Made by a program: the position numbers and the translations under genes
The notes under the pieces: generated by a model
What the model saw: only the letters and a program-made list of their open reading frames with translations
What the model was told of the DNA's origin: nothing
Databases searched by the model: none
Origin: Asterias rubens
Lineage: Eukaryota
Assembly (NCBI RefSeq): GCF_902459465.1
Contig: NC_047068.1
Coordinates: forward strand, 4,774,001 to 4,838,000
Length of the DNA: 64,000 nucleotides
Direction of reading: 5' to 3'
Part shown: piece by piece, positions 1 to 64,000 of the stretch
Layout of the letters: every line of letters begins with the position of its first letter
How positions within the stretch are numbered: position 1 is the first letter of the stretch

Positions 1-1265
1 CAACTGAGCCCAAATTTTCACAGGCTTGTTATTTTATGGTTATGTTGGAATACACCAAGGGATAAGACTGGTCTTTGACAATTACCAAACATGTACCTTC
101 CCTTTAATTGAGGTTCAATTATTGCACATAGGAATCGGGCAACTTGGTTCCCTATTTTTCACCTTTGTTGACCTTGGTTTGCAGTGAATTCAGCCCTGAT
201 GGACTTGGTTGACTATATCTAAAACAGAAAATGTCATCCTATGGATCCTGTTTTTGCGCCGTCTGATGAGTTATACAACAAATTACATTTTTTTATTAAC
301 AAATTATTAGAATATTCAACCAAAGATTTTAATTTCACATGACTTGTAAAGATTGGCAAAGCAGGAGCTGTGTGCAAGGAATTGTGCAATGTCTTGAAAC
401 GAAACAATATCTCTTTTCTGCAGAAAATGTACATTTGTAACTCTTGTGTCATACCCATGCATTAATATGATGCTAAGACCTGCACTCTAACCCTAAGTAA
501 CCACTTATGTCTGGTTTATCTCAGCATAGTAAAGCCACACATGGCATTACGACAATAACAAAAACTTGGCAAGGACAAATTGTCATTTGTTACTTTTAAT
601 CATGTAGATCAAGTGTTAACATGTTAGATATATGAGCCAAACCTTTTAACTTGTTTGACATTTTAGGCTGAAAGGAACAATATCAAAGCTGTTTAGTTTA
701 GTGTTATCTTGTGCACACAGCCAGCCTGATTGGTCTAGTCTCTCAGTTACAAATTGCCCTATAACAAATTTAAACTTAAAATGTACCTCTCCAACAAATC
801 TTTGAAATTTACTTATGGGACAAAATATTGATCCATCTAATTATTTCCCTTAGTATTCCACTTGTTGAATTCCATAAATAATGTTGAATTTAAACACAAT
901 GAAAGGAAACACACCCTTACTTTAATATCTAGGTAAGCATAATGACTGTCTGCAAGTGCAGTACTCATTATTAATTTGGCTAATTCTAAGATCAAATGTC
1001 AGAATTCATAATGAAACTGTTGCAGATGTGCAGAAACTTCAAGTTTAACTTGAATGTGTATTTCACCTAGAATTCAAACATTTGAATGGTTTTTACATTG
1101 TGTAGATTGTAATGAAGTTGTAAATGAATTCATGCTTGCTGTCTAATTTAATTTTGACAGATATATTAACATATTTGCGATTGTTAATTATTGTTTTGCA
1201 AAGAAAATATTTAGTCCATAATTTGAAAGTTTGTTTGTGTATAGAAGATTGCTGATGTTCATTAA

Positions 1266-1633
1266 AGGGTCTATGTACTTTTTTGGGACAAAAAACACAA
1301 TGTCCACAGATTTACATTAAACTTGCAGTTTGAAGATAATGATAGTGGAAAGCTACCCTGAAAATATTTCTTGCTGAGGTGCTGTAGTTTTTGAGAAATG
1401 AGTAAAACAATGTCTTGAAAATAATTTTCGTCTCACTGATCATGAGACGAAAATTATTTTAGCATGTAAAAACGTATTTTCATGACATTGTATTACTCAT
1501 TTCTCAAAAACTACAGCACCTCAGAATCTAAAATTTTCAGGGAAGCTTTCTACTATCATTATCTTCAAACATTGTAAGTTTAATGTAAATCTGTGGACAT
1601 AATGTTTTGTGTTACAAAAACTACCCAAATCCT
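1266..1633. mobile_element. Non-autonomous TTAA-flanked DNA transposon (Kolobok-like MITE)
   Basis: TTAA at 1262-1265 and 1634-1637. Termini AGG...CCT, internally near-palindromic, no ORF. Confidence 0.6.
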
Positions 1634-2108
1634 TTAACATAAAGACAACATGAACAATTTACATGTTAAATTACTCTCTAAAGAAATGTTGTGTTTTGAT
1701 CTGCAAAAATAAACTAGAAAAACTTACATGTAGTTTGGTACAAATTTTTCATACAATAAAATGTTAGAAGACTTTGGTTACAACCATAGTTTTAAAAAAC
1801 CGAGGATGGCAGGGAAAATAGTCTAACCTCTATCTGATGAGAAAATGTAGCACTATATGAAGGTATATGACATACAGCTAAGCAACAAAAAAACAGATAG
1901 CCAAAAGTTGAATTTGTTGGAAACAAAGCAACCAATCATGGGCTGTATTTTCATTTTAAAAATTTTTGCAGAAATGTTAAATTTTTTCAAATTATCTGTT
2001 AAAACACGGTCGAAAGTTTGTTGATCACAGTTTGTTTATCAACTGTAGAAAGGTCGATAGATTAGAAATTCGAAGTAAATATATGAACACCGAAACAGTC
2101 ACCGTTAA

Positions 2109-2448
2109 AGGCAGTGGACACTATTGGTAATTACTCAAAATAATTATTGGCATAAAACCTTACTTGGTAACAAGTAATGGGGAGAGGTTGATGGTATAAA
2201 ACATTGTGAGAAACAGCTCCCTCTGAAGTGACCTAGTTTTGGAGAAAGAAGTAATTTTCAACGAATTTGATTTCAAGACCTCAAGTTTAGAACTTGAGGT
2301 CTCGAAATCAAGCATCTGAACGCACACAACTTCGTGTGACAAGGGTGTTTTTTTTTCTTTCATAGTTATCTCGCAACTCCGACGACCGATCGAGCTCAAA
2401 TTTGAACAGGTTTGTTATTTTATGCATATGTTGAGATACACCAAGTGA
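2109..2448. mobile_element. Kolobok-like MITE, truncated at one end
   Basis: Starts TTAA|AGGCAGTGGACACTATTGGTAATT. Related segments occur at 1-87, ~51270-51615 and 58947-59293. Confidence 0.55.
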
Positions 2449-2585
2449 TCCATAGAAACGTTACAGGCACCAGACTATTTGCAAAATTCACATGGCAAAG
2501 TAGTATCTCTTGCGGTTTTTAGCTGTTTTTTAAATTCTCATTCTTACTAGAAATTTTAACAACAGTAACAGAGTATAACTTCAGA

Positions 2586-5500
2586 ATGCCTCGATCAAAG
2601 AGACACAAGAAGGTGAAGGCTATTGACCCATACTGCACCGGCAACAGAAGGGCATTATTTTTGGCGTAAGTATACTCGTACTGCATGCTGCTGACCTGTG
2701 TGTGTACACATGTAGCTGTGCTGTAGATATAGCACATGCTGCAGTGTGTGCTGTGTGTAGTTTGTGTTGTAACAATCCACGGAGATCCATGGTTGTTTTC
2801 CTCCACGCATAATGGAGGTGGAGGAATGGTTGTAACTTGTATAAATTGTATCATTGTGTCATGATGATGTGACTTATGCTTGTGCAGACTTTTTAAAATC
2901 CGATCCTTCCCAACAAACGTTTCTAATTATTCTAAATCTAATTCTAATCTTTGGTTGGTCCAAAACAAAAACCGCTAGACCCAGTAACATTGGCGCTGTA
3001 CTCTAGTTCGACCGAGAATGTAAAAATTTTGACAAACTAGTTCGACCGAGAATGTCAAAATTTCGAAAAAAGGAGTACAGCGCCCCAGTTACTGGGTCTA
3101 AAGAATAGCGTAGTTTTGGAAAAAGATTCCGTACGGCGCCAGCACTTTTTCATTAGATATGAAATAATATATCTAATTTACCTCAATGAGATATCCCTTT
3201 TTGTAAAAATCTGTGAAAAAGTGGTGGCGTGATATGGAAAGTTATCCTAGTTTGTATGGAATGTTTATTGTAATAATATTTTACATATTTTATATTAGTT
3301 AAATAAGTTGCCTGCAGTGAACCCTGACCTGACTCCTCGGCGAAATACTGATGCAGTGACTCGGTACTACTACAATACAATTAGTAAATTACACCTCATT
3401 AATACAATGGAGACTGGTGGTAGTCTAGTAGTTGCGATAACGTAACTCTCCTGCCGTCGGCGAAGCTCCCTGCGGCTTTGCCGTTGGCAGAAGGGTAGCC
3501 CACCTTGTTGAGCTGTTAATGGCTCCGCTTTTAACATCAGTCTCATCACTCTGATGAGACCGATGTTAAAAGCGGAGCCATTAACAGCTCAACAAGGTGG
3601 GCTAGCAGAAGGGTTACGTTATTGAAACTAGTACAGTTACTGTAGTAGTGGGGTCCAGTACTACTCTACAGACGTTAACTCCTGAGTGTGTGGAGGGGTG
3701 GGGGCTGTTACAAGTTTTACAACCTATAGTGAGCTTGTTATTAGGGGCGTCATGGAATGTCATGTTAGGGGTTACCTTCTCACTTCAGTCAGTTACATGG
3801 GGTGAATTGGCGCTACCATTTTTTCAATTGATATGAAATAATATAGTATCTAATTTACCTCAATGAGATATCCCTTTTTGAAAAAATGAGTGAAAAAGTG
3901 GTGGCGTGATACGGAAAAAGATCCAAAATGACCAGTATTCTTTTAAAAGGAGCTTGCGACAAAATTTTAGGAAACTCCAGAAATCTTTTATTCTATTAAT
4001 TATTAGAATTAGATATTGTGCAAAATATAATACAACATGAAGTGCTATAAATTTGAAAATGCAACATCCTGCCACTTGTTCACTTGTGTAATGACCAACA
4101 AGAACACACCTTGCTGGGTGAACAACAAACGTTTACTTCATCAACATGACCAAGGCAACGAAGGCGATTGCCTCCATGCCCCCTGGTGCCCTTGAAATGC
4201 TACAGTAGAAATTTACAATTTCCTCATAAGGTGCCCTTTACCAGGGAGAAAATGCTTTGGTGCCCTTGCCCTTGCACAAACAAAGCATAGTACAGGCCTG
4301 GAACAAAATACTGTAGTGTTTTTTTGTCAGGTGTTGAAAATTTTTCCTGCAATTTTGGTAACCGTTTCAGGTTTTGAACACAGTTGAGTCTGAGTCCAAG
4401 CTCTCATTGTAAAGATTGATTTGGGTCAAGCTCAAGTCAGGAGTCACAATAATGTTCAGTTTGAGTGTCGGTCACAAATTCTTCAATAAAATAGAATCTA
4501 AACCTGGAAAAGAAGCTTTTATGGCTCATCAATTGTTACCAAGTTATGCAAACAAATGATCAATCATTAATCAACTCTTATAGGAGCTTATTTCACGCGA
4601 AAAAGGTAGTTACATACATTATCATCTATTTCTGGATAGACTGCACTGAGGCCAACAAGCTACCTGCAGCTCTAAAAAAAAAAGCATTGATTCATGTCAC
4701 CCTGCATGCTCAGTAAAACTTTCATCATTCTTTGTTTTTAAATCTGACAGGCAGGACAAGAAATTTAACAATGCCCCAAAGAATACAAATGAACAAGAGA
4801 TGCCAAGGAGTTTTAAAGATATGCTTGAGGCACAACAGATTGTAGAAGAAGCTATGAAACAAAAACAAAGTAAGTTACTATTGTAGAACAAACTTTAACA
4901 ATTCTTGACTGGGTCAGCCTCCAAAGCTGCAAAGGATATGTGCACCTCTAATCTTAAGCAGTCACGCTTGGTTATTATTAGCAGTCACGCTTGGTTATTA
5001 TTAGCAGTCACGCTTGGTTATTATAAGCAGTCACGCTCGGTTATTATAAGTAGCCAGTTGGATATCCAGTCAAACAAAAGAATTGAATGAACCATTTATT
5101 GTTTACATAAACCTAGCAGAAATATTGATGTAATGATTAAACAAAATTGTGATTTTATTTTTCAATTCTTTTGTTGCTTACAATTGTTTAGAAATTGTTC
5201 AGAAAGTTGGAAGCCTTGAGAGAAATGCAGGAGAATCACATAATCTCTACATGAAGCGTGTAGGTAAAAATGCACATAGGAAACTGGCGCAGGAAAGATG
5301 TAAGAGAGAGAGGGATAATCCTGAACCTGCAAAGCTTAAGAAAGAAATGTCACAGAAGAAAAAAGAGTAAGTCATGTTTAAATTAAGAATAACAACTAGT
5401 TCCTATAAAAGCAATTTACTTTTAGGAAACAAAGAGTGGTGACAAGTTTTTAATCAGCGGAAACATGGTAGTAGGGCTAGATAGCTCATTTTGGGAGCAT

Positions 5501-7574
5501 GCCAGCATGTAGATCCGGAGGTCGTTGGTTCAATCCTGCTTTAGTCAATTTTATTTGTTCAACCCCAAATTGTTTAAGACTGATTCAGCATTGTATTGTT
5601 CTCATTCCTCAAATCCTTTCTGTTAAAAACATCAAAAAACTTTTAACAGTTAAGAACAAATCTGACCATTTAGATTTTAGCATCAGTTTGACTCGACTCT
5701 ATGTATAATTTTTATCCATGTTGAGCGCCAAGTTAAGTTTTAACCTATTGTACCCAAGTTTGTAAAGTTGCGTTAGCCAGATACGCATCCTACAAAAATT
5801 TAAAATCCTGTGAAATTTGCGCTGATCTGTACAATCATCTGATAGCACCCTCTTTTGACTTAACTTCCTCAGTCCTTGTTTAATTACTCCTCATCGTGTT
5901 TATATTGTAGGTTTAAAAATGGTAATTTTATTTTATTTTTTACCAGTAAGCCCTTTTTGCATTCCTATAATCTTTCTTAGCTCTCTTGGAGAATGCAGCC
6001 CCGGGCTGCTCTAGTACTCCAAAAGTTTGTTGTGACACAATATCAATCTCTACTCTTGCAGGTACTCATGTATACCTCTGGGTAAAAATAAGCACTTATA
6101 GTAAAACATCTTGCTGAAGAATACAAGTGACATTACAAGATCTCAAACCCCAACCCCTACGACTAAGTCACAAGATATTGAGTCCGGTGCACTAGATCGC
6201 TGCAAGACACAGCTTTTAAATAAGAGAATCATAGTGTGGTGAAGAGGTTTTCAACTAGTGGTTTAATCCCAATGAGGCCTGGTTCTTGATAATTTTACCG
6301 AGACGAAGTCGAGGTAAATTATCAAGAACCAGGCCTTGGCGGGTTTTAACCACTAGTTGAAAACCGATTGAACACACTTTGATTCCCATTCATAAATACC
6401 TTTTCGGTCAAAAACTCAGTGGCACAACTGTTTCAGCCGTTGCTCTCAACCAATAGGATAGAAGAAACTGTCTTAGGCGCAGGTGGTGCAAGCTCGGGTG
6501 TCACGCCCATGTTCCAACACTTTTTACTGGTGATAAACAAAGGTTTATACACACCCACGTGACGCGCTCTCCACCATTAGGAGTAGAGAAATTGTCAGGT
6601 GTATTTATGAATGATAAATAACACTGTACATGGTGACCCTGCTGAATTTAACCATACTCCAAGTAAGGAAACAAACCTCACAACAACTCTTCTGTTGACT
6701 CTTATATAGTATTGTACTATTGTGTTTTCTTAATTCAGGAGGATTGCAATTCTTCAACAGAGACTTAAGGGAAAACAGTTTGAGAAAACGTTAGAATCAA
6801 GTGAAAAAGATTTCTACAAAGGTATGATGTTGCTCATGTATACAATTTCTGTTCAAATTTCAAATGATTCTGGGTAATTAATGAAGTACAATATGATGAA
6901 GATTTATTAACAAAAATTATAGAAAATGTAGTTAACCTGTGTAAATAGATTTCATTGCTTCTACTTATTTTGTTGTAGATCATGTTAAGTTTGGGGAAGT
7001 TGTTTCAGCCCCGCCAATCTTCACAGCCAAACCTAGGAAAAGCAGTGACAAAGTAGACAAAGTAAGTAAATAGTCACATTCATTTCAAAAACATTTTCCT
7101 GAAATTTTCTGTTTTCTAAAGATTTTAATAACACATTATGTTGAAATTTCATTCAAAATGTGCACATATATTTTGTTGCTTTTATGTTTTTTAAAGAAAG
7201 TCACCTGCAATGTAGAAAGCCACTTGCACCTACACTATTATAAATAACCACCAAGCAATTAGCATACAGGAGCAAGTTTCTTATTTCTTTCTTTTCACAA
7301 ATCACAGCCCGGCCGGAGAGATCTTCTTCTGAAATCTGTTCTGAATCAAACGAATACTTCCCAAGACCATGAAGATAAAATCAAGATGTCTAACAGGACA
7401 CAGAAGAGGACACAAGAAAGTGGAAAGATCAAAAAGAGGAAACACATGACAATTGCAGAAAAGAGAAACTTTGATCGATCAAGACAGGCTGCTATTTTGG
7501 CTTATCGAAATGCTAAAGGACATGCACAAGATGGCACTAAGGTTATAAGAACTAACATCATGGAGTCATCATGA
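2586..7574 (+). CDS. CCDC137: Coiled-coil domain-containing protein 137, 6 coding exons, 268 aa
   Basis: join(2586-2665,4751-4869,5192-5366,6739-6821,6979-7061,7308-7574). All introns are GT-AG and phases agree (807 nt). Motifs NAPKNTNEQEMP, DHVKFGEVVSAPPIFTAKP and PGRRDLLLKSVL resemble vertebrate CCDC137. Confidence 0.85.
3429..3630. mobile_element. MITE containing a nested 109-bp hairpin element (3496-3604)
   Basis: Outer TIR TAGTTGCGATAACGTAAC / GTTACGTTATTGAAACTA. Inner 53-bp arms have one mismatch and a 3-nt loop, with TA at both ends. The same outer end recurs near 11737. Confidence 0.7.
4957..5048. repeat. 23-bp tandem repeat, 4 copies
   Basis: Unit AGCAGTCACGCTTGGTTATTATT in CCDC137 intron 2. 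Confidence 0.9.
5474..5640 (+). mobile_element. Decayed tRNA-derived SINE
   Basis: A-box-like TAGCTCATTTTGGGAGC and B-box-like GGTTCAATCC, followed by a non-tRNA body. No cloverleaf. Confidence 0.55.
5990..6205 (-). mobile_element. Decayed tRNA-derived SINE with a Nin/Deu-like central domain
   Basis: Minus strand reads GATCTAGTGCACCGGACTC ... TTCAGCAAGATGTTTTAC ... ACCCAGAGGTATACATGAGTACC, resembling a conserved SINE core from memory. Confidence 0.45.
6246..6365. mobile_element. Palindromic MITE
   Basis: Arms GGTTTTCAACTAGTGGTT...AGGCCTGGTTCTTGATAATTT pair with AAATTATCAAGAACCAGGCCT...AACCACTAGTTGAAAACC. Confidence 0.7.
6388..6612. mobile_element. MITE with ATTCATAAATA termini
   Basis: TIR ATTCATAAATAC / GTATTTATGAAT. 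A longer copy lies at 57680-58053 and partial copies near 18371 and 18851. Confidence 0.65.
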
Positions 7575-8974
7575 GAATAAGAGGTCTAGTGTGATTTGAA
7601 ATTGGACAACAAAATATGAATGAAACATTACATTGTATAAAAACTCATGATCAGTTCAAATGATCATTTGGACTGTTATAAGACAAGCATGGCAAACCTC
7701 ACATGTACACATCTATTGCCACTCGAACAGGTGACAACAGGTAAAAGAAAACCATTGGAGACTTGACCCAAGTAGTTAGGTTAGCTATATAGACGATGTG
7801 ACCTATGTTTACATTAAAACCGCCCTCTGTTGACAAACCACTGTACACGACATGTTTCGCCTGGCAAAAAGACGCGTAGTCATGGTATGATTGCGTGTGA
7901 CTTTCTAGCTGGCTGCCAAAACACAAAGGATTTTCCCGGCTGTATGCGCACGAATCATGCTATGGTTTTCGAGTGATATCAGAGGTCACATCGTCTATAG
8001 TACTAGTCGCCCATACAATGCAGAACTACAACAGATCATGTAATACTCAATAAATAAAGACGTTGTATTTATCTGTTAATACGAGAACACTGAGCATCGA
8101 CACAATTTTATTCAGCAAATATTTGGTTGTAGCATTATTGGTAATGGTCATTGATCGATTCTTTATCTGGAGAGGGTATGTTTCAGAAGGTAAAACTGGC
8201 ATAAACACAATGGGAGAGGGAGATAAAGTATGTTATGGATGTGAGAGGGAGGACTGTGGCTAAGGAGGGACTTGTTACATTATAAGAGTTGTTTACTAAA
8301 ATGGCATTCGTTGCCTATTTCACTTTTTAGGCCACAAGTTGCCCATCTTGCTTGGAAATTGCTCTAAGATCAAACGTAACAACTAAAAATAGGAAAGTTT
8401 AATAAAAATGTCACTCTTTTGAAACTATTTTATATTGTAGAGTAAATTTCTTTTAATGGTGTGTACTCAAGATTAAGTTGAAAGGAATAGACCGATAAGC
8501 CCCGCACCATTACATATTGACTAATTACAACCCATTGTGCAATCAAAAGTCCAACAAATTAAGGTCCGACATGCGTGCCTGTATGCTTGGCGCGTGCGGC
8601 AGAGTTGTGCAGAATGGCATTGGAGAGGCGCACATGTTCTTGCTCACACGTGCGCCTTGGGCAGAGTCAATGGATCGTTCAATTGTAAGGGCATGCCTTT
8701 GCAACCTTGTCCCAGGGGTGATCGCTCTCGTCGCGCCATTTTTTCCCAGCATGCCTTACTCGATCATAACCCCTGGAAGTGTGGCTTTAAAATATCCAAA
8801 TATATTGGGTATTACAATTAGTCCTGTGGTTCTGTTCTGTGTTGGGCGTTAGTCGCGCACACGCAGGATGTGCTGTGCGTAATAAAATTTGTAAACTTGC
8901 CTTGGCGTTCAGGTTGCCTGACAAAACAAGTGAATACAGACATCTTTATACGCATACGCAGATATCGAATTATA

Positions 8975-9238
8975 ATAACTAGATCGGCCGCGCGTGCATA
9001 CGCGCCATTGCTTGTGTAGAACAAGTTTTGGTTCGCCATGGATGCGGTAAAAATTTCACGTTTGAAATGTTACGTGCGAAAATGAACACGGGAGATAGGC
9101 CTTTGACGCGCTAAATGTCACGTGCTGACGGCAAAAAGTCATGTGCTGACGGCAACGCACAGAAAATGTACACAGGAGAGAGGCAATGGCGGCCCCCATG
9201 CCAGAACCCGCGTATGTACGCGCGGCCGGTCTAGTTAT
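8975..9238. mobile_element. GC-rich MITE
   Basis: TIR ATAACTAGATCGGCCGCGCGTGCATACGCG / CGCGTATGTACGCGCGGCCGGTCTAGTTAT. Confidence 0.6.
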
Positions 9239-9397
9239 TTTATTCTATATCTATGTTAGAGACGTACGCAGAGCTAGCAGGTGATCCGGCGTGCTGCCCA
9301 TGGTAGCGAGGTTGATGCCTTTGTGACCAGAGCCAAGTGTTTTTGTAAAAATAATGTATATAATTCGAAAATAGAAGGCAAAGTATAAGTGTCAAGA

Positions 9398-9555
9398 GAG
9401 GGCGCTGTTTGAATCGCTGCTGCCAAAACTTCCCTGCAGCTGCTTGTGTCCACAGAGGGCGCTGTTTGAATTGCTTTCAAAACTAACTTCCCTGCAGCTG
9501 TTTGTGTCCACAGAGGGCGCTGTTTGAATTGCTGTCAAAACTTCCCTACAGCTGC
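9398..9555. repeat. ~57-bp tandem triplication upstream of the TMEM104 start codon, with CTCF-like cores
   Basis: GAGGGCGCTGTTTGAAT at 9398, 9455 and 9513. Confidence 0.75.
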
Positions 9556-9670
9556 ACATATCAGCGCACATCAGCTTGTCACGAGAGTGTGGAAAACATT
9601 TATTTTGTAATTAATTGTGTGATTGTGAAAGTATTGTCAATATTGGTCTTATTGGACCTCTATTAAGAAA

Positions 9671-12600
9671 ATGCCTGGAGGAGGATTAACTGAAACAGGT
9701 GAACTGTACTCCCCGTTGGTAAGTAAAATCATAGATAGAGGTGAACACGATAGGAATTTTGCTGAGTGAGTGAATGGACTTAGAAACTTTGACTGGCTTG
9801 ACTGGTGGTGGCAAGCCCTTGCACTTCCCTTTCCACTTCACATGTTCATTTGGGACATCAACTTTCCTTGCATCAACCATGCATCAAAAATTCAAGCATT
9901 TCCTTCCCTTGGCTAAAGTGGTGTGGAAATTGTTACATTTATCACTCAAAACACCATTGAGGAAATAGTGGATTAGTGTGAAGAAAAATGACAAAAAACT
10001 TACCGGATCCTTGAGCTAACGAAAGAGTAAAAAATGTCCCAGGTTGAAAATTTGTATATCATAATCAAGTGAGCCTCTAGCAAAATCATAAATACATATG
10101 TATGGACATGTTTGAATGTGCATGTATCGTAGCGTCATACGATATCGACCCTCATATGTTTTCAAACCCCGCGAGATTGTGCAAGCTCCACTGGTGACAG
10201 AAGCTATGCAGTTTACTTACGGTCTGTATTTTCATCAGGCTTAATCATGCTGAGAATAAAGTTTCCTGACGTTGGTTATGCTCAAATATTTATAAAATGA
10301 TTGATTTTTGGTACAAATCACTAGTGCATTATTATGCCAACATTCAAATGAGTCAAAGAAACATCATCTAACCTCAAAAGTTCAAAACAAAATTACTATC
10401 TGCAAGATTGAGTTTCATTCTGTTTTAGTCACTAGATGGATCACGTGAGGTGGTTACTATTTGGGATTCTATGGTGTGCCAATATGAGGAAAAAATTTAA
10501 GTGAATATGACAAAAAAATGTTTTTTGATTAACTGCATACTGCTGTAATAAATTCTGATAGCCTAAGTGTAAAAAATATTACGTCTCCATTAAAGAGAAT
10601 ATATCATAGATTGGTTTCTGATCTCCTGAAACCAAACATTACTGGTCTAAAATGGGGGAAAACGGATTGTTATGAAGTGTGTGTGTTTTAAGGGGGTGGG
10701 GTGTTTTACTACCATGCCTTATGATATCTCTCGATTCTAATATAGTAGCCATAATGCCGTGGGACAAAAATGTAATTAAATTTGTTAAGGTTTAATTGAA
10801 TAATATTTTTGATAGTTCCAAAAATGTCTTTTAATAAGTCCCAGAATCTTATATTTGAACGTTTTTTTGTGTGATGTGTTTTTCCCTATACATGTACGTA
10901 AGTAAGATAATCATGTGAAAGATCAATGCACAAGTAAGGATGATGTTGTACTTCCTGAAGCACAGAATCTCACATTGGTAGCCCTACTTTCTCTTTGATT
11001 TATGAGGTTCGGAGACAATAGCGAAACGAACCTTATAGTTCTTGGATATGATGATGAGATTGTCTGCAAATAAGAGGCAGACATCAATCCATTTGTGAGT
11101 GGGTCTGATCTGATGTTAATAAACGCTGATGATGTGTACTACTTCAACAGCTTTGCTGAAGTCCATTATATTTATAACTAGAAATATAGGATGCCGGCCA
11201 CTTCGTACCTTTGCCAACTGGGTCATTCCGTGTCAAATCACCCCCCAAAAAAGAAAATTTTAAACCCTACCCTCTTCAAATTGGCTCAAATTGGTGTATG
11301 GGGTGATTGTGGCTCAACAAGCTCAAATTTCAAATTTCAGCTCTATCCGATAAACGGTTTTCACGCTACGGCATGCTCTTTCTTGTTGATTTCGGTCAAA
11401 ATGCGCCTGACTGCCGATATTCAAACGACCACAAATTGGTAACCATTGGTTCAAAATTTGTGTCTTTGGAGAGGAAATTGCATAAGCTTTCCAAATCTGC
11501 CATTACTTTTTTTGTTGGAAGATATTTAGGTTTATTAACCTTTGACCTTTACTTTGACCTTGGATTTGACCTTGTGGATCATCTGAAGATGAACTTTGGT
11601 GAAAATTTACCCCAATATGTCTTCTCCACAATATAACAAAATTAGAGATATTCAGGCCTGATACTTCACGGAGGCAACGGAGGCGATTGCCTCCGTTGCC
11701 CCTTGCCACTGCCTTGGTTCCTAGTACTAGTGCTAGTAGTTGCGATAACGTAACTTTTATCTCCGGAGTCCCTCAGGGAACTGTTTTAGGGCCACTGTTG
11801 TTCTTGAATAAACATAAAAGACCTCCCAGAGTGACATCAAGTGTCAGATTATTTGCAGACGATCTCATCATATCCAAGAACTAAGGTTCGTTTCGCTATT
11901 GTCTCAGAGACGATAGCAGAATGAACCTCATAAATCTAAGAGAAATGCTCCAGTAGAAATTTACAATTTCCTCATAGGGTGCCCTTTGCGAAAAGAGAAA
12001 ATGCCTTGGTGCCCTATGCCCTTTGCAAAAACGAAGCGTACACCCCTGGATATAATATTTTACCTGGTCTACAAAGAGCTAAAAATAATAGCTCCCCTGG
12101 CCTAGCCCAGGTTGGACTTGTGCGTGGCATAGAATTTGTCCTACCAATGGGGCTATCCCTGAACCTGTGAACGGGGCAATGAAGAAATGTTTCTAGAATA
12201 AAGAGAAGTACCCAGTTACTTACGGTCTACCCATTCCTAGCCTACCTCCATGTATTAGTTCAATTAGCCTGTCTACATACCATGAGGAGTCCAACCTGGG
12301 CCAAGTATGCAAACTCTTTTAATTTGAGTGAAATAAGAAAAATGCATCACTCGGTCAATAATTAGAGCAAAATTTGTTTGCCTAATTTTCCTACACTTTC
12401 TTCAGGATACACGACACCCTCCCCGCCCAACTGTAAGGCAGGTTGATTCGACAACTCTGCTGTGCTGTGAAGTTTCAAAAGAATTCTGTTTGATAGAGCT
12501 TACAAGTCAAACATAAATTCTGAAACATCATGTAACATTATTCTGCCACCAGACGTAGCTTAGAAATAAAAAAAAACCAAACAAGTTGAATTTCGGTCAA

Positions 12601-15600
12601 ACATAGCAGTTAAAAAACTACTTGGTGTAAATAATCAATTGAAAGTGGACTATGTATGAAAGTGACTGTCTTAATTTATCAAACCATTAATAATTGTCTT
12701 AATCCAAACTTATTTGTCCTTGTTGATCTGCAGGTTGGGCTGATCTATGTGTTCAATCTCATCGTTGGCACTGGTGCCCTTACAATGCCATTGGCATTTG
12801 CGAGGGCAGGGTGGGCCATGGGTGGTGCTCTTATAACCATCCTTGCATTTGCCAGGTAAGCTAAAATGTTAATTAATTTCAACCCTGTGTAGTTGATGAT
12901 AATCTCAATAATCAAACCTGATAATGTTATCGTACACAAAGAGATTTAAAGATGTAAACTGTGTATTTGTGTAGCACTTTTGTTTTTAATTTGGAATGTT
13001 CTATTATTTTCAGTTTCCTAACAGCAACATTTGTAGTGGAGGCCATGGCGTCTGCTAATGCTGTAATAAGATTCAAACGTAAAGAGAAGAAAAGAGAGGT
13101 GAGACACTCTTAGTTTTTTTTATGTGCCTTGAAGTAGGTTGTCTCTTTCACCACATTTAATTACTGCAGTTCACTTTGTTATACTTGTAGACCTAACTGT
13201 TATCTAGGGCTATACTGTAGTTCACTTTGGGTATGTTCAGACAGCGTACTAAGTTAAACCCGAACCGGTTTAACTTCTACGAGCAGCAGGGGGTGGTCGT
13301 AAAAATAAAAACCCCTTGCGTTCAGACAGCACTGAGTTAAACCCGATACGGTTTATCTTTGGTTTTAAGAGGTCAAAGCAAACGCGGCCCCGTTACTCTA
13401 ACATCCTGTTTATTGGCCTGTTCATTGGTCACCGTGTGTTTACGTAATGATTACGGAGGTCAATGGGTTGTCTGTTGTGAGTTAAACCGGATGTGGTATT
13501 TTTTATTCTGTCCACACACAGTGTTAAAAGTTAAACCCGAAGCGGTCTAAAGATAAACCCCCTCCCTGGACGGTTTATCTTTTGTGGGTTGAACTCGATT
13601 CGGACTAACTTTAGAACCGTTCAGACACACTGAGTTGAACTCGATCGGTTTAAACCATGAGTTAAACCAACTTTAGTACTGTGTCTGAACGACCTCATTA
13701 TTATACTTGTAGGCCTAATTGTTATCTAGGGCTATACTGCAGTTCACTTTGTTATACTTGTAGGCCTAATTGTTATCTAGGGCTATACTGCAGTTCACTT
13801 TGTTATACTTGTAGGCCTAATTGTTATCTAGGGCTATACTGTAGTTCACTTTGTTATACTTGTAGGCCTAATTGTTATCTAGGGCTATACTGTAGTTCAC
13901 TTTGTTATACTTGTAGACCTAATTGTTATCTAGGGCTATACTGCAGTTCACTTTGTTATGCTTGTAGGCCTAATTGTTATCTAGGGCTATACTGTAGTTC
14001 ACTTTGTTATACTTGTAGGCCTAATTGTTATCTAGGGCTATACTGCAGTTCACTTTGTTATACTTGTAGGCCTAATTGTTTTCTAGGGCTATACTGTAGT
14101 TCACTTTGTTATACTTGTAGACCTAATTGTTATCTAGGGCTATACTGCAGTTCACTTTGTTATGCTTGTAGGCCTAATTGTTATCTAGGGCTATACTGTA
14201 GTTCACTTTGTTATACTTGTAGGCCTAATTGTTATCTAGGGCTATACTGCAGTTCACTTTGTTATACTTGTAGGCCTAATTGTTTTCTAGGGCTATACTG
14301 TAGTTCACTTTGTTATACTTGTAGGCCTAATTGTTATCTAGGGCTATACTGCAGTTCACTTTGTTATGTACTTGTAGGCCTGAAAAGCGGCAACAGTTGT
14401 GGTTTTGATAGAATATGCTCAACAGTGGTTAAATCTGTTCTTCCTTTCATTGCTGAACCTCTTAGCTACATCTTTAATCTGTCTTTTCTAACTGCTTCTG
14501 TTCCTCTCAACCTTAAAGTCGCTAAGATCATTCCTATTTTTTAAAACGGCAATAAGCAGGAATTCAGCAACTACAGGCCTATTTCTATCCTTCCTTGTCT
14601 TTCTAAAATCTTAGAGCGGCTTGTCCACAATCGCCTTTCTCAGTTCCTTTCCCACCATCGTATTCTTTTCGATCAGCAATATGGCTTTAGATCAAAACAC
14701 TCTACCGACATGGCCCTCATTGAACTTGTCGACAAAATTACCAATGCGTTCAGCAAAAAATTCTCTGCTATTGGTGTTTTCATTGATCTTTCTAAAGCTT
14801 TCGACACCCTTGATCACTCTATTCTTCTTTCCAAACTAAACCACTACGGTATCAGGGGTGTCCCGCTTCAATGGTTTGCTGATTACCTTTCTAACAGGTA
14901 CCAGTACACTACAGTAATGAGCTGTGACTCTAATCGTCAGAACATCCGGCATGGGGTGCCTCAAGGCTCTATCCTTGGGCCATTGCTTTTTTTGATTTAC
15001 ATCAATGATCTTCACAACTCTTCTTCGCTTCTGAACTTCACTCTTTTCTCCGACGATACAACCATCTTTTACTCTAGCCAGGACGTTACTTCCTTGATAG
15101 ACACTCTCAACTCTGAACTCTGCTCTATTTCTTTGTGGTTTAAAGCAAACAAACTTTCTTTAAATCACAATAAAACTAACTTTATTCTCTTTACCAAGTC
15201 AGCTCGTCCACTAGAGATTCTCTTGCCTCAACTGGTTATTGACAATATTCCCATCAACAGGGTATCTTCTGCAAAGTTTCTGGGCGTTACCATTGATCAA
15301 AGCCTTTCCTGGACAGACCACATTTCTTCTATTTCTAAAACCGTTTTCCGAAACACAGGCGTTCTATCTAAACTCCGCTTCTTTCTTCCAGCTACCTCTA
15401 TGCACTTACTGTACAACTCTCTTATTCTACCGTATTTGAATTATTGTAACATTGTCTGGGCGTATACCAGCAATAGTAAACTGAACGCCTTGTTTGTTAT
15501 CCAAAAAAGGGCCATTCGAATATGCACTTTTTCTCATTTCCGGGACCATTCTGCACCCCTTTTCGCGCGTCTATGCACCCTTACTCTTACTGACATCAAT

Positions 15601-18600
15601 AAACTTCAAACTGGCATTTTTATGTTCAAATATACTAATAATCTCCTTCCTCGAACATTTTCCACTTTCTTCACGTCGGTTCATGAAGTCCATGACTACT
15701 CAACCAGATCATGTAGGCCTAATAACCTGTTTCTTCCTTTCACCCGCACCCTGTACTCTAGCAACACCCTTTGATTCACTGGTCCACGTCTTTGGAATGC
15801 TAGGCCTATCTCTAGCAATTTAAGAACAATGCCGTCCGTGGGTCGATTCAAGATCTCTTACAAAAGAGTCCTCCTCTCCCACTATGTAACATAGCTTTTC
15901 TCTCCACTTATTTATTTTCTTTTGTCGTCTTCAGTTAGCCTGGTTTAACATTCTTTGTGTTTTTGTCATCAGCATTTTGTATTTTCATTGTGTAATTGTC
16001 TTGCCCTTGTTTCTTCTTCGATGTTTATTTGTTTGTTTGTTTGTTTGTTTGTTTGTTTTTGTTTGTGTGTTTTCTTGTCTGTATAAAGCCTCATGCTCTC
16101 ACTCCTGTCTTGTACATAGTTAATTCCTAGTTATTTATTTATTATCTGCTTTAAGATTATATTGTTTTTGTATAATTTAATACACTTTAGATTTGTTAAA
16201 TTTCTATGTACTGTTTAATTCTTACAATTGTTTTTTTTCTACAAGAGTATGGAATAAACGTTTATTGGAATTGAAATTGAAATAGGCCTAATTGTTATCT
16301 AGGGCTATACTGCAGTTCACTTTGTTATACTTGTAGGCCTAATTGTTTTCTAGGGCTATACTGCAGTTCACTTTGTTATGCTTGTAGACCTAATTGTTAT
16401 CTAGGGCTATACTGTAGTTCACTTTGTTATGCTTGTAGGCCTAATTGTTATCTAGGGCTATGAAGTGAGACACTTTAAGTTGTTTTTTTGTATCCTGAAG
16501 TAGGTTGTCTCTTTCACCACATTTAATTACTGCAGTTCACTTTGTTATACTTGTAGGCCTAATTGTTTTCTAGGGCTATACTGTAGGTCACTTTGTTATG
16601 CTTGTAGACCTAATTGTTATCTAGGGCTATACTGTAGTTCACTTTGTTATGCTTGTAGACCTAATTGTTATCTAGGGCTTTACTGTAGTTCACTTTGTTA
16701 TACTTGTAGGCCTAATTGTTTTCTAGGGCTATACTGTAGTTCACTTTGTTATACTTGTAGGCCTAATTGTTATCTAGGGCTATACTGCAGTTCACTTTGT
16801 TATTCTTGTAGGCCTAATTGTTTTCTAGGGCTATACTGCAGTTCACTTTGTTATGCTTGTAGACCTAATTGTTATCTAGGGTTATACTGTAGTTCACTTT
16901 GTTATGCTTGTAGACCTAATTGTTATCTAGGGCTATACTGTAGTTCACTTTGTTATGCTTGTAGACCTAATTGTTATCTAGGGCTATACTGTAGTTCACT
17001 TTGTTATACTTGTAGGCCTAATTGTTTTCTAGGGCTATACTGTAGTTCACTTTGTTATACTTGTAGGCCTAATTGTTATCTAGGGCTATACTGCAGTTCA
17101 CTTTGTTATACTTGTAGGCCTAATTGTTTTCTAGGGCTATACTGTAGTTCACTTTGTTATGCTTGTAGGCCTAATTGTTTTCTAGGGCTATGAAGTGAGA
17201 CGCTTTTAAGTTGTTTTTATGTATCCTGAAGTAGGTTGTCTCTTTCACCACATTTAATTACTGCAGTTCACTTTGTTATACTTGTAGGCCTAATTGTTAT
17301 CTAGGGCTATACTGCAGTTCACTTTGTTATACTTGTAGGCCTAATTGTTTTCTAGGGCTATACTGTAGTTCACTTGTTATACTTGTAGGCCTAATTGTTT
17401 TCTAGGGCTATACTGTAGTTCACTTTGATATGCTTGTAGGCCTAATTGTTATCTAGGGCTTTAAGTTGAATGTTTTCTGTAAGAGCAGCTCGATCCCTTG
17501 TGTTATGATGTACTAAAAGTACAGATATTTTCATCAATATAATCATTTTTGTTACATTTAAAATTTTACCAATTATATTTGATACTCTTTGCAACAATAG
17601 GAAGAAACTGTAATTTAGTTAACTTGCGGATACAACCATGTGTAAACCTCTTATGTGTGAGTGTTGGCTCTGAGAAGAGCCGGTTTGGTCTTGACATTTC
17701 GCACAGTATACACAGTACAGTATACTCTGCTCTTTGCAACAAATTGAGCTTGATGCAAGGTAGTAAAATCTTACATTTAAATACTTTTAAGTACTGCAAA
17801 TGTAAGATATTAATGCTTTATTATCTCAAGATTTACTGTTGGTATTTCTTATCCTTTATTAAGCTTGAAGATTCCTCAAGTGATTCAAATGAAGAAATGA
17901 ATCGTGACTACCCTCATGAAGTTGAGAGTGAAGAGAAACAAAGTTTGCTTCATCCTCCGCCGCTTCATCCTCGTGGTGAGTCTACTTTATTTCACAGGGG
18001 GAGGGGGGTTATAGTGCAAGGATCACCTTGGAAAAGTGGTATCTTTCCCTCCATTCCTTGGACCCAGTTTAGAATTCCACTGAAAACCAGAGGCTCATAA
18101 TCACAAAGTGGGTTTTATTTAGATCCTGCCTGATTGAATGGGTTTCTATGGAGTTGCAGAATTATTGGATTGATACAAGATTACAAGTATGGGACAGTGT
18201 TACATACAATTGCCAAGCACAAAGATTAATTTAACTCATAAACATCTTATATGAATTTTTGTTTTACCAGATAAAGATAAGACACATCCAGACTACTTTG
18301 ATATTACAGAAAGAGTTGAAATGGCAACGATGGCTTCACTGTTCTTTAACAAAGGTATTATAAAAAAGTATTCATAAATACCTCAGACAGTTTCGCTATT
18401 CCTATTGGTGGAGAGCGCGTCACATGGGGGTGTATAAACCTTTGATAATGACCAGTGTTTATAACCAGCTGCGCGCAAGATTATCACGCGGAACGCAATT
18501 CATAGCTAAAGTGAGTGCGTTATCTAAGCTTGCGCGCGTAATCTTAGCGCGCGCACATACACACAACCCACGCGCATCGAACAGATTCTTCACAAAGTAA

Positions 18601-21600
18601 AAAAAAATAATAATCAAACCTTGAGTTTTCATGTGTTCAAGTGTCTATAATTGTATTTTTTAAACATTTTTTAACAAAAGGGTATGAATGGGAATCAAAG
18701 AGTAGTGACGCGTTCTTAAACGTTCGTTTAAAACTTTGCAGGGTCGTTGCCGTACGATAAAGGCCCTTGCCTTCGGCTTGGGCCTTTATCACACGACCGC
18801 CGGCTTTAAACGGCCGTTGAAGAACTTGTCGCTACCCTTTTATTCCCTTATTCATAAAAATCTCCGACAGTTTCGCTATTCCTATTGGTGGAGGGCGCGC
18901 CCTGGGGGGTGTTTAAACGGTTGATAATGACCAGCTAGAGCTTTGTTTATGCGCACAAAGCATCTCCGAAAACTGTCTTAGTCATAACAATGCAACACAC
19001 GCACGTACGTACTGAGCTCAAGCATGTCGGAAAACTGATAAGTTTTACAGAGTTTCTTACTTTATTACGCCTTTTAACCAAAAAGACATTTATGAATAGG
19101 AATAAAAGAGAAGTGACTGACTTGCAAGGTCGTTGCCGTGCGATAAAGGCCCTCGCCTTCAGGCCTCGCTTTGGCTCGGGCCTTTATCACATGGCACTGA
19201 CCCTGCCGGTTTTAAACGCCCTTTTAAGACCTCGTAGTATGACAAAGGTTTTACATCCAAGGGAGGTTAGACTTTACCATTTCCTTCTGGACATTACATT
19301 ATTGCAGAAAGACAAATTTGTTTTTAATTCAAAATATAAACAAGATCATAGAAAAATGTTTGCCTTGGTGTGGTGATGAATGCATTATTGTGGCAGTTAT
19401 AGTTGTTTGTCTTGGTGTAGTGATGAATGCAGTATTGTGGCAGTTATAGAGAAGTGACTGACTTGCAAGGTCGTTGCCGTGCGATAAAGGCCCTCGCCTT
19501 TAGGCCTCGCTTTGGCTCGGACCTCAAACAACCATTCCTTCTTTCTTGTACCAACAAATCGCTTTGAAATCAATGAGGTGTGCAAACAACTAAACAATGG
19601 TGTAAGCTGTGGCTTTGATGGAATTAGTTCAACTGTGGTGAAGTCTGTAATTTCTTTTATCTCTTGGCCTCCTGCCCATATTTTCAATCTGTCCTTTCTG
19701 TGTGGCTCGGTGCCTTCTCAGCTCAAAATTGCTAGAGTCACTCCTATCTTTAAAAGTGGTGATCGCCATGACTTGCGGAACTACCGCCATATTTCAGTTC
19801 TTCCTTGTTTCTCTAAAATTCTTGAAAAACTTGTCTACAAACGACTCTTTAAATTCCTTTCTGACTTTCATCTTCTTTATGATTTTCAGTTTGGTTTTCG
19901 TAGCAAATTCTCGACAGATATGGCGCTAATTAAACTTGTTGATCATCTTAACAACTCTTTCACTGAGAAAATGTCTACTATTGGTGTCTTTATAGACCTT
20001 TCCAAAGCTTTTGACACCATTGACCATAGCATTCTTCTCTCAAAATTAGATCACTATGGAGTGCGTGGTGTGGCTAACCAATGGTTCGCTAATTATCTGT
20101 CTGACAGGAAACAATATACAGTTTTCAAAAACTGTGATTCCCCTCTAAAGACAATTGACGGCGGTGTTCCACAAGGCTCCATTCTTGGACCTTTACTGTT
20201 CCTTTTGTATGTAAATGATCTTTATCATTGCTCATCCGTCTTGTCTTTTATTCTATTTGCTGATGATACCACTATCCTTTTTTCTCACTCTAATATATCT
20301 TCTTTAAGCAATACCATCAACAGGGAACTAAGTCTGGCCTCGTCTTGGTTTAGATCTAATAAGCTGTCACTCAATTCGAGCAAGACCAAATACATGTTTT
20401 TCAGCAGGACTCGCAACGCTAACGACAACTTCACCATCAGTATTAATGATACTCCAATCGAACAGGTTCACTCGACAACGTTTTTAGGAGTTTTAATTGA
20501 TGATAAGCTGACCTGGAAAGATCACATATCCTCTGCTTCGAAAATTGTTTCTCGCAACACAGGCGTTTTGTCTAAGCTTCGTTCCTTTCTTCCCACACAC
20601 ACATTACTTTCTCTCTACAACACTCTTATTCTTCCCTATCTTAACTATTGTAATATTGTTTGGGCTCATTCAAGCACTAGCAAACTTCATTCTCTGTTCT
20701 TAATCCAAAAAAGGACTATCCGTATCGCTTCTATGTCTCATCGTCGTGACCATACCGCGCCCTTGTTTGCTAACTTGAACACACTCACACTCACGGATAT
20801 CAACAAACTTCAAACAGCCATTTTCATGTTCAAATACACAAACAATCTTCTGCCCCACACTTTCTCCAATTACTTTCCTTCTGTCAGCAACACGCACCTT
20901 TATAACACACGCTCCTGTAACAATCTCTATATCCCTTTCGCACGTACTTCTTACACAATGAACACTCTTCGCTATCATGGGCCCCGCCTCTGGAATTCAA
21001 TTGATAGGCGAATTCGCTCGCAGTCCTCTGTTGGTCGATTCAAAGCCTCCTTCAAAAAACACATTGTCTCCCATTATGTAACATAGTTGTGATTCTGTCA
21101 TTATTTTGGTTTAGTTCTATCGTCGTGGCCGTCTTGTGGTATTTGAATTGTTTGTTTGTTTGGTTTTGTTTGAGGTGTTAGTTTGAGGTGTTTGTTTGTC
21201 TGGTTGGGTGTTTTGTTTTTGCGTTTCGTTTATCCGTCTCGTTTTGATGTTATTGTTGTTACTATACGCTTTGTTTTATAATTTAAATGATCTTATTACC
21301 TTCCTTTGTTTTGTAAAAGGCATCCCAGCTTACAAGCTTTGCTTTAATGGGCCATGCCTCCATACAGTTTTCTGTCTTGTAACATCCTATTGTTTGTATT
21401 TGTATATTGTGTTTGTATGGAAATAAATGTTGATTGATTGATTGATTGATTGATAGTTGTTTGTCTTGGTGTAGTGATGAATGCAGTATTGTGGCAGTTA
21501 TAGTTGTTTGTCTTGGTGTAGTGATGAATGCATTATTGTGGCAGTTATAGTTGTTTGTCTTGGTGAAGTAATGAATGCATTATTGTGGCAGTTATAGTTG

Positions 21601-24600
21601 TTTGTCTTGGTGTAGTGATGAGTGCATTATTGTGGCATTTATAGTTGTTTGTCTTGGTGTAGTGATGAATGCATTATTTTGATTTGTCACAATTGTCCCC
21701 TCATGACGGCACTATCATATCACTGGTCCACAAACCTCTTTCACAAACCGTGTAAGGTGGTTGGTGTAGTGAGAGCATGGAGAGTGGTTGATGGAAAGTT
21801 GCAACAAATCAAAACAAGAACTACTTAAATCAAGACTATTGGAATGGTAAATGCATTGTTTGTCACAAAGTTTTAACTATGAACTATGAACTATGATATT
21901 TAAAAATATCGTACAGCCAGGTACATTGTGAGTGTTTGATGGAAAATTGCAACAAATCAAAACAAGGTCTTGCATCAAGACTAGTGGAACGGTAAATGCA
22001 TTGTTTGTCACATAGTTATAGATCATACAGCCAGGAACATTATTCTAATTTATCCTCTATGCAAAAATGAACCTTTTTTTGAACCATTGCAGTACCCAAT
22101 GCGAAGGATTCAAACTGCCTCTAGTTATCAGGCATTTGCTCTAGCAATGGAAAGGTTGTGGGTTTGATTCCCACTCGAGTAATTTTAGCAATGGAAAGGT
22201 TGTGGGTTTGATTCCCACTCGAGTAATTTTAGCAATGGAAAGGTTGTGGGTTTGATTCCCACTTAAGTAATTTTAGCAATGGAAAGGTTGTGGGTTTGAT
22301 TCCCACTCGAGTTATTTTAGTAATGGAAAGGTTGTGGGTTTGATTCCCACTCGAGTAATTTTAGCAATGGAAAGGTTGTGGGTTTGATTCCCACTCTAGT
22401 AATTTTAGTAATGGAAAGGTTGTGGGTTTGATTCCCACTCAAGTAATTTTAGCAATGGAAAGGTTGTGGGTTTGATTCCCACTCGAGTAATTTTAGTAAT
22501 GGAAAGGTTGTGGGTTTGATTCCCACTCAAGTAATTTTAGCAATGGAAAGTTTGTGGGTTTGATTCCCACTCGAGTAATTTTAGCAATGGAAAGGTTGTG
22601 GGTTTGATTCCCACTCGAGTAATTTTAGCAATGGAAAGGTTGTAGGTTTGATTCCCAATTGAGTAATTTTAGCAATGGAAAGGTTGTGTGTTTGATTCCC
22701 ACTCGAGTAATTTTTTTTCACAGAACTCAGGAAAGTACTTAGTATGCAGTGTTTTATACACATTATTGTGAGGGTTAAAAACAAATAAATACTCTTCACC
22801 CAGATGCAAAAGTTAACACCTATTAAACTAACAATAATTGTGTTTTTGTGTCATACAGTTGGTGTGAATCTTTTCTACATATGCATGGCAATCTACTTGT
22901 ATGGAGACATGGCAATCTATGCAGTGACTGTACCAGCATCTCTTAGAAACATCACATGGTATGCCTCATATTGCTTCACTACAAATTAAATACTAATACA
23001 TCTTGGCAGTAACTTTGTGTCCTTATTTGATAATGAATCCCTTGTGTCTAATTTAATTGAGCTGCTGCTAGCAGTAAATAGTTTGTTACAAACTTTGGTC
23101 TTGATTGTAGTTTCTTTTTACCCTTGCAGTTCATACGTTAAGGAGAATGCATCATTACCTCTAAGTGATGAAGACCCATGCTGGAATGGAAACAGTCTGA
23201 GTAGAATCAATGCATACAGAATATATCTGGTAAGATAATGCAACCTTTAAAAACTATTTTAAAGCCGTGTTCCCATTTGACATTTTCTTCTGTGGCCGTG
23301 ACTGGCGATTGTTTTAATCTGCAGTGCATACCTATCAGCGTTGTATTCCCTGACGATTGCAAAGCATTGTTATTACAGTGTGGACGAGGTAGGTTTAGAG
23401 CGCGGAACTTTTCCCATTGGAGTTTTTTTGTGGCTCAGATAAGTTACTGTGGCTGCGCAGAAGTCTTTCGCGACCTCTTTTGGCCTGTCAGTTTTACATC
23501 ACAGTCGTTGGAAGTTGACAGGGAGGTTAGTTTACCATGCTTCTTCATTGGATTTAATTTTGTAATTTTCCAAAAAAGTTGTACTTTAATAAAACGAGTA
23601 CAATGGGAACACAGCTTAATACATGTGACACCCCTATGACATAAGGCCTACTATTACAAGCATAGATTGTTTGTTTGTATAGCAAGCTTTGCTATTAAAA
23701 CAAGCCCTTTGTCATTAAGTACACTTGGACTTTGTTCACTGGGATTGTTTCCTTTGGTTCCTAGAAAATATTATAAAATTATACATCGTTTCTGTTTTCA
23801 GTCACAAAGTGACAAATGTATCAACAATTTCAAAATATGGCAAATCTTGCACAACTAATTAAGACAGTTACAGGATTGAACACCTATGACAGTTCTGTAT
23901 GATTGAAGAAGTCAGCTTCATTTTGTTGATAATTTAAGAGAAAACAAATGTAGGCTGTCTCCAAAAACAGCAGTTTAAACACAATTTTATTCAAATACAG
24001 GGTTGTGGCTGTTGTGCAGCTTTGTCAGCAAGTGAAAATAGAGAACTTTGTGAAAATGGTGACGACAGTCACATGATCCTTTATTGATTATTATATTACA
24101 GTGATCGGCTTGTGACCATGCAATGTTACAAAACTGTGATGTAATAACTGTACACACATATGATGGGTTCGAATCCTAATCCTACTCTCATCATTTCTCT
24201 CCAAATTGTTGTTTAGAGTGTAAAATGTGTTTCCTTATGTCTTTTTGAAGATTCCGCTTTTAGTCAACCTCATTTTGTGAACAGTTTAAATAAATTATTT
24301 GCTTGCTTTAATGCTGTTTTCAATGCCACAAAGAACCTAGTGTGCAAATCATGACTTTTATATCATAGAAATTGGTATTTTGTGATGAAGAGAAGATGTT
24401 TATTGCTGTCAAATCTAGCAAAGCAGGAGGGTCCAGAGTGTCAGTGACATCTAAAAGTCTGTTCTAAAAAGCTTGCCTCAGTTTACCCTTAACTCAGCCC
24501 TGGCTGTCCTTTTATTTGTTACTAACCACTTCAACTGGTGTTTTCTTTGTTTTAGACTGTATTTTCTGTAGTACTTGGCAGTTATGTTTTCTTCAATGTC

Positions 24601-25930
24601 CAGAAAACAAAATACCTCCAGCTTCTTACAACTTTTCTAAGATGGCTTGGTAAGGACTTTTCTTTGCTTGGAAGTAACTATTATAGGGTTTGAGGCATTG
24701 CATGGTGAGGTATCAATATATATTTGGTTTGCGGTAACACCACGTGTGTATCTACTTGCCAGGTAGAGTTTGTTCTTACAGAACTGTCTTGCTTAATTCT
24801 ACTACCGCGGAGTGGATTGTTCGGGTGTTCGGGAGACTTCTCAGTTCTAAAAAGAACTGTCCTGCTTATTAACTATTACCTGGGCGGATGGTATAGAAAT
24901 AGGCTGGGACTACTACTTTAGCTTAAATGATCGTAATTAACTGTACTACAGCGGAGTCAGTTATTGGGTTGGTCTCAACGTTTCGACTAGCTTGCTCTAG
25001 TCATCGTCAGGAGACGTGAATTAACTATTACTATCAACTATTAAACTCGGATAAATCTCTTTCATGAGAAGGGTTTTTGCTCTTCATAAAAATAATTCAG
25101 ACCTGCATCTGTTTAACTAAATGTAAACTCCTGTCTGGGCATATTATTATTTCTCTGCAGCTTTTTCCATGATGATTGTCCTGGCTCTCATCGTCCTAGG
25201 TGGAGGCAAAGGTCAAGGTCGCCCAGTTGCCATCGGAGCTTTTGAAAGCATTCCTAACTTCTTTGGTGTTTGCGTCTACTCCTTTATGTGTCACCACTCA
25301 CTGCCATCATTGATTACACCCATCAAAAAGAAAACTAAATTATCAGTTCTTCTGTGTGGAGACTATACCATTATACTCTGCTTTTATCTCTTAATTTCAC
25401 TAACAGCAATCTTCACTTTCAAAACTGCCAACATACATGAAATCTACACATTAAACTTCTTTGGGAGTACTCATGTTACTCAAGTTATTCCAGTTCAGTA
25501 CTTCATTGCGCTGTTTCCTGTTTTCACTCTCAGTACCAACTTTCCAATCATAGCAATTACCCTTAGGAATAATGTGAAGATGTTGTTTGCTAGAGAAGGT
25601 CGTCCATACCACTGGACTATTGACCGTATTATATTCCCATTAGTAGCTCTTCTTCCAGGGGTCATTGTAGCTTTCATCACAACAGACGTGACCTTATTGG
25701 TGGGTTACACAGGCTCATATGCTGGCGCAGGTATCCAGTATATTATTCCAGCATTTCTGGTTTATTTTGGACGTAAGAAGACAGCCAAATTATTTGGTCA
25801 AAGCTGGAGTAATAAACACACATCACCTTTCAAGCATAAGTTATGGGTTGTTTTTGTGCTGTTGTGGGCAGTTCTGTGTATCGGCTTTGTTACTACTAAT
25901 CACATTATATCAGCAGTACAGAATTCTTAA
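9671..25930 (+). CDS. TMEM104: Transmembrane protein 104 (amino-acid transporter-like), 9 coding exons, 504 aa
   Basis: join(9671-9718,12734-12855,13014-13098,17864-17975,18271-18354,22859-22958,23130-23229,24556-24649,25161-25930), 1515 nt, GT-AG. Motifs TETGELYSP, FNLIVGTGALTMP, ERVEM..MASLFFNK, FGVCVYSFMCHHSLPSLITP and STNFPIIAITLRNN match TMEM104. Confidence 0.95.
11759..11875 (+). mobile_element. Isolated ~120-bp fragment of a non-LTR reverse transcriptase core
   Basis: Translates to ISGVPQGTVLGPLLFL...VTSSVRLFADD and is flanked by MITE-like ends. Confidence 0.75.
13229..13696. mobile_element. MITE with PIF/Harbinger-like ends inside the 51-bp array
   Basis: Imperfect TIR GGGTATGTTCAGACAGCGTACTAA / TTAGTACTGTGTCTGAACGACCTC. 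No clean TSD. Confidence 0.55.
14382..16282 (+). mobile_element. 5'-truncated CR1/L2-group (Crack/Daphne-like) LINE; RT domain with two nonsense codons
   Basis: RT motifs YRPISILP, DLSKAFDTLDH, GVPQGSILGP and LFSDD. Stops at 14542-14544 and 15772-15774, natural stop at 15892-15894. 3' AATAAA plus an (ATTGAA)-like tail. TSD TAGGCCT at 14375-14381 and 16283-16289. Confidence 0.93.
19368..21680. repeat. 47-bp minisatellite in TMEM104 intron 5, split by a LINE
   Basis: Unit ATAGTTGTTTGTCTTGGTGTAGTGATGAATGCATTATTGTGGCAGTT at 19368-19449 and 21454-21680. Confidence 0.9.
19521..21453 (+). mobile_element. 5'-truncated CR1/L2-group LINE with an open RT frame, sister family to 14382-16282
   Basis: 524-aa ORF 19512-21086 with DLSKAFDTIDH, GVPQGSILGP and LFADD. 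3' AATAAA plus a (GATT)n tail. Only a 3-bp TAG duplication at the junctions. Confidence 0.95.
22142..22713. repeat. 44-bp minisatellite, 13 copies, derived from a tRNA-SINE head
   Basis: Unit TAGCAATGGAAAGGTTGTGGGTTTGATTCCCACTCGAGTAATTT contains the B-box-like GGTTTGATTCCC. Confidence 0.9.
24725..25025 (-). mobile_element. Penelope-like element remnant in TMEM104 intron 8
   Basis: Contains a minimal hammerhead motif of the kind carried by Penelope-like elements. No ORF. Confidence 0.6.
24972..25015 (-). ncRNA. Minimal type I hammerhead ribozyme motif
   Basis: Minus strand GUCUC-CUGACGA-U-GACUAG-AGCAAG-CUAGUC-GAAA-CGUU-GAGAC. Stem I GUCUC/GAGAC, stem II GACUAG/CUAGUC, core boxes intact, palindromic AACGUU in place of stem III. 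Confidence 0.8.
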
Positions 25931-28581
25931 CGTTCCATCAAACTCCAAACTTGTGTAACATCTTAGTTTGTATTTTGTAATTTAAATGTTTATGACTTCC
26001 ATATGAACTCCAATTATTCTGAGTACATGTGCACTAAAATCCTTTCGAATAGCTTGCCCAAATTTGATGAATTTAGTAGCGTGTAAAAAAAGTTAATTTT
26101 TACAGTGTTGGGCATTCCAACCATATCAGGGTTGATGCTTGTTATAATGAATTCTGATAGATTGGCATCTGGTTTGCAGCAAAATAGATGGGTAGCATTT
26201 GTTCTACAAATCATGATTGTTTGGTGCCTCTTTCATTTTCTTATCTGTATTTAATGTCCCTTGAATTTTTGTGGTATTTTACTTGTATACATACACGTAT
26301 TCCCCATTGGCTTTATTTTATGAAATCAAATCAAATCTTGATAGAAAAATTGAATATGTATGAACTATACATCTATACTATAATAGCGCTTAAATCGCAT
26401 GGGCGCCGCCATTGTTGTTTTGGGCGCCGCCATGTTGTTTTCACGTCAAGTGGTGCCCGCACCCTGTTAAAATGATGCGTCCTGGGGTAAATTTCGGGGT
26501 ACCCGTGGGTTGGGGTCATGTGTTGTTTGTGACGTCACAGTCAAAGCGCGAGCGTGTAGTAACTTTGGGATTGAGGGCAGGCGTCCTTTGTGATGTCACA
26601 GTCACAGCGCCAGCGTCCAGTAACTTCGCGCGTACATACAGTGAAGAACAATGCATTGGATCGAGGCACAACGACATGACGAAGGCTGGTGGGGGTTATT
26701 AGAGCACGTTGTGGGACAGTTAGAAGGAAGGGGCATGCAGTGTGGTATGTCTGTTGCAATGGGGCGAAAAAATAAACTGGACAAAGAAGAAAAATACACG
26801 AAAGGGAGAACCACCCGACTGGCGGTACCCGCGCGGAATGGGGAAAGTTATGGGCCGGCAAAAAGTGCAAAGAACAATTCACGGGCGGGAAGGAGGCACG
26901 GGTTAGATTTGGGACAGGGACAGGAGGAAGGGGCACAAAGTGGTACGTCTGTGGAACGGGGGACGGGGGGAACAGCAAACATAAAATGACGGGGAAAATA
27001 AACAGGGCTGGGGTATGGAATCCTAAAAAACAAAAGGGACTATCATGATATGGGACATGGGACAGGAAAATATTAAACTGAATGGGGAGGGGGGGGGGGG
27101 GGAATCAATCCCATAAAACGGGAAAGAACCACAAACGGGACCTGTGTGAAACTGGAAAATATGAGTTATGGGCAAACAGTGACAAGCAAAGAACAATGCC
27201 AATGCATGGGATCGTGGGGACGGGAGGCACGGGTTAGACATGGGACGGGATATGGAAGGGGCACACGGTTGGACAGGGAGTTGGGGGAAAAAATGAATGG
27301 GGCTGGTGAGGGGGAAAAAAGAAAAGGGACTTGAAAACGATACAGGACAGGTAAATAATAAATTGAACGGGAACAAAATCAACAAAACGGGATATAAACG
27401 GGACTGAAAAGAAACCACTATCGGGACCCGCTGGAAACTATGTATGGGATCGACAAATAATGCCGAAACAGGAAAAAACGGACAAGTATACGATTTCACA
27501 AAGCACTAAGATTTGTCTTAACTTTGGATAGGTGGTTTGCCACAGTGATTTGTATTGTGACCCTGCCCAGCCACTAACCCTCCCGTGTACACAACGCTAC
27601 ACTTGCAGCATTTTATACGAAGAGCTTTCTTCGCTAGTGTAATGAAAGGGAGGATGTCAAGGTGAATTTTGTTTGTTTTCAATTTTGTTCTTACTCTTCA
27701 TTTTTATTTGTAGATTCTCTTGTTCTTTTTTACTTTGAGTCCGACTTATAAAATATTCAAAGTAGGTCAAGAACTCAAGACTCTACATGATAATAGAGTA
27801 GGATAAGTGCACTTTATAACGAGGCTGTTTATCACATCGAACCTTTGCTGGTAAAATTATTCTGTGCAAAGCTGAACTAAATTGTAATAATAATATCCAA
27901 CTTGGCTTAGTCAGATGATATTTTTAAAAAGATGGAAGTATTTTGCAGACGTTCACATGAATCAATAGTTATTGAAAAAAAGGTTAAATGAGAAGAGTTT
28001 ATTTATTTTTCTCATTGAAAGTAAATTAAGATTATGTAATAAATAATATATGTGATACCTTTTATGATATAGACACAATTACTGCGACAAAACTGACATG
28101 TTACAATAAAGAAACTTTTCAATTAATTGTATCGTGTAAAAAGAATTTCTTTATTTACAAATGTACATTATTTACTTTTTACAATGCAATTACTCTTTAA
28201 ACAGCGCATTAATAAAACTAAACATTTTGGGGTGATTTTTTTTCAAGCTTTTTTTGTCTGGTACTGCCCTATTTGTGGCAGTGATAACAGTCGCTTGCAT
28301 TTTCTAACTCAAGGTAGTTCATGTAGAAACAAAACATAAAGACTTGCATTACAAATGGACAACATTCATGCTTGGATGAACATCATTATGCTTTCCGTCT
28401 TATTTAAATGTCTTTTTACATCTTTCAAGAAAGTCTAAAAGCAAAAGAGGTTTATAAAAACATCCCAACAAATCTGCCCATCCTTTGTACTTGTTTACCA
28501 TTGTTCTTGAGAACGGAACATTTACGAAAGATTAATATATTATGGTTTTACAAATTGGCCTAACACCTCACAACCCTGCAA

Positions 28582-31500
28582 TCACTGCAGTACCCCTGAT
28601 TTTCTCTCTGGTGAAGGGCTCCATGTTCTGAGCCTATAACAGGCTGGGTATCGTGCACTATGACTCTTATGGTCTCTTATCTTTCTTGCACTGCCTCGTT
28701 CTGATCCAGCCTCGTGCTCCTTCCAAAAATCTTGCACTTTGAGTTTGATGTCTGCGTTCTCGTCACGCCATTCCCTCTGCCATTGACGTAGCTCCTGGAT
28801 GTGTTCTTCTTTTCGCACCTTTATCAGATTTATTGAAATAAGATTTTAATTGTTAAATATTTCATATATTGAACAAAGAATTAAACAAACATAAATAAGG
28901 CACAATGCTTGATTAATTCTTAAGTCAACTAGAAACATTTACTATGAACTTGAATAGAAACTAAGCCCCATATAGGGTAACTGTAACATGTCGACAAGGG
29001 TTTTTAACTAACGGAGCCCCCATATAGGGTAACCGTGTAACATGTCGACAAGGGTTTTTAACTAACAGAGCCCCCATATAGGGTAACTGTGTAACATGTC
29101 GACAAGGGTTTTTAACTAACAGAGCCCCCATATAGGGTAACTGTGTAACATGTCGACAAGGGTTTTTAACTAACAGAGCCCCCTTTTAGGGTAACTGTGT
29201 AACATGTCGACAAGGGTTTTTAACTAACAGAGCCCCCATATAGGGTAACTGTGTAACATGTCGACAAGGGTTTTTAACTAATCAGAGCCCCCATATAGGG
29301 TAACTGTGTAACATGTACAAGGGTTTTTAACTAACAGCCCCCATATAGGGTAACTGTGTAACATGTTGACAAGGGTTTTTAACTAACAGAGCCCCCATAT
29401 AGGGTAACTGTGTAACATGTCGACAAGGGTTTTTAACTAACAGAGCCCCCATATAGGGTAACTGTGTAACATGTCGACAAGGGTTTTTAACTAACGGAGC
29501 CCCCATATAGGGTAACTGTGTAACATGTCGACAAGGGTTTTTAACTAACAGAGCCCCCATTTAGGGTAACCGTGTAACATGTCGACAAGGGTTTTTAACT
29601 AACAGAGCCCCCATATAGGGTAACTGTGTAACATGTCGACAAGGGTTTTTAACTAACAGAGCCCCCATATAGGGTAACTGTGTAACATGTCGACAAGGGT
29701 TTTTAACTAACAGAGCCCCCTTTTAGGGTAACTGTGTAACATGTCGACAAGGGTTTTTAACTAACAGAGCCCCCATATAGGGTAACTGTGTAACATGTCG
29801 ACAAGGGTTTTTAACTAATCAGAGCCCCCATATAGGGTAACTGTGTAACATGTACAAGGGTTTTTATTAACAGCCCCCATATAGGATAACTGTGTAACAT
29901 GTTGACAAGGGTTTTTAACTAACAGAGCCCCCATATAGGGTAACTGTGTAACATGTCGACAAGGGTTTTTAACTAACAGAGCCCATATAGGGTAACTGTG
30001 TAACAAGGGTTTTTAACTAACAGAGCCCCCATATAGGGTAACTGTGTAACATGTCAACAAGGGTTTTTAACTAACAGAGCCCCCATTTAGGGTAACTGTG
30101 TAACATGTCGACAAGGGTTTTTAACTAACAGAGCCCCCATATAGGGTAACTGTGTAACATGTCGACAAGGGTTTTTAACTAACGGAGCCCCCATATAGGG
30201 TAACTGTGTAACATGTCGACAAGGGTTTTTAACTAACAGAGCCCCCATTTAGGGTAACTGTGTAACATGTCGACAAGGGTTTTTAACTAACAGAGCCCCC
30301 ATATAGGGTAACTGTGTAACATGTCAACAAGGGTTTTTAACTAACAGAGCCCCCATATAGGGTAACTGTGTAACATGTTGACAAGAATTTTTAACTAACA
30401 GAGCCCCCATATAGGGTAACTGTGTAACATGTCGACAAGGGTTTTTGGTATTCGGCAACTGGCATCGGTAATGTTTTGACCTTTTTCAGGAGACAGACGC
30501 TTCTAACCCTAACTATGCTAAAATTCTAAACTAACTGGCAAGGTGACCATAGATGAAGACATAAATAGCTAAAAAGCGGTATTTAAAAGATAGGTTTTTA
30601 TATTACATTTAAAAGAGATGAGTTTCTGTTCGCTACGTATGTGAAGCGGTAGCGCATTCCAGAGCTTAGGGGCTGCCACAGAAAAAGCCCTATCACCAAA
30701 TGTAGTCAACATTTTACCAGAAGGATAATCCAAGAAAATACCATTATTCCCTGACCTAAGTTTATAAAAAGATACTTTCCGGATGGAAACAAGATCCTGA
30801 ACATACTTTGGAGAAAGACCATGAATAGCTTTAAATGTCAACAACAGGATTTTAAAATGAATCCTGTGCGAAACAGGCAGCTAATGTAATTGACGAAGTA
30901 CAGGTGTGATGTGATCAAATCGATGTGTGTTCGAAACAATTCTGGCAGCTGCGTTTTGAACCCTTTGTAGTTTAGCTATCTGTGACTTTGGCAGACCATA
31001 CAAAAGGCTATTACAATAATCAAGACGACTGGTCACAAATGCATGAATGAGTTTTAAAAGAGAGTCTTGTGTAAGGATCTGACTAATGCGTTTGATGTTG
31101 TGAAGATGAAAAAAGGCAGCAGAGCAAGATTTATTGATGTGGGTGTTCATTGTAAGTTCAGAATCGAACCAAGACCCCCAGTTACGAACACATGTTGTAG
31201 GAAAAACAGTAGCTTCACCTATCATTATATTGGAAATATTAATTTTCTTCAATTGCTGCTTTGATCCGATGATCAAAAATTCACTTTTAGCATCATTAAT
31301 TAAAAGGTGGTCATGTATCATCCATTGCCTGATGTCCCTAATGCAATCTTCGATTAAAGTCACAGCAGCTTGACAAGATTTGTCGTCGTCGGGTCTAAAA
31401 GATAGATACAGCTGAGTGTCATCGGCATAGCAATGGACATCAGGAAAATGATGCTCAAGGATGTCAAACAATTTAGAGGCATAGACAATAAATAAAAATG

Positions 31501-34500
31501 GTCCTAAGCAGGATCCCTGAGGAACACCACAGTTGATGTTAAACTTCTCTGATAAGGTACCTTGAATGGATACACGTTGACTTCTATCTGACAAATAGGA
31601 CGAAAACCAATCAAGGGCCTTGCCAGTGACTCCACATTTAGACTGAAGACGTTTCAGCAAAATTACATGATCAACAGTATCGAACGCTGCACTAAGGTCT
31701 AAAAGGACAAGCAGAATCCTCATCAGTAAATCATTTTTAACCTTAATAAGAGCCGTTTCTGTACTATGATGCTTCCGGTAAGATGATTGGAGAACCGGAA
31801 ACATGGAGTGTTTTGACATGTGACTATAAAGTTGGTCACAAACAGCTCTCTCAGTTAATTTAGAAATAAATTGCAAGTTACTGATTGGACGGTAGTTTTC
31901 TAATTTCACGTCAAGATTGGGTTTCTTTAATAAAGGACATATTAAAGCTTCTTTCCAGTCAGTAGGAAATGTTCCAGAAACTAATGATGAGTTTATAATG
32001 TTGGTAATAACTGGAAGCAAAACATCAAGGCACTCACCCACAAGGTTAGTAGGCATGGGATCCAGAGCGCATGATCCCTTAGAAGAATTGACAACAAGCT
32101 GTTTTACCTGTGACTCGGTTAGTGGTATGAAACTATCAAACAGGATATTACTGGACATTGTTTCAGGTGTAAAATATAACGGCCTGTCCACAGAGGTTGA
32201 AACTTCCAAGTCATCAAGCTTAGCATGAATATTAGATATTTTCTTTACAAAAAAGCTACCCATATCATTGGCAAGAGACAGTTTATCTTTAAAAGGTGGG
32301 TAGAGGACGTCAACACTGTGCCCAAGCAGCTTTTTAGATGCTCTAAATAATTTCCTCTGGTCGGAACTATTACTTTCGATAAAGTCTTTGTAAAAACTGC
32401 AGCGAGCTTTATTAAGAAGAAAGGTAACCCTATTTCTAATAAGCTTATATTCTAAAAGATCAGAGACCATGTTTGTTCGTCGCCACTTCTTTTCTGCACG
32501 TCTCCTCATCCTCAAGGCAGAGTTGATGTCTTGACTAAACCAAGGAAGACGGGGCCTAGCGGTGACCAACTTGGACTTTAATGGGGCATGTGTATTAAAG
32601 GCACCAGCAAGCGTAGTATTATAACACTTGGTAAGCTCCTCAAGACCTTGAGGAGTGTCCCTGCACAGCCTAGAAGAGACTAAGTCGCCTTTCAAGCAAT
32701 AAATGTCAATGGATTTAATATCCCTGTAAACAATCTGTTTAGCTGGAAAACCAGACTTGTTTTGTTGCAAATTGCAAATAACAAAAAAATGATCAGAAAA
32801 GAGGTGGTGAGGTGTCGGGGGGCTGTTAAGAACCATGTCTGATTTCCTGGAATCAAGTGTGTGACCCATCTCATGAGTAGGTTTGTTAACATGTTGCTGG
32901 AGACCCATGGATTCAAGAAGTGACAAAAAACGTATAGTGTTTGGATCATCAGAGATGTCAACATGAATGTTAAAATCCCCAGTTATTAAAACTGGTTCAG
33001 AAGATAAAACAATGGATTCTAAATAATCAGAAAAATCATTGATAAACCGATTAACTGTACAAGGGTGGCTAGCAGAGTAAGGAGGCCTATCAATAATTAC
33101 AAGTCGTAATTTACACGAATTAATCCCTACAGACCATTCTGAAAACTCAAATGAGTCTAGTTCATCTCCAGCAATTTTCTTGACATTCAAATGGTCACGA
33201 AACAACAAAGCAGTGCCTCCCCCCACACGGTTTTTCTGGGGATGATCAAGCAATCTAAAACCAGGTGGGGTTGCTTCAAACTTGTGGGCAACATCCATAT
33301 CTGTAAACCAAGTCTCGGTAAGGGCAAACAAATCAGCCTTACTATTAATAGCATAAGAAACAAAACTAGCTGCTTTATTTTTAAGAGATCTGGTATTTAA
33401 GCAACAGAGTTTAAAAAGATCATCAGAGGGATCGGCAGGATTTACAACAATGTGTTTAAGTACAGGAGTGCGGTTTTCCAAAGCTCTCTCATTTATGAAC
33501 ATAATCAAGCCGGTGACCAATTTGAACAGGAATTTTACACTTATAGTTACAATGACCCACTCTATTACCCCTGAACCGAAGAATTCCATTTGCTTTCAGA
33601 ATAGAAAGCAATCCAGGCTGAATGGACAAGAAGTCTTACGGATACTAAAAGGCTGACCACGGGAATACATTATAGTACAATTACTAGACATGATAGAATG
33701 AGAACTATCTGAATGTATAAAATGCAACTCGTCATTACTCATGTTACTAGTGGATCCAATACGAGGACATGGGTTAACAGCAATATCCATAAATATTGTT
33801 ATGTCATGTGGAGGGTCATGACCAGGAATAACAAGAGTAGTTTGGCCATGTTTGGACCATTTTACTAATGGAACTTTAGAGAAATTAAACCCAGTACGGC
33901 ACAGCTGTAATGTCACCCCATAACAGGGTGAAAATTACACAACAAAATTAGTCAGACACATGTATTGGTCTGGAGACACAAAATACTCATTTCTGACAGT
34001 CACAGCATCAGAAAAGGTTTGAACCTGTGACTTATGTATGATGAAAATCAGATGTAAAAACACCAAGAGACGAGAACGGGCACTAAAGGCAACAACCATG
34101 ATGAGCACACGTTAAATAGTGTACTCGACCGGAGATAAAAACCACATCAAAAACATCAAAATAACAAGCAATACAAATCGGAAAAAGCACCAAAATATAT
34201 CATACAAAAGCACATAAAGCTTACCAAACACGTCAACAATAAATATAAAGACAATGCCAAAAACTCAGCAAAGATTAAATGGATAAAAATAAGCAAACAC
34301 TGGAGAGACAAAATAAACAGTGGCGGCTACAGAACAGCACCCTCAACGCTGAACAGAACAGCGCCCTCGACAAGGGTTTTTAACTAACAGAGCCCCCATA
34401 ATAGGGTAACTGTGTAACATGTCGACAAGGGTTTTTAACTAACAGAGCAATACTTATTGTAAGAAATGACTATAAATACTAAATATTAAATTGTCAACTT

Positions 34501-37500
34501 GCGGCTACTACCATGTACATGTATAATATCTGTATATGGTCTCCACAACAGTATACTCTGCTCGTCTTCAGGAGAATACTCCTTGTGTTCCCTTTCATTT
34601 CAGAATGTCTCTTGTATACAATTTTAAGTTTCATGGATTAAGAGTGTTGATCAAGTCTGCATAATAAACCTCAATAAAGCTGAATTACCTTGTAGCCTCT
34701 GAAGAATGACTGGATGACAATAGCAGCTTCATGTTCTGTCCATATGAGTGACAAGGGAAGGGGTGGTCTGGGACTGCACAGGGAAATAACCAGGAAATAT
34801 ACATGTATATCAATTCAGATTGTTTTACTGATTTGGAAACCCAATTAAACATATATGTACACTATACAAGATAAATGGTGACTAGAAAGAGTCTACATAA
34901 CAAAATGTAGGATTGCAAACAACTGAATACTCACTTTTCTGCTAAAATCCGCTTAACGAATGGAATCTCCTCTAACTGGTCCAACTCTCTACCTTTGTAC
35001 TTGGGGTTGTGTCTGCAAAAGGAACAGTACAATATTCTTTATGTATTGATTTTTCATTCATGTCCATGGTGACATATCCTAATAATGTTATTCTAATACA
35101 CAAAGCTGGACTTAAAAAAAAAAACTGAAACCTCTACCATTGGACTACATACCCTCCATGGTTCTATTATGTCTCCTATACAAACATGCAAGTTTACCCT
35201 AACAAGGCTAAAAGGCACGCAAGACCAAAACATTCAGATGAAAAGGCAATGTAGGAATTTTATTTTTCTCTTATGTGGTTAATTTGTGGGATGAAGGACA
35301 CTGGGGCCTAATTTCATAGCGCTGCTTAGCGGCCAAATTTGTGCTTACTGTGCAATTTCTATTTCATAGTGCTGCTAACCGTAAGCACACGAAAAAGCAT
35401 GCTAACCTTCCGGTGCTTAACGCACGAAAATAAATGACGTCACAATGCAAATCCACGGTAAACACGCAATATGGCCGCCCAATTTTTCTGCTAACCTGTG
35501 AAATACGCTAAGGCTTAAGCCAATTTTCTGCTACAGTAAGCACGCAAATTTGCTTACCGTTAAGCAGCTATGAAACTGGGCCCAGGTTGTTAGTTCAAAA
35601 AGGATGTAGAGTGTGGGAAAAAGTGTTAATATAAAACAAAGATGAATGACAGGTAGAAGCTCCAGCCCAATGTGACAACCATAACCCCCTTACATCAATG
35701 TCAAACAAGACTTCTGTCTGTCACGAACACCATCTGAACCCAATTCCAAACCTTTGTTCTTTTTTCATACAAAATGTGGCTTACAAATATGGACAGGCAG
35801 CCACCATTGTTCGTTACATTTGGCTCATTAGGAGGTAAAAGTGAGAGTTCCATTTCCAAGAGTCGAGTATACCATGGAAGGTTAAAGATTAAGAACAACA
35901 AGTCCCAATAGCTATTACGAGAATTTGTTTTGTCTAATTTGTCAAGGCAGAGCTTGCTTCAAAAAGTTCTAAAATTAATACTGCATACACAGGCACAATA
36001 TATGTTTTCAAATACGGACCAGAAGTGGTTAAATGCTATAAAATTATAGTTGGAATAAAAACCCTTGACTGCAAAAACAATACCAAGAGGTTTTCAACGC
36101 TGTACACAGGGAGATAGGTCTGCATGAGCAGGTAAAGTTTCTATATTAATTACTGCATGTAGTTCAATGGTACACTGGCTAATAATGGTATTTCAAACAC
36201 CCAAGGATCAGTCAAACCTTTCTCCAAGTGGTTTAGCTGGCCAGATTAGTGACGAGGGAAAAAGCTAATGGACCAGTTGAATAATGAGCTAACTGGTTCT
36301 GCTCGCAAGTCACTGAAACAACTTTAATATCTGGATACTTTGGAATGGGATCCAAGTACAACATTTATTGCAACAATTTTTTGATTTACCTCCACAGATA
36401 TTCTGTCAAATAGTCACAACCATTGAATCGAAATCTCTTCCTCTGCAACGAAAAAACAGAACATGTTTTAAAATTGAATAAATTAAAGAAGTTTTTTTCC
36501 AATAATAATTCTTTTATAAAGACAAGAAAATTCAAATTGAAATTTGTTGCAACCAAATCGTTTTAGATAACTTTGTGTACACGGAGACAAGCCAAATGGA
36601 CCCCCTTTGCAATGAAATTTACTCTTCAGCTCAAACGGTTGGAAGTTCCATTTATGGTTGCTTAAAGTCAAAGAAGTTTTCTTATCATAAATAGATAGAA
36701 TAGATTAATTTATTGTCCACGTTAAAAAACAGAGAAACTTGACATCCACTGGCCAAATACAAGTATACACAACTAACTAACAATAGTGTAGAAAAACATT
36801 TTGCAATTTAAACAAATTATTAAAAAACTAATTATTATTCTTTATACTGCCGTGAAAGTATCTACACGTACACTTTACAGAAAGTGAGACGTATTTTAAA
36901 TGTAAACTTTCTCAAACTCTTTTGTTCTTGTTTCTTTTATTTACCTCAAAGCATTTTTCCTTCTTGGCTTGTTTCAACATAGCTAGCAATGCGGGAAGTA
37001 GCACAGGGAAGATGTAGTGTTCCAGATATTCTCGAGGCATACCTGTTTATTAGAACATATTATAGATATAAATCTGCACATGTAGGATTCCACATTCCTA
37101 CTGGACTCAGTAAGTTAAAGGATTTATCAATAAATTTATAATTGAGTAGGTTAGCATTTTATTTCATTTTTGCAATAACATAGGTCTTCCAGCTAATTTC
37201 TTAGTTGATCATTTTTATTTTGAGCCATTCAATTTTCAATGATTTTTTTTCTAATCAAACTTTTGGGGAATAGGTAAACCATCGGGCACACTTCCATGCC
37301 TGGATTTTCACCTTTCAAATGGCAAGGTTAATGTTCATTTTGCAAAGGGAACTTCCTTTGGAAAATCTTAAAAATCAGTAGTAAACTCTTGAAGGGGCAC
37401 CGAGGCCAAGACCAGGGGCAATAGAGGCCATGGCCTTTGTGGCCTGCATGTAATTTAAGGCTTCCTCGCAGGCATGTATTCTTTTTTCAAAGCACCTTAA

Positions 37501-39831
37501 AACATATTTTGTGTGGATATCGGTACTTTATAAGTTGATTTGGGTATACAAGTGTGTGAATGATTTCAAAGCAGAACCATAATGCCAATATTTAATTATG
37601 TACACACAAAAACTTTCAATACAAATCAGACTTCAAAACCTTAATGAATACAAACAAGTTGTTTACATTTTTCTCTGGGTGGAGGTGTAGCTGCACAGGG
37701 TGTGTCTTGCTTAGGGGGTCTCTCTAGCATTGTGTACCCAACACATGCAGGATGGGAGAGGGCTGGATCAAAATAGTCAGCCGCTTGGGAGTCAACTTCA
37801 ACATGTTCCACCATACGACCAAACATAACAGGGGAATGTGCTTCAGGACGGAACTCAATGATGTCAGTACCAACGGATTCTTGGTCATCATCTTTTGGAA
37901 AGGGTGGCCTCATCAAAGAAAATTCTGATCAAAAAGACAAATTAAATGAGATAAATAAGACAGAGAAAAACAATGATGTGGTTCTTTAAAAAGTATTATA
38001 ATCTTGTGAAAGTTGAGGTACAAACAAGTCAATGGCACAGCAAACATTTCAACCCTTCAGTTTGTTCTAAAAAATGTAAATCAAATTGTTATATCAGGTT
38101 ACGTAGTTGTGATAACGCAATCCTCCTCCCGATGGCGATCGCAACTAGTGTTAACGGTAAACTTGCCCTGCCCCGCCCCAGCAAAGTTGCCACCAGCTGC
38201 TCGAATATGAATAATTTAAAATGGAGGTTCAAGTAACTCATAATCATATACACCAAATAGATTAGAGTAGACCCAGTAACTGGGGCACTGTAAGTGATAG
38301 GCCTAATCATTTAAATTTTGAAATTTATCTCAAAAAAGTAAAACAAAATAATAAAAAAAATTGGTACAGCGTGCCCCAGTTACTGAATACTGCTGGATCT
38401 ACAAACTAGATGTTACCACCAAACACAACAGAGTTTTATTATTACAACAGACATTATCAGCCTGATCAGACAGAGTAACACTAACCAGCTTACTAAACAG
38501 AGGACAGAGTAAAAAAATCAGTAAGTTAAAGCCATTATACCCTTTCGGTACAGAAAAAAAGAAAAAAAGTTCACAGATTAACAAATAATTTACAGGGTTT
38601 ACAGAAGGTAATGGTGAAAGACTTCTCTTGAAATATTGTTCCATGAAATGCTTTACTTTTTGAGAAAACATTAAAATAATATAAATTCTTGTTAGGGAGA
38701 ATTACGGATTTATTTTAAACACATGTCATGACACGGCGAAACGCGCGGAAACAAGAATGGGTTTTCCCGTTATTTTCTCCCGATTGACCGATTGAACCTA
38801 AATTCTCACAGGTTTGTTATTTTATATATTAGTTGTGATACACAAAGTGTGGGTCTTGGACAATACTGTTTACCGAAAGTGTATAATATTAATGGCTTTA
38901 AAGTAACATCATTTTAATAAACAGTGGATGGTGTAAACTTGGTCAACTGTTTACAGTTGAGTTGTCTTTCGGAGATCTAGTCTGAAGTGTCATGACTGTC
39001 GACGCAGGGTTGTCTTTTCTTAAACTAAGTGTTATTTCTGAGTTTTGGTTTGGATCCCCCACGTACATGCTTTGAAGTTTGGGGTCCTACTAAAAGCCGA
39101 CAACAAGCCGAAAACTTAACTTTCACGGAAAACGGTCGGACGCCATCTTAGCTTAAAATCGTGTTTGGACCAGTCCATTATGATGCGGGTAAGTCAGATT
39201 TAGCAATAGAGGGCGGGCGTCATGTACTGTGCACACTGCAGTGAAGGTCTCCACATGAAGCCCGCCCTCTGTTGTTGACAAGTGCTAAATCTACCCGTAT
39301 CATAATGGTCTGGTCCAAACACGGTTTTTAAGCCAAGATGGCGTCCGACCGCTTTCCGTGCAAGTGAAGTTTTCGGCTTGTTGTCAGCTTTTAGTTGGAC
39401 CCCAAACTTCAAAGCATGTACGTCCGTGGGGGATCCAAACCAAAACTCAGAAATAACACTTAGTTAAAAAATACACACTTTTCGTGAAGTTTTTCCATTA
39501 AATTTATGTTTTATATTACAGAACACATATAGTTCTAATATATTTATGGTTTATTTGCCATTTTTTGAGGTATTTAAAACTGGTTGGCGGCGTGTTGGTG
39601 GCGCTCTGGACTTGTTGTCGGCTTGTTGTCGGCTTTTAGTAGGACCGGAAGTTTGTGTGGACGGGTGTCCGCATACTGGGCAACACCTGAAAGGCTTATT
39701 TCAAATTCGACGGTACGGGTATCGGTTACTAAGTTGTATATTATATTAGTTTATATAGCCAGTAAATGACACGTACCTTTGCATATTTCATCCCATATCT
39801 TCACTTCGTGCTTTTGCCCGATAATAGACAT
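28582..39831 (-). CDS. IQCK: IQ motif-containing protein K, 7 coding exons, 287 aa
   Basis: complement(join(28582-28818,34689-34773,34935-35012,36390-36442,36945-37042,37667-37924,39777-39831)), 864 nt, GT-AG. Motifs IWDEICKE, PREYLEHYIFPVLLP..QAKKEKCFERKR, PRPPLPLSL, IQSFFRGYKVR and IQELRQWQ match IQCK. Confidence 0.92.
28964..34448. repeat. 54-bp minisatellite in the last IQCK intron, split by a LINE
   Basis: Unit GTCGACAAGGGTTTTTAACTAACAGAGCCCCCATATAGGGTAACTGTGTAACAT, about 27 copies at 28964-30446 and about 1.5 copies at 34367-34448. Confidence 0.95.
30447..34366 (-). mobile_element. Apparently full-length L2/CR1-group LINE (APE endonuclease plus RT), inactivated
   Basis: One frame from 33916 to 30569 with in-frame stops at 33596-33598 and 30881-30883. 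APE motifs LTETW, GDFN and SDH; RT motifs NYRPISNL, DLSAAFDTVDH, GVPQGS and YADD. 15-bp TSD TCGACAAGGGTTTTT at 30432-30446 and 34367-34381. Confidence 0.95.
38530..38897. mobile_element. Kolobok-like TTAA MITE
   Basis: TTAA|AGCCATTATAC ... ATGGCT|TTAA. A second copy starts at 51652. Confidence 0.65.
39020..39467. mobile_element. Foldback (long palindromic) element in IQCK intron 1
   Basis: Arms of about 200 bp beginning AACTAAGTGTTATTTCTGAGTTTTGGTTTGGATCCCCCAC, with the reverse complement ending near 39467. Confidence 0.8.
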
Positions 39832-42800
39832 TTTGACAGATTATTGAAGCTCGTGAGTTAAACAAAAATGCCGTCTATGCTTGACAAGCAAGTCACACAC
39901 TTTTGCCACTGTGGTGTGGGCGGCGAGTGCCCGCTGAAATATAGTTCTCTTATTTGTCTATTTTTCTTGTCACTTGTCTTGATCTTGAGGTGCCTCCATA
40001 GTGTGACAGGGGGTAGTTTTTAAACAATGGGCAATCATCTTTCGGCATTGTTATCAAAGTAAAAGGGGGGGAAATACGAAAGAAAAGGACACCCCCCTTT
40101 TTTTCCCCCGCCTAGGGCGTATGAATATGTCGAGCGTCCGTGATAACCATAGCAATGACCCTTGCACCCTGACCGATATCTCGGTTTGTTTACCTCCTAC
40201 GTCATACACACTTTTTCCGCCCGCGCGCTTTGCATATTGTTGCATGCAGTGCATAAACTAGCCATCACTCGTACCTATGGTGGCCCTCTTGACTTCGGCG
40301 GTGTTTTGGCGTTTCGCCTCCCCCCCTTTTAGCGGCAGTGTAAACAATTGAACTGGAATAGCTTATTAGGGACTAGCTTACCCCCATTGGCTCCATCGGC
40401 CTCATAGTCGCCATTTACTTTTGGCCAATAAGCTGATGGGTCATGGTTTAATAATGCGGTGACATGTGAGAAAACCCTTCAATTTACAAGCTCGTGAACT
40501 ATAAATGACACATAGTTTATTTCAAACAAATTACACTACATACATTTGACACATTAAACAGAAAACTAGAATACTGATCAGTAAGACTAAAATAGTAGTT
40601 AACCATTTACATTATTGTTTTAAAAAGTGCTGACTTTTGATGAGAATTTTAACAAGTCTCTCTGGAAATTAAGTCTCTCCAAAATGTAAACCTTTTTGGA
40701 TGTTATATTAGTTAATACAGGTTCACTAAAGATATTGCTCCACTTCAATAAATATAAAAACAACCCATTTTAAAATAAGTTTAAGGGTCTCGCTCTGAAA
40801 AGTTTGAATTTAAGATAAAATGACACTGAAGAGTTATTACCTTTGAACAAGCACCAACAAGTTTTAACATCATTTTCTTTAATCTATAACCTCAACAAAC
40901 ACTGATTTTAGTTTCATGTCAATGAAGTTATAAACATACTTGCATTTTTTTCAGATATTATAAAAAAGTATAATTTCTATTTTGCTCAAGTGAGTTTCCA
41001 TACAAAATATTGTCATTTCATATGTGTAGGTATAAATGTTATTTGTCCATTATTTACAATGTAACTGTTTTTTATATTTTTGTCTATGATTTGTACATCA
41101 TCAGCAGTTTTAGTGGAAGGGTATTAAAGGAAATGTGTTCATATATAGTTAATCAATTTTAGTTCCATTTATAGTTTCAGTGAATGAGAACTGCAAAAAT
41201 ACAAGTGTGTTTTGTTTATTATTATTATTAGTTTTTCTTCAAAGATGTACACCATTCTTTCGTACAAATCTTTTGATTAATTCAAAATTCTTGAGTATTG
41301 AAAATATGTTGATGTTAATTAAATGTCTGATAAAATATTGAAGTTGGTATACACTGTACATGGTGCTACATGTATATGTCTCATGTTTCAACACATCTTT
41401 GTATACCTTGTAGGAAAAATTAGCACTTTGAGACACTAATCAGGAGTATATAAAGGGCTATTATCAGGACTGTGTTTTATTATTATTATTAAACACATAG
41501 ATGATTAATTGTGTCATTTTCAGTCATATTCACTTCAATTAATTAATGTCTGATAACAAAACATCAATAGAGTGGAACTTAATGTGTAACACAGCAGTGA
41601 ATAAAAGTACATGCTACACAATAACTTACTAAAAAATCTTAAATTTACACTCAACACATTTTTACATAAGCTGAAAACAATCCCATCTTATAATAGCTGT
41701 AATAAATATAATAGTTGGAAGTTAAAATCAATTGAAAACACAAATAAAGAGCACAAACAACTGTTGAAAAAACTAAATGACCAACGCGATCACATGTCAA
41801 GTTGGAGTTTTGTGATGCACTCATTTTCCAATTGAAAGTGTTTTCATGAGAAAGTTCTCATTAAATCAAACATTAAAATTGTGTACAAGTATTTTGTCTA
41901 TGATACTCCTTCAGAGCGAAATTTGAAACATGAAATGACATCAACAGTAAATGGGTCTGTACACTCCTAAAAGGAAATTTGCACCAATAAATGACTAAAT
42001 TAAATTTGGGTTTCAACAACAAAATCCACTTAAAATGGTATAAAACACAGCTTTTTTACATCATTGTAAAGTGAGATTAGAGGTTTAAAATTTGTTTTCC
42101 ATTTTCATAAGGACTCCATCTATTTGAAAATGAGTGGATCACATAACAGAATCAAACTGGTTAAAAAAACAACTTATATAGCGCATACAAACCAATGGAC
42201 CCTTCCCATGAAATATGCTAATCACATTCACGCATGCGTACAGACCCTGTTGGTTGGCAAACGCCATAGAGTTGTGCACTAAGCAGACGCGCAATCGCGT
42301 CTGCGTCACGCAACCATTAGCCGTGTACAAAACAGCGCGATGTTCCCTCATTTTGCCAACCAAAACGTTAGTGCGCACGCGCTATGTGCAATTCACATAT
42401 TTCATGGCAAGAGTCTATTGCATTGAAGTGTCTATAATTTACAAGATCACACTTGTCAAACTGGCATTAATACAAAACAAGATTTGTACTTAACATCTTA
42501 ACTGGATCCAAATGTTCAAACAGTAACAAATACATAACAAGTAGAATAATGATATGTTAGTTTTGTTTTTCAATGTTACCTTCCTCAGTGGAGAGGCCCC
42601 AAATGGCTCTTCACATATTGTCTGCCATGTCTGCCAATGAATACTGTGCTTATGATCACCATTGTCTACCCTCAGAGCAAGCACACAACTTCTGTGCTAG
42701 CTACTTTCCTTGATCCATGCAAAATAAAGTGTTACCACATGATATTATGTTAATAAAGCAGTCAGACTATTATTGCATGAACCACGTTATCAAAATTCTG

Positions 42801-43456
42801 GAATTTGGTTGATTTCATGAAATAAACGGTAGATTATAAAGGAGACATTTTTTTATTGGAAGATTTAATTTCAAAAATTCAAGTTAAAAACATAATAAAT
42901 GCACAGAATTTAAAATTTGAATGCTTTTCTCCATTAGTTTCTGTTAAATCTCCTTTTTGACAATCTTGATTAGTAATTACTTCACTACTAAGGAATACTT
43001 CACTCGTATCTCTATGTACAAAACAACAATAATGAAAATACAGTAATTATAATCTTTATTATATATACATTTCCTTAAAAATTAATACTTCAAACATCTT
43101 AAATGTATCCAGCATTCAATCCATCTCATAACCTTTACAATTCTATCAAATAACAAAAAGAAAACTGTCCAATATGATTATTGCATCAATTTTATTACAC
43201 TTTTGATGCCGTCATCTACCAAAACAAAATTGTAGAAAGTTAAATAAATAAATAAGGACAAAAATAATGAAATGAATAAAAATGAAACACAAACGCACAC
43301 CCTCCTGCAGCATTGTTACCTTATCAATCCCCCAAATAACATTGACGGTCCACAACTCCTAAAAATTTGCATCACTGTTGCTTGAATAAGTAACAGCTAT
43401 CCTCTTTCTTTTGTTCTTGTTCTTTCTCCCCCCCCCCCCCCCCTCTCCACTCTCTC

Positions 43457-45280
43457 TTAAATGCTTAGGGAAATACTCTGAATGTCGTTAGCAGGAATTT
43501 TAGAATCTTGCTGGTCCCCTGCTCCACGGAATGTAATCTCTGCATTGTATGGGATGGTCACCGACCCACAACTGGTCCCCCACAGCCAGCTGCCACCTGA
43601 ACGCTTGTGCATTGTCACAACAACCTAAAATGAAAGAAACAGATATTTAATTTAAAATGTTTTACAATAAATTTTGTTTTAACTGATAAGGTAGCTGAAT
43701 GTCAGTATGTACATATAGTCCTTATTGTGATTGGATAGGATAGCTGAAGAAACAATACCCATAATCCATCTTAGGAATTCCTTTCATAACAACACATATT
43801 GTGATCAGGTGAGGTTTGTAATGACACCATGTGTAAATCTTTATTGAGTATCGGTTGTGGTTCTTCTTAGAAACCACTACTCAAAAGAGAATTACTCACG
43901 GCATCATCACAAAAGTCACCTGATTGTACTCCCACCATGCAATGTTTCAAATCCTACACACTGTGAGAAAATATTTTGATATAAACTAGAAATCGTGTAG
44001 TACCTGAGGCGAATAGCCAAGCACAGCCCAGAAGGATGAAATAGATGCATTTCTTTGGTGACAGAACTCCAGCATTCCTGTTTCCTCACGGTTTGGAGTA
44101 AAATGAGCACATCCCTTGAAATCACCTGTGTAAAGATATTGTTAACAAATACACTAAACTAAGCTTTTAAATGAAATTACAGTCACCATAGTCACTCAAA
44201 TTGTAAAACAGCACAGTACAATGTGAGCACCAGTGATTTAATTCTAAACTTACCAAAGATCTGTTTATCTCCATTTAAGCAAACAACATCCCAAGTTCCA
44301 ATGATATTCAATGCTTGCCTTGCTGCATCCATTGCACTAAACGATAGCTGACCTTTACATAGTGTGAAAAAAACAAAAAAATGGTTTCAATGCCTTTAAA
44401 TTATTGAGTATCTTAAAATTGCACTAATTCACTAAAATGTAAGCTGGATCTTACCTGTAAGAAATGAAGGAACAATGGCACTTGCCATACTCCAACCTAG
44501 ACTCTTCTCAAAGGATTCTAGGAAAGCCTCATAGCGTAACGAAGACACAACCTCAAGCTTAGATGCCAGAACATCTTGAAGTTCAACCTTCTTGTTCATT
44601 AACACGATGCGAGGATGAAAGAATTTCTCAGCAAGGCAGACATCGTTTCTTAGCAAATGATTCCGCAGCAGCTGTGTCTTCAGTTTGAGGTTTGCAATGA
44701 GGTCATCATGTTTCTCATCATAGGACACACTGGTGTCTTTGCCAGAGTAGGAACATTTGTGTTGAATCCAAGATTTGCCATCAGATCCAAGGGTGACCTT
44801 ACCTGACCAGTTCTTCACTTCAATGGTGAATAACCCATTATCTGGAACAGAAGGAATTTTTTTTTAAATAAGTTCTTCATTTAAAAAAATATTTACAGTA
44901 CATTTTTATCACACTCTCTATTGAAATCAACTCTAAAGGATTTCCTACTTGTCAGAGCCTTTTTTAGATCAAAATCCAAACAGCTTTATGGCAGTTCAGA
45001 AAAATCTAGTATGGATACTTTTAAAATTCTCCCAAAGATTCATTGAAAACCTACCAGTTATTACAACAAGATCAATCTCAAATTTCCTAGTCTGGAAGCC
45101 ATCTGGTACTCTAAGACCTCTGAAGATATGAGCATGAGGAACACCATGATGTCGGAGAGCTTTGGTTAAATCTTCCTCTGCTGAGCGGCCTGCTTTGATG
45201 TGTCCTTCCTCTTGATGTTTAATGGGAGCGCTTGCTTGTTGAGCTTGAACCAAACGACTTGTAACGCTGAAAACTGACAT
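43457..45280 (-). CDS. Uncharacterised NERD-domain (nuclease-related domain) protein, 5 coding exons, 333 aa
   Basis: complement(join(43457-43624,44004-44125,44254-44352,44455-44841,45055-45280)), 1002 nt, GT-AG, frame intact. NERD signature GRSAE...RVPD...EIDLVVIT..GLFTIEVKNWSG. Confidence 0.85.
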
Positions 45281-47651
45281 GGTGGCTCATCTGGCAACAG
45301 ACAATTAAGCAGTTGGGTAAACAAATACAAATACAAATGTCAAATGCAAAATTAAATAAAAACAATTATGAAAGTGTACATATTTAAATTGAGGGTTTTT
45401 AAGAAACCCAACAAAACCTGTATCAGTATGTTTACAACAAACTTTGCATTAATAATATAAAGAAAATGTGCGTCAGTTGGTGATCAGTATTATTTAGCTA
45501 ACTAAATATTGATTTGAACAAAAATGGAAATAATATTCTATAAAATAGTATAAATTGACATTTTAAACAATATTGACTAGGAAGTATTTAGTACTACCTA
45601 GTAGTGTACTGTAGTGTATTTGTGAAGGTTTTACGATGAGAACCAAGAACCGCTCAGCCTCGTCGTCAGGTCGTATTCTGACTTATGTCAAAGCCTGTTC
45701 AGTGTTCAGCACTTTTGAATTTGATCATGCCAAAAATAAGAAATAACCCTCCACCAGTTGAGTTAGGATCTCAATTTTGAAAGGTGACATTTATTTTTGT
45801 ATCAAAAAATTACTTACCAGACAGATAACTTGAAGCTCCAAATTGGTAAATTGGTTGGTCGACCTTCAAACTATTTCCAGCGTGTGCATCTCCAGTGTGG
45901 TGAACATAAACAATAACAATAAGTTATTGAATAACATCAGTTCAGCGATCGACGACTCATCGTGGATTTCACAGGTTTTTCCACGGCTAAGTGTTTCCTA
46001 AATCGACTTCATTCACATTTGTTATCACAAACAGCCTGAACATTCCTATTTGTTCAAATTGGCAGCTCTTTACGAGGTTTATTCAACTCAATTTCAGAAA
46101 AATATTAATATGACGAACAAAGAATTGACCAGCAGCTGACGATGTAAACATTAAAATGACGTCATGTAAAATAGTAAATATATAACTTTAAATATTGCTA
46201 TTTAAATTTAGCAAATTTAACTTTACTTTTTGTTCACAAAAAACAACATATAAAAACACATTGTAATATTTTAATACTTTAAGATATTTTTTAATATCAT
46301 TTATTGTCAAATTTGTCATTATTGATTTCTTATAAACTAACTTGGTGAAAATGGCTACATTCAGTGTGTGGCGCTAAACAATCCTTTCCCGCAATATATC
46401 CGAATTGCTAAATGAACCACACACACGGTATGTCGTAGACTTGTGGACAAGTCGTTAAATCGGCCCCACGTGCTGAGATAGTGCTCCCCCGACAACACTG
46501 CTCTCGCGCGAACTCACTGCTCTCGCGCGAACTGATGGCTCCCCGATTTTGACTCCTCATTAACGACTTGTACAAGTTGTCAGCGGTACGTATTCATGTA
46601 TTCAAGTACGAACGCGGTATACCTTCACTGTTGCCGCGGAGACAATCGTGCAGACGAGTCCATTTTTATAAGAGGGTAGTAATAGTTTCTAATACTGTAA
46701 AGCTTGAACCGGAGGGCATCTGTGAATCTTTTTTATTTTGATTTAACTGCTTTATTAGTTGATTAGGGCCTAACTTTACAAAGTCATCTTCAAATGCATT
46801 ACTATTTATCTGTTTAATATCCGTGAGCTGCCTCATGCAAATAAATAATGCCCACGGTCAATGGTAATGGTCCAATGCAATCCTTTAACCCGATGTGTTC
46901 TGCTCGGACTGTGTACACTGGACAAGTTGCAACATAAAATATAGTTTGTATTAATACTACCAGTCCCAAAATTCATTATTTGTTTACTGACAAATGTTTT
47001 TTTATTTTAAGTCTTCATCTAAAAAGTGATTTTGAAAACCATGGTCGACATGTGGAAGTTTGATATGTGAGTCTTGTGGACAAGTTTCACAGGGGAGTCG
47101 TGTGCGCATCGCAGGGATTCCGGAAAATTTCAGTAACTCTTTTCAGATGTCGATGTATTTTAAAGGTATTATAGCTAATCATCGACATACACTCTACTTG
47201 CCCAAGATATTGCAAGACAAGGTTTCATATAGCAGCTGTACTTTTGTTTTGTTTTAAGCAACTGTAACCACGAAAAATACTTCTCACTTCCAAGCAATCA
47301 TAACAATTAATATAAGGCTCAAATAGGGTAAAGACACCGTGAAATGCAAAAAAGGAACAGTGACTCCAATTGTAGTTTGCCTCAAACAAAAAACAAGAAA
47401 CAAATTTATTGATAAATCGATCAACAAATGCAAACCAGTGGTTGAAATAAATAAATTAAATTGAGCAATAAACAATGAAAATACCTTCAGACTAATGGAT
47501 ATTGATGGTAGAAACTGTAAATAAAGAAAATGTGGAGTGTTTCCCTTGCACTTCCAGGTTGCTATATAAACATAGTGAGTAGTTGACTTTTGCAAAACCT
47601 GTTCATTACAAAACACTTTAAACAATTTACAAACTAGGCGAGTGCTAGAAG

Positions 47652-47963
47652 GGTTACAGCTCGATGGCCGAAGGTTCAATAGTCTGAATGTTCGATAGTC
47701 CAAATTGACAATAAGGTCCGATAGTCCGAATTGACAATAAGGTCCGATAGTCCGAATTGACAATAAGGTTTGATCGTCGATTCGGACTATCGGACCTTAT
47801 TTGGACCAGTGAACCTTCAGATCAATGAACCTTCGGACTATCGTATCAAATGTACGGGTTAATGAAACCTACTTCATTTTGGGACTAATGAACCCCCTGT
47901 TATGGGAAATTTGTGCGTTCGGACAATCAAACCTTCGGACTAACGGACCTTCGGGTGGACACC
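47652..47963. mobile_element. Nested MITE with an 8-bp TSD and GGT...ACC ends (Merlin-like)
   Basis: TSD GCTAGAAG at 47644-47651 and 47964-47971. Internal subrepeats GATAGTCCGAA / TTCGGACTA. Confidence 0.65.
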
Positions 47964-48217
47964 GCTAGAAGACCGTACAGAAATGTAAACGGTGGTGGAT
48001 ATGTGAAAACTAACTTGAATGAACATTTTAAATGGGTCTTCTACCTATGTTGCACAACCGCCTAGCCTTTATACATTATCAAACCCTCTCAGTCTGTGCT
48101 TTGGATATTTAAGTATTTGGATTGGAAAGAATAAATTTTAACTAAAATGAGCAAAATAATTGTTGGTAATTGCACAGTATAAATGTCATTCTTACATTTG
48201 GAACCATTCAGAATGCA

Positions 48218-48285
48218 CCATCCACATCAGTCAAGAACTTTGGTGCATATTTTGATTGAATTGTCTATGACTGATCAAATAGACC
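48218..48285 (+). mobile_element. Small decayed L2/CR1 RT C-terminal fragment
   Basis: PSTSVKNFGAYFD* then frameshifted LSMTDQI, resembling the VRNLG..FD..LSM motif. Confidence 0.4.
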
Positions 48286-51200
48286 TGCTTTCGTTTACAC
48301 CAAACTCTTTCCAACTTGTGTTAATCTTACGACTTGAGTTGAGTCTCAGCCTTGCAACGTAACATGCAAACCCTAAGATTAACGTTTCGTGAAAACGGCT
48401 CCAGCTTTGCAAGTCTGTTCGATTTCATGTGTCACAGATTAGGAAGTATGTATCTGACGATTCATAACATCATGTGATTCGCAGCCATGTTCTTTCTCGG
48501 TTAGATTGTTGTAATGGGCTGCTTACAGAAAACCCACATGCATATTTTAAAAGAGACTTCACAGTTTGCAGAACTGGGCTGCTCGTGTTATATTTAGGTT
48601 AAATCGCCGTCGTGATGCCATGCTCCTTCTAAGATCGCTTCATTGGTTACCAATTAAACAGAGGATTGCAATTAAGATTATTTTATTTGTATGAACATTT
48701 CTTTTTAAATCAGGCACCAGAGTAATTTAATGAGTGTCTAGAGTTGTATCAGTTTTTGCGTACACATCTTCACTCCAATGCAGATCCATCTCGGCTAACT
48801 TTTCCCATGACTCGCAGTAAGGCAGGAGATCAAACTTTCACAGTTTTTACAGCAGCTTAGGGGTAGGGGTGGAACGAACTTCCTTCTTAAACGAGGAGTG
48901 TTTCCCTTGCACTGTCAGGCTGCCATGTGACCCTGTGGAGAAAAGAAAGAAACACACAATGTTGACCTGAACTTATGTTGATTGTGTAATACTATCTGTA
49001 GTATGATAGGCTAATACTTATTGCAAGCAAATAAGTTAACGTAAATGTCAGAAAATTGTGTTGTTAAAATCACACATGAAGATACCATTTTTCACGTCAG
49101 GTACCTCTCTGTGCAGACGTCTTACGTGAGCATGAATTAAGCCCAAAGTGGTGACGTCACCTAACAACACAATGTTTTGACCTTCACGTTCACGTGTTTG
49201 CTGGCATAACATGCAGCTCATAAAACCTACCTAATACTTACGGGCTAAAGTGAGGTTCGAGGCAACACCATCACAAATAAAGACTCTCATGTAATTTCAA
49301 ATCTTATTTAAGTTTTAGTGTTTAAATTTTTTAAACATTTTGTTATTATGTTTTATTATTGTTTCTAAAAAAAACAACAATTATGTTTAATTATAAAAAC
49401 CAACAACAAAAACAGTGAATTTGGTACTTTTTGCATTGCTTGAGACTCTACTCTCTAGATACAAAAGTTCCAACAACAATGCAAAACAAGTAACCTTGTG
49501 TAGAACTAGAACTTTAGAAGTAGGGGCTCAATTTTAATAACCTGTGTGTGTCGGTGCAACCGCCACTGGCGATAGTGCTTTTTGTGGAACCATGGAGGTA
49601 GAAACTACCTCCATGGTGGAACCAGTGAGTTATATGAATAATAACACATGTTTTGTTAAGTTTTACTTCAAAACAAAACTTGTTCTTTTAAGTAAGAAGC
49701 CCCAAACCAAGTTACCGGTAACTCCATGGAGGTAGATTTTTGCAATATTATTTTGTCAACGCAAATTTATTAGTAGTTTAATTAAGAAACTTAACAGCAA
49801 GCTCACCTGTTTTGATTTCATGATGCCAACACAGTATGCACCAACCATCACCACTGCCTTGAGCAAGGCTACTGATTTCATCGAATATTCGGCCGGTGCA
49901 AATCATTTGTTTACAAAAGTGTCATTGCCTTTCATCAATCAATACACGCTGTGTGCAGTGTGTGTGTGTTGGCATGATGCATATAAATGGCGGCTTCTTC
50001 TTCTTTTTCCTTGCGACCTGTCGTCGACGTGAGCAGCTCTCTTGCATGTTGCATGCCTTGAGAAAACTGGCTACTTGACAGCTGCTTCTATATCTTGTTC
50101 TTCAAGTTTATCAACCAAGTCAGACCAAGTTAAGACGAAGTTATTTATTTAATATGCACGTCAAAGTTCCCGATGAAAATCCGTACTCAAAAGTACAACC
50201 ATACACACACACGACGTCTAGTGTGTAGGCATAATAAATACACGCTGACAGGTTTGTTGATCGTTCATTCATACATGTGACTTCCCGAACCCATCCAATA
50301 CAGGGTGTACTGTTTGACAGCATATACATGTTGAATATTCATTGATTTAACGACATCGACCAATCAGATGCGTCCGTACGATTTCGGCTGAAGTGCCCAT
50401 AGGCTGTGCACAAACTGATGACAACTTGTACAAGTCGTTAATGAGGAGTCAAAATCGGGGAGCCATCAGTTCGCGCGAGAGCAGTGAGTTCGCGCGAGAG
50501 CAGTGAGTTCGCGCGAGAGCAGTGTTGTCGGGGGAGCACTATCTCAGCACGTGGGGCCGATTTAACGACTTGTCCACAAGTCTAGGTATGTCGTCGTACA
50601 CACATGTACCACACCGTCACACATAGCAGAATCGCTTAACTGACGACTGTGTGTTACTTTTAATTAATAAATAGCTCAATATAAACAGCACAGTCTAATA
50701 ACATTCCTTCCTCCTTGGTCTAATCTCCAGCAGTTGTTACGTCATCTCTCATCGTGTGAACTGTACCTCGCACGCAGTGATGAGAGGATTCTCCAGTCCA
50801 TGTATGAATGGTAAGGTAGTCATTTTCTTTACTTTATTTAGATTAGAACTTAACTTTTGATTGAATAAAGTTTTGGCATGAGGATTGAATGGTAAGCAAA
50901 CTCTAGGGGTCTCGTCATTGTTTGTATAGCATTTATTTAGAAGGCTTTAATTAGTCTTTAGAATTAGATATCACACCTTGTGTCGTGACACAAGTTGTGT
51001 AAAGTGTAAGGGTGTGATTTAGCATAGTTGCAAAGTACTTCTAGAAACTATAGAAGGCTCCCCTGTGTGTGAGCCGAGCATTATTATATAGTTTCTAGAT
51101 AGAAGTAGTTGCAAAGCAATAGCATGTCAATTATGATTTAAAAGGCATTGAATGAACACTTTCGGTAACTACCTCTTTTTCAGAATCTTAATCTTAGGTT

Positions 51201-52285
51201 GCTCAAAATTATTGTGAACTCCATGCTCAGACTAGAGTCAGAATTAGATTTTGAGGTCATGGGTCAGTCCCAAAATCAAGCATCTGGAAGCACACAAGTT
51301 CGTTTGACACGGGAGGGTGTTTGGATAACTTTCCGTATGGCGCCACCACCTTTTTCACTCATTTTTACATAAAGGGATGTCTCATTGAGGTAAATTAGAT
51401 ACTATATTATTTCATATCGAATGAAAAAGTGGTGGCGCCATACGGAAACTTTTCCGGGTGTTTTTTCTTCCAAGTTCAATTATTATCTTGCACATTCGAC
51501 GACCAATTGAGTTCAAATTTTCACAGGTTTGTTATTTTGTGCAATATGTTGAGATAGCCTACACCAAGTGAGAAGACTGGTTTTTGACAAATAACCATAG
51601 TGTCCAGTGTCTTTAAATATCAAACTTATTTTAAAATAGCGCCTCAATTAAAGCCATTGAACACTTTCTGAACAGAACAAAAATTAAAAGTTCACAGATT
51701 TACAAATAACTTACAGGGTTTACAGAAGGTTGGTGAAAGACTTCCCTTGAAATATTTTTCAACGAAATGCTTTACTTTTTGAGAAAACATAAATTCTCGA
51801 TATTGAGAATAACAGATTTATTTTAAACACATGTCATGATGACATGGCGGAACGTGCGGAAACAAGGGTGGGTTTTCCCGTTATTTTCTCCCGACTCCGA
51901 TGACAGATTGAGCCTAAATTTTTACAGGTTTGTTATTTTATATATAAGTTGTGATACACAAAGTGTGGGCCTTTGGACAATACTGTTTACCGATGTTGTG
52001 CGATTGCTTGAAGCTGCTAATAAGTAATATAAATTTTGTCATTTTAATTTTTTTATGGCTCTTGGTCTTGCTTGGTCGATAACAACTGAAAAAGTGGCAT
52101 TTTGCTGCAGAATTCAAAATTTTACCCCATTTAAAATTGCCTTTGCTCTCCAGGGAATTGTCTTCAATGAATTGCTCGGATTCTTACAACTTAAATCATC
52201 ATCTGGAAAATGAAGTGAATTAATCTTGGCTTATCAAAGATCAACAGCTTTCATTATCTCATTCCAAGCAACACAACTGCGGAAA

Positions 52286-55200
52286 ATGTCGGAGTTATCA
52301 ACCGAAACTGAAATGACCTTTGAGCGACCCAGCAGCAGATATGAAAATCTGTCCAGCCGTTTCCTTCAGAAAGGTCGCAATTTTAGGCGACAGTATGCCC
52401 ATCTTTATGCAGAGCGTTTGTGCAGTATGTATACTCGGTTGACAGAGACAGCCAACAGAAAATGGGGTAATGATAACAAATTGTTGTAATCAAAATTTAT
52501 TTATTTACTCACAAAAATTGTGTCTAGAAATAGATGTCACTGTCTGCAAAAAAGTTGCTAATATTATATAATGTTTTTTTAAAACAAGAACTCTTTCTAT
52601 GGGCAACCATTCAAATAACTCTTTTAACCAGATAACAAAAAAGAACAAATTAATGTGCACATTTTTCCCTGACTTCATGTGCCTGATTGAAATGAGATTC
52701 CAGTCAGTGAGTCTTGGTTCTAGCCATAAGGCCCTAAAAACAGCCATGTCAGCCAAAGTCATAGTCCCAAATGACAGCTGAGGTTGTAGGCCCAAATGAC
52801 AGCCATGTCAGCCGAGGTCATAGGCCTTAATGACAGCCATGTCAGCTGAGGCTATAGGCCCCTTATGAAATGCATGTCTGGCGAGGTTATAGGCCCTTAT
52901 GAGAGCCATGTTAGCTGAGGCTATAGGCCCCTTATGAGATGCATGTCAGCCGAGGTCATAGGCTCTAATGACAGACATTTCCGCCGAGGTCATAGGCCCA
53001 AATGGCAGCCATGTCAGCCGAGGTCATAGGCCCAAATGACAGCCGAGGTCATAGGCCCTAATGACAGCCATGTCAGCTGAGGTCACAGGCCCTTAGCCAT
53101 GTCAGCCGAGGTCATAGGCCCAAATGACAGCCATGTCAGCCGAGGTCATAGGCCCTAATGACAGCCATGTCAGCTGAGGTCACAGGCCCTTAGCCATGTC
53201 AGCTGAGGTCATAGGCCCTAATGACACCCATATCAGCCGAGGTCATAGGCCCTAATGACAGCCATGTCAACCGAGGTCATAGGCCCAAATGACAGCCATG
53301 TCAGCCGAGGTCATAGGCCCAAATGGCAGCCATGTCAGCTGAGGTCATAGGCCCTAATGACAGCCATGTCAGCCGAGGTCATAGGCCCAAATGACAGACA
53401 TTTCAGCCGAGGTCATAGGTCCAAATGGCAGCCGTATCAGCTGAGGTCATAGGCCAAAATTGCAGCCATGTTAGCCAAGGTTTAGCAATCAACTGTGCGT
53501 GAAAACAGTTCTCTCTATAGAGGAACAATAAATCCTGGTGCTTTAGAGAGAATCTTTGTTCTCTTGGCTTTGTCAAGTAAAGGATTCTTTACGCCAGTAC
53601 TTTTTCTTTCTAGAAAATTTTATAAATCCTTTTTTGTTTGTCCTTTTTAGGAGAGTCAGTTTTGATGCGCAAATTGTTTGAACTGAAGGCAGATGAGGAG
53701 TGTTGCGTGATTGGAACCTTATTTAAAAGTATGGAACTCAAACCCAGCATTCTGAAAGAAATCAGCGAAGATGTAAGATGATTTCATCAACCTTGCCTTC
53801 AATCCCCTCCCCTCCCCTAATAAAAAGGTCTGCTGTGTGTCCACATTGTACAAGCAGCAAACACCTGAAAATGACTTAAGGGTTGTGGACCAAGTCCAAG
53901 AACCAAAGGCGCATAATTATTAAGTAAGAACAAAAGTAACATCTCTCCCTTTCCCATATTCCACTTCCATGGTACAGTAGAAATCTGTTGTGTTGTATCT
54001 TACTTAGCAAGGGGGATAGCTAAAGGATTGGGTCTTTTCTCCTAAGAAAGAGTTTCTTCATCTTTGCAACGTTATTCTCTCTATAAGTTATTTCCATTTT
54101 TAAATCTTCTCTTGTTTTTAGCACAACATGGTTCCGCAGCCGAAAAGGGACAAGTACATAGCAGATACAGACACATTGATTCTAGAAGATGAACTCCAAA
54201 GAATTGTTCTCCTTGGAAATATTGATGTCCAAAAGGCTGTTACAGGTAGGCTACAAAGTATTACAGCCACTTAGAATTTAAAAACATTTTTGTTACAAAC
54301 TTTTGGGAAATTGTTTTGAAATTCTAGTGTTATAGTTATGTGAGAGATGACGTGGTTTTCATCATTCCATCTTGCTCCCTTTATAGGTGTAGTTATAGTT
54401 TTATATGGTCACGAGAAAGATGACATGGTTTTCATCATTCCATCTTACTCCCTTTATAGGTGTAGTTATAGTTTTATACGGTCACGAGAAAGATGACATG
54501 GTTTTCATCATTCCATCTTGCTCCCTTTATAGGTGTAGTTATAGTTTTATACGGTCACGAGAAAGATGACGTGGTTTTCATCATTCCATCTTGCTCCCTT
54601 TATAGGTGTAGTTATAGTTTTATATGGTCACGAGAAAGATGACATGGTTTTCATCATTCCATCTTGCTCCCTTTATAGGTGTAGTTATAGTTTTATATGG
54701 TCACGAGAAAGATGACATGGTTTTCATCATTCCATCTTGCTCCCTTTATAGGTGTAGTTATAGTTTTATATGGTCACGAGAGAGATGACGTGGTTTTCAT
54801 CATTCCATCTTGCTCCCTTTATAGGTGTAGTTATAGTTTTATATGGTCACGAGAAAGATGACGTGGTTTTCATCATTCCATCTTGCTCCCTTTATAGGTG
54901 TAGTTATAGTTTTATATGGTCACGAGAAAGATGACGTGGTTTTCATCATTCCATCTTGCTCCCTTTATAGGTGTAGTTATAGTTTTATACGGTCACGAGA
55001 AAGATGACATGGTTTTCATCATTCCATCTTGCTCCCTTTATAGGTGTAGTTATAGTTTTATATGGTCACGAGAAAGATGACGTGGTTTTCATCATTCCAT
55101 CTTGCTCCCTTTATAGGTGTAGTTATAGTTTTATATGGTCACGAGAAAGATGACGTGGTTTTCATCATTCCATCTTGCTCCCTTTATAGGTGTAGTTATA

Positions 55201-58200
55201 GTTTTATATGGTCACGAGAAAGATGACGTGGTTTTCATCATTCCATCTTGCTCCCTTTATAGGTGTAGTTATAGTTTTATATGGTCACGAGAAAGATGAC
55301 GTGGTTTTCATCATTCCATCTTGCTCCCTTTATAGGTGTAGTTATAGTTTTATATGGTCACGAGAAAGATGACGTGGTTTTCATCATTCCATCTTGCTCC
55401 CTTTATAGGTGTAGTTATAGTTTTATACGGTCACGAGAAAGATGACATGGTTTTCATCATTCCATCTTGCTCCCTTTATAGGTGTAGTTATAGTTTTATA
55501 TGGTCACGAGAAAGATGACGTGGTTTTCATCATTCCATCTTGCTCCCTTTATAGGTGTAGTTATAGTTTTATATGGTCACGAGAAAGATGACGTGGTTTT
55601 CATCATTCCATCTTGCTCCCTTTATAGGTGTAGTTATAGTTTTATATGGTCACGAGAAAGATGACGTGGTTTTCATCATTCCATCTTGCTCCCTTTATAG
55701 GTGTAGTTATAGTTTTATATGGTCACGAGAAAGATGACGTGGTTTTCATCATTCCATCTTGCTCCCTTTATAGGTGTAGTTATAGTTTTATACGGTCACG
55801 AGAAAGATGACGTGGTTTTCATCATTCCATCTTGCTCCCTTTATAGGTGTAGTTATAGTTTTATACGGTCACGAGAAAGATGACATGGTTTTCATCATTC
55901 CATCTTACTCCCTTTATAGGTGTAGTTATAGTTTTATATGGTCACGAGAAAGATGACGTGGTTTTCATCATTCCATCTTGCTCCCTTTATAGGTGTAGTT
56001 ATAGTTTTATATGGTCACGAGAAAGATGACGTGGTTTTCATCATTCCATCTTGCTCCCTTTATAGGTGTAGTTATAGTTTTATACGGTCACGAGAAAGAT
56101 GACATGGTTTTCATCATTCCATCTTGCTCCCTTTATAGGTGTAGTTATAGTTTTATATGGTCACGAGAAAGATGACATGGTTTTCATCATTCCATCTTGC
56201 TCCCTTTATAGGTGTAGTTATAGTTTTATATGGTCACGAGAAAGATGACATGGTTTTCATCGTTCCATCTTGCTCCCTTTATAGGTGTGGTTATAGTTTT
56301 ATACGGTCACGAGAAAGATGACATGGTTTTCATCATTCCATCTTGCTCCCTTTATAGGTGTAGTTATAGTTTTATATGGTCACGAGAAAGATGACGTGGT
56401 TTTCATCATTCCATCTTGCTCCCTTTATAGGTGTAGTTATAGTTTTATATGGTCACGAGAAAGATGACGTGGTTTTCATCATTCCATCTTGCTCCCTTTA
56501 TAGGTGTAGTTATAGTTTTATATGGTCACGAGAAAGATGACATGGTTTTCATCATTCCATCTTGCTCCCTTTATAGGTGTAGTTATAGTTTTATATGGTC
56601 ACGAGAAAGATGACATGGTTTTCATCATTCCATCTTGCTCCCTTTATAGGTGTAGTTATAGTTTTATACGGTCACGAGAAAGATGACATGGTTTTCATCA
56701 TTCCATCTTGCTCCCTTTATAGGTGTAGTTATAGTTTTATATGGTCACGAGAAAGATGACATGGTTTTCATCATTCCATCTTTCTCCCTTTATAGGTGTA
56801 GTTATAGTTTTATACGGTCACGAGAAAGATGACATGGTTTTCATCATTCCATCTTGCTCCCTTTATAGGTGTAGTTATAGTTTTATATGGTCACGAGAAA
56901 GATGACGTGGTTTTCATCATTCCATCTTGCTCCCTTTATAGGTGTAGTTATAGTTTTATATGGTCACGAGAAAGATGACATGGTTTTCATCATTCCATCT
57001 TGCTCCCTTTATAGGTGTAGTTATAATAATAATAATAATAATAATTTATTCATTTATATTGCGCCCATTCTGTAAAATGTAAACAAGCGCATAACAAAAT
57101 AATTATAAAAATATAACATTTTACAACAGGAAAATATACAGCAATCCAAACAAACTGAAAATACAAGAACCTTACAGGACAATCCGAAGAGTAAAAATTG
57201 CAAAACATAAGACAGACCAAAACAAACTATAGTTATAGTTGTATAAGGTCATGAGATATGAAGTGGTTTTCATCATTCCATCTTACTCCCTTTATAGGTG
57301 TGGTTATAGTTGTATACGGTCACGAGAGAGATGATGGGAAGTTTCAAGTGGAAGACTTTTGTACAGCAGACCTCCCAGTGCAGATTCCTCGTACAAATCT
57401 GGACCAAGATAGGTAATGTTACTCTCGTCAAATGCTTTAACTTCATCGTCTATAAATGATTGTGATGGTAAAAAAACAAAACGAAGACATTTTGAAGGAA
57501 ACCTGTTCAAAGGGAACATCAACTGTTAACTGATTTAACTATACTACATTTAGGGAATAATTTTGGCCTATTTAAACTCTCTGTTTAATACCATTTGCAG
57601 TCTGGATGTGACACAGACTGCAACCGGTTTTAAACGGAGTGTACTGTGTTTAATACCGGCCAAGCACATTTTTATTTCCATTCATAAATACCTTTTCTGT
57701 CAAAAAACATCAAAACTTTTGGGTCCAAAAGTTAAAAAAATGCAATAATTGTTCACTGATTTCTTTCAACAAAACACCCCTCAAGCTATGAAATGGTAAG
57801 GCCCTCTGGTAAAAACTCTTTATAAGAAGATTGGCGTGCACGTCACGCGTATCGCGTGATGTGGCACAGATGTTCCAGCCGTTGCTCTCGACCAATAGGA
57901 ATGAAAAACTGTCTTATAAGCACAGGTGCAAGCTCGCGAGTCACGCCCATGTTTTAACACTTCTGGCTTTGGTTATATCATCCGTTTAAACACCCCCACG
58001 TGATGTCCTCTCAACCAATCAAAATCGAGAAACTGTCTGGGTTATTTATGAATGCATATTAAATGTCCATCTCTATTATGTTAACACTGTTCTATGGTTC
58101 TATGTGTTTAGGCATTGTTTTGCACTAATGACTGATAATTTCTCTGGACATCATTTAGGTACATTGTCTTGGTGTCTGGTCTGGGTGTTGGGGAGAAGGG

Positions 58201-61200
58201 TCATCACCTTATGACCCTTCAGCTTCTACTTGATTTAATAACCGGTCAGCTAGGGGGTCCTGAGGAGCAGGAGATGTATTCAAAGGTTGTACGAGTCATT
58301 GTTGCCGGTAATAGTCTCAGTAAGGACACACAGACTGCTGATGCACTCAATACGGTTAGTAGAATACACATTTAACCCCCTCCAATCACTAGCTCCAAGT
58401 TAGTTGACTTGACTTTGTGCAAATTAAATATAATTGAAGTCGCTTTAACTTGATATGATGTGGTCATGTAAATTGTTACTAACCAAATACAGTTGACTCC
58501 CTTTATAACAAGATTGTGGGAACTGTCCAAATTACCCTATAATGGGGCATTGTTATAAGAGAATAGTTAAACAAAAAAACACATAGCAGAAATGATGTTT
58601 TGGACTTTAGAATGTACTCTTTATTATAAAGCAGAACCTTTTTAGAACAGTGCTCTTTCTAACCACTGTAACCTGTTTTCAAGAACTCTTCGGTACGGTA
58701 AACTTACAGGTAGAAAAGCATTATATTGGAGATTTCCTCCCAGTTAGATTGACAAATGTCAAATAAACAACAGATAAAGAAAGGAGAATGTTATAAAATG
58801 CTTTAACAACAACTTTTTGTTAACCTTTTCTTTCCTTAGGCCAAATACTTGAGTCGTAAGGTGAAAGCAGGCACAGTAGAAGCTGTCAAGGCATTGGATG
58901 ATATATTTGCTCAACTTGCTGTAAGACATCAGTTTCTTTCATTTAAAGACAGGGTACACTATTGGTAATTATCAAAGACCAGTCTTCTCACTTTGTGTAT
59001 CCCAAAATAAGCATAAAATAACACATGTGAAAATTTGGGCTCAATTATTCGTCAAAGTAAAAAAAAAAAAAAAAGACAAAACACCTTTGTTGCGTAGAAA
59101 CTTGTGCTTTTAGATATGACTGAGATTCAAATTGTTTTAGTGAAAATTACCCCGTTCTATAATACTACACTACTTCAAAGGGAGTTGTTTCTCACAATGT
59201 GCTATATTATCACTGACTCTCTAGTGTTTCTTACCAAGTAAGTTGTATATGGTTATTAACTTGAAGAGTGACTACCAAAAGTATACCCTGCCTTTAAGAT
59301 TCAACTTGTTGAATATTCTCTATGCATAATGGCTCAGCACATACTGTACATGTATGGTTTGTTAATCTTTGCAAACTACTAAGGAAGTTTATTTATTTAT
59401 TTATTTCCTTTATTTACCCAGGGTGAGCCAAATATTCTCTATGCATAATGGCTCAGCACTAATGTACATGTATGGTTTGTTAATCTTTGCAAACTACTAA
59501 GGAAGTTTATTTATTTATTTATTTCCTTTATTTACCCAGGGTGAGCCAAATCAGTAAACAAACTGGTTTCCATTTGGGCCCTGCGAACAAACTAACATGT
59601 TAAAAGTAAAAAGTTCATGTTGGTGTGATGCAATTTTTTTTGGGTTTAGATCCTATTTATTATAATAATGAGTAGGGTAGATGGCCTTAGCTTTCGATCC
59701 ATATCGGAACCTTCTTCAGATTATTTATTATAAGAACTTATAATAATCATGTGTTAATGAATAAACAGTAACAATAACGAGCAGTGAAAGTTCAAGACCT
59801 TTCTGATGCGACCTCCTGAAATCGCATCTTCCTAAATTAAAAGCTACAATACTTCTGATAGAATGGTTTTCTTTTTCATTTTTCTTTTGACAGAGTTGTG
59901 TTGCTGTTGATGTGATGCCTGGTCCAAATGATCCCTCATTCTGCTTCTTGCCTCAGCAGCCCCTGCATCGATGTATGTTCCCCCAAGCCTCTGTTTATCC
60001 CACAATGCGCTCTGTCACAAACCCATATGAAGCGTGTGTTGATGGTGTTAGGTAGGATAAAACAGTTGCAATGTTACATCCTCAAAATGTACTATACATA
60101 TCTGTTCATATGGAAAGCAGTTTGTTAACTTAAAATTTTAAATTATGTAAAATCCCTGTTGTTAGCAATTGAACTTGTTTTTGTAGTGATTTGTTAATTT
60201 GGACTGCTAATGTATCACTCGCTTTCAGATTTCTAGGGACATCTGGGCAGAACATAACGGACATATTCCAGTATACTGATATGGAGGATGGCATGGAGAT
60301 ATTGGAGGCGACTCTTAAAGCCTGTCATGTAGCACCCACGGCTCCAGATACATTAGGTTTGAAAGCTCTTTAGATTATAAAGCTATTCATTCACAAAGTG
60401 TGGGAAAACAATGTTAAATTGGATGTGCAAGTCTTGAATGTATCAAACACATCTCAAACAAGTCAAATCTTTTAAAAACTTTTTCTTTTGGACAACAAAT
60501 CTTGAAAATAACAAAATACCAATAACAATTTGATGTACAAGTTTGTAATGCAACTAAATTGTTAAAATTTTTAATAAAACAAAAATTGATTTTAGGATGA
60601 GGATGCTTATTTGTTTAGAAACCAATTTGCCAATCACACCTGTTTCATGGTAATTTTGTGATGGCTTCTATACACTTTGGATTTAATCCCTAACATTCAC
60701 TTCTGTCTACTACAGCTTGCTATCCTTACTATGATGAAGATCCATTCATTGTGTCCGAGTGTCCACACGTCTACTTTGCTGGCAACCAGAACAAATTCCA
60801 AAGCAAAATCTGGAAAGGTATTAATTTAATTGGTTTTCTTAAGAACTGTTTTTAGCAATTTTATTTTAAATATCGGGCCAGTAAACTATTTATTTCGAAA
60901 AACTATTTGTTTTAATAGGTGTTATTGGGCGGTTTGGAGTAGGGTATGGGAGGCAAGAACACGCAATGGAGGCAAATTCCTTTGTACCTTCTGAAGAATT
61001 ACACTCTGGCTTGAATAATGTTAGTTATTGTCCACTGTCTTGGAATTGAATAGTTTTCAAAAATGTAATAAGTAGTTTTGAAGTTCTAGTAGTAAATGAT
61101 GTTTTTTGTTGCACCTTTTATTACCATGTTTCTGTGTCTGTCTTTGTAATCACAGGTCAATCTGGGCAGAAGGTTCTACTGATAACAGTTCCACAGTTTA

Positions 61201-61295
61201 TGAGCAGCCATGCCTGTGTGTTATTGAATCTACGCACACTCAGCTGTACACCTCTTGTGTTTTCCAGTGACATCAATCCAAGCAATGCTGAATGA
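52286..61295 (+). CDS. POLD2: DNA polymerase delta subunit 2, 10 coding exons, 448 aa
   Basis: join(52286-52466,53651-53772,54122-54245,57298-57412,58159-58354,58840-58920,59894-60051,60229-60356,60716-60817,61156-61295), 1347 nt, GT-AG. Motifs [27 protein letters not shown]...[22 protein letters not shown] and CPHVYFAGN. Confidence 0.97.
52740..53480. repeat. ~34-bp minisatellite in POLD2 coding intron 1
   Basis: Unit CAGCCATGTCAGCCGAGGTCATAGGCCCAAATGA, roughly 21-22 diverged copies. Confidence 0.9.
54352..57025 (+). repeat. 73-bp minisatellite: 36 full copies plus 1 partial copy of the POLD2 exon-4 acceptor and exon start
   Basis: Unit GTGGTTTTCATCATTCCATCTTGCTCCCTTTATAG|GTGTAGTTATAGTTTTATAYGGTCACGAGAAAGATGAC aligns with 57263-57335. 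The period checks out: 54352+35x73=56907. Confidence 0.97.
57026..57229 (-). mobile_element. 3' tail of an L2-like LINE or L2-dependent SINE inserted in the last repeat unit
   Basis: Minus strand ends GGGCGCAATATAAATGAATAA(ATT)n. TSD TAGTTATA at 57018-57025 and 57230-57237. Confidence 0.75.
57680..58053. mobile_element. MITE with ATTCATAAATA termini
   Basis: Same family as 6388-6612. Confidence 0.65.
58947..59293. mobile_element. Kolobok-like TTAA MITE
   Basis: TTAA|AGACAGGGTACAC ... GTATACCCTGCCT|TTAA. Confidence 0.65.
59312..59548. repeat. ~119-bp local tandem duplication that includes a reversed retroposon (TAAA)n tail
   Basis: AATATTCTCTATGCATAATGG...ACCCAGGGTGAGCCA at 59312 and 59431. 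Confidence 0.85.
59666..59721 (-). mobile_element. 56-bp Penelope-like insertion carrying a truncated hammerhead motif
   Basis: Minus strand CUGAAGA-A-GGUUC-CGAUAU-GGAUC-GAAA-GCUA-AGGCC. Flanking duplication TATTTATTATAA at 59654-59665 and 59722-59733. Confidence 0.65.
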
Positions 61296-62324
61296 ACGCA
61301 TCAGTGTCTACCAGTACTGTCCGATACTGTGTATATCGCTTTTACAATATCTAACATCACTGGCTCAGCCAGAAGGAAGCTGTAAAGAAACTTTTTGCTT
61401 GTCAGGTTTCTTTTCATAAATAATAAGGTTGCCAGTCATAAACACTGCAAGTAACGAGGTAGGGGTCCATAGGCTTGGTTACATGACGAGGGAGTGGCCT
61501 AATCTTGGGTATATTTCAAGGCTGCATTGGAAATCACATGGTAGGAGCCTAGAATTGGTCATATTGCAAGCCTATTGGAAATCGGCTTGGTCACACTGCA
61601 AATTACATGTCATGGCTATTGTTGTGCTTCGGTAGTTTTGTAGGCCCTTGTCTAAATCTGAATTCTATTCAGCATCCTAATGACAAAGCATCTTAATGGA
61701 AACCTCACTTCATTAGAGAAGACAATGAATCTTGTCTCTATGTGCAAATGTCTACAAATCTTTTCCAAGTAACAATACTGAACAAGATAAACCTGGTTGC
61801 AGTTACTCAATTGAGCAGGTTGATGCTCAAAGTCAATAATGGCGTTTTGGAAAACTTTTGTTTAATTTAGCTTCTTACTGGTAAATTGTATAATATTCTA
61901 TTTCTCTAGACTATAGCAATTATGCTTGGAATAAATAAATATTCTATTCTCAAGACTTATGTGTACTATCCTTATGTATTTTATTTGAGTCATTACTATC
62001 AAATTAAAACAACATTTAACATATTACTTTTTTAAATCAATGAAAATTTGTCCCATTATAATAAATGTGTTTTATTAGTGGCATTGAAGAGGTGGTTTTG
62101 CCAAAGTAATTGGGTTTCAAATTAAAAACAATTCCTTATCTGAATCAACCTCTGAACTGCAAGTGATTGGATTTGTTTCTGTGATTGCAATTAGCAACTG
62201 GGCTGTCGTGACTGTCTTCAATGAAATTGGATGTCGGGTTTCAACTGCTTTGTCTTGATATTCACAGGAATGAAAATTGTAGTATAAGAAGAAAGGTTCT
62301 TTGCTTTATTTGTTTGAAATTCTT

Positions 62325-62470
62325 CATCATTGCACGGTCGGGTTGTCATATTCGGGCTTTGGTTCAAATCCTGCTGGGGGTACAGATAGTATTTTCAGCT
62401 AGTCCCCTGATTACTCGTGTTTCCACTGGAAACTCCAGTTTCCTCCCACATCTAAAACTGAAACTGTTTT
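62325..62470 (+). mobile_element. Decayed tRNA-derived SINE
   Basis: B-box-like GGTTCAAATCC followed by CTCCAGTTTCCTCCCACA, a typical SINE central motif. Confidence 0.5.
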
Positions 62471-63184
62471 TGGTTTTTTTCTTGAGTCTCTCAATATGGA
62501 CTGTTTTTAGATTTTCTAGTGATTACATTTGCTTATCTTGAGTCCGTGGCTTCACAACTGGAATTCATTCATTGAATGAAACCTTTCTGTCCCGACTAAT
62601 GTTCAGAAATTTTACCCCACCGGCACTATCGAAACACCAATACATGTATAGTCTTAACATGATTTTGTCCATGACTTTTAGGAGTATTTGCTTTAATGGC
62701 TATGAAAGAGGTTCTCCAAGGTGAAATAGAGTTTTGTGATGTATCACAGGTCAACCATGGATAAATTTATTCCTCAATGGGTCAACAGAAGTGTCCTTAT
62801 GAAAGTGGAACAAAATATATAATCTTTACTTAATTTTGATCATTGTTTTGAATTTTGCTATTTTCCTTGTTTGATCATTAAGAGGGAAATGTTCTTCCCG
62901 GTAATTTTGTTGAAATTAGATCGAAAGAACTAGCTTACAAATTCTAAATTTTCTTGGCTGGGAGTGAACCGTTCAACAATCACTGTTGCTGTATCGGTAT
63001 TCTCGATACCAGCTCATATCAACCTCGTGTTCATATTCAACCATTTAATTTTCCCCACATTGAAAACCTGAATGGGGAGTAAAAACGTGGGAACGAGATC
63101 AACTTATACATGTATTTTACACTGTCGCGTATATATATAGTGTACGAAGTGTGTACATAAGATTACTGATGAACCAACAACATC

Positions 63185-63294
63185 ATGGCGGCTGCTGGAA
63201 GAGGAACTTCTCGTGTTTTGCAAAAACTAAAGCACAATGTGGAAGAAGGAAACTACTATGAAGCGCATCAAATGTATAGAACTCTTTATCACAG
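63185..63294 (+). CDS. GET4: Golgi to ER traffic protein 4 homolog, first coding exon (gene continues past the window)
   Basis: [36 protein letters not shown] followed by the donor AG|[18 protein letters not shown] is the GET4 signature. Confidence 0.92.
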
Positions 63295-63699
63295 GTAAGA
63301 GAACATTTTTCTTTTGTACCAAAAAAACAAGTAGGCCTAGGTATGTTTTCCAGTGTTTTTCGCGAGTGAATTTTTTGTCCCTTTCCTTTGCTTTGATTTT
63401 GTGTGTGGAGGTGTGTCCCGCTGTTGTTTTTATGAAACTTGTACTAAAGTGACGTACGTGTACACAAAAATACAAGCTACAAAATCCTATTTAAACTTAT
63501 TCTCCTTCACTTTAGTTAGTCTTTATTCACAATTCAGTCCAATTTGTTCATAAATTTAAGGTTATGCCTACAGCCTTACACTTACAGGTCCATGCATTGC
63601 ATGTGTGCGGGTAAGACTCTAGTCTAGTGTAAGAGTTATTTACACTTTTTTACTCTTTCCAAACCAAACCTAATCTTGCCAAAATTGGGCTCGGAAAAG

Positions 63700-64000
63700 T
63701 TTCCACCACTTGGCGCCACCACTTTTTCAATCGATCTGAAATAATATGGTATGAAGGTAGACCCATGAATGAGTAACTGGGGTGCTGTACTCCTTTTTTC
63801 GAAATTTTGACATTCTCGGTCATACTAGCACGACCGAGAATGTCAAAATTTCGAAAAAAGGAGTACAGAACAGCGCCCCAGTTACTGGGTCTAGGGCTAG
63901 TAGTAGTATGAAGGTAGCTCCATGATCTAATTTACCTCACTGAGAATATCCCTTTTTGTAAAAATGAGTAAAAAAGTGGTGGTGCCATACAGAAAGTTAT
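63700..64000. mobile_element. Two nested MITEs in GET4 intron 1
   Basis: Outer GGCGCCACCACTTTTT ... AAAAAGTGGTGGTGCCATAC, related to copies near 3130-3240 and 51328-51450. Inner AGTAACTGGGGTGCTGTAC ... CCCAGTTACTGGGTCTAG, related to 2975-3100. Confidence 0.6.

Follow-up and report, generated by a model that had tools for sequence, protein, structure and literature searches.

A transposon of the Tc1/mariner type, on excision, leaves behind a TA together with the 2-4 nt with which the element begins or ends (PMC6943129, PMC7913693). The excision scar characteristic of Minos measures 6 bp (PMC3386967, PMC10992017), and TACTGTA is the canonical footprint of the Sleeping Beauty type (PMC6943129). 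Like these scars, the octamer TAGGCCTA of the starfish Asterias rubens reads as a TA duplicated around a few bases, here GGCC, and a second octamer, TACATGTA, has the same design around CATG. Both were followed in a stretch of 64,000 nucleotides (positions 4774001-4838000 of NC_047068.1, GCF_902459465.1), here called the window, and were counted in the whole genome of 417.6 Mb in 150 contigs. Coordinates without a locus label are those of the window; octamers, target-site duplications and satellite blocks are given without strand, and a slash in a sequence marks a junction.

Two TAGGCCTA octamers are found close to the 3' end of a LINE that we call copy A (14382-16282, plus strand, limits as insertion boundaries), which is 5'-truncated and dead and whose family copies show 78-95% identity. 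Its reverse-transcriptase ORF (14710-15774, plus strand; Pfam RVT_1, E=9e-23) is closed by a TGA stop (15772-15774), a codon that reads CGA in the family; copy A is a pseudogene. Copy A was inserted into a unit of a 51-bp satellite and is bounded by a 7-bp target-site duplication, TAGGCCT, on the left (14375-14381) and on the right (16283-16289). The satellite is older than this insertion. Its left block (13701-14381) carries GTAGGCCTAAT in most units, and its right block (16283-17460) consists of three runs of 51-bp units. A second LINE, copy B (19512-21086, plus strand), has neither of the two octamers. The first-pass annotation regarded the two LINEs as sisters separated by two gaps. The gaps are real in the alignment of copy A with copy B, but the LINEs are not sisters: their DNA is about 80% identical where the 3' ends align and 63-72% identical when longer stretches are taken, which places them in different families. 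Since the pair is only 63-80% identical, it is by itself silent on which of the two lineages changed.

The decisive comparison was made between copy A and up to 19 genomic copies of the same family, 78-95% identical to it. At site 1 (15714-15721), 6 bp of copy A were missing from all family copies covering the site, and at site 2 (15801-15808) from 17 of the 18 spanning paralogous alignments. Because the spanning family copies lack the 6 bp, both octamers, which lie exactly where they were first annotated, are by this alignment private +6-bp insertions of copy A at TA, and the Arg-Pro pairs that they add do not already belong to the family. Where the family has GATCCCG/TAATAACC at site 1, copy A has GATCATGTAGGCCTAATAACC; immediately next to the left edge of the insertion it also differs by CC to AT, two further substitutions of which one falls at a CpG. 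The insertion at site 2 is clean: the family has GGAATGCTA/TCTCTAGC (core GGAATG/CTATCTC), copy A has GGAATGCTAGGCCTATCTCTAGC, and the flanks are otherwise the same. Preservation of the reading frame, which the first-pass annotation had pointed out, is incidental: it carries no functional meaning, the length being simply 2 + 4 bases and copy A already a pseudogene. Logan contigs from four runs were short unitigs, mostly of LINE paralogues and none spanning the locus; their loose ends at 15710 and 15806 were insertion-free family sequence.

When the window and 57 fetched loci were all compared with one another, two more independent insertions of this kind came to light at unlinked loci. On an unplaced contig (L022:764), one unit of a tandem repeat of about 150 bp reads TCATGTAGGCCTAATGGG, and the six bases are missing from all four sister units that span the site, of which two read TCATGTA/ACGGG. 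In a MITE subfamily (L058:1505 and L053:1505), the sequence CACCATGTAGGCCTAATG stands where four other copies or arms read CACCATG/TAATGAC. All four polarised events are changes from TA to TA-GGCC-TA relative to paralogues, with the TA duplicated and a length of exactly 6. Polarisable small non-tandem insertions were few, and TA-X-TA forms prevailed among them. One TA of an abundant TTAA-flanked MITE (TTTTATGCA/TA/TGTTGAG) carries different insertions of 6-8 bp in four copies, TTACATG among them, and TA hotspots therefore exist. At L010:1808, TA is replaced by TACTGTA (+5), which is missing from 13 of 16 paralogues; ordinary Tc1-type excision therefore does happen in this genome.

The window contains 30 copies of TAGGCCTA, against 0.63 expected from dinucleotide shuffles. 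Twenty-six belong to the two blocks of the 51-bp satellite (13701-14381, 16283-17460), and the remaining four are the two copy A sites and two solitary octamers. One of the latter (38298-38305) has two weak paralogues only (73-74%), which show no 6-bp length difference, and the other (63332-63339) is in unique sequence. TACATGTA occurs exactly nine times, against 1.94 expected from dinucleotide shuffles, at 1725-1732 and with the other eight starting at 10889, 34516, 34800, 41367, 59347, 59465, 62641 and 63107; the copies at 59347 and 59465 are a single event doubled by a 118-bp tandem duplication. The observed window counts of the two words were reached in none of 100 shuffles. These results agree with the first-pass annotation, which had placed TAGGCCTA at 38298, at 63332 and in most of the 51-bp units, and had counted at least nine TACATGTA by eye against a rough expectation of about two.

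Genome-wide, TAGGCCTA was found 27,776 times where about 4,100 were expected (about 6.8x), and TACATGTA 91,620 times where about 12,700 were expected (about 7.2x), both expectations being scaled up from the dinucleotide shuffles of the window. TAGGCCTA is about 3.3 times rarer than TACATGTA, and its sites are dispersed over all chromosomes in unrelated contexts. Under an order-3 Markov model of a 241-kb sample, in which satellites and ascertained sites were masked, TAGGCCTA reached 9.8x and TACATGTA 6.5x the expectation. In this sample they were the top two of the 256 TA-NNNN-TA words and also the top two among all palindromic 8-mers. Among all 65,536 8-mers, higher scores belonged only to homopolymers and the (AAAC)n microsatellite and, ahead of TAGGCCTA, also to the pair GTCCCGCT/AGCGGGAC. 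The statistics draw on the window, the 57 loci and pattern counts over the whole genome. Two further words were considered and rejected. TACACCTA, a candidate hybrid scar of CA and CC, came in all cases from a 73-bp minisatellite, and CAGGCCTG (19 sites) is the palindromic end of other repeat families. The insertions are private to their copies, confined to TA, uniform and strongly over-represented; with four independent events, the genome-wide excess and the top TA-N4-TA ranks, the process that adds 6-bp palindromes at TA is recurrent, as had been proposed from the window.

The flanks of 100 genomic TAGGCCTA sites, tallied by eye, had a purine at -1 in 75% and a pyrimidine at +1 in 69%, against a background of 50%. 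G preceded TA in 41% of the TAGGCCTA half-sites, compared with 20% for all TAs in the sample, and T was at -1 in only 16% of the half-sites. This logo indicates a palindromic target-site preference around TA, and the same R-TA-Y trend, but weaker, was seen at TACATGTA. Octamers were also found fused through a shared TA. With N(TA) taken as 7.5% of positions, the heterologous fusion TACATGTAGGCCTA (CATG-GGCC) was observed 681 times against about 163 expected and the self-fusion TAGGCCTAGGCCTA (GGCC-GGCC) 103 times against about 25, an excess of 4.2x in both cases. An equal excess over independence in the heterologous and the GGCC self-fusion argues that the TAs of scars, which lie in the favoured G-TA / TA-C context, are re-used as targets, and against slippage of hexamers. 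The self-fusion of CATG, TACATGTACATGTA, was observed 4,533 times against about 269 expected (17x), which probably includes slippage.

A fixed sequence at a fixed dinucleotide, the duplication of TA, the palindromic flank preference and the re-targeting of its own products together resemble the excision scars of TA-specific transposons. On balance, the octamers are probably Minos-like 6-bp scars, left when a cut-and-paste element that targets TA and ends in GG..CC or GGCC was excised. An element with GG..CC ends, most simply GGCC..GGCC, would insert at TA and duplicate it. On excision the transposase would cut the non-transferred strand not at the element's border but a few bases within it, and each flank would thereby retain the TA and the terminal bases as a 3' overhang. 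If four bases were retained, as in Minos, and the end were the palindrome GGCC, the overhangs would be self-complementary and could simply be ligated, always giving TA-GGCC-TA and a net gain of 6 bp. The invariant product would be best explained if four palindromic terminal bases, GGCC or CATG, stayed on each flank, and TACATGTA would be the corresponding scar of elements that end in CA..TG or CATG. Both the transposon as maker and its 4-nt staggered cut are conclusions that we infer from the form of the product. The two sites 87 bp apart in copy A may be a local hop; the chance of a second scar within 87 bp is estimated at about 1%, with about one site per 15 kb genome-wide. The satellite may draw elements to this region, as dozens of its TAs stand in the G-TA / TA-C context that is preferred.

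The source element was sought by an inverted-repeat scan for TA-flanked elements of the forms TA/GG..CC/TA and TA/CA..TG/TA in about 250 kb, or 0.06% of the genome. The scan found no TA-flanked element with GG..CC ends, which over this share of the genome is a weak negative. Its TA/CA..TG candidates were really the interior of TTAA-flanked MITEs and not sources; the dominant MITEs here are TTAA-flanked, with the starts TTAA/AGGCAGTGGACAC and TTAA/AGCCATTATACAC. A candidate at 39064-39420 (TA/CATG..CATG/TA) was rejected because it is the interior of a long foldback with arms that reach out to 39021-39466. Neither of the two kinds of end named in the first-pass annotation has thus led to a source in the scanned sequence, and excision of a TA transposon, which it had put forward as one candidate, stands as the best explanation by inference from the scars. 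Short TA-bounded palindromes starting with GG, as micro-derivatives of the source element, were looked for and not found, and a literature search for TAGGCCTA or TACATGTA as footprints returned nothing relevant.

The empty scan of 250 kb would also suit a dedicated TA-specific break-and-join activity of a new kind that involves no ordinary mobile element and has GGCC and CATG as its fixed products, for example cutting at TA by a domesticated transposase or nuclease, after which the ends would be filled in and rejoined always in the same manner. The very large numbers of sites (27,776 and 91,620) and the striking uniformity of the scars speak in the same direction. Partial-scar words, which are expected from error-prone end joining, were not enriched in the counts: TAGGTA was observed 53 times against 72 expected, TAGGCTA 16 against 13 and TACAGTA 45 against 42, and TACATA reached only 1.24x its expectation. 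The product is thus essentially a single invariant form, and the lack of partial forms is compatible with cohesive 4-nt overhangs. We know of no enzyme that adds a fixed tetranucleotide, whereas fixed transposon ends explain a fixed added sequence most simply. Cut-and-paste families can remain rare and low in copy number while their scars build up, and the canonical +5 scar TACTGTA at L010:1808 shows ordinary Tc1-type excision at work in the same genome. With these points against it, we consider a dedicated activity unlikely.

Templated repair would account for the octamers by a break at TA followed by end joining of the polymerase-theta type or by short-patch conversion, in which GTAGGCCTAAT was copied from the flanking satellite into site 1 and site 1 then served site 2, with TG, TAAT or TA as microhomologies. 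Copy A does lie inside a satellite with 26 copies of TAGGCCTA, and satellite units read TGTAGGCCTAAT, with 12 nt identical to the changed site 1. The 14-mer CATGTAGGCCTAAT was counted 86 times, in contexts that are unrelated, where an estimate from base composition gives about 3; its reversed control, which contains a CpG, was found 0 times. Eleven of the 30 contexts that were read have TA before the 14-mer, giving TA-CATG-TA-GGCC-TA. The whole 14-mer is carried by two of the three events found without ascertainment (site 1 and L022) but by only about 0.3% of genomic TAGGCCTA. In both events the flank departs from the family toward CATGTAGGCCTAAT, by the two substitutions beside site 1 and by a C to T change of the flanking base at L022, and the addition there could be a pasted patch of greater length than the bare +6. 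Against copying from nearby, however, no second TAGGCCTA was found in the 3.3-kb L022 locus, and in the satellite the bases left of the octamer are TTG, not ATG. Insertions made from a template usually vary in length and content, whereas here the product is identical at unlinked loci and at 27,776 sites in unrelated contexts. Templated repair is for these reasons distinctly unlikely. An origin from P nucleotides at a hairpin end was discarded, as the bases that were added are no mirror image of the flanks.

The only real GGCC-ended family in the scan was a 122-bp MITE (L032:2036-2157, GGCCGTGTCCGAATTGG…CCAATTCAGACATGGCC), which has at least 274 terminal matches genome-wide and ends exactly in GGCC..GGCC. 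The scars might come from this Tourist-like family, of PIF/Harbinger or Tc4 type, by imprecise excision or by a microhomology deletion between the GGCC ends that leaves one GGCC. About half of its ends are directly flanked by TA (TTA/GGCC), and three of the four event targets were TAA. The flanks of the family are of the form S-T-W-A/GGCC, as in PIF/Harbinger or Tc4, and T is preferred at -3, unlike the R-TA-Y of the octamers. The TWA-GGCC-TWA words that such an origin predicts were not enriched (AAGGCCTT 4 observed against 10.7 expected), and T..A flanks surround TAGGCCTA in only about 4% of 100 sites. Moreover, a TAA target would give +7 and not +6, and the target of site 2, GC/TA/TC, has no TNA and is no TWA target. 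An origin from this MITE is very unlikely. That no process at all is at work, and that the octamers are due to chance, to biased composition, to selection on a binding motif or to an artefact of assembly, is scarcely credible and already largely refuted: the Logan contigs are indeed short, dominated by paralogues and none spans the two sites, and YR-alternating words are generally common, which inflates TACATGTA (the reversed control ATGTACAT has 38,898 copies genome-wide), but TAGGCCTA is not YR-alternating, four insertion events are polarised, 0 of 100 shuffles reached the observed counts, and the insertions are in dead repeats, where selection is not expected.

If the octamers are excision scars, TAGGCCTA would preserve, as a kind of fossil record, no fewer than 20,000 excisions that became fixed, the work of a family by now rare or extinct, and past cut-and-paste activity, which normally leaves no trace, could be dated and mapped. 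The scars would then be a recurrent, sequence-defined source of +6-bp (two-codon) insertions and of new TA targets throughout the genome, and their uniformity would point to a specific geometry of the ends, in which overhangs of four bases are self-complementary. Should there be no source element, the process would be new biology in its own right. A wider statement, that the starfish genome records, in its two most over-represented 8-mers, tens of thousands of invariant, in-frame TA-(palindromic tetranucleotide)-TA insertions that re-target their own products, made either by sticky-end transposons or by a host TA-specific cut-and-fill activity, is rather unlikely to hold in all its parts. What is new here is the direct polarised evidence for the TAGGCCTA class of scar, together with how often it occurs in the genome, how uniform it is, which flanks surround it and how it is fused with TACATGTA.

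Minos scars occur in two forms, CGAG or CTCG, its overhangs being mismatched. Like the insertions described here, those of Minos, a member of the Tc1 family, arise at a TA target by duplication of TA plus four bases, with a net gain of 6 bp (PMC3386967, PMC10992017). Unlike that of Minos, the product here is one invariant palindrome, and the scan of about 250 kb found no source element. Sleeping Beauty and Tc1 (TACAGTA / TACTGTA) share with the present octamers the TA duplicated around terminal bases and the palindromic flank preference (PMC6943129), but here four bases are retained and not three, these are GGCC and not CAG/CTG, and the shorter variants are not enriched. Templated insertions by polymerase theta are likewise small, non-tandem and bounded by microhomology, and a possible template is present nearby in the window; in contrast to them, the product here is identical at unlinked loci, always has 6 bp, and has no local template within the 3.3 kb of L022. 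The closest likeness within the genome is that between the two octamers. TACATGTA scars, like those of TAGGCCTA, consist of TA, a palindromic tetranucleotide and TA, show the R-TA-Y bias and are often fused through a shared TA, but they carry another tetranucleotide, presumably from a different element family, and are self-fused at 17x the expectation for CATG compared with 4.2x for GGCC.

The dominant type of MITE in the Asterias rubens genome is TTAA-flanked and piggyBac/Kolobok-like, with examples at many loci, among them window position 2110 and the comparison loci L002:604-978, L050:2303-2678 and L010:2120-2482. One family, of about 380 bp, begins TTAA-AGGCAGTGGACACTATT… and is present in about one third of the fetched loci; a second begins TTAA-AGCCATTATACACTTTCGGTAC…, and one of its internal 12-mers is matched at least 1,689 times. 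At window 39021-39466 lies a foldback element, about 445 bp in length, that has long, near-perfect arms and TTAA/TAA flanks.

One TA of the TTAA-AGGCAG MITE, in the context …TTTTATGCA-TA-TGTTGAG…, is an insertion hotspot. Four copies carry differing, independent insertions of 6-8 bp at the equivalent position (L059:462, L002:911, L015:2390 and L015:308), the inserts being TTACATG, CACATA/CATATG, TAAATG and one longer sequence.

Elements with GGCC or palindromic ends were also found. A 122-bp MITE at L032:2036-2157 (contig C1, about 13.603 Mb) is bounded by GGCC on both sides; its TIRs are about 35 bp long, and its termini have at least 274 matches genome-wide. Its flanks follow the pattern S-T-W-A. 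The middle base of the flanking triplets was identical in 5 of 13 complete copies, about the chance level, which is odd if the flanks are a true 3-bp target duplication. Another MITE, of about 176 bp, has the palindrome CAGGCCTG as its ends (L036:1061-1236, L045:2811-2994 and window 11653) and shows apparent 6-bp target duplications, TATACA and TATCTT. CAGGCCTG itself is about 8-fold over-represented in the 241-kb sample of the window and fetched loci.

The 5'-truncated LINE copy A, whose 3' end is …GGAATTGAAATTGAAA, inserted within the TAGGCCTA octamer of a satellite unit and generated a 7-bp duplication, TAGGCCT (window 14375-14381 and 16283-16289). Units of a 34-bp tandem repeat (window 52771-53481) contain TCATAGGCCCTAATGA, a close relative of TAGGCCTA with one additional C. 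An ORF at window 25169-25930 has a match to Aa_trans, a family of amino-acid transporters (E=4.6e-9), and is probably a host gene exon.

From matches overlapping on both strands, we infer triple fused scars, TACATG-TAGGCCTA-CATGTA, at two sites of contig C2 (7749338-7749357 and 15135876-15135895). At L010:1808, which lies in a LINE copy's 3' UTR, TA is replaced by TACTGTA (+5 bp), an insert that 13 of 16 paralogues lack; TACTGTA is the canonical excision scar of the Sleeping Beauty type.

Follow-up and report, generated by a model that had tools for sequence, protein, structure and literature searches.

The minus-strand gene at positions 43457–45280 of a 64,000-nucleotide stretch of the Asterias rubens genome (contig NC_047068.1, positions 4,774,001 to 4,838,000; hereafter the window, whose numbering is used throughout) encodes a NERD protein, predicted most likely to be a metal-dependent endonuclease made in proliferating cells. 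Taken as a whole, the best explanation of the results, which we consider probable with moderate confidence, is that A. rubens carries a functional, single-copy gene at this locus, that its product is a soluble nuclease of 333 residues and two domains with a metal-dependent site, and that its promoter is of the E2F type and shared with POLD2. The gene has already been annotated automatically, yet it is uncharacterised.

Gene structure

Splicing of the window sequence yields five coding exons, all flanked by GT..AG, whose 1002 nt encode 333 amino acids followed by a stop codon. The predicted translation is identical, letter for letter, to the A. rubens RefSeq entry XP_033631195.1 (LOC117293089). 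The exon boundaries and this identity confirm the intron-containing 333-residue gene with four coding introns that had been proposed in a preliminary description of this DNA, and E35, D70, E83 and K85 are found in the spliced translation at the positions given there. The features of the gene are:

45291..45310, minus strand: putative acceptor of a 5'UTR intron, a tract rich in pyrimidines with AG at its end, 10 nt before the ATG
45280-45278, minus strand: start codon of the NERD gene, with gccacc directly before it
45055..45280, minus strand: coding exon 1 (amino acids 1–75), with a conserved N-terminal helix, the α1 helix carrying E35 and the β2 strand carrying D70
44455..44841, minus strand: coding exon 2 (amino acids 76–204), with E83-x-K85, the remainder of the NERD domain and the linker
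44254..44352, minus strand: coding exon 3 (amino acids 205–237), in which the C-terminal domain begins, with the invariant T224-W225-D226
44004..44125, minus strand: coding exon 4 (amino acids 238–278), with G238-D239, R250 and H260-x-R262
43457..43624, minus strand: coding exon 5 (amino acids 279–333) and the TAA stop codon, with R286, F310 and the C-terminal ...SLSI

All orthologues with introns have a comparable pyrimidine-rich tract before the ATG. Comparison of the starfish gene with that of Patiria gives a dN of 0.12 with saturated dS, indicating strong purifying selection.

The nuclease domain

The nuclease-related domain (NERD) was reportedly recognised first on plasmid pXO1 of B. anthracis (Grynberg and Godzik, 2004). 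It is mainly prokaryotic (PMC3424549, PMC12702573), and recent literature still portrays NERD proteins as essentially bacterial (PMC12702573, December 2025), only isolated cases from plants and archaea being described. The full starfish protein matches the Pfam NERD profile PF08378 with 66.6 bits (E 3.4e-18; residues 31–156 on profile positions 2–110 of 111), the gathering cut-off being 22.1 bits, and exons 1 and 2 each match on their own (22.7 bits over profile positions 2–45 and 30.7 bits over positions 47–110, respectively). In the AlphaFold model (pLDDT 87.7, pTM 0.82), the elements H26–44, E52–59, E66–75, E78–85, H123–140 and E150–156 form an αβββαβ arrangement around the motif residues, in the canonical order α1 (E35), β1, β2 (D70), β3 (E83-x-K85), α2 and β4. 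Residues 24–190 were compared with solved structures by VIA-align, Foldseek also being run, and the best 50 VIA-align matches are almost all PD-(D/E)xK nucleases, headed by Can2 (Z 8.9), VC1899 (Z 8.5) and McrC (Z 8.1), then Hjc, SduA and restriction enzymes. A profile search of the PDB sequences recovered no solved relative.

As modelled, residues ~24–190 are a NERD-type PD-(D/E)xK nuclease domain. The Pfam match, the order of the secondary structure elements and the fold searches agree on the family membership and the fold that the preliminary description had put forward, and the checks suggested there, an HMM comparison with PF08378 and a structure prediction followed by Foldseek, both come out in its favour, the first well above the cut-off and the second with a PD-(D/E)xK core that has nucleases as its closest solved folds. 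The protein resembles Pfam NERD and the PD-(D/E)xK superfamily in its full-length HMM match, its E...D...ExK motif and its core, whereas it differs from Pfam NERD in that its gene is eukaryotic, intron-bearing and vertically inherited, and in that the NERD domain is fused to a C-terminal domain of ~130 residues, covered by no Pfam or NCBIfam model.

The best solved matches to residues 26–209 are the CRISPR ancillary nucleases Can2, Card1 and VC1899 (PDB 7bdv, 6wxw and 1xmx; Z 8.9, 7.1 and 8.5, respectively), metal-dependent PD-(D/E)xK enzymes that cut DNA and/or RNA. Sequence identity to them is only 13–16%, and the starfish protein lacks two features of theirs, an N-terminal CARF sensor domain and activation by cyclic oligoadenylate. 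The plant GW protein of RNA-directed DNA methylation called 'NERD' presumably represents a mere clash of names. That protein (mentioned in PMC13673822) was set aside as not belonging to the starfish NERD family.

The active site

E35, D70, E83 and K85 do not vary in any of the 34 invertebrate-animal rows of the alignment (rows named as such or placed by the tree), nor in its choanoflagellate, charophyte and moss rows, and liverwort and lycophyte orthologues also retain them. Parts of this tetrad were lost independently in seed plants (Pyrus, Camellia, Stephania, Bertholletia, Diospyros) and in fishes (rays, sturgeon, arowana); TWD, G(D/E)F, R250 and R286 are retained in both groups, as is H260 in fishes. 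Conservation of the catalytic residues in orthologues, on which the nuclease proposal had been made to depend, is thus found in invertebrates, choanoflagellates and bryophytes but not in fishes and seed plants. The loss of the E of ExK that had been suggested for plants applies to seed plants and not to mosses, liverworts and lycophytes. With the tetrad lost twice and the C-terminal invariants retained both times, catalysis may be dispensable for the conserved core function.

The C-terminal domain

Residues 205–333 constitute a conserved β-rich domain of no described family, which in the AlphaFold prediction packs against the nuclease domain with high confidence and which contains the invariant polar residues T224-W225-D226, G238-D239, R250, H260-x-R262 and R286. 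The model suggests a domain built around a small Sm/SH3-like barrel, a fold assignment that goes no further than 'small β-barrel-like'. Indeed, Foldseek against the PDB returned only non-significant NAD-kinase and Sm matches, and VIA-align gave nothing at a Z of at least 5 (best Z 4.8), the Hfq/Sm-like matches having Z 4.4–4.6 over ~50 residues, below the level taken as meaningful. The residues strictly invariant across the family are R57, W87, G89, W100, T224, W225, D226 and G238, none of which is catalytic. The likeness of the C-terminal half to plant NERD proteins, put forward in the preliminary description, is borne out: the domain is common to both.

Distribution and inheritance

Orthologues of ~330 residues occur in anthozoans, echinoderms, hemichordates, amphioxus, tunicates and fishes, and more distant relatives in choanoflagellates, streptophytes and bacteria; no tetrapod or protostome member is present among the matches obtained. 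The orthologue tree mirrors the species tree, with no lineage-specific expansions, and intron positions and phases are common to echinoderms, a hemichordate and amphioxus, that is, to three phyla. The congruent tree and the shared introns show vertical inheritance and not recent transfer, and the gene belongs to an old and unstudied eukaryotic family. The settled host gene of the earlier reading is borne out by these ancient introns, and the survey of taxa suggested there to look for horizontal transfer comes out in favour of vertical descent. A bacterial contaminant or a recent transfer would suit a mainly prokaryotic domain (PMC3424549, PMC12702573) of which full-length bacterial relatives occur; it is nevertheless ruled out, with next to no probability left to it, by four spliceosomal introns at positions common to a hemichordate and amphioxus, by flanking animal genes in conserved synteny and by a phylogeny congruent with that of the species. 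The lineages that lost the tetrad have branch lengths of 0.69 (vertebrates) and 1.22 (seed plants). Rooting the eukaryote tree with prokaryote-context sequences produced long-branch artefacts.

The fish protein si:zfos-911d5.4, Physcomitrium A9RW93 and the seed-plant 'NERD domain-containing proteins' have the two domains of the starfish protein within ~320–380 residues and the same C-terminal motifs, whereas the fish and seed-plant orthologues differ from it by the missing parts of the tetrad. Streptophyte members (moss and Coleochaete were measured) have an N-terminal hydrophobic, TM-like segment, unlike the starfish protein: the maximum 19-residue Kyte–Doolittle hydropathy is 1.87 in the N-terminal segments of moss and Coleochaete and 1.14 in the starfish protein, which by this measure has no transmembrane segment. 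No literature was found on si:zfos-911d5.4, LOC117293089 or A9RW93. Among prokaryotes, a bacterial cluster is a full-length structural relative (TM 0.78), and the one bacterial full-length relative with gene context is surrounded by housekeeping genes and does not belong to a defence island. Scanning bacterial genomes with the family alignment yielded 49 loci that match in the generic NERD region only; an HMM search found the C-terminal domain in none of them, and the scan does not help to trace the two-domain lineage. In an archaeal NERD cluster, an S1 RNA-binding domain occurs as well.

Association with POLD2

The divergent arrangement with POLD2, which encodes a subunit of DNA polymerase delta, was noted in the preliminary description and is confirmed, POLD2 lying on the plus strand, opposite the NERD gene. 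The features concerned are:

52286..52468 (end approximate), plus strand: first coding exon of the divergent neighbour POLD2
46436..50584, no strand assigned: TIR element between the NERD and POLD2 genes, with 106-nt arms (46436-46541 and 50479-50584) that are 97% complementary
46385..46392, no strand assigned: strict E2F consensus TTTCCCGC, ~1.1 kb before the NERD start codon on its upstream side and separated from the TIR element by ~40 bp

The start codon of the NERD gene lies 7.0 kb from the POLD2 start, and 4.15 kb of this gap is the TIR element, a transposon that now separates the two genes in the A. rubens genome. The same head-to-head order is found in six species (Asterias, Patiria, Lytechinus, Anneissia, Saccoglossus and Branchiostoma), which represent Echinodermata, Hemichordata and Cephalochordata, with start-to-start spacings of 2.3 kb in Patiria, 3.1 kb in Lytechinus, 2.8 kb in Anneissia, 2.8 kb in Saccoglossus and 1.9 kb in Branchiostoma. 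The pairing is absent in the octocoral Dendronephthya, in the tunicate Clavelina and, within the 10 kb examined, in the sturgeon. The two genes have thus stood in this order since echinoderms, hemichordates and amphioxus shared an ancestor. The adjacency itself thus stands as first described, but its rating as weak evidence does not: being kept in six species from three deuterostome phyla, the pairing is stronger evidence than was assumed. No paper linking POLD2 to a NERD-gene pairing was found in the literature.

A strict E2F consensus is located 0.88–1.36 kb upstream of the ATG in seven of ten animal loci, including those of the octocoral and the tunicate, which both lack the POLD2 neighbour; the crinoid locus has no strict site. 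This represents an enrichment over the locus-wide density (binomial p 1.6e-7), and 2000 shuffles never gave more than four of ten loci. The site at 46385..46392 is a candidate for the core of an ancestral bidirectional promoter. At five of the seven loci that have a strict E2F consensus, the site might serve POLD2 only. No non-coding sequence similarity is detectable between the intergenic regions of Asterias and Patiria.

Proposed function and alternative explanations

In the mechanism that we propose, D70, E83 and E35 would bind a divalent metal and K85 would complete a phosphodiesterase site at which nucleic acid is cut, while the C-terminal domain may hold or select the substrate. Transcription of the NERD gene probably starts from a promoter of the E2F type, common to it and POLD2 in the ancestral head-to-head arrangement; with such a promoter in common, the protein would be made along with the replication machinery in proliferating cells. 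We consider DNA to be the substrate with slightly more confidence than doubt, and RNA to be a serious candidate of lower probability.

The POLD2 adjacency might instead be microsynteny passively retained because these genomes rearrange slowly, without any joint regulation or function, a reading that is possible though somewhat short of probable. The pair is indeed broken in Clavelina, Dendronephthya and the sturgeon (within 10 kb) while the NERD gene is not lost, the dissimilar intergenic regions of Asterias and Patiria fit such passivity, and A. rubens tolerates a transposon between the genes; yet orientation is kept in six species at a spacing of 1.9–3.1 kb (7.0 kb in Asterias), E2F sites precede the NERD gene at a comparable distance even in loci with a neighbour other than POLD2, and the putative 5'UTR intron would put the first exon near the POLD2 side. 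Alternatively, the protein would be a binder or scaffold that works without catalysis and owes its conserved role to the C-terminal domain and the fold as a whole (binding of nucleic acid, nucleotide or a partner protein, for example), the starfish tetrad being ancestral baggage or an auxiliary activity. The independent replacement of E35, D70, E83 or K85 in seed plants and fishes that keep the C-terminal motifs, and the non-catalytic nature of the eight family-wide invariants, point in this direction. We nevertheless judge it unlikely, as the tetrad is invariant in cnidarians, ambulacrarians, amphioxus, most tunicate-like sequences, choanoflagellates, bryophytes and lycophytes, over more than 1 billion years, and the long branches of the lineages that lost it suggest a functional change there and not the ancestral state. 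A still smaller probability, very low in our estimate, is attributed to an innate-immune nuclease descended from prokaryotic NERD-containing defence proteins: the NERD part matches the N-terminal NERD modules of MkoA, PglW and MAD6, and the nearest structures are the CRISPR ancillary nucleases Can2, Card1 and Cdn1, but only the generic module matches (28–36 bits, the full-length cut-offs being 460–990), and the starfish protein lacks the fused kinase, helicase or ATPase effectors of PglW, MkoA and MAD6 as well as any CARF domain. Moreover, the gene is single-copy, follows the species tree under strong purifying selection without lineage-specific expansions, and has its bacterial full-length relative among housekeeping genes.

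The remaining alternative concerns RNA. The AFDB entry Q38A54 (413 residues) matches the starfish model over residues 4–332 with a TM of 0.70, and the starfish C-terminal domain alone with an E of 7e-4. We take this entry to be, probably, TbLrRP2 of Trypanosoma brucei. A link between Q38A54 and Tb927.10.9200 was found neither in the text and supplements of PMC12702573 nor in a literature search. TbLrRP2 (Tb927.10.9200) is the only experimentally studied eukaryotic NERD protein; conserved, charged residues of its NERD domain are required for the processing, or fragmentation, of LSU rRNA, and it has an N-terminal membrane anchor (ER or nuclear envelope) and a trypanosome-specific DEDDh partner (PMC12702573). 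If Q38A54 is TbLrRP2, the NERD and C-terminal domains are common to both proteins, and the starfish protein might be a similar RNA-processing endonuclease that cuts rRNA precursors or other RNAs and not DNA, its link to POLD2 being only positional. The weak matches of the C-terminal fold to Hfq/Sm/LSm barrels and the S1 domain of the archaeal cluster would agree with this reading, which we regard as possible but doubtful: the Sm-like matches lie below the level taken as meaningful, and TbLrRP2 is membrane-anchored, with a trypanosome-specific partner, a lineage-specific substrate and a fragmentation pattern that animals lack, whereas the starfish protein is soluble and without transmembrane segment.

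Significance

From anthozoans to fishes, animals possess a well-conserved, vertically inherited NERD family of two-domain proteins, with the active site intact in invertebrates, which contrasts with the view of NERD as essentially bacterial, and the position of its gene beside POLD2 is kept across three deuterostome phyla. Among the matches obtained, none is a tetrapod or protostome member, and the gene has thus escaped study in the standard models. A wider scenario, which we offer tentatively, is that of an ancient nuclease combining NERD with an undescribed C-terminal barrel, possibly as old as the last eukaryotic common ancestor and a homologue of TbLrRP2, a nuclease which in animals became a soluble S-phase enzyme with an E2F promoter shared with POLD2 for more than 500 million years, acting in replication, repair or replication-coupled RNA removal, and which was then lost in tetrapods and protostomes and deprived of its catalytic residues in fishes and seed plants. 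The family likely provides the evolutionary context for trypanosome TbLrRP2, earlier thought to be a bacterial acquisition. The independent losses of catalytic residues in fishes and seed plants offer a natural experiment that can separate catalytic from non-catalytic roles, and the starfish gene is a concrete candidate for a predicted, uncharacterised and proliferation-linked nuclease, with echinoderms and amphioxus as models.

Gene structure and nuclease fold

Reading of the minus strand of the window gives a spliced NERD coding sequence of 1002 nt, encoding 333 residues, in five exons with GT..AG ends at each intron:

45280-45055, minus strand, NERD gene exon 1
44841-44455, minus strand, NERD gene exon 2
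44352-44254, minus strand, NERD gene exon 3
44125-44004, minus strand, NERD gene exon 4
43624-43457, minus strand, NERD gene exon 5

The translation is identical to the Asterias rubens RefSeq protein XP_033631195.1 (P0063, 'uncharacterized protein LOC117293089') and our gene model is therefore the annotated one. The preliminary description was right in calling the gene intron-containing, and the residues that it singled out, E35, D70, E83 and K85, are all found at these positions. Directly past the stop codon, the plus strand of positions 43430-43456 carries a run of about 16 C and then CT-rich sequence, which reads as a G-run at the start of the 3'UTR along the gene. Logan contigs of 1.4-2.6 kb, into which the introns would not fit, carry complete ORFs of several orthologues; from their small size, these contigs are probably transcripts.

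Exons 1 and 2 each match the Pfam NERD profile (PF08378), on complementary halves, and the full protein reaches 66.6 bits over residues 31-156 (cut-off 22.1), confirming the proposed family membership. In the confident AlphaFold2 model (pLDDT 87.7, pTM 0.82), for which an alignment of 51 family sequences was used, helix 26-44 (containing E35) is followed by strands 52-59, 66-75 (D70) and 78-85 (E83 and K85), helix 123-140 and strand 150-156. This is the alpha-beta-beta-beta-alpha-beta core of the PD-(D/E)xK fold to which the protein had been assigned. Indeed, a fold search independent of Foldseek with residues 24-190 retrieved almost only PD-(D/E)xK nucleases, headed by Can2 (Z 8.9), VC1899 (Z 8.5) and McrC (Z 8.1) and further including Cdn1, AF1548, Card1, Hjc, SduA and many restriction enzymes; the Foldseek result is consistent with such neighbours at lower significance. 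No sequence relative of the protein was found among solved structures. In defence-protein libraries, MkoA, PglW and MAD6 share with the starfish protein the generic NERD module alone.

The C-terminal domain

Residues 205-333 match none of the Pfam or NCBIfam models. Modelled by itself (pLDDT 83), this domain consists of one helix followed by eight strands, and comparison with the PDB yielded no match at Z 5 or above. Small barrels of the Hfq/Sm/SH3/WYL type recur as weak matches (Z 4.4-4.6, about 50 residues, rmsd 2-3 Å), a likeness that we take from the model as a lead only. Of the nine best matches among AlphaFold DB clusters (E up to 1e-3), most correspond to C-terminal halves of proteins to which the whole model aligns over both domains; the entries include A0A2R6X0W0, I1LFX9, A0A4D9ABC9, W6LG77, Q38A54 and bacterial 'NERD domain-containing protein' entries. 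Q38A54, which matches the whole starfish model over both domains with a TM of 0.70, is probably the Trypanosoma brucei NERD protein TbLrRP2, judging from accession ranges and from protein size.

The whole model also superposes on an ESM-Atlas cluster of 326-aa proteins (TM 0.78, 292 residues, rmsd 2.9 Å) which is mainly bacterial, Planctomycetota being most frequent, and an HMM made from the C-terminal domain recovers the 296-aa homologue P0119 (E 1.8e-9), whose gene has housekeeping genes as neighbours on a dense contig of prokaryotic style. It follows that the combination of the two domains is old and not restricted to eukaryotes. At L060/L061:10001-10891, the gene for a 296-aa prokaryotic homologue with both domains follows a HAD-family hydrolase gene at a distance of 4 nt; glutamine synthetase and OMP decarboxylase are among the neighbours, with no obvious defence island.

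Distribution and descent

With exon 2 as query, exhaustive HMMER searching yielded no more than 25 cluster representatives at an E value of 1e-3 or below; taxon names were obtained from word-indexed searches and cluster look-ups. Asteroid orthologues are 99% (A. amurensis), 80% (Patiria) and 79% (Acanthaster) identical. Other members come from one ophiuroid, one holothurian, echinoids and crinoids, two hemichordates, Branchiostoma, the tunicates Clavelina and Oikopleura, rays, sturgeon, paddlefish and arowana (those of sturgeon and paddlefish bearing the name of the zebrafish gene si:zfos-911d5.4), octocorals, one sea anemone, three choanoflagellates and, among streptophytes, Coleochaete, mosses, liverworts, lycophytes and seed plants. 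Within the reach of the HMMER, word-indexed and cluster searches, tetrapods yielded no member. The sole protostome row, a weak and fragmentary insect match, was taken as spurious.

The maximum-likelihood tree agrees with the species relationships: first streptophytes, then choanoflagellates and then cnidarians branch off, the deuterostome part comprises amphioxus, Olfactores and Ambulacraria, and the last of these crinoids, hemichordates, Asterozoa and Echinozoa. Intron positions, compared by exact exon reconstruction, are shared across phyla, those after codons 74/75 and 203-205 (both phase 1) by starfish, sea urchin, Saccoglossus and amphioxus, that at 236/237 by echinoderms and the hemichordate, and that at 278/279 by echinoderms and amphioxus. 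To Patiria, dN is 0.12, dS being saturated. The shared introns and the tree exclude contamination or recent transfer and bear out the earlier view of a settled host gene, with a vertical history. Ambulacrarian, amphioxus and sturgeon orthologues have 3-5 coding introns. Those of an octocoral (L005:10001-10993), Clavelina (L007:10001-10993) and a sea-anemone-like source (L057:10001-10996) are single-exon genes, reflecting either wholesale intron loss or retrocopy replacement in those lineages. The sturgeon orthologue (L006:10001-51335) extends over 41 kb, with about 36 kb separating the last exon from the others; truncated paralogous gene models in this fish (P0008, P0009 and P0012) possibly stem from its genome duplication.

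Pairing with POLD2

The intergenic region is delimited and occupied as follows:

52286, plus strand, start of POLD2 exon 1, 7.0 kb from the NERD ATG
46436-50584, 4.15-kb TIR element between NERD and POLD2 (arms 46436-46541 and 50479-50584; 106 nt, 97% complementary)

The head-to-head arrangement noticed in Asterias recurs in Patiria, Lytechinus, Saccoglossus, Branchiostoma and the crinoid Anneissia, with 1.9-3.1 kb from start codon to start codon, and since it is common to these species the pair is at least as old as the deuterostome ancestor. In Asterias, 4.15 kb of the 7.0-kb gap is the TIR element. The pairing is absent in Dendronephthya, Clavelina and moss, and within 10 kb in sturgeon. 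No sequence similarity was detectable between the Asterias and Patiria intergenic regions.

The strict E2F consensus TTTSSCGC is rare across the loci (0.03-0.09 per kb; 2 observed in the window vs 2.8 expected). It precedes the NERD ATG by 0.88-1.36 kb at 7 of 10 animal loci, two of these seven being without POLD2. Of all 16 sites, 9 are located in the 2-kb intervals upstream (binomial p 1.6e-7); a shuffle control gave a maximum of 4 of 10 loci. In Saccoglossus (L003:9119-9133) and Branchiostoma (L004:8227-8241), the site is embedded in an identical intergenic 15-mer, TTTCCCGCCATCTTG. We take this to resemble an E2F-YY1 composite, of which the GCCATCTTG part looks YY1-type. The only consensus in the Asterias intergenic region (46385-46392) lies about 40 bp from the left TIR arm; the insertion leaves it on the NERD side, and the POLD2 side without a strict site. 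In all intron-bearing orthologues the ATG is preceded, at a distance of a few to about 50 nt, by a pyrimidine tract with AG, which suggests a putative 5'UTR intron with a first exon near the POLD2 side.

Active-site history and possible function

E35, D70, E83 and K85 are unchanged in every aligned invertebrate-animal, choanoflagellate, charophyte and moss sequence, and are also kept in liverworts and lycophytes. The expected conservation of catalytic residues thus holds in these groups and fails in fishes and seed plants. The tetrad reads F/N/D/R in rays and F/D/D/K in sturgeon, and S replaces D70 in arowana; seed plants have other residues in place of E35, E68 and E83, and often of K85 (e.g. 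...VSVKNVSG, ...ISVQNLSG). The loss of the ExK glutamate suggested for plants is accordingly correct for seed plants and does not extend to early-diverging land plants (moss, liverwort, lycophyte). The site degenerated independently in seed plants (P0103-P0112) and jawed fishes (P0011, P0020, P0059 and P0060), both on long branches.

Given these two losses, a non-catalytic core function of the family is a possible, though less probable, alternative. The degenerate lineages retain the C-terminal TWD, G(D/E)F and R250, most of them R286, and fishes H260; since these motifs outlast the active site, this argues that the C-terminal domain has a function of its own. The best-supported reading is nevertheless that of a putative metal-dependent PD-(D/E)xK endonuclease. 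Its family-specific barrel domain at the C-terminus would position or select the substrate, and its expression would be driven by a proliferation-type promoter that was ancestrally common to it and POLD2. The association with POLD2 and E2F sites favours a role in DNA transactions; by analogy, TbLrRP2, the sole functional precedent among eukaryotic NERD proteins, favours an RNA substrate, its NERD residues being needed for rRNA processing (PMC12702573). TbLrRP2 carries an N-terminal hydrophobic segment (PMC12702573), which is present in streptophyte members whereas animal members lack it.

RefSeq and UniProt already list the starfish gene, under the label of an uncharacterised 'NERD domain-containing protein'. 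In our literature search, no animal or plant member turned up as the subject of a paper, and the December 2025 TbLrRP2 paper still describes NERD as essentially bacterial (PMC12702573). The conserved POLD2 pairing, the C-terminal domain, which had not been described, the vertical descent of the family and the two independent active-site losses appear to be new observations, which extend a known kind of protein and do not define a new one.

What the first reader, a model, noticed from the sequence alone, without database searches (positions are those of the whole stretch)
46427..50593. Young 4.15-kb long-TIR element splitting the NERD/POLD2 bidirectional promoter
It has a perfect 9-bp TSD, TAG...CTA termini and TIRs identical apart from one 19-bp subrepeat. 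TAG ends with a 9-bp TSD fit AcademH as I recall it; MULE also makes 9-bp TSDs. Each TIR is itself bounded by inverted motifs (ACTTGTGGACAAGTCGTTAA ... TTAACGACTTGTACAAGT), so it looks like two MITE-like modules mobilising the DNA between them as a composite transposon. Putative non-coding first exons end at 45818 (NERD, donor on the minus strand) and 50810 (POLD2). Removing the element would bring the two starts within a few hundred bases. The CG-rich TIRs with TCGCGCGA repeats might now supply promoter activity (inference).
Basis: partly seen in the sequence, partly recalled or inferred. Interest (0 to 1): 0.72.

Follow-up and report, generated by a model that had tools for sequence, protein, structure and literature searches.

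The report
Young AcademH-type transposon in POLD2 leader
This is a real, very recent and still polymorphic insertion of a 4.15-kb non-coding "cut-and-paste" transposon into the untranslated first exon of a starfish DNA-polymerase-delta subunit gene; it is an ordinary member of a multi-copy family, not a composite of two small elements.

Summary
The element is at 46436-50584, with a perfect 9-bp duplication (GGTATGTCG), TAG...CTA ends and 147/166-bp inverted ends that differ only by one 19-bp unit.

The composite reading does not hold. At least 30 copies share the whole 4.1-kb body, and 17-20 of them are 98% identical or more. All 18 fetched copies have their own 9-bp duplications. The subterminal 470 and 350 bp are homologous to a 12.4-kb partner. 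The family's roughly 240 elements are mostly 144-255-bp end-to-end foldback MITEs. No single-end module with its own duplication was found. The paired "bounding motifs" are the normal end architecture and are also present in the partner.

The partner (contig 15) encodes a RecQ-type helicase, with one in-frame stop, and a seven-exon DDE-fold transposase (Pfam DUF6589). The same convergent gene pair occurs in sea urchin and amphioxus. Homology to reference Academ transposases could not be tested.

Public reads show a precise empty allele in the best DNA holder and an empty site in a related organism. A spliced RNA contig starts at least 40 nt left of the insertion point. The element therefore lies inside POLD2's non-coding exon 1, downstream of the shared promoter, not between the two starts. 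Promoter activity of the ends is untested.

The parts
46427..46435 (.). Left copy of the 9-bp target-site duplication, GGTATGTCG.
   Evidence: The empty-allele contig of run X1 carries a single copy (table 8, record 1).
46436..46582 (+). Left terminal inverted repeat, 147 bp. It has two 19-bp units, each holding TCTCGCGCGA.
   Evidence: It is 98.7-100% identical to the ends of other copies and of the 12.4-kb partner.
46439..46452 (.). Terminal near-palindromic motif ACTTGTGGACAAGT. This is the probable outer transposase-binding site (inferred).
   Evidence: It sits at the same position in the autonomous copy.
46566..46577 (.). Inner palindromic motif ACTTGTACAAGT, in inverted orientation as judged by its TTAACG flank. 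This is the probable inner binding site (inferred).
   Evidence: It sits at the same position (132) in the autonomous copy and is absent from the foldback MITEs.
46583..50418 (.). Non-coding body of the family. There is no open frame over 159 aa. About 320 bp on the left and 200 bp on the right beyond the inverted ends are 84-87% identical to the subterminal parts of the partner. The rest is family-specific and contains stretches that also occur elsewhere as separate repeats.
47070..47085 (.). A third copy of the terminal motif (CTTGTGGACAAG) inside the body.
   Evidence: (family D6).
50419..50584 (-). Right terminal inverted repeat, 166 bp. It has three 19-bp units, with TCGCGCGAGA at 50471, 50490 and 50509. 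Most other copies have two units at both ends.
50585..50593 (.). Right copy of the 9-bp target-site duplication.
46387..46435 (+). The first 49 nt or more of POLD2 non-coding exon 1 as seen on the empty allele. In this assembly the insertion cuts it off from the rest of the exon. An E2F-like TTTCCCGC lies at 46385-46392.
   Evidence: Record 14 of run X4 has 40 letters before 50585, and X4 depth in bin 46240-46439 fits them lying on 46387-46426. The motif is read, and its E2F assignment is an inference.
50594..50810 (+). The remainder of POLD2 non-coding exon 1, with its splice donor (G|GTAAGG) at 50810/50811.
   Evidence: (X4 record 14 lies on 50585-50811 and then leaves; depth 526 against 7 in the next bin).
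45818..46110 (-). NERD-gene non-coding exon 1. The donor GTAAGT is at 45817 and downward on the minus strand. The 5' end lies somewhere between about 46040 and 46200. A CRE palindrome TGACGTCA is at 46158-46165.
   Evidence: (X4 depth 435 in 45840-46039 and 0 in 46040-46239; X23 RNA reads reach at least 46107).

Best explanation
Window 46436-50584 is one copy of a 4.1-kb non-autonomous DNA transposon family of the starfish genome. The element cannot move itself. Its 147-166-bp inverted ends each carry two inverted copies of a short palindromic motif. These ends are the same as those of a single 12.4-kb element on contig 15, which encodes a DDE-fold transposase (Pfam DUF6589) and a RecQ-type helicase.

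That transposase, or an allele or sister copy of it, is inferred to bind the ends, cut the element out and paste it into a target cut with a 9-bp stagger. This gives the 9-bp duplications seen at every copy. The family also includes about a hundred or more 144-255-bp foldback MITEs made only of the two ends. A helicase, a DDE transposase and 9-bp duplications together are the published definition of the AcademH lineage of the Academ superfamily.

This copy inserted very recently, about 49 nt into the non-coding first exon of POLD2. That is just downstream of the promoter POLD2 shares head-to-head with a NERD-domain gene. The insertion is not fixed. An exact empty allele is present in reads of the best-matching DNA sample, and the site is empty in a related organism.

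On the filled allele the native POLD2 start is separated from the rest of exon 1 by 4158 bp. How, or whether, that allele makes normal POLD2 mRNA is unknown.
For: Structure.

Family:
- The 28-mer terminus occurs 484 times in the genome (240 forward, 244 reverse; the reversed control gives 0).
- 16 full-length copies are 97.0-99.3% identical to the window copy by BLAST over the whole length.
- Mean pairwise substitution divergence is 0.68%. The window copy is 0.34% from the majority sequence.
- Interior probes find about 30-36 copies.
- 18 of 18 fetched copies, the partner, and 10 of 11 MITEs have perfect, mutually different 9-bp duplications.

Partner at G000 contig 15, 14040377-14052764:
- The ends are 98.7-99.3% identical and the subterminal parts 84-87% identical, with the same motif layout.
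- The helicase exons hit DEAD, Helicase_C and RecQ_Zn_bind. Their best solved relatives are RecQ, WRN and BLM at about 1e-23.
- The transposase exons are collinear with residues 11-943 of a 946-aa sea-urchin homologue, without stops, and hit DUF6589.
- The model of that homologue (pLDDT 81) has an RNase-H-like core plus a helical insertion. It aligns best to P-element transposase (Z 10.0, 302 residues), Hermes (8.7), ISCth4, RAG1 and Transib.
- Conserved acidic residues lie on strand 1 (D150 of DNVD), after strand 4 (the D of the GGDxLT motif, seen in the alignment consensus but not flagged as 90% invariant) and on the late helix (E586).
- The convergent DUF6589 and helicase pair recurs at three more loci in this genome. 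It also occurs in Branchiostoma floridae and Lytechinus variegatus, in the latter inside inverted ends of at least 139 nt.
- A published statement says AcademH makes 9-10-bp duplications and encodes a helicase (PMC10045372, citing Kojima 2020).

Locus:
- X1 contig record 1 joins 46426 directly to 50585.
- X1 holds both letters at 46092 and 46259, so two haplotypes are present.
- X5 contig record 16 bridges 46397 to 50606 with 31 letters between.
- X4 RNA contig record 14 starts 40 letters before 50585 and is spliced at 50811.
Against: - Mobilisation by the contig-15 element is inferred from shared ends, not shown.
- That copy has an in-frame TAG in the helicase zinc-binding motif. It is also the only close copy in the assembly. 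The active source may therefore be another allele, or may be lost.
- DUF6589 could not be compared directly with reference Academ transposases, because Repbase and the defining paper are not available here.
- The 40 upstream letters of the X4 RNA contig were not displayed. Their position on 46387-46426 is inferred from the exact breakpoint at 50585 and from depth arithmetic.
- That RNA comes from a differently labelled organism, not from the assembled individual. No RNA of a filled allele was seen.
Confidence: 0.8

Rival explanations
1. One reading: two independent MITE-like modules (each inverted end is a small element bounded by inverted motifs) landed around a piece of DNA and now move it as a composite transposon.
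For: Each end does carry the terminal motif and an inverted inner copy. Small MITEs with these ends are abundant.
Against: - The 3.8-kb interior is the same in at least 30 copies at different loci, each with its own 9-bp duplication.
- Its subterminal parts are homologous to the autonomous element.
- The same two-motif end is present in the autonomous element.
- The MITEs are left-end plus right-end foldbacks that stop before the inner motif.
- Five unpaired ends showed no matching 9-mer within 6 kb.
- The related organism's site lacks both the ends and the interior.
Confidence: 0.03
2. It is a non-autonomous Mutator-like (MULE/MuDR) element, which also has long inverted ends and 9-bp duplications.
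For: 9-bp duplications and long inverted ends.
Against: The only element sharing these ends encodes a protein that hits DUF6589 and no MULE or Mutator family, plus a RecQ-type helicase. Its fold aligns best to P-element and hAT transposases. Mu transposase scores only Z 5.3.
Confidence: 0.04
3. The helicase and DUF6589 elements are a separate DDE lineage that merely resembles AcademH (same accessory gene and duplication length) and are not part of Academ.
For: No direct comparison with reference Academ transposases was possible. XPG nuclease domains, which mark the other Academ lineage, were not found next to DUF6589 in this genome. Kolobok lineages also carry RecQ helicases (PMC9587614).
Against: - 9-10-bp duplications plus a helicase are the published hallmark of AcademH.
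- Kolobok makes 4-bp TTAA duplications (own knowledge).
- DUF6589 is reported from Puccinia striiformis, and Pucciniomycotina is where Academ is most abundant.
- Other readers of this genome independently called 2010-aa DUF6589-bearing frames Academ-like. Those are unchecked AI notes.
Confidence: 0.13
4. The element lies between the two transcription starts. POLD2 in this species starts to the right of 50593, and the 40 extra letters of the RNA contig are an artefact.
For: The 40 letters were not displayed. RNA contigs cannot define true 5' ends. No RNA from the assembled individual was available.
Against: The RNA contig's match begins exactly at the first base after the element (50585), the same breakpoint as the DNA empty-allele contig. 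X4 depth in bin 46240-46439 is 145.6. That equals 40 nt at the contig's depth of 611 plus the 4 nt of the element end. Raw RNA reads of another organism give about 1.5x there, as expected for 49 nt of exon. An E2F-like site lies at 46385-46392.
Confidence: 0.12

Closest known systems
AcademH lineage of the Academ superfamily of DNA transposons (Kojima 2020, Mobile DNA 11:15; known here only through citing papers, PMC10045372 and PMC10799480)
   Same: 9-bp target-site duplications, terminal inverted repeats, and an autonomous partner that encodes a DDE-type transposase and a separate SF2/RecQ-like helicase. It occurs in animals.
   Different: The window copy is a non-coding 4.1-kb derivative. 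Homology of the DUF6589 transposase to reference Academ proteins was not testable here. I found no paper in the searchable library describing such a family with abundant foldback MITEs and a segregating insertion.
Mutator-like elements (MuDR/MULE)
   Same: Long inverted ends and 9-bp duplications. Non-autonomous derivatives have unrelated interiors.
   Different: The partner's transposase gives no MULE or Mutator domain hit. A helicase gene is present. The fold is nearer to P-element and hAT transposases than to Mu.
KolobokH and Kolobok-1_CCri (Kolobok elements with a RecQ helicase; PMC9587614)
   Same: A DDE transposase together with a RecQ-family helicase.
   Different: Kolobok makes 4-bp TTAA duplications (own knowledge). 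Here all are 9 bp with no fixed sequence.
Foldback MITEs and internally replaced non-autonomous elements of hAT, Mutator and P families (for example Ds relative to Ac)
   Same: Short derivatives keep only the ends. Mid-size derivatives keep the ends plus subterminal parts and are mobilised in trans.
   Different: None in principle. This is the ordinary relation between autonomous and non-autonomous elements, here in an Academ-type family.

Membership tests
AcademH (Academ superfamily) | Target-site duplications of 9 or 10 bp | tested here: met
   The window copy, 18 of 18 other copies, the 12.4-kb partner and 10 of 11 MITEs have 9-bp duplications. The definition is quoted in PMC10045372.
AcademH (Academ superfamily) | The autonomous element encodes a helicase besides the transposase | tested here: met
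   The partner's plus-strand exons hit DEAD, Helicase_C and RecQ_Zn_bind and RecQ/WRN/BLM at 1e-23. The pair recurs in this genome, in amphioxus and in sea urchin. The only close copy has one in-frame TAG.
AcademH (Academ superfamily) | The transposase is a DDE/RNase-H-like enzyme | tested here: met
   The predicted structure has a b1-b2-b3-a-b4-a-b5 core with a helical insertion. It scores Z 10.0 to P-element transposase and 8.7 to Hermes. Acidic residues are conserved in the expected places.
AcademH (Academ superfamily) | The transposase clusters with reference Academ/AcademH transposases (Repbase) | not testable with these tools
   Repbase sequences and the defining paper are not held. There is only indirect support: DUF6589 is reported from a rust fungus, the group where Academ is most abundant.
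MuDR/MULE | A Mutator-type transposase (MULE/Transposase_mut domains) | tested here: not met
   Pfam scans of the partner's exons and of eight full-length homologues give only DUF6589 and a C2H2 finger.
Kolobok (KolobokH) | 4-bp TTAA target-site duplication | tested here: not met
   All duplications are 9 bp and differ in sequence.
Composite (compound) transposon | Two independently mobile end modules, and a cargo that differs between pairs | tested here: not met
   The interior is the same in at least 30 copies. No single-end module with its own duplication was found. The end architecture is shared with the autonomous element.
Polymorphic (unfixed) insertion | An exact empty site with one copy of the duplicated 9-mer exists in the species | tested here: met
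   Contig record 1 of run X1 joins 46426 to 50585, with 2 other letters in 1500. Both letters are present at 46092 and 46259 in that run. Whether X1 is the assembled individual is not known.

The most novel reading that the evidence does not exclude
The family is transposing today, which would make it the first defined natural AcademH system with a master copy, a 4-kb derivative and MITEs. On the filled allele the right end would then act as a replacement promoter for the essential POLD2 gene. That end carries three near-copies (TCGCGCGAGA) of the vertebrate CGCG element TCTCGCGAGA, which drives bidirectional transcription in TATA-less promoters (PMC6192621).
Probability: 0.1. Interest if true: 0.65.

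Novelty: new member of a known kind. Interest (0 to 1): 0.42.

Why it matters
Academ and AcademH are among the least studied DNA transposon groups, and I know of no shown transposition. This starfish family offers several things together:
- near-identical copies;
- a segregating insertion;
- a nearly intact two-gene partner;
- clear candidate binding motifs.

It is therefore a practical starting point for testing how a helicase-assisted DDE transposase works and why it makes 9-bp duplications.

Locally, the insertion is a natural allele that detaches the promoter and first 49 nt of an essential replication gene from the rest of its leader. It can be used to ask how much disruption such a gene tolerates, or whether the element's ends supply transcription.

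Tried and rejected
- Composite model: rejected.
- Coding capacity: no open frame over 159 aa in the element.
- Single-end modules: of 8 termini that looked unpaired at 2 mismatches or fewer, 3 proved to be older MITEs with a diverged second end. The other 5 have no second end and no matching 9-mer within 6 kb. They are probably truncated or belong to longer relatives.
- Target preference: 32 duplications show only a weak AT-rich, roughly symmetric bias and no fixed sequence.
- Defining AcademH paper: not held, by PMC id or by DOI.
- XPG nuclease next to DUF6589, as a link to the AcademX lineage: only three host-type XPG_I loci, none adjacent, so this was uninformative.
- Foldseek against PDB alone gave no hit at E 0.001 or below. 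The best was Hermes at E 0.013. The VIA re-alignment gave the transposase matches.
- Fungal homologues: the top 150 representatives that were named are all animal proteins, so the fungal side of AcademH was not examined.
- RNA of the filled allele: none available. Reads inside the element come from all copies and say nothing about this locus.
Full report
**Observation**

The stretch is as described.
- GGTATGTCG stands at 46427-46435 and at 50585-50593.
- The element between them (46436-50584, 4149 bp) begins TAG and ends CTA.
- Its inverted ends (46436-46582 and 50419-50584) are identical except that the right one has a third copy of a 19-bp unit.
- The 23-nt terminus occurs only at these two places in the window, against none in 100 shuffles.
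- No open frame exceeds 159 aa.

**It is one copy of a family, not a composite**

The genome is 417.6 Mb in 150 contigs. Earlier notes of this scan call it the common starfish.

Termini:
- The 28-nt terminus occurs 484 times (240 forward, 244 reverse). The reversed control gives 0.
- Of the first 100 places listed, 52 form 26 pairs under 600 bp apart, all but one 117-255 bp. Ten form five pairs about 4.1 kb apart. The remaining 38 are unpaired at 2 mismatches or fewer.

Full-length copies:
- Sixteen fetched copies align to the window copy over their whole length at 97.0-99.3% by BLAST.
- Mean pairwise substitution divergence is 0.68%. The window copy is 0.34% from the majority sequence and 0.17% from its nearest copy.
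- Two interior probes find about 30-36 copies, 17-20 of them at 98% or more.

Duplications:
- Every one of 18 fetched copies has a perfect 9-bp duplication, all different. These include a 1352-bp deletion derivative and two copies with inserts.

MITEs:
- Twelve short elements were read. Most are 144-255-bp near-palindromes made of a left and a right end joined before the inner motif.
- Ten of the eleven under 400 bp have perfect 9-bp duplications.

Unpaired ends:
- Of eight apparently unpaired ends, three are older MITEs with a diverged partner.
- The other five have neither a second end nor a matching 9-mer within 6 kb.
- So no "solo module" of one end bounded by the two motifs, with its own duplication, was seen.

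End architecture:
- The two motifs are the near-palindrome ACTTGTGGACAAGT at position 4-17 and ACTTGTACAAGT at 131-142 in inverted orientation.
- They sit at the same positions in the 12.4-kb coding element.
- They are therefore the normal end architecture of the family and most simply two transposase-binding sites. That role is an inference.

**The partner**

One pair of ends on contig 15 (14040377-14052764) is 12,388 bp apart and flanked by GTAAATCAG on both sides.
- Its ends are 98.7-99.3% identical to the window's.
- The next 320 and 200 bp are 84-87% identical, and a few further patches match. The rest of the 4.1-kb body is unrelated.

On one strand it carries helicase exons.
- They hit DEAD, Helicase_C and RecQ_Zn_bind.
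- The best solved relatives are RecQ, WRN and BLM at about 1e-23.
- This reading frame has one in-frame TAG between the CRRQLLL and CCDNC parts of the zinc-binding motif.

On the other strand, convergent with the helicase, lie six to seven exons.
- They are collinear with residues 11-943 of a 946-aa sea-urchin protein, without stops.
- They hit Pfam DUF6589.
- The last exon alone has 2073 relatives at E 0.001 or below.
- The named full-length relatives are uncharacterised 740-1130-aa proteins of sea urchins, a brittle star, amphioxus and a scallop. They show only DUF6589 and an inserted C2H2 finger.

A model of the sea-urchin protein (residues 240-946, pLDDT 81, pTM 0.78) has the RNase-H-like strand-helix order, followed by a helical insertion and a late helix.
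- D150 of the DNVD motif (90% or more conserved) falls on strand 1, and the invariant E586 on the late helix. The consensus GGDxLT motif lies just after strand 4; its D was not among the columns flagged as 90% invariant.
- Foldseek alone was weak: Hermes at E 0.013.
- Re-alignment gave P-element transposase at Z 10.0 (302 residues aligned), Hermes 8.7, ISCth4 7.9, RAG1 7.4 and Transib 6.9.
- The protein is therefore a DDE-type transposase by fold.

The convergent transposase and helicase pair recurs in several places.
- It occurs at three more, diverged loci in this genome.
- It occurs in Branchiostoma floridae, inside a formin intron.
- It occurs in Lytechinus variegatus, there bounded by inverted ends of at least 139 nt at 99%.

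**Classification**

A citing paper states that AcademH elements make 9- or 10-bp duplications and encode a helicase, while AcademX makes 3-4 bp and encodes a nuclease (PMC10045372).
- Three of four defining features are met here.
- The fourth, clustering with reference Academ transposases, could not be tested. Neither Repbase nor the defining paper is available.
- MULE fails on the transposase. Kolobok lineages with RecQ helicases (PMC9587614) fail on duplication length.
- I put AcademH membership at about 0.8.
- DUF6589 also occurs in this genome inside intronless frames of up to 2010 aa. Other notes of this scan call those frames Academ-like. That agrees with my reading but is unchecked.

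**The locus**

Reads and contigs of four public runs were laid on 45640-51639.
- Run X1 is the best DNA holder and possibly the assembly's own sample. It has a 3212-nt contig lying on 45640-46426 and, without a gap, on 50585-51297. That is the exact empty site with one copy of the 9-mer.
- The same run holds both letters at 46092 and 46259. The empty contig carries the non-reference ones. Two haplotypes are therefore present, which fits a filled/empty heterozygote.
- Run X5 is DNA of a differently labelled, closely related organism. One contig bridges 46397 to 50606 with 31 letters between.
- Run X4 behaves as RNA, with exon-like depth steps. It has a 1531-nt contig whose letters 41-267 lie on 50585-50811 with no difference, and which then leaves the stretch.
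- The match starts exactly at the first base after the element, with 40 letters before it. X4 depth in bin 46240-46439 (145.6) equals 40 nt at that contig's depth (611) plus the first 4 nt of the element.
- Raw RNA reads of run X23 give about 1.5x in that bin, as expected for about 49 nt of an exon covered about 5x.
- On empty alleles, POLD2 exon 1 thus begins at or left of about 46387, at an E2F-like TTTCCCGC (46385-46392; the assignment is an inference).
- NERD exon 1 runs from 45818 up to about 46040-46200. X4 depth is 435, then 0. X23 reads reach at least 46107. A CRE palindrome lies at 46158-46165.
- The two 5' ends are about 250-350 bp apart, which is a normal head-to-head promoter.

The element lies about 49 nt inside POLD2's leader, not between the starts. 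Pfam hits support the gene identities: NERD in the two upstream minus-strand frames and DNA_pol_D_N in the first coding exon.

**What is shown and what is inferred**

Shown:
- the structure of the element;
- family membership and the constant interior;
- 9-bp duplications throughout;
- the empty allele and the empty related site;
- the coding content and fold of the partner.

Inferred:
- that the partner's proteins move the 4.1-kb element and the MITEs;
- that the two motifs are binding sites;
- that the helicase is needed;
- the exact POLD2 start.

Unknown:
- expression from the filled allele;
- whether the ends promote transcription.

On the last point, the window's ends carry TCTCGCGCGA (two copies) and TCGCGCGAGA (three copies). 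Each is one letter away from the vertebrate CGCG element TCTCGCGAGA, which induces bidirectional transcription (PMC6192621). Older MITEs of the family carry the exact 10-mer. This is a lead only.

**Verdict**

This is a real, young, segregating insertion of a non-autonomous AcademH-type transposon in the leader exon of POLD2. It is a new member of a known kind. The composite model and the "between the two starts" placement are not supported.

Noticed in passing
window 51240-51640: An extremely high-copy repeat in POLD2 intron 1. Contig depth runs into the millions in all three contig runs, with about 550-2300 per strand in the raw RNA reads. It contains an inverted repeat at 51323-51354 / 51424-51455. 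Most joints and loose ends in the read tables come from it.
   Followed up: no
G000 contig 15, 14040377-14052764 (L050+L051, position 3555-3557 of the joined locus): The only close coding partner in the assembly has one in-frame TAG in the helicase, between the two halves of the RecQ zinc-binding motif. The transposase exons show no stop.
   Followed up: partly
window 46918-50388 (run X4, table 8): RNA-like contigs of a differently labelled organism cover most of the 4.1-kb body, with only 1-10 differences per 300-1000 nt. The family is therefore present, young and transcribed there too. The DNA of the third organism (X5) has only copies 5-7% diverged.
   Followed up: no
window 48401-48846 and 49022-49206: Two stretches of the element's body also occur elsewhere as separate repeats. 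The first is 85% identical to four other loci. The second is an inverted-repeat unit with 512 candidate places. The progenitor copy had therefore already picked up other repeats.
   Followed up: partly
window 47687-47801: Three tandem 26-bp units are followed by an inverted copy, forming a small foldback inside the element. The same words recur at 47918-47951.
   Followed up: no
G000 contig 111, 3026-23506 (L052-L054): Two 94% copies of the 4.1-kb family lie in inverted orientation, each truncated at the same internal points. They flank about 14 kb that holds a 974-aa retroelement-like frame. This is possibly a rearranged or nested insertion.
   Followed up: no
G000 contigs 64, 24, 32, 15 and 1: A second, weaker class of DUF6589 matches (43-47 bits) lies inside intronless frames of up to 2010 aa. 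This is probably the 10.9-kb Academ-like family that other notes of this scan describe. No XPG_I domain was found beside them.
   Followed up: partly
L063 (G000 contig 3, 644915-647301): A 239-bp MITE has a second right end 1.9 kb further on, followed by the same flank (ATCCATTGC...). This could be a local duplication or an aberrant transposition.
   Followed up: no
L059, L061, L062, L064 (MITEs): An older MITE subfamily has the exact palindrome TCTCGCGAGA in each end. The young subfamily, including the window copy, has TCTCGCGCGA units instead, in variable number (2 or 3).
   Followed up: no

What the first reader, a model, noticed from the sequence alone, without database searches (positions are those of the whole stretch)
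54352..57412. Thirty-seven decoy copies of an essential gene's splice acceptor and exon start
Each 73-bp unit is 35 nt of intron end (pyrimidine tract plus TTTATAG) joined to about 38 nt of POLD2 exon 4, reading [13 protein letters not shown] against the true [14 protein letters not shown]. The spliceosome must skip 37 near-identical AG sites to reach the real one at 57297. Because 73 is not a multiple of 3, using a decoy hits TGA in the next unit and should trigger NMD. Exon-type variants are scattered among units (GTGG near 56286, GAGAGAG near 54777, TTACTCCC near 54446 and 55905, TACGG in many), suggesting exchange with the real exon or retained ancestral states. This is a natural test of exon definition and possibly a copy-number-tuned control of POLD2 output (inference).
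Basis: partly seen in the sequence, partly recalled or inferred. Interest (0 to 1): 0.82.

Follow-up and report, generated by a model that had tools for sequence, protein, structure and literature searches.

The report
Splice-acceptor minisatellite in starfish POLD2
Intron 3 of the common starfish's DNA polymerase delta subunit 2 gene holds 37 head-to-tail copies of the gene's own intron-3/exon-4 splice junction; the sister species has the same repeat, and it is a large new example of a known repeat type ("mirage" minisatellite), with no evidence so far that it regulates anything.

Summary
Window 54345-57025 is a 73-bp tandem array (36.7 copies, 98% identical). Each unit is 35 nt of intron end plus 38 nt of exon 4 of POLD2. 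There are 37 acceptor copies upstream of the true one (AG ends at 57297). Every decoy runs into a stop within 22-44 codons.

The window encodes Asterias rubens XP_033630653.1 exactly, and that protein uses the true junction.

Asterias amurensis carries the orthologous array: 19 decoys with the same left edge, running straight into exon 4. Patiria and Acanthaster have none. Units differ 1.8% (rubens) and 6.0% (amurensis) within species but 9.8% between species, with array-wide fixed changes. This is concerted evolution.

This fits the "mirage" minisatellites of amphioxus, which do not disturb splicing. The scan has already found the same kind of repeat in other genes of this genome (MRPS18A, HIBADH and others).

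Copy-number-tuned control of POLD2 is neither supported nor excluded, because no transcript data could be reached.

One useful fact: only one of the 73 repeated positions separates true from decoy in both species. The signal that picks the true acceptor therefore most likely lies further downstream.

Verdict: new member of a known kind, moderate interest.

The parts
54122..54245 (+). POLD2 exon 3 (124 nt, ends in phase 1; donor CAG|GTAGGC)
   Evidence: The exact exon model reproduces XP_033630653.1. Pfam DNA_pol_D_N matches at E=1.8e-8.
54246..57297 (+). Intron 3, 3052 nt. It is the longest intron of the gene (the others are 177-1184 nt), and about 2.9 kb of it is the array plus spacer.
   Evidence: In Patiria and Acanthaster the same intron is about 570-650 nt with no array.
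54328..54351 (+). Decayed partial exon-part copy forming the left edge of the array. It is identical in A. rubens, A. amurensis and an independent ENA contig.
   Evidence: Alignment A1.
54352..57022 (+). 73-bp minisatellite: 36 full units plus unit 37 truncated after 11 exon nt. Each unit has 35 nt of intron end (branch-point-like TTCAT at -26, pyrimidine tract, TTTATAG) and 38 nt of exon-4 start. There are 37 decoy acceptors, with AG ends at 54386 + 73n up to 57014.
57023..57228 (.). 206-bp spacer: an (ATA)n tract plus A-rich sequence, flanked on both sides by TAGTTATA (a possible 8-bp target-site duplication). It is absent from A. amurensis and has no other copy in the window.
   Evidence: The ENA contig L005 is identical from 57083 rightwards but differs further left.
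57229..57262 (+). Old, diverged exon-part copy (89% to the unit over 27 nt, keeps the ancestral G50). It is the remnant of the last decoy unit and now lies next to the true intron end.
57263..57297 (+). True intron-3 end (35 nt) with the productive acceptor TTTATAG|. It differs from the decoy consensus only at unit position 23 (A for G).
57298..57412 (+). POLD2 exon 4 (115 nt; donor TAG|GTAATG). Only its first 38 nt are copied into the array. The purine-rich GGGAAG and GGAAGAC motifs lie just past the copied part.
   Evidence: direct reading.

Best explanation
This is a 'mirage'-type minisatellite. A 73-bp segment spanning the intron-3/exon-4 junction of POLD2 was duplicated in tandem in an ancestor of Asterias rubens and A. 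amurensis, after the split from the Patiria and Acanthaster lineages. The copies lie upstream of the real junction, so they sit inside intron 3 and are removed with it. The array has since grown and been homogenised separately in each species, as expected from unequal exchange or slippage (concerted evolution). It now has 37 decoy acceptors in A. rubens and 19 in A. amurensis. In A. rubens a 206-bp spacer was later inserted into the last unit and cut the array off from the true junction.

Shown here: the anatomy, the orthology, the species-specific homogenisation, the ancestral nature of the exon-like variants, the premature stops, and the fact that the annotated mRNA product uses the true acceptor.

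Inferred: the decoys are mostly ignored. Each carries only 38 nt of exon and no competent donor. The true acceptor is followed by a full 115-nt exon with purine-rich motifs and a real donor, which allows exon definition. Rare decoy use would give stop-containing transcripts that nonsense-mediated decay clears. The array is most likely neutral or slightly deleterious, one of many minisatellites in a very repeat-rich genome.
For: Array and unit anatomy. Gene identity and exact exon model.

Orthologous array in A. amurensis: 73-bp period, 20.2 copies, 94% matches, same left edge, contiguous with exon 4. There is no array in Patiria or Acanthaster.

Concerted evolution: unit diversity is 1.8% in rubens and 6.0% in amurensis, against 9.8% between species. 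T50 is in 36/36 rubens decoys, while G50 is in 19/19 amurensis decoys and in both true exons. A66 is in 35/36 rubens decoys against G in all amurensis decoys. Flanking introns are only about 3% diverged.

Minority states match the true exon (p=5e-6) and the amurensis consensus (p=2e-4).

All 37 decoys meet a stop within 22-44 codons. All donor-like sites inside the unit are weak on a crude U1-pairing proxy.

RefSeq proteins of both species carry the true junction, and the only extra isoform differs at the N-terminus.

The window has many other minisatellites. Independent ENA contigs confirm both edges at 100% identity.

Against: No RNA-level data for Asterias could be reached, so 'decoys are ignored' rests on RefSeq models, which would not list NMD targets, and on analogy.

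Each decoy is a complete acceptor module, with the same branch-point-like TTCAT at -26, the same pyrimidine tract and the same AG as the true site. The first decoy would make a well-formed 141-nt intron. In A. amurensis the last decoy lies only 73 nt upstream of the true AG, well within exon-definition range. Some decoy use is therefore quite plausible.

The site TAG|GTGTAG at each unit start pairs with U1 about as well as some real donors of this gene on the crude proxy. A 73-nt pseudo-exon is therefore not excluded.

Copy number and the very high unit identity in A. rubens could be affected by assembly or polishing, and this cannot be checked here.
Confidence: 0.78

Rival explanations
1. Unproductive-splicing attenuator. 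The decoys are used at an appreciable rate, each use gives a stop-containing transcript removed by NMD, and the number of units sets how much productive POLD2 mRNA is made.
For: Each unit is a full acceptor module that differs from the true one at a single intron position, and that position is not consistent between species. The first decoy gives a 141-nt intron, and all decoys stop within 22-44 codons. A human precedent exists for a junction-derived VNTR whose length correlates with expression and splicing: the ABCA7 intron-18 VNTR (PMC5954066).
Against: Copy number differs twofold between sister species (37 against 19) in an essential replication gene. There is no excess conservation of the decoy splice signals: the longest invariant run is 12 columns, p=0.14. 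The array turns over quickly, as a neutral minisatellite does. No alternative isoform is annotated at this junction. Amphioxus mirages give no aberrant mRNAs. In ABCA7 the use of the repeated donor itself did not depend on VNTR length.
Confidence: 0.1
2. Assembly artefact, or a copy number and uniformity badly inflated by assembly and polishing.
For: The units are 98% identical and 15 of 36 are exactly the same. Neither independent short-read contig crosses the array: L004 stops 4 nt past the first decoy AG, and L005 diverges inside the spacer. No array-derived ORF is present in the protein collection.
Against: An independent assembly of the sister species has the orthologous 73-bp array with the same left edge. 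Both edges are reproduced at 100% identity in ENA metagenome contigs. Variants are scattered irregularly, and neighbouring variant sites are linked (Fisher p=0.025), as in real arrays. Polishing cannot create the fixed species-specific states. The 2.7-kb array is short compared with typical long-read lengths (general knowledge).
Confidence: 0.04
3. Recursive-splicing ratchet. Exon 4 starts with GT, so every copy is an AG|GT site. Exon 3 could be joined to a decoy, and the regenerated donor (CAG|GTGTAG) could be used again. The intron would then be removed stepwise with no trace in the mRNA.
For: The regenerated site CAG|GTGTAG has six contiguous U1-pairing positions and a crude duplex energy of -8.4 kcal/mol, within the range of this gene's real donors.
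Against: The same sequence is regenerated at the true exon-3/exon-4 junction (CAG|GTGTGG, -7.6). It must not act as a donor there, or exon 4 would be lost. GTGTAG lacks the +4A and +5G of the recursive-site consensus AG|GTAAGT. The intron is 3 kb, whereas known recursive sites sit in very long introns (general knowledge of Drosophila and vertebrate recursive splicing).
Confidence: 0.03
4. The array is a functional RNA or DNA element unrelated to splicing, such as a structured intronic RNA, a coding mini-ORF or a protein-binding array.
For: Each pair of units carries a 49-54 aa ORF.
Against: The RNA fold is no better than shuffled sequence (z = -0.19 for three units, +0.14 for the true junction). 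There is no Rfam family or tRNA. The ORF has no homologue among 5.8 billion proteins. The sequence is fully explained as copies of the junction.
Confidence: 0.02

Closest known systems
[quoted passage not shown] Sources: Canestro et al. 2002 as cited in PMC3087553, and PMC3902484.
   Same: The tandem units copy the 3' end of an intron plus the 5' part of the next exon and lie inside the intron next to the authentic junction. Unit size is in the reported range (10-160 bp). The repeated AG signals are potential cryptic sites, yet the normal mRNA is made. Length is unstable. Evolution is concerted, with edge units left out of homogenisation.
   Different: The host is an echinoderm, not a cephalochordate. 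The array is far larger (37 copies against 2-6 in the globins) and more uniform. It is shown here to be shared by two species. It is split from the true junction by a later 206-bp insertion. Normal splicing is inferred from annotation, not tested by RT-PCR.
Human ABCA7 intron-18 VNTR (25-bp unit that includes the exon-18 splice donor; PMC5954066)
   Same: The tandem repeat is seeded at the gene's own splice junction. Use of a repeated site gives a frameshift and a premature stop, which would be NMD substrates. It shows that such arrays can affect expression and splicing.
   Different: It copies a donor, not an acceptor, and has almost no exon content. Its functional effect (exon-19 skipping, lower expression) has been measured in people. 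No such data exist for the starfish array.
Intron gain or splice-site duplication by tandem genomic duplication (model discussed in PMC3087553, PMC4974935 and PMC3443670)
   Same: A tandem duplication containing AG|GT creates extra splice signals that the spliceosome can remove silently.
   Different: Here no new intron is created. The duplicates only lengthen an existing intron.
Poison exons and unproductive splicing coupled to NMD
   Same: Any use of a decoy would produce a transcript with a premature stop.
   Different: Regulated poison exons are typically strongly conserved and their use is demonstrated. Here the signals show no excess conservation and no use has been seen.

Membership tests
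Mirage minisatellite (tandem duplication of an intron/exon boundary) | Head-to-tail tandem array of minisatellite-size units | tested here: met
   Period 73, 36.7 copies, 98% matches. The spacing is exactly 73 nt 36 times.
Mirage minisatellite (tandem duplication of an intron/exon boundary) | The unit is a copy of the host gene's own intron/exon junction, including the splice signal | tested here: met
   The unit is 67/73 identical to the true intron-3/exon-4 junction: 35 nt of intron plus 38 nt of exon. The junction is fixed by an exact exon model.
Mirage minisatellite (tandem duplication of an intron/exon boundary) | The array lies in the intron adjoining the authentic junction | tested here: met
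   It is contiguous with exon 4 in A. amurensis. In A. rubens it is separated by a lineage-specific 206-bp spacer plus one old unit.
Mirage minisatellite (tandem duplication of an intron/exon boundary) | Regular splicing of the mRNA is not disturbed | tested here: inconclusive
   RefSeq proteins of A. rubens and A. amurensis carry the true junction, and no isoform differs there. No transcript reads could be reached: the DNA scans were blank and no Asterias transcript assemblies were found.
Mirage minisatellite (tandem duplication of an intron/exon boundary) | Length instability, and concerted evolution with edge units excluded | tested here: met
   There are 37 decoys against 19 in the sister species. 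Diversity is 1.8% and 6.0% within species against 9.8% between, with array-wide fixed states. The diverged edge units are 54328-54351 and 57229-57262. Polymorphism within the species is not testable here.
Regulated unproductive splicing (AS-NMD, poison exon) | The alternative site yields a premature stop | tested here: met
   All 37 decoys stop within 22-44 codons.
Regulated unproductive splicing (AS-NMD, poison exon) | The alternative site is actually used, and its use is regulated | not testable with these tools
   No RNA-seq or cDNA data are accessible.
Regulated unproductive splicing (AS-NMD, poison exon) | The element is conserved beyond neutral expectation | tested here: not met
   The invariant run around the acceptor is not significant (p=0.14). 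The array turns over rapidly and its copy number differs twofold between sister species. It is absent from Patiria and Acanthaster.
Zero-length recursive splice site | Pyrimidine tract and AG directly followed by a strong donor (GTAAGT-like), in a very long intron | tested here: not met
   The site is AG|GTGTAG, which lacks +4A and +5G. The intron is 3 kb.

The most novel reading that the evidence does not exclude
The decoy array acts as a copy-number-dependent drain on POLD2 pre-mRNA. A fraction of transcripts is spliced to one of the 37 complete acceptor modules (or includes a 73-nt pseudo-exon bounded by AG...TAG|GT) and is destroyed by NMD. In that case a fast-mutating minisatellite would set the dose of an essential replication factor and would differ between individuals and between sister species. 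A related novel reading is that sea-star genomes generate junction-centred minisatellites more often than chance. Earlier notes of this scan list several such genes, but one follow-up judged their number compatible with chance.
Probability: 0.08. Interest if true: 0.7.

Novelty: new member of a known kind. Interest (0 to 1): 0.36.

Why it matters
This is an unusually clean natural experiment on splice-site choice. There are 37 (A. rubens) and 19 (A. amurensis) near-perfect copies of a complete acceptor module upstream of the one acceptor that gives a functional product, in a gene the cell cannot do without.

Comparing the two species shows that only one of the 73 repeated positions (exon +38, T in the true copy, C in the decoys) consistently separates true from decoy. 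The information that selects the real acceptor must therefore lie in the rest of exon 4 and its donor. Minigenes could test this directly.

The finding also extends 'mirage' minisatellites from amphioxus to echinoderms. It gives a dated example of concerted evolution inside an intron: the array is shared by two species, and new variants have swept through all units since they split.

If decoy use turned out to be substantial, the array would be a tunable, highly mutable regulator of a replication gene. Nothing here shows that.

Tried and rejected
1. RNA structure hiding the decoys: three units and the true junction fold no better than shuffles (z = -0.19 and +0.14). Rejected.

2. A branch-point difference at unit position 23 (CTTAC in the true A. 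rubens site, CTTGC in most decoys) as the discriminator. Rejected, because the true A. amurensis site has T there and 6 of 19 amurensis decoys have A.

3. Gene conversion from the real exon as the source of the exon-like variants. Not needed, because the same states are the consensus of the amurensis array.

4. Selection keeping or destroying the decoy splice signals: the invariant run is not significant (p=0.14).

5. Its absence from A. amurensis and the 8-bp flanking repeat favour an insertion. However, the ENA contig L005 continues differently on the left, so this is unresolved.

6. Transcript evidence: no Asterias transcript-derived proteins turned up in the homologue search. The decoy ORF has no homologue. 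Two DNA scans of JGI metagenome contigs, for the spliced junction and for the unit, were blank.

7. Known RNA families or tRNAs in the gene region: none.

8. The primary mirage paper (Canestro 2002, PMC117041) is not held. It is cited only through PMC3087553 and PMC3902484.

9. Literature on minisatellites in Asterias: nothing relevant.

10. Proper splice-site scoring (MaxEntScan and similar) is not available offline. Only a crude U1-pairing proxy was used.
Full report
**The observation**

Tandem Repeats Finder reports one array at 54345-57025: period 73, 36.7 copies, 98% matches, no indels. A pattern search for the acceptor core finds 38 sites. Thirty-seven are spaced exactly 73 nt apart (AG ends 54386 to 57014), and one lies 283 nt further on (AG ends 57297). 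Phased as 35 nt before the AG plus 38 nt after it, the 36 full units have seven minority states at six variable positions. The last site, the true junction, differs from the unit consensus at 6 of 73 positions.

In the exon-3 frame a decoy reads [13 protein letters not shown], where the true exon reads [14 protein letters not shown]. All 37 decoys reach a stop after 22-44 codons, and 35 of them after 36 codons, at a TGA in the next unit.

One correction applies. Unit 37 is cut after 11 exon nt by a 206-bp spacer (57023-57228). An old, diverged exon-part copy (57229-57262) sits between that spacer and the true intron end.

**The gene**

Exon-sized pieces hit Pfam DNA_pol_D_N and DNA_pol_E_B in the right order. 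Exon 4 aligns with human POLD2 residues 156-194 in PDB 6s1m_B (E=1.3e-7).

A representative search and a homologue search led to the cluster that holds XP_033630653.1, 'DNA polymerase delta subunit 2-like [Asterias rubens]'. A 10-exon GT-AG model at 52286-61295 translates to that protein exactly. The window is therefore Asterias rubens, as earlier notes of the scan stated, and this was tested here.

Exon 3 is 54122-54245 and exon 4 is 57298-57412. Intron 3 is 3052 nt, the longest in the gene, and about 2.9 kb of it is array plus spacer. The RefSeq protein reads ...[20 protein letters not shown], which is the true junction.

**Relatives**

The A. amurensis POLD2 locus was fetched (L001). It has a 73-bp array in the same intron: 20.2 copies, 94% matches. 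It holds 19 decoy acceptors plus the true one, and the left edge is the same. There the array runs straight into exon 4 with no spacer.

Patiria miniata and Acanthaster planci keep the same intron position. Their intron is about 570-650 nt and has no repeat. The array therefore arose in the Asterias lineage before the two Asterias species split. The spacer is specific to A. rubens.

**How the array evolves**

Mean pairwise unit difference is 1.8% within A. rubens and 6.0% within A. amurensis, but 9.8% between the two arrays. Flanking introns differ by only about 3%.

Some states are fixed across a whole array:
- T at position 50 in 36/36 rubens decoys, against G in 19/19 amurensis decoys and in both true exons.
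- A at position 66 in 35/36 rubens decoys, against G in all amurensis decoys.

New variants have therefore swept through the array since the species split. This is the classical signature of concerted evolution by unequal exchange.

The edge pieces (54328-54351 and 57229-57262) are diverged and keep older states. The same was described for amphioxus globin mirages (PMC3087553).

Four of the seven minority states in rubens decoys equal the true-junction state (permutation p=5e-6). Three equal the amurensis consensus (p=2e-4). They are not chance, and retained ancestral states are a sufficient explanation.

The two common polymorphisms are CG/TG at position 55 and CG/CA across the unit boundary, both CpG transitions (direct reading). 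They are linked between neighbouring units (Fisher p=0.025). Without these two sites, unit diversity in rubens is 0.46%, about one sixth of the between-species intron divergence. The present units therefore share a recent ancestor. This is a rough inference.

**Splicing**

Each unit is a self-contained acceptor module. It has a yUnAy match (TTCAT) at -26, a pyrimidine tract and TTTATAG.

The only intron position where the true rubens site differs is position 23 (CTTAC against CTTGC). The true amurensis site has T there, and six amurensis decoys have A, so this is not the discriminator. In both species only position 73 (exon +38, T in the true copy, C in the decoys) separates the true copy from the decoys.

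Whatever selects the true acceptor therefore most likely lies beyond the repeated 73 nt, in the remaining 77 nt of exon 4. That stretch starts with the purine-rich GGGAAG...GGAAGAC and ends in the donor TAG|GTAATG. This is the exon-definition picture, supported by classical work showing that exon sequence next to duplicated splice sites influences the choice (general knowledge). It is an inference here, not a result.

Donor-like sites inside the unit are weak on a crude U1-pairing proxy. The best is TAG|GTGTAG at the acceptor itself, which scores like the weaker real donors of this gene. A 73-nt pseudo-exon is therefore not excluded. RNA secondary structure does not hide the decoys (z = -0.19 and +0.14).

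There are reasons for caution. The first decoy would make a neat 141-nt intron. In A. amurensis the last decoy is only 73 nt upstream of the true AG.

**Function**

Nothing found here points to a regulatory role:
- Copy number differs twofold between sister species.
- The splice signals of the decoys show no excess conservation (longest invariant run 12 columns, p=0.14).
- The only extra annotated isoform, in A. amurensis, differs at the N-terminus and not at exon 4.
- The window holds many other minisatellites of 34-73 bp.

No RNA data could be reached. Leakage into NMD, or a dose effect, therefore remains open.

The human ABCA7 VNTR is seeded on a splice donor, and its length correlates with expression and exon skipping. 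It shows that such effects exist (PMC5954066). In that case, however, use of the repeated donor itself did not depend on length.

**Is it real DNA?**

The independent A. amurensis assembly has the orthologous array. An ENA marine metagenome scaffold (L004) matches exon 3, the intron start, the array's left edge and the first decoy acceptor at 100%. It ends 4 nt past the AG, as a short-read contig would at a repeat.

Another ENA contig (L005) is identical to 57083-57648. It has nine mismatches, all within 57033-57082. Further left it carries 1.9 kb of unrelated non-coding sequence. This is either an assembly chimera through a repeated element or a second haplotype with a longer insertion. Neither contig spans the array, so the exact copy number rests on the reference assembly.

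**Comparison and verdict**

[quoted passage not shown] The last point is only indirectly supported here.

Earlier notes of this scan report the same kind of repeat in other genes of this genome (MRPS18A, HIBADH and a five-gene region). I took the name and the literature lead from them and checked the papers myself.

The finding is a large, well-preserved new member of a known kind, in a new phylum, with a useful two-species comparison. Interest is moderate.

Noticed in passing
window 52771-53481 (POLD2 intron 1); L001 5668-6329: A 34-bp minisatellite (21.4 copies, 81% matches) sits in intron 1. It is also present at the orthologous place in A. amurensis (19.3 copies, same consensus). It is older and more decayed than the 73-bp array and does not obviously derive from an exon edge.
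   Followed up: partly
L005 1-1918 against window 57023-57082: The ENA contig k141_1290426 is identical to the window from 57083 to 57648 but carries 1.9 kb of unrelated sequence where the window has the array. It is either an assembly chimera (the identical stretch inside the spacer is 146 nt, just above k=141) or a second A. rubens haplotype with a long insertion in intron 3.
   Followed up: partly
window 1262-1637; L005 273-637: A palindromic, MITE-like element (131-nt arms, 88% complementary in L005) occurs in the window and in L005 at 81-84% identity. This points to a dispersed repeat family in this genome.
   Followed up: no
whole window (e.g. 13701-14381, 16528-17191, 22142-22714, 28966-30446): The window is very rich in minisatellites: 51-bp, 44-bp and 54-bp arrays of 13-28 copies at 94-96% identity. 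This sets the background rate against which a junction-spanning array should be judged.
   Followed up: no
L004 and L005 (ENA samples ERZ23498661, ERZ1764464, ERZ23498373): Marine metagenome assemblies contain A. rubens nuclear DNA at 100% identity. Such contigs can serve as independent checks of reference-assembly edges.
   Followed up: partly
L001 2001-5188: In A. amurensis the annotated POLD2 gene starts about 3.2 kb upstream of the first coding exon. A second isoform (X2, 398 aa) uses a different first coding exon, so alternative 5' ends exist in this gene.
   Followed up: no
window 54352-57022, unit positions 55-56 and 73|1: The two frequent polymorphisms of the array are both CpG-to-TpG or CpG-to-CpA changes. 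This is consistent with germline methylation of this gene body.
   Followed up: partly
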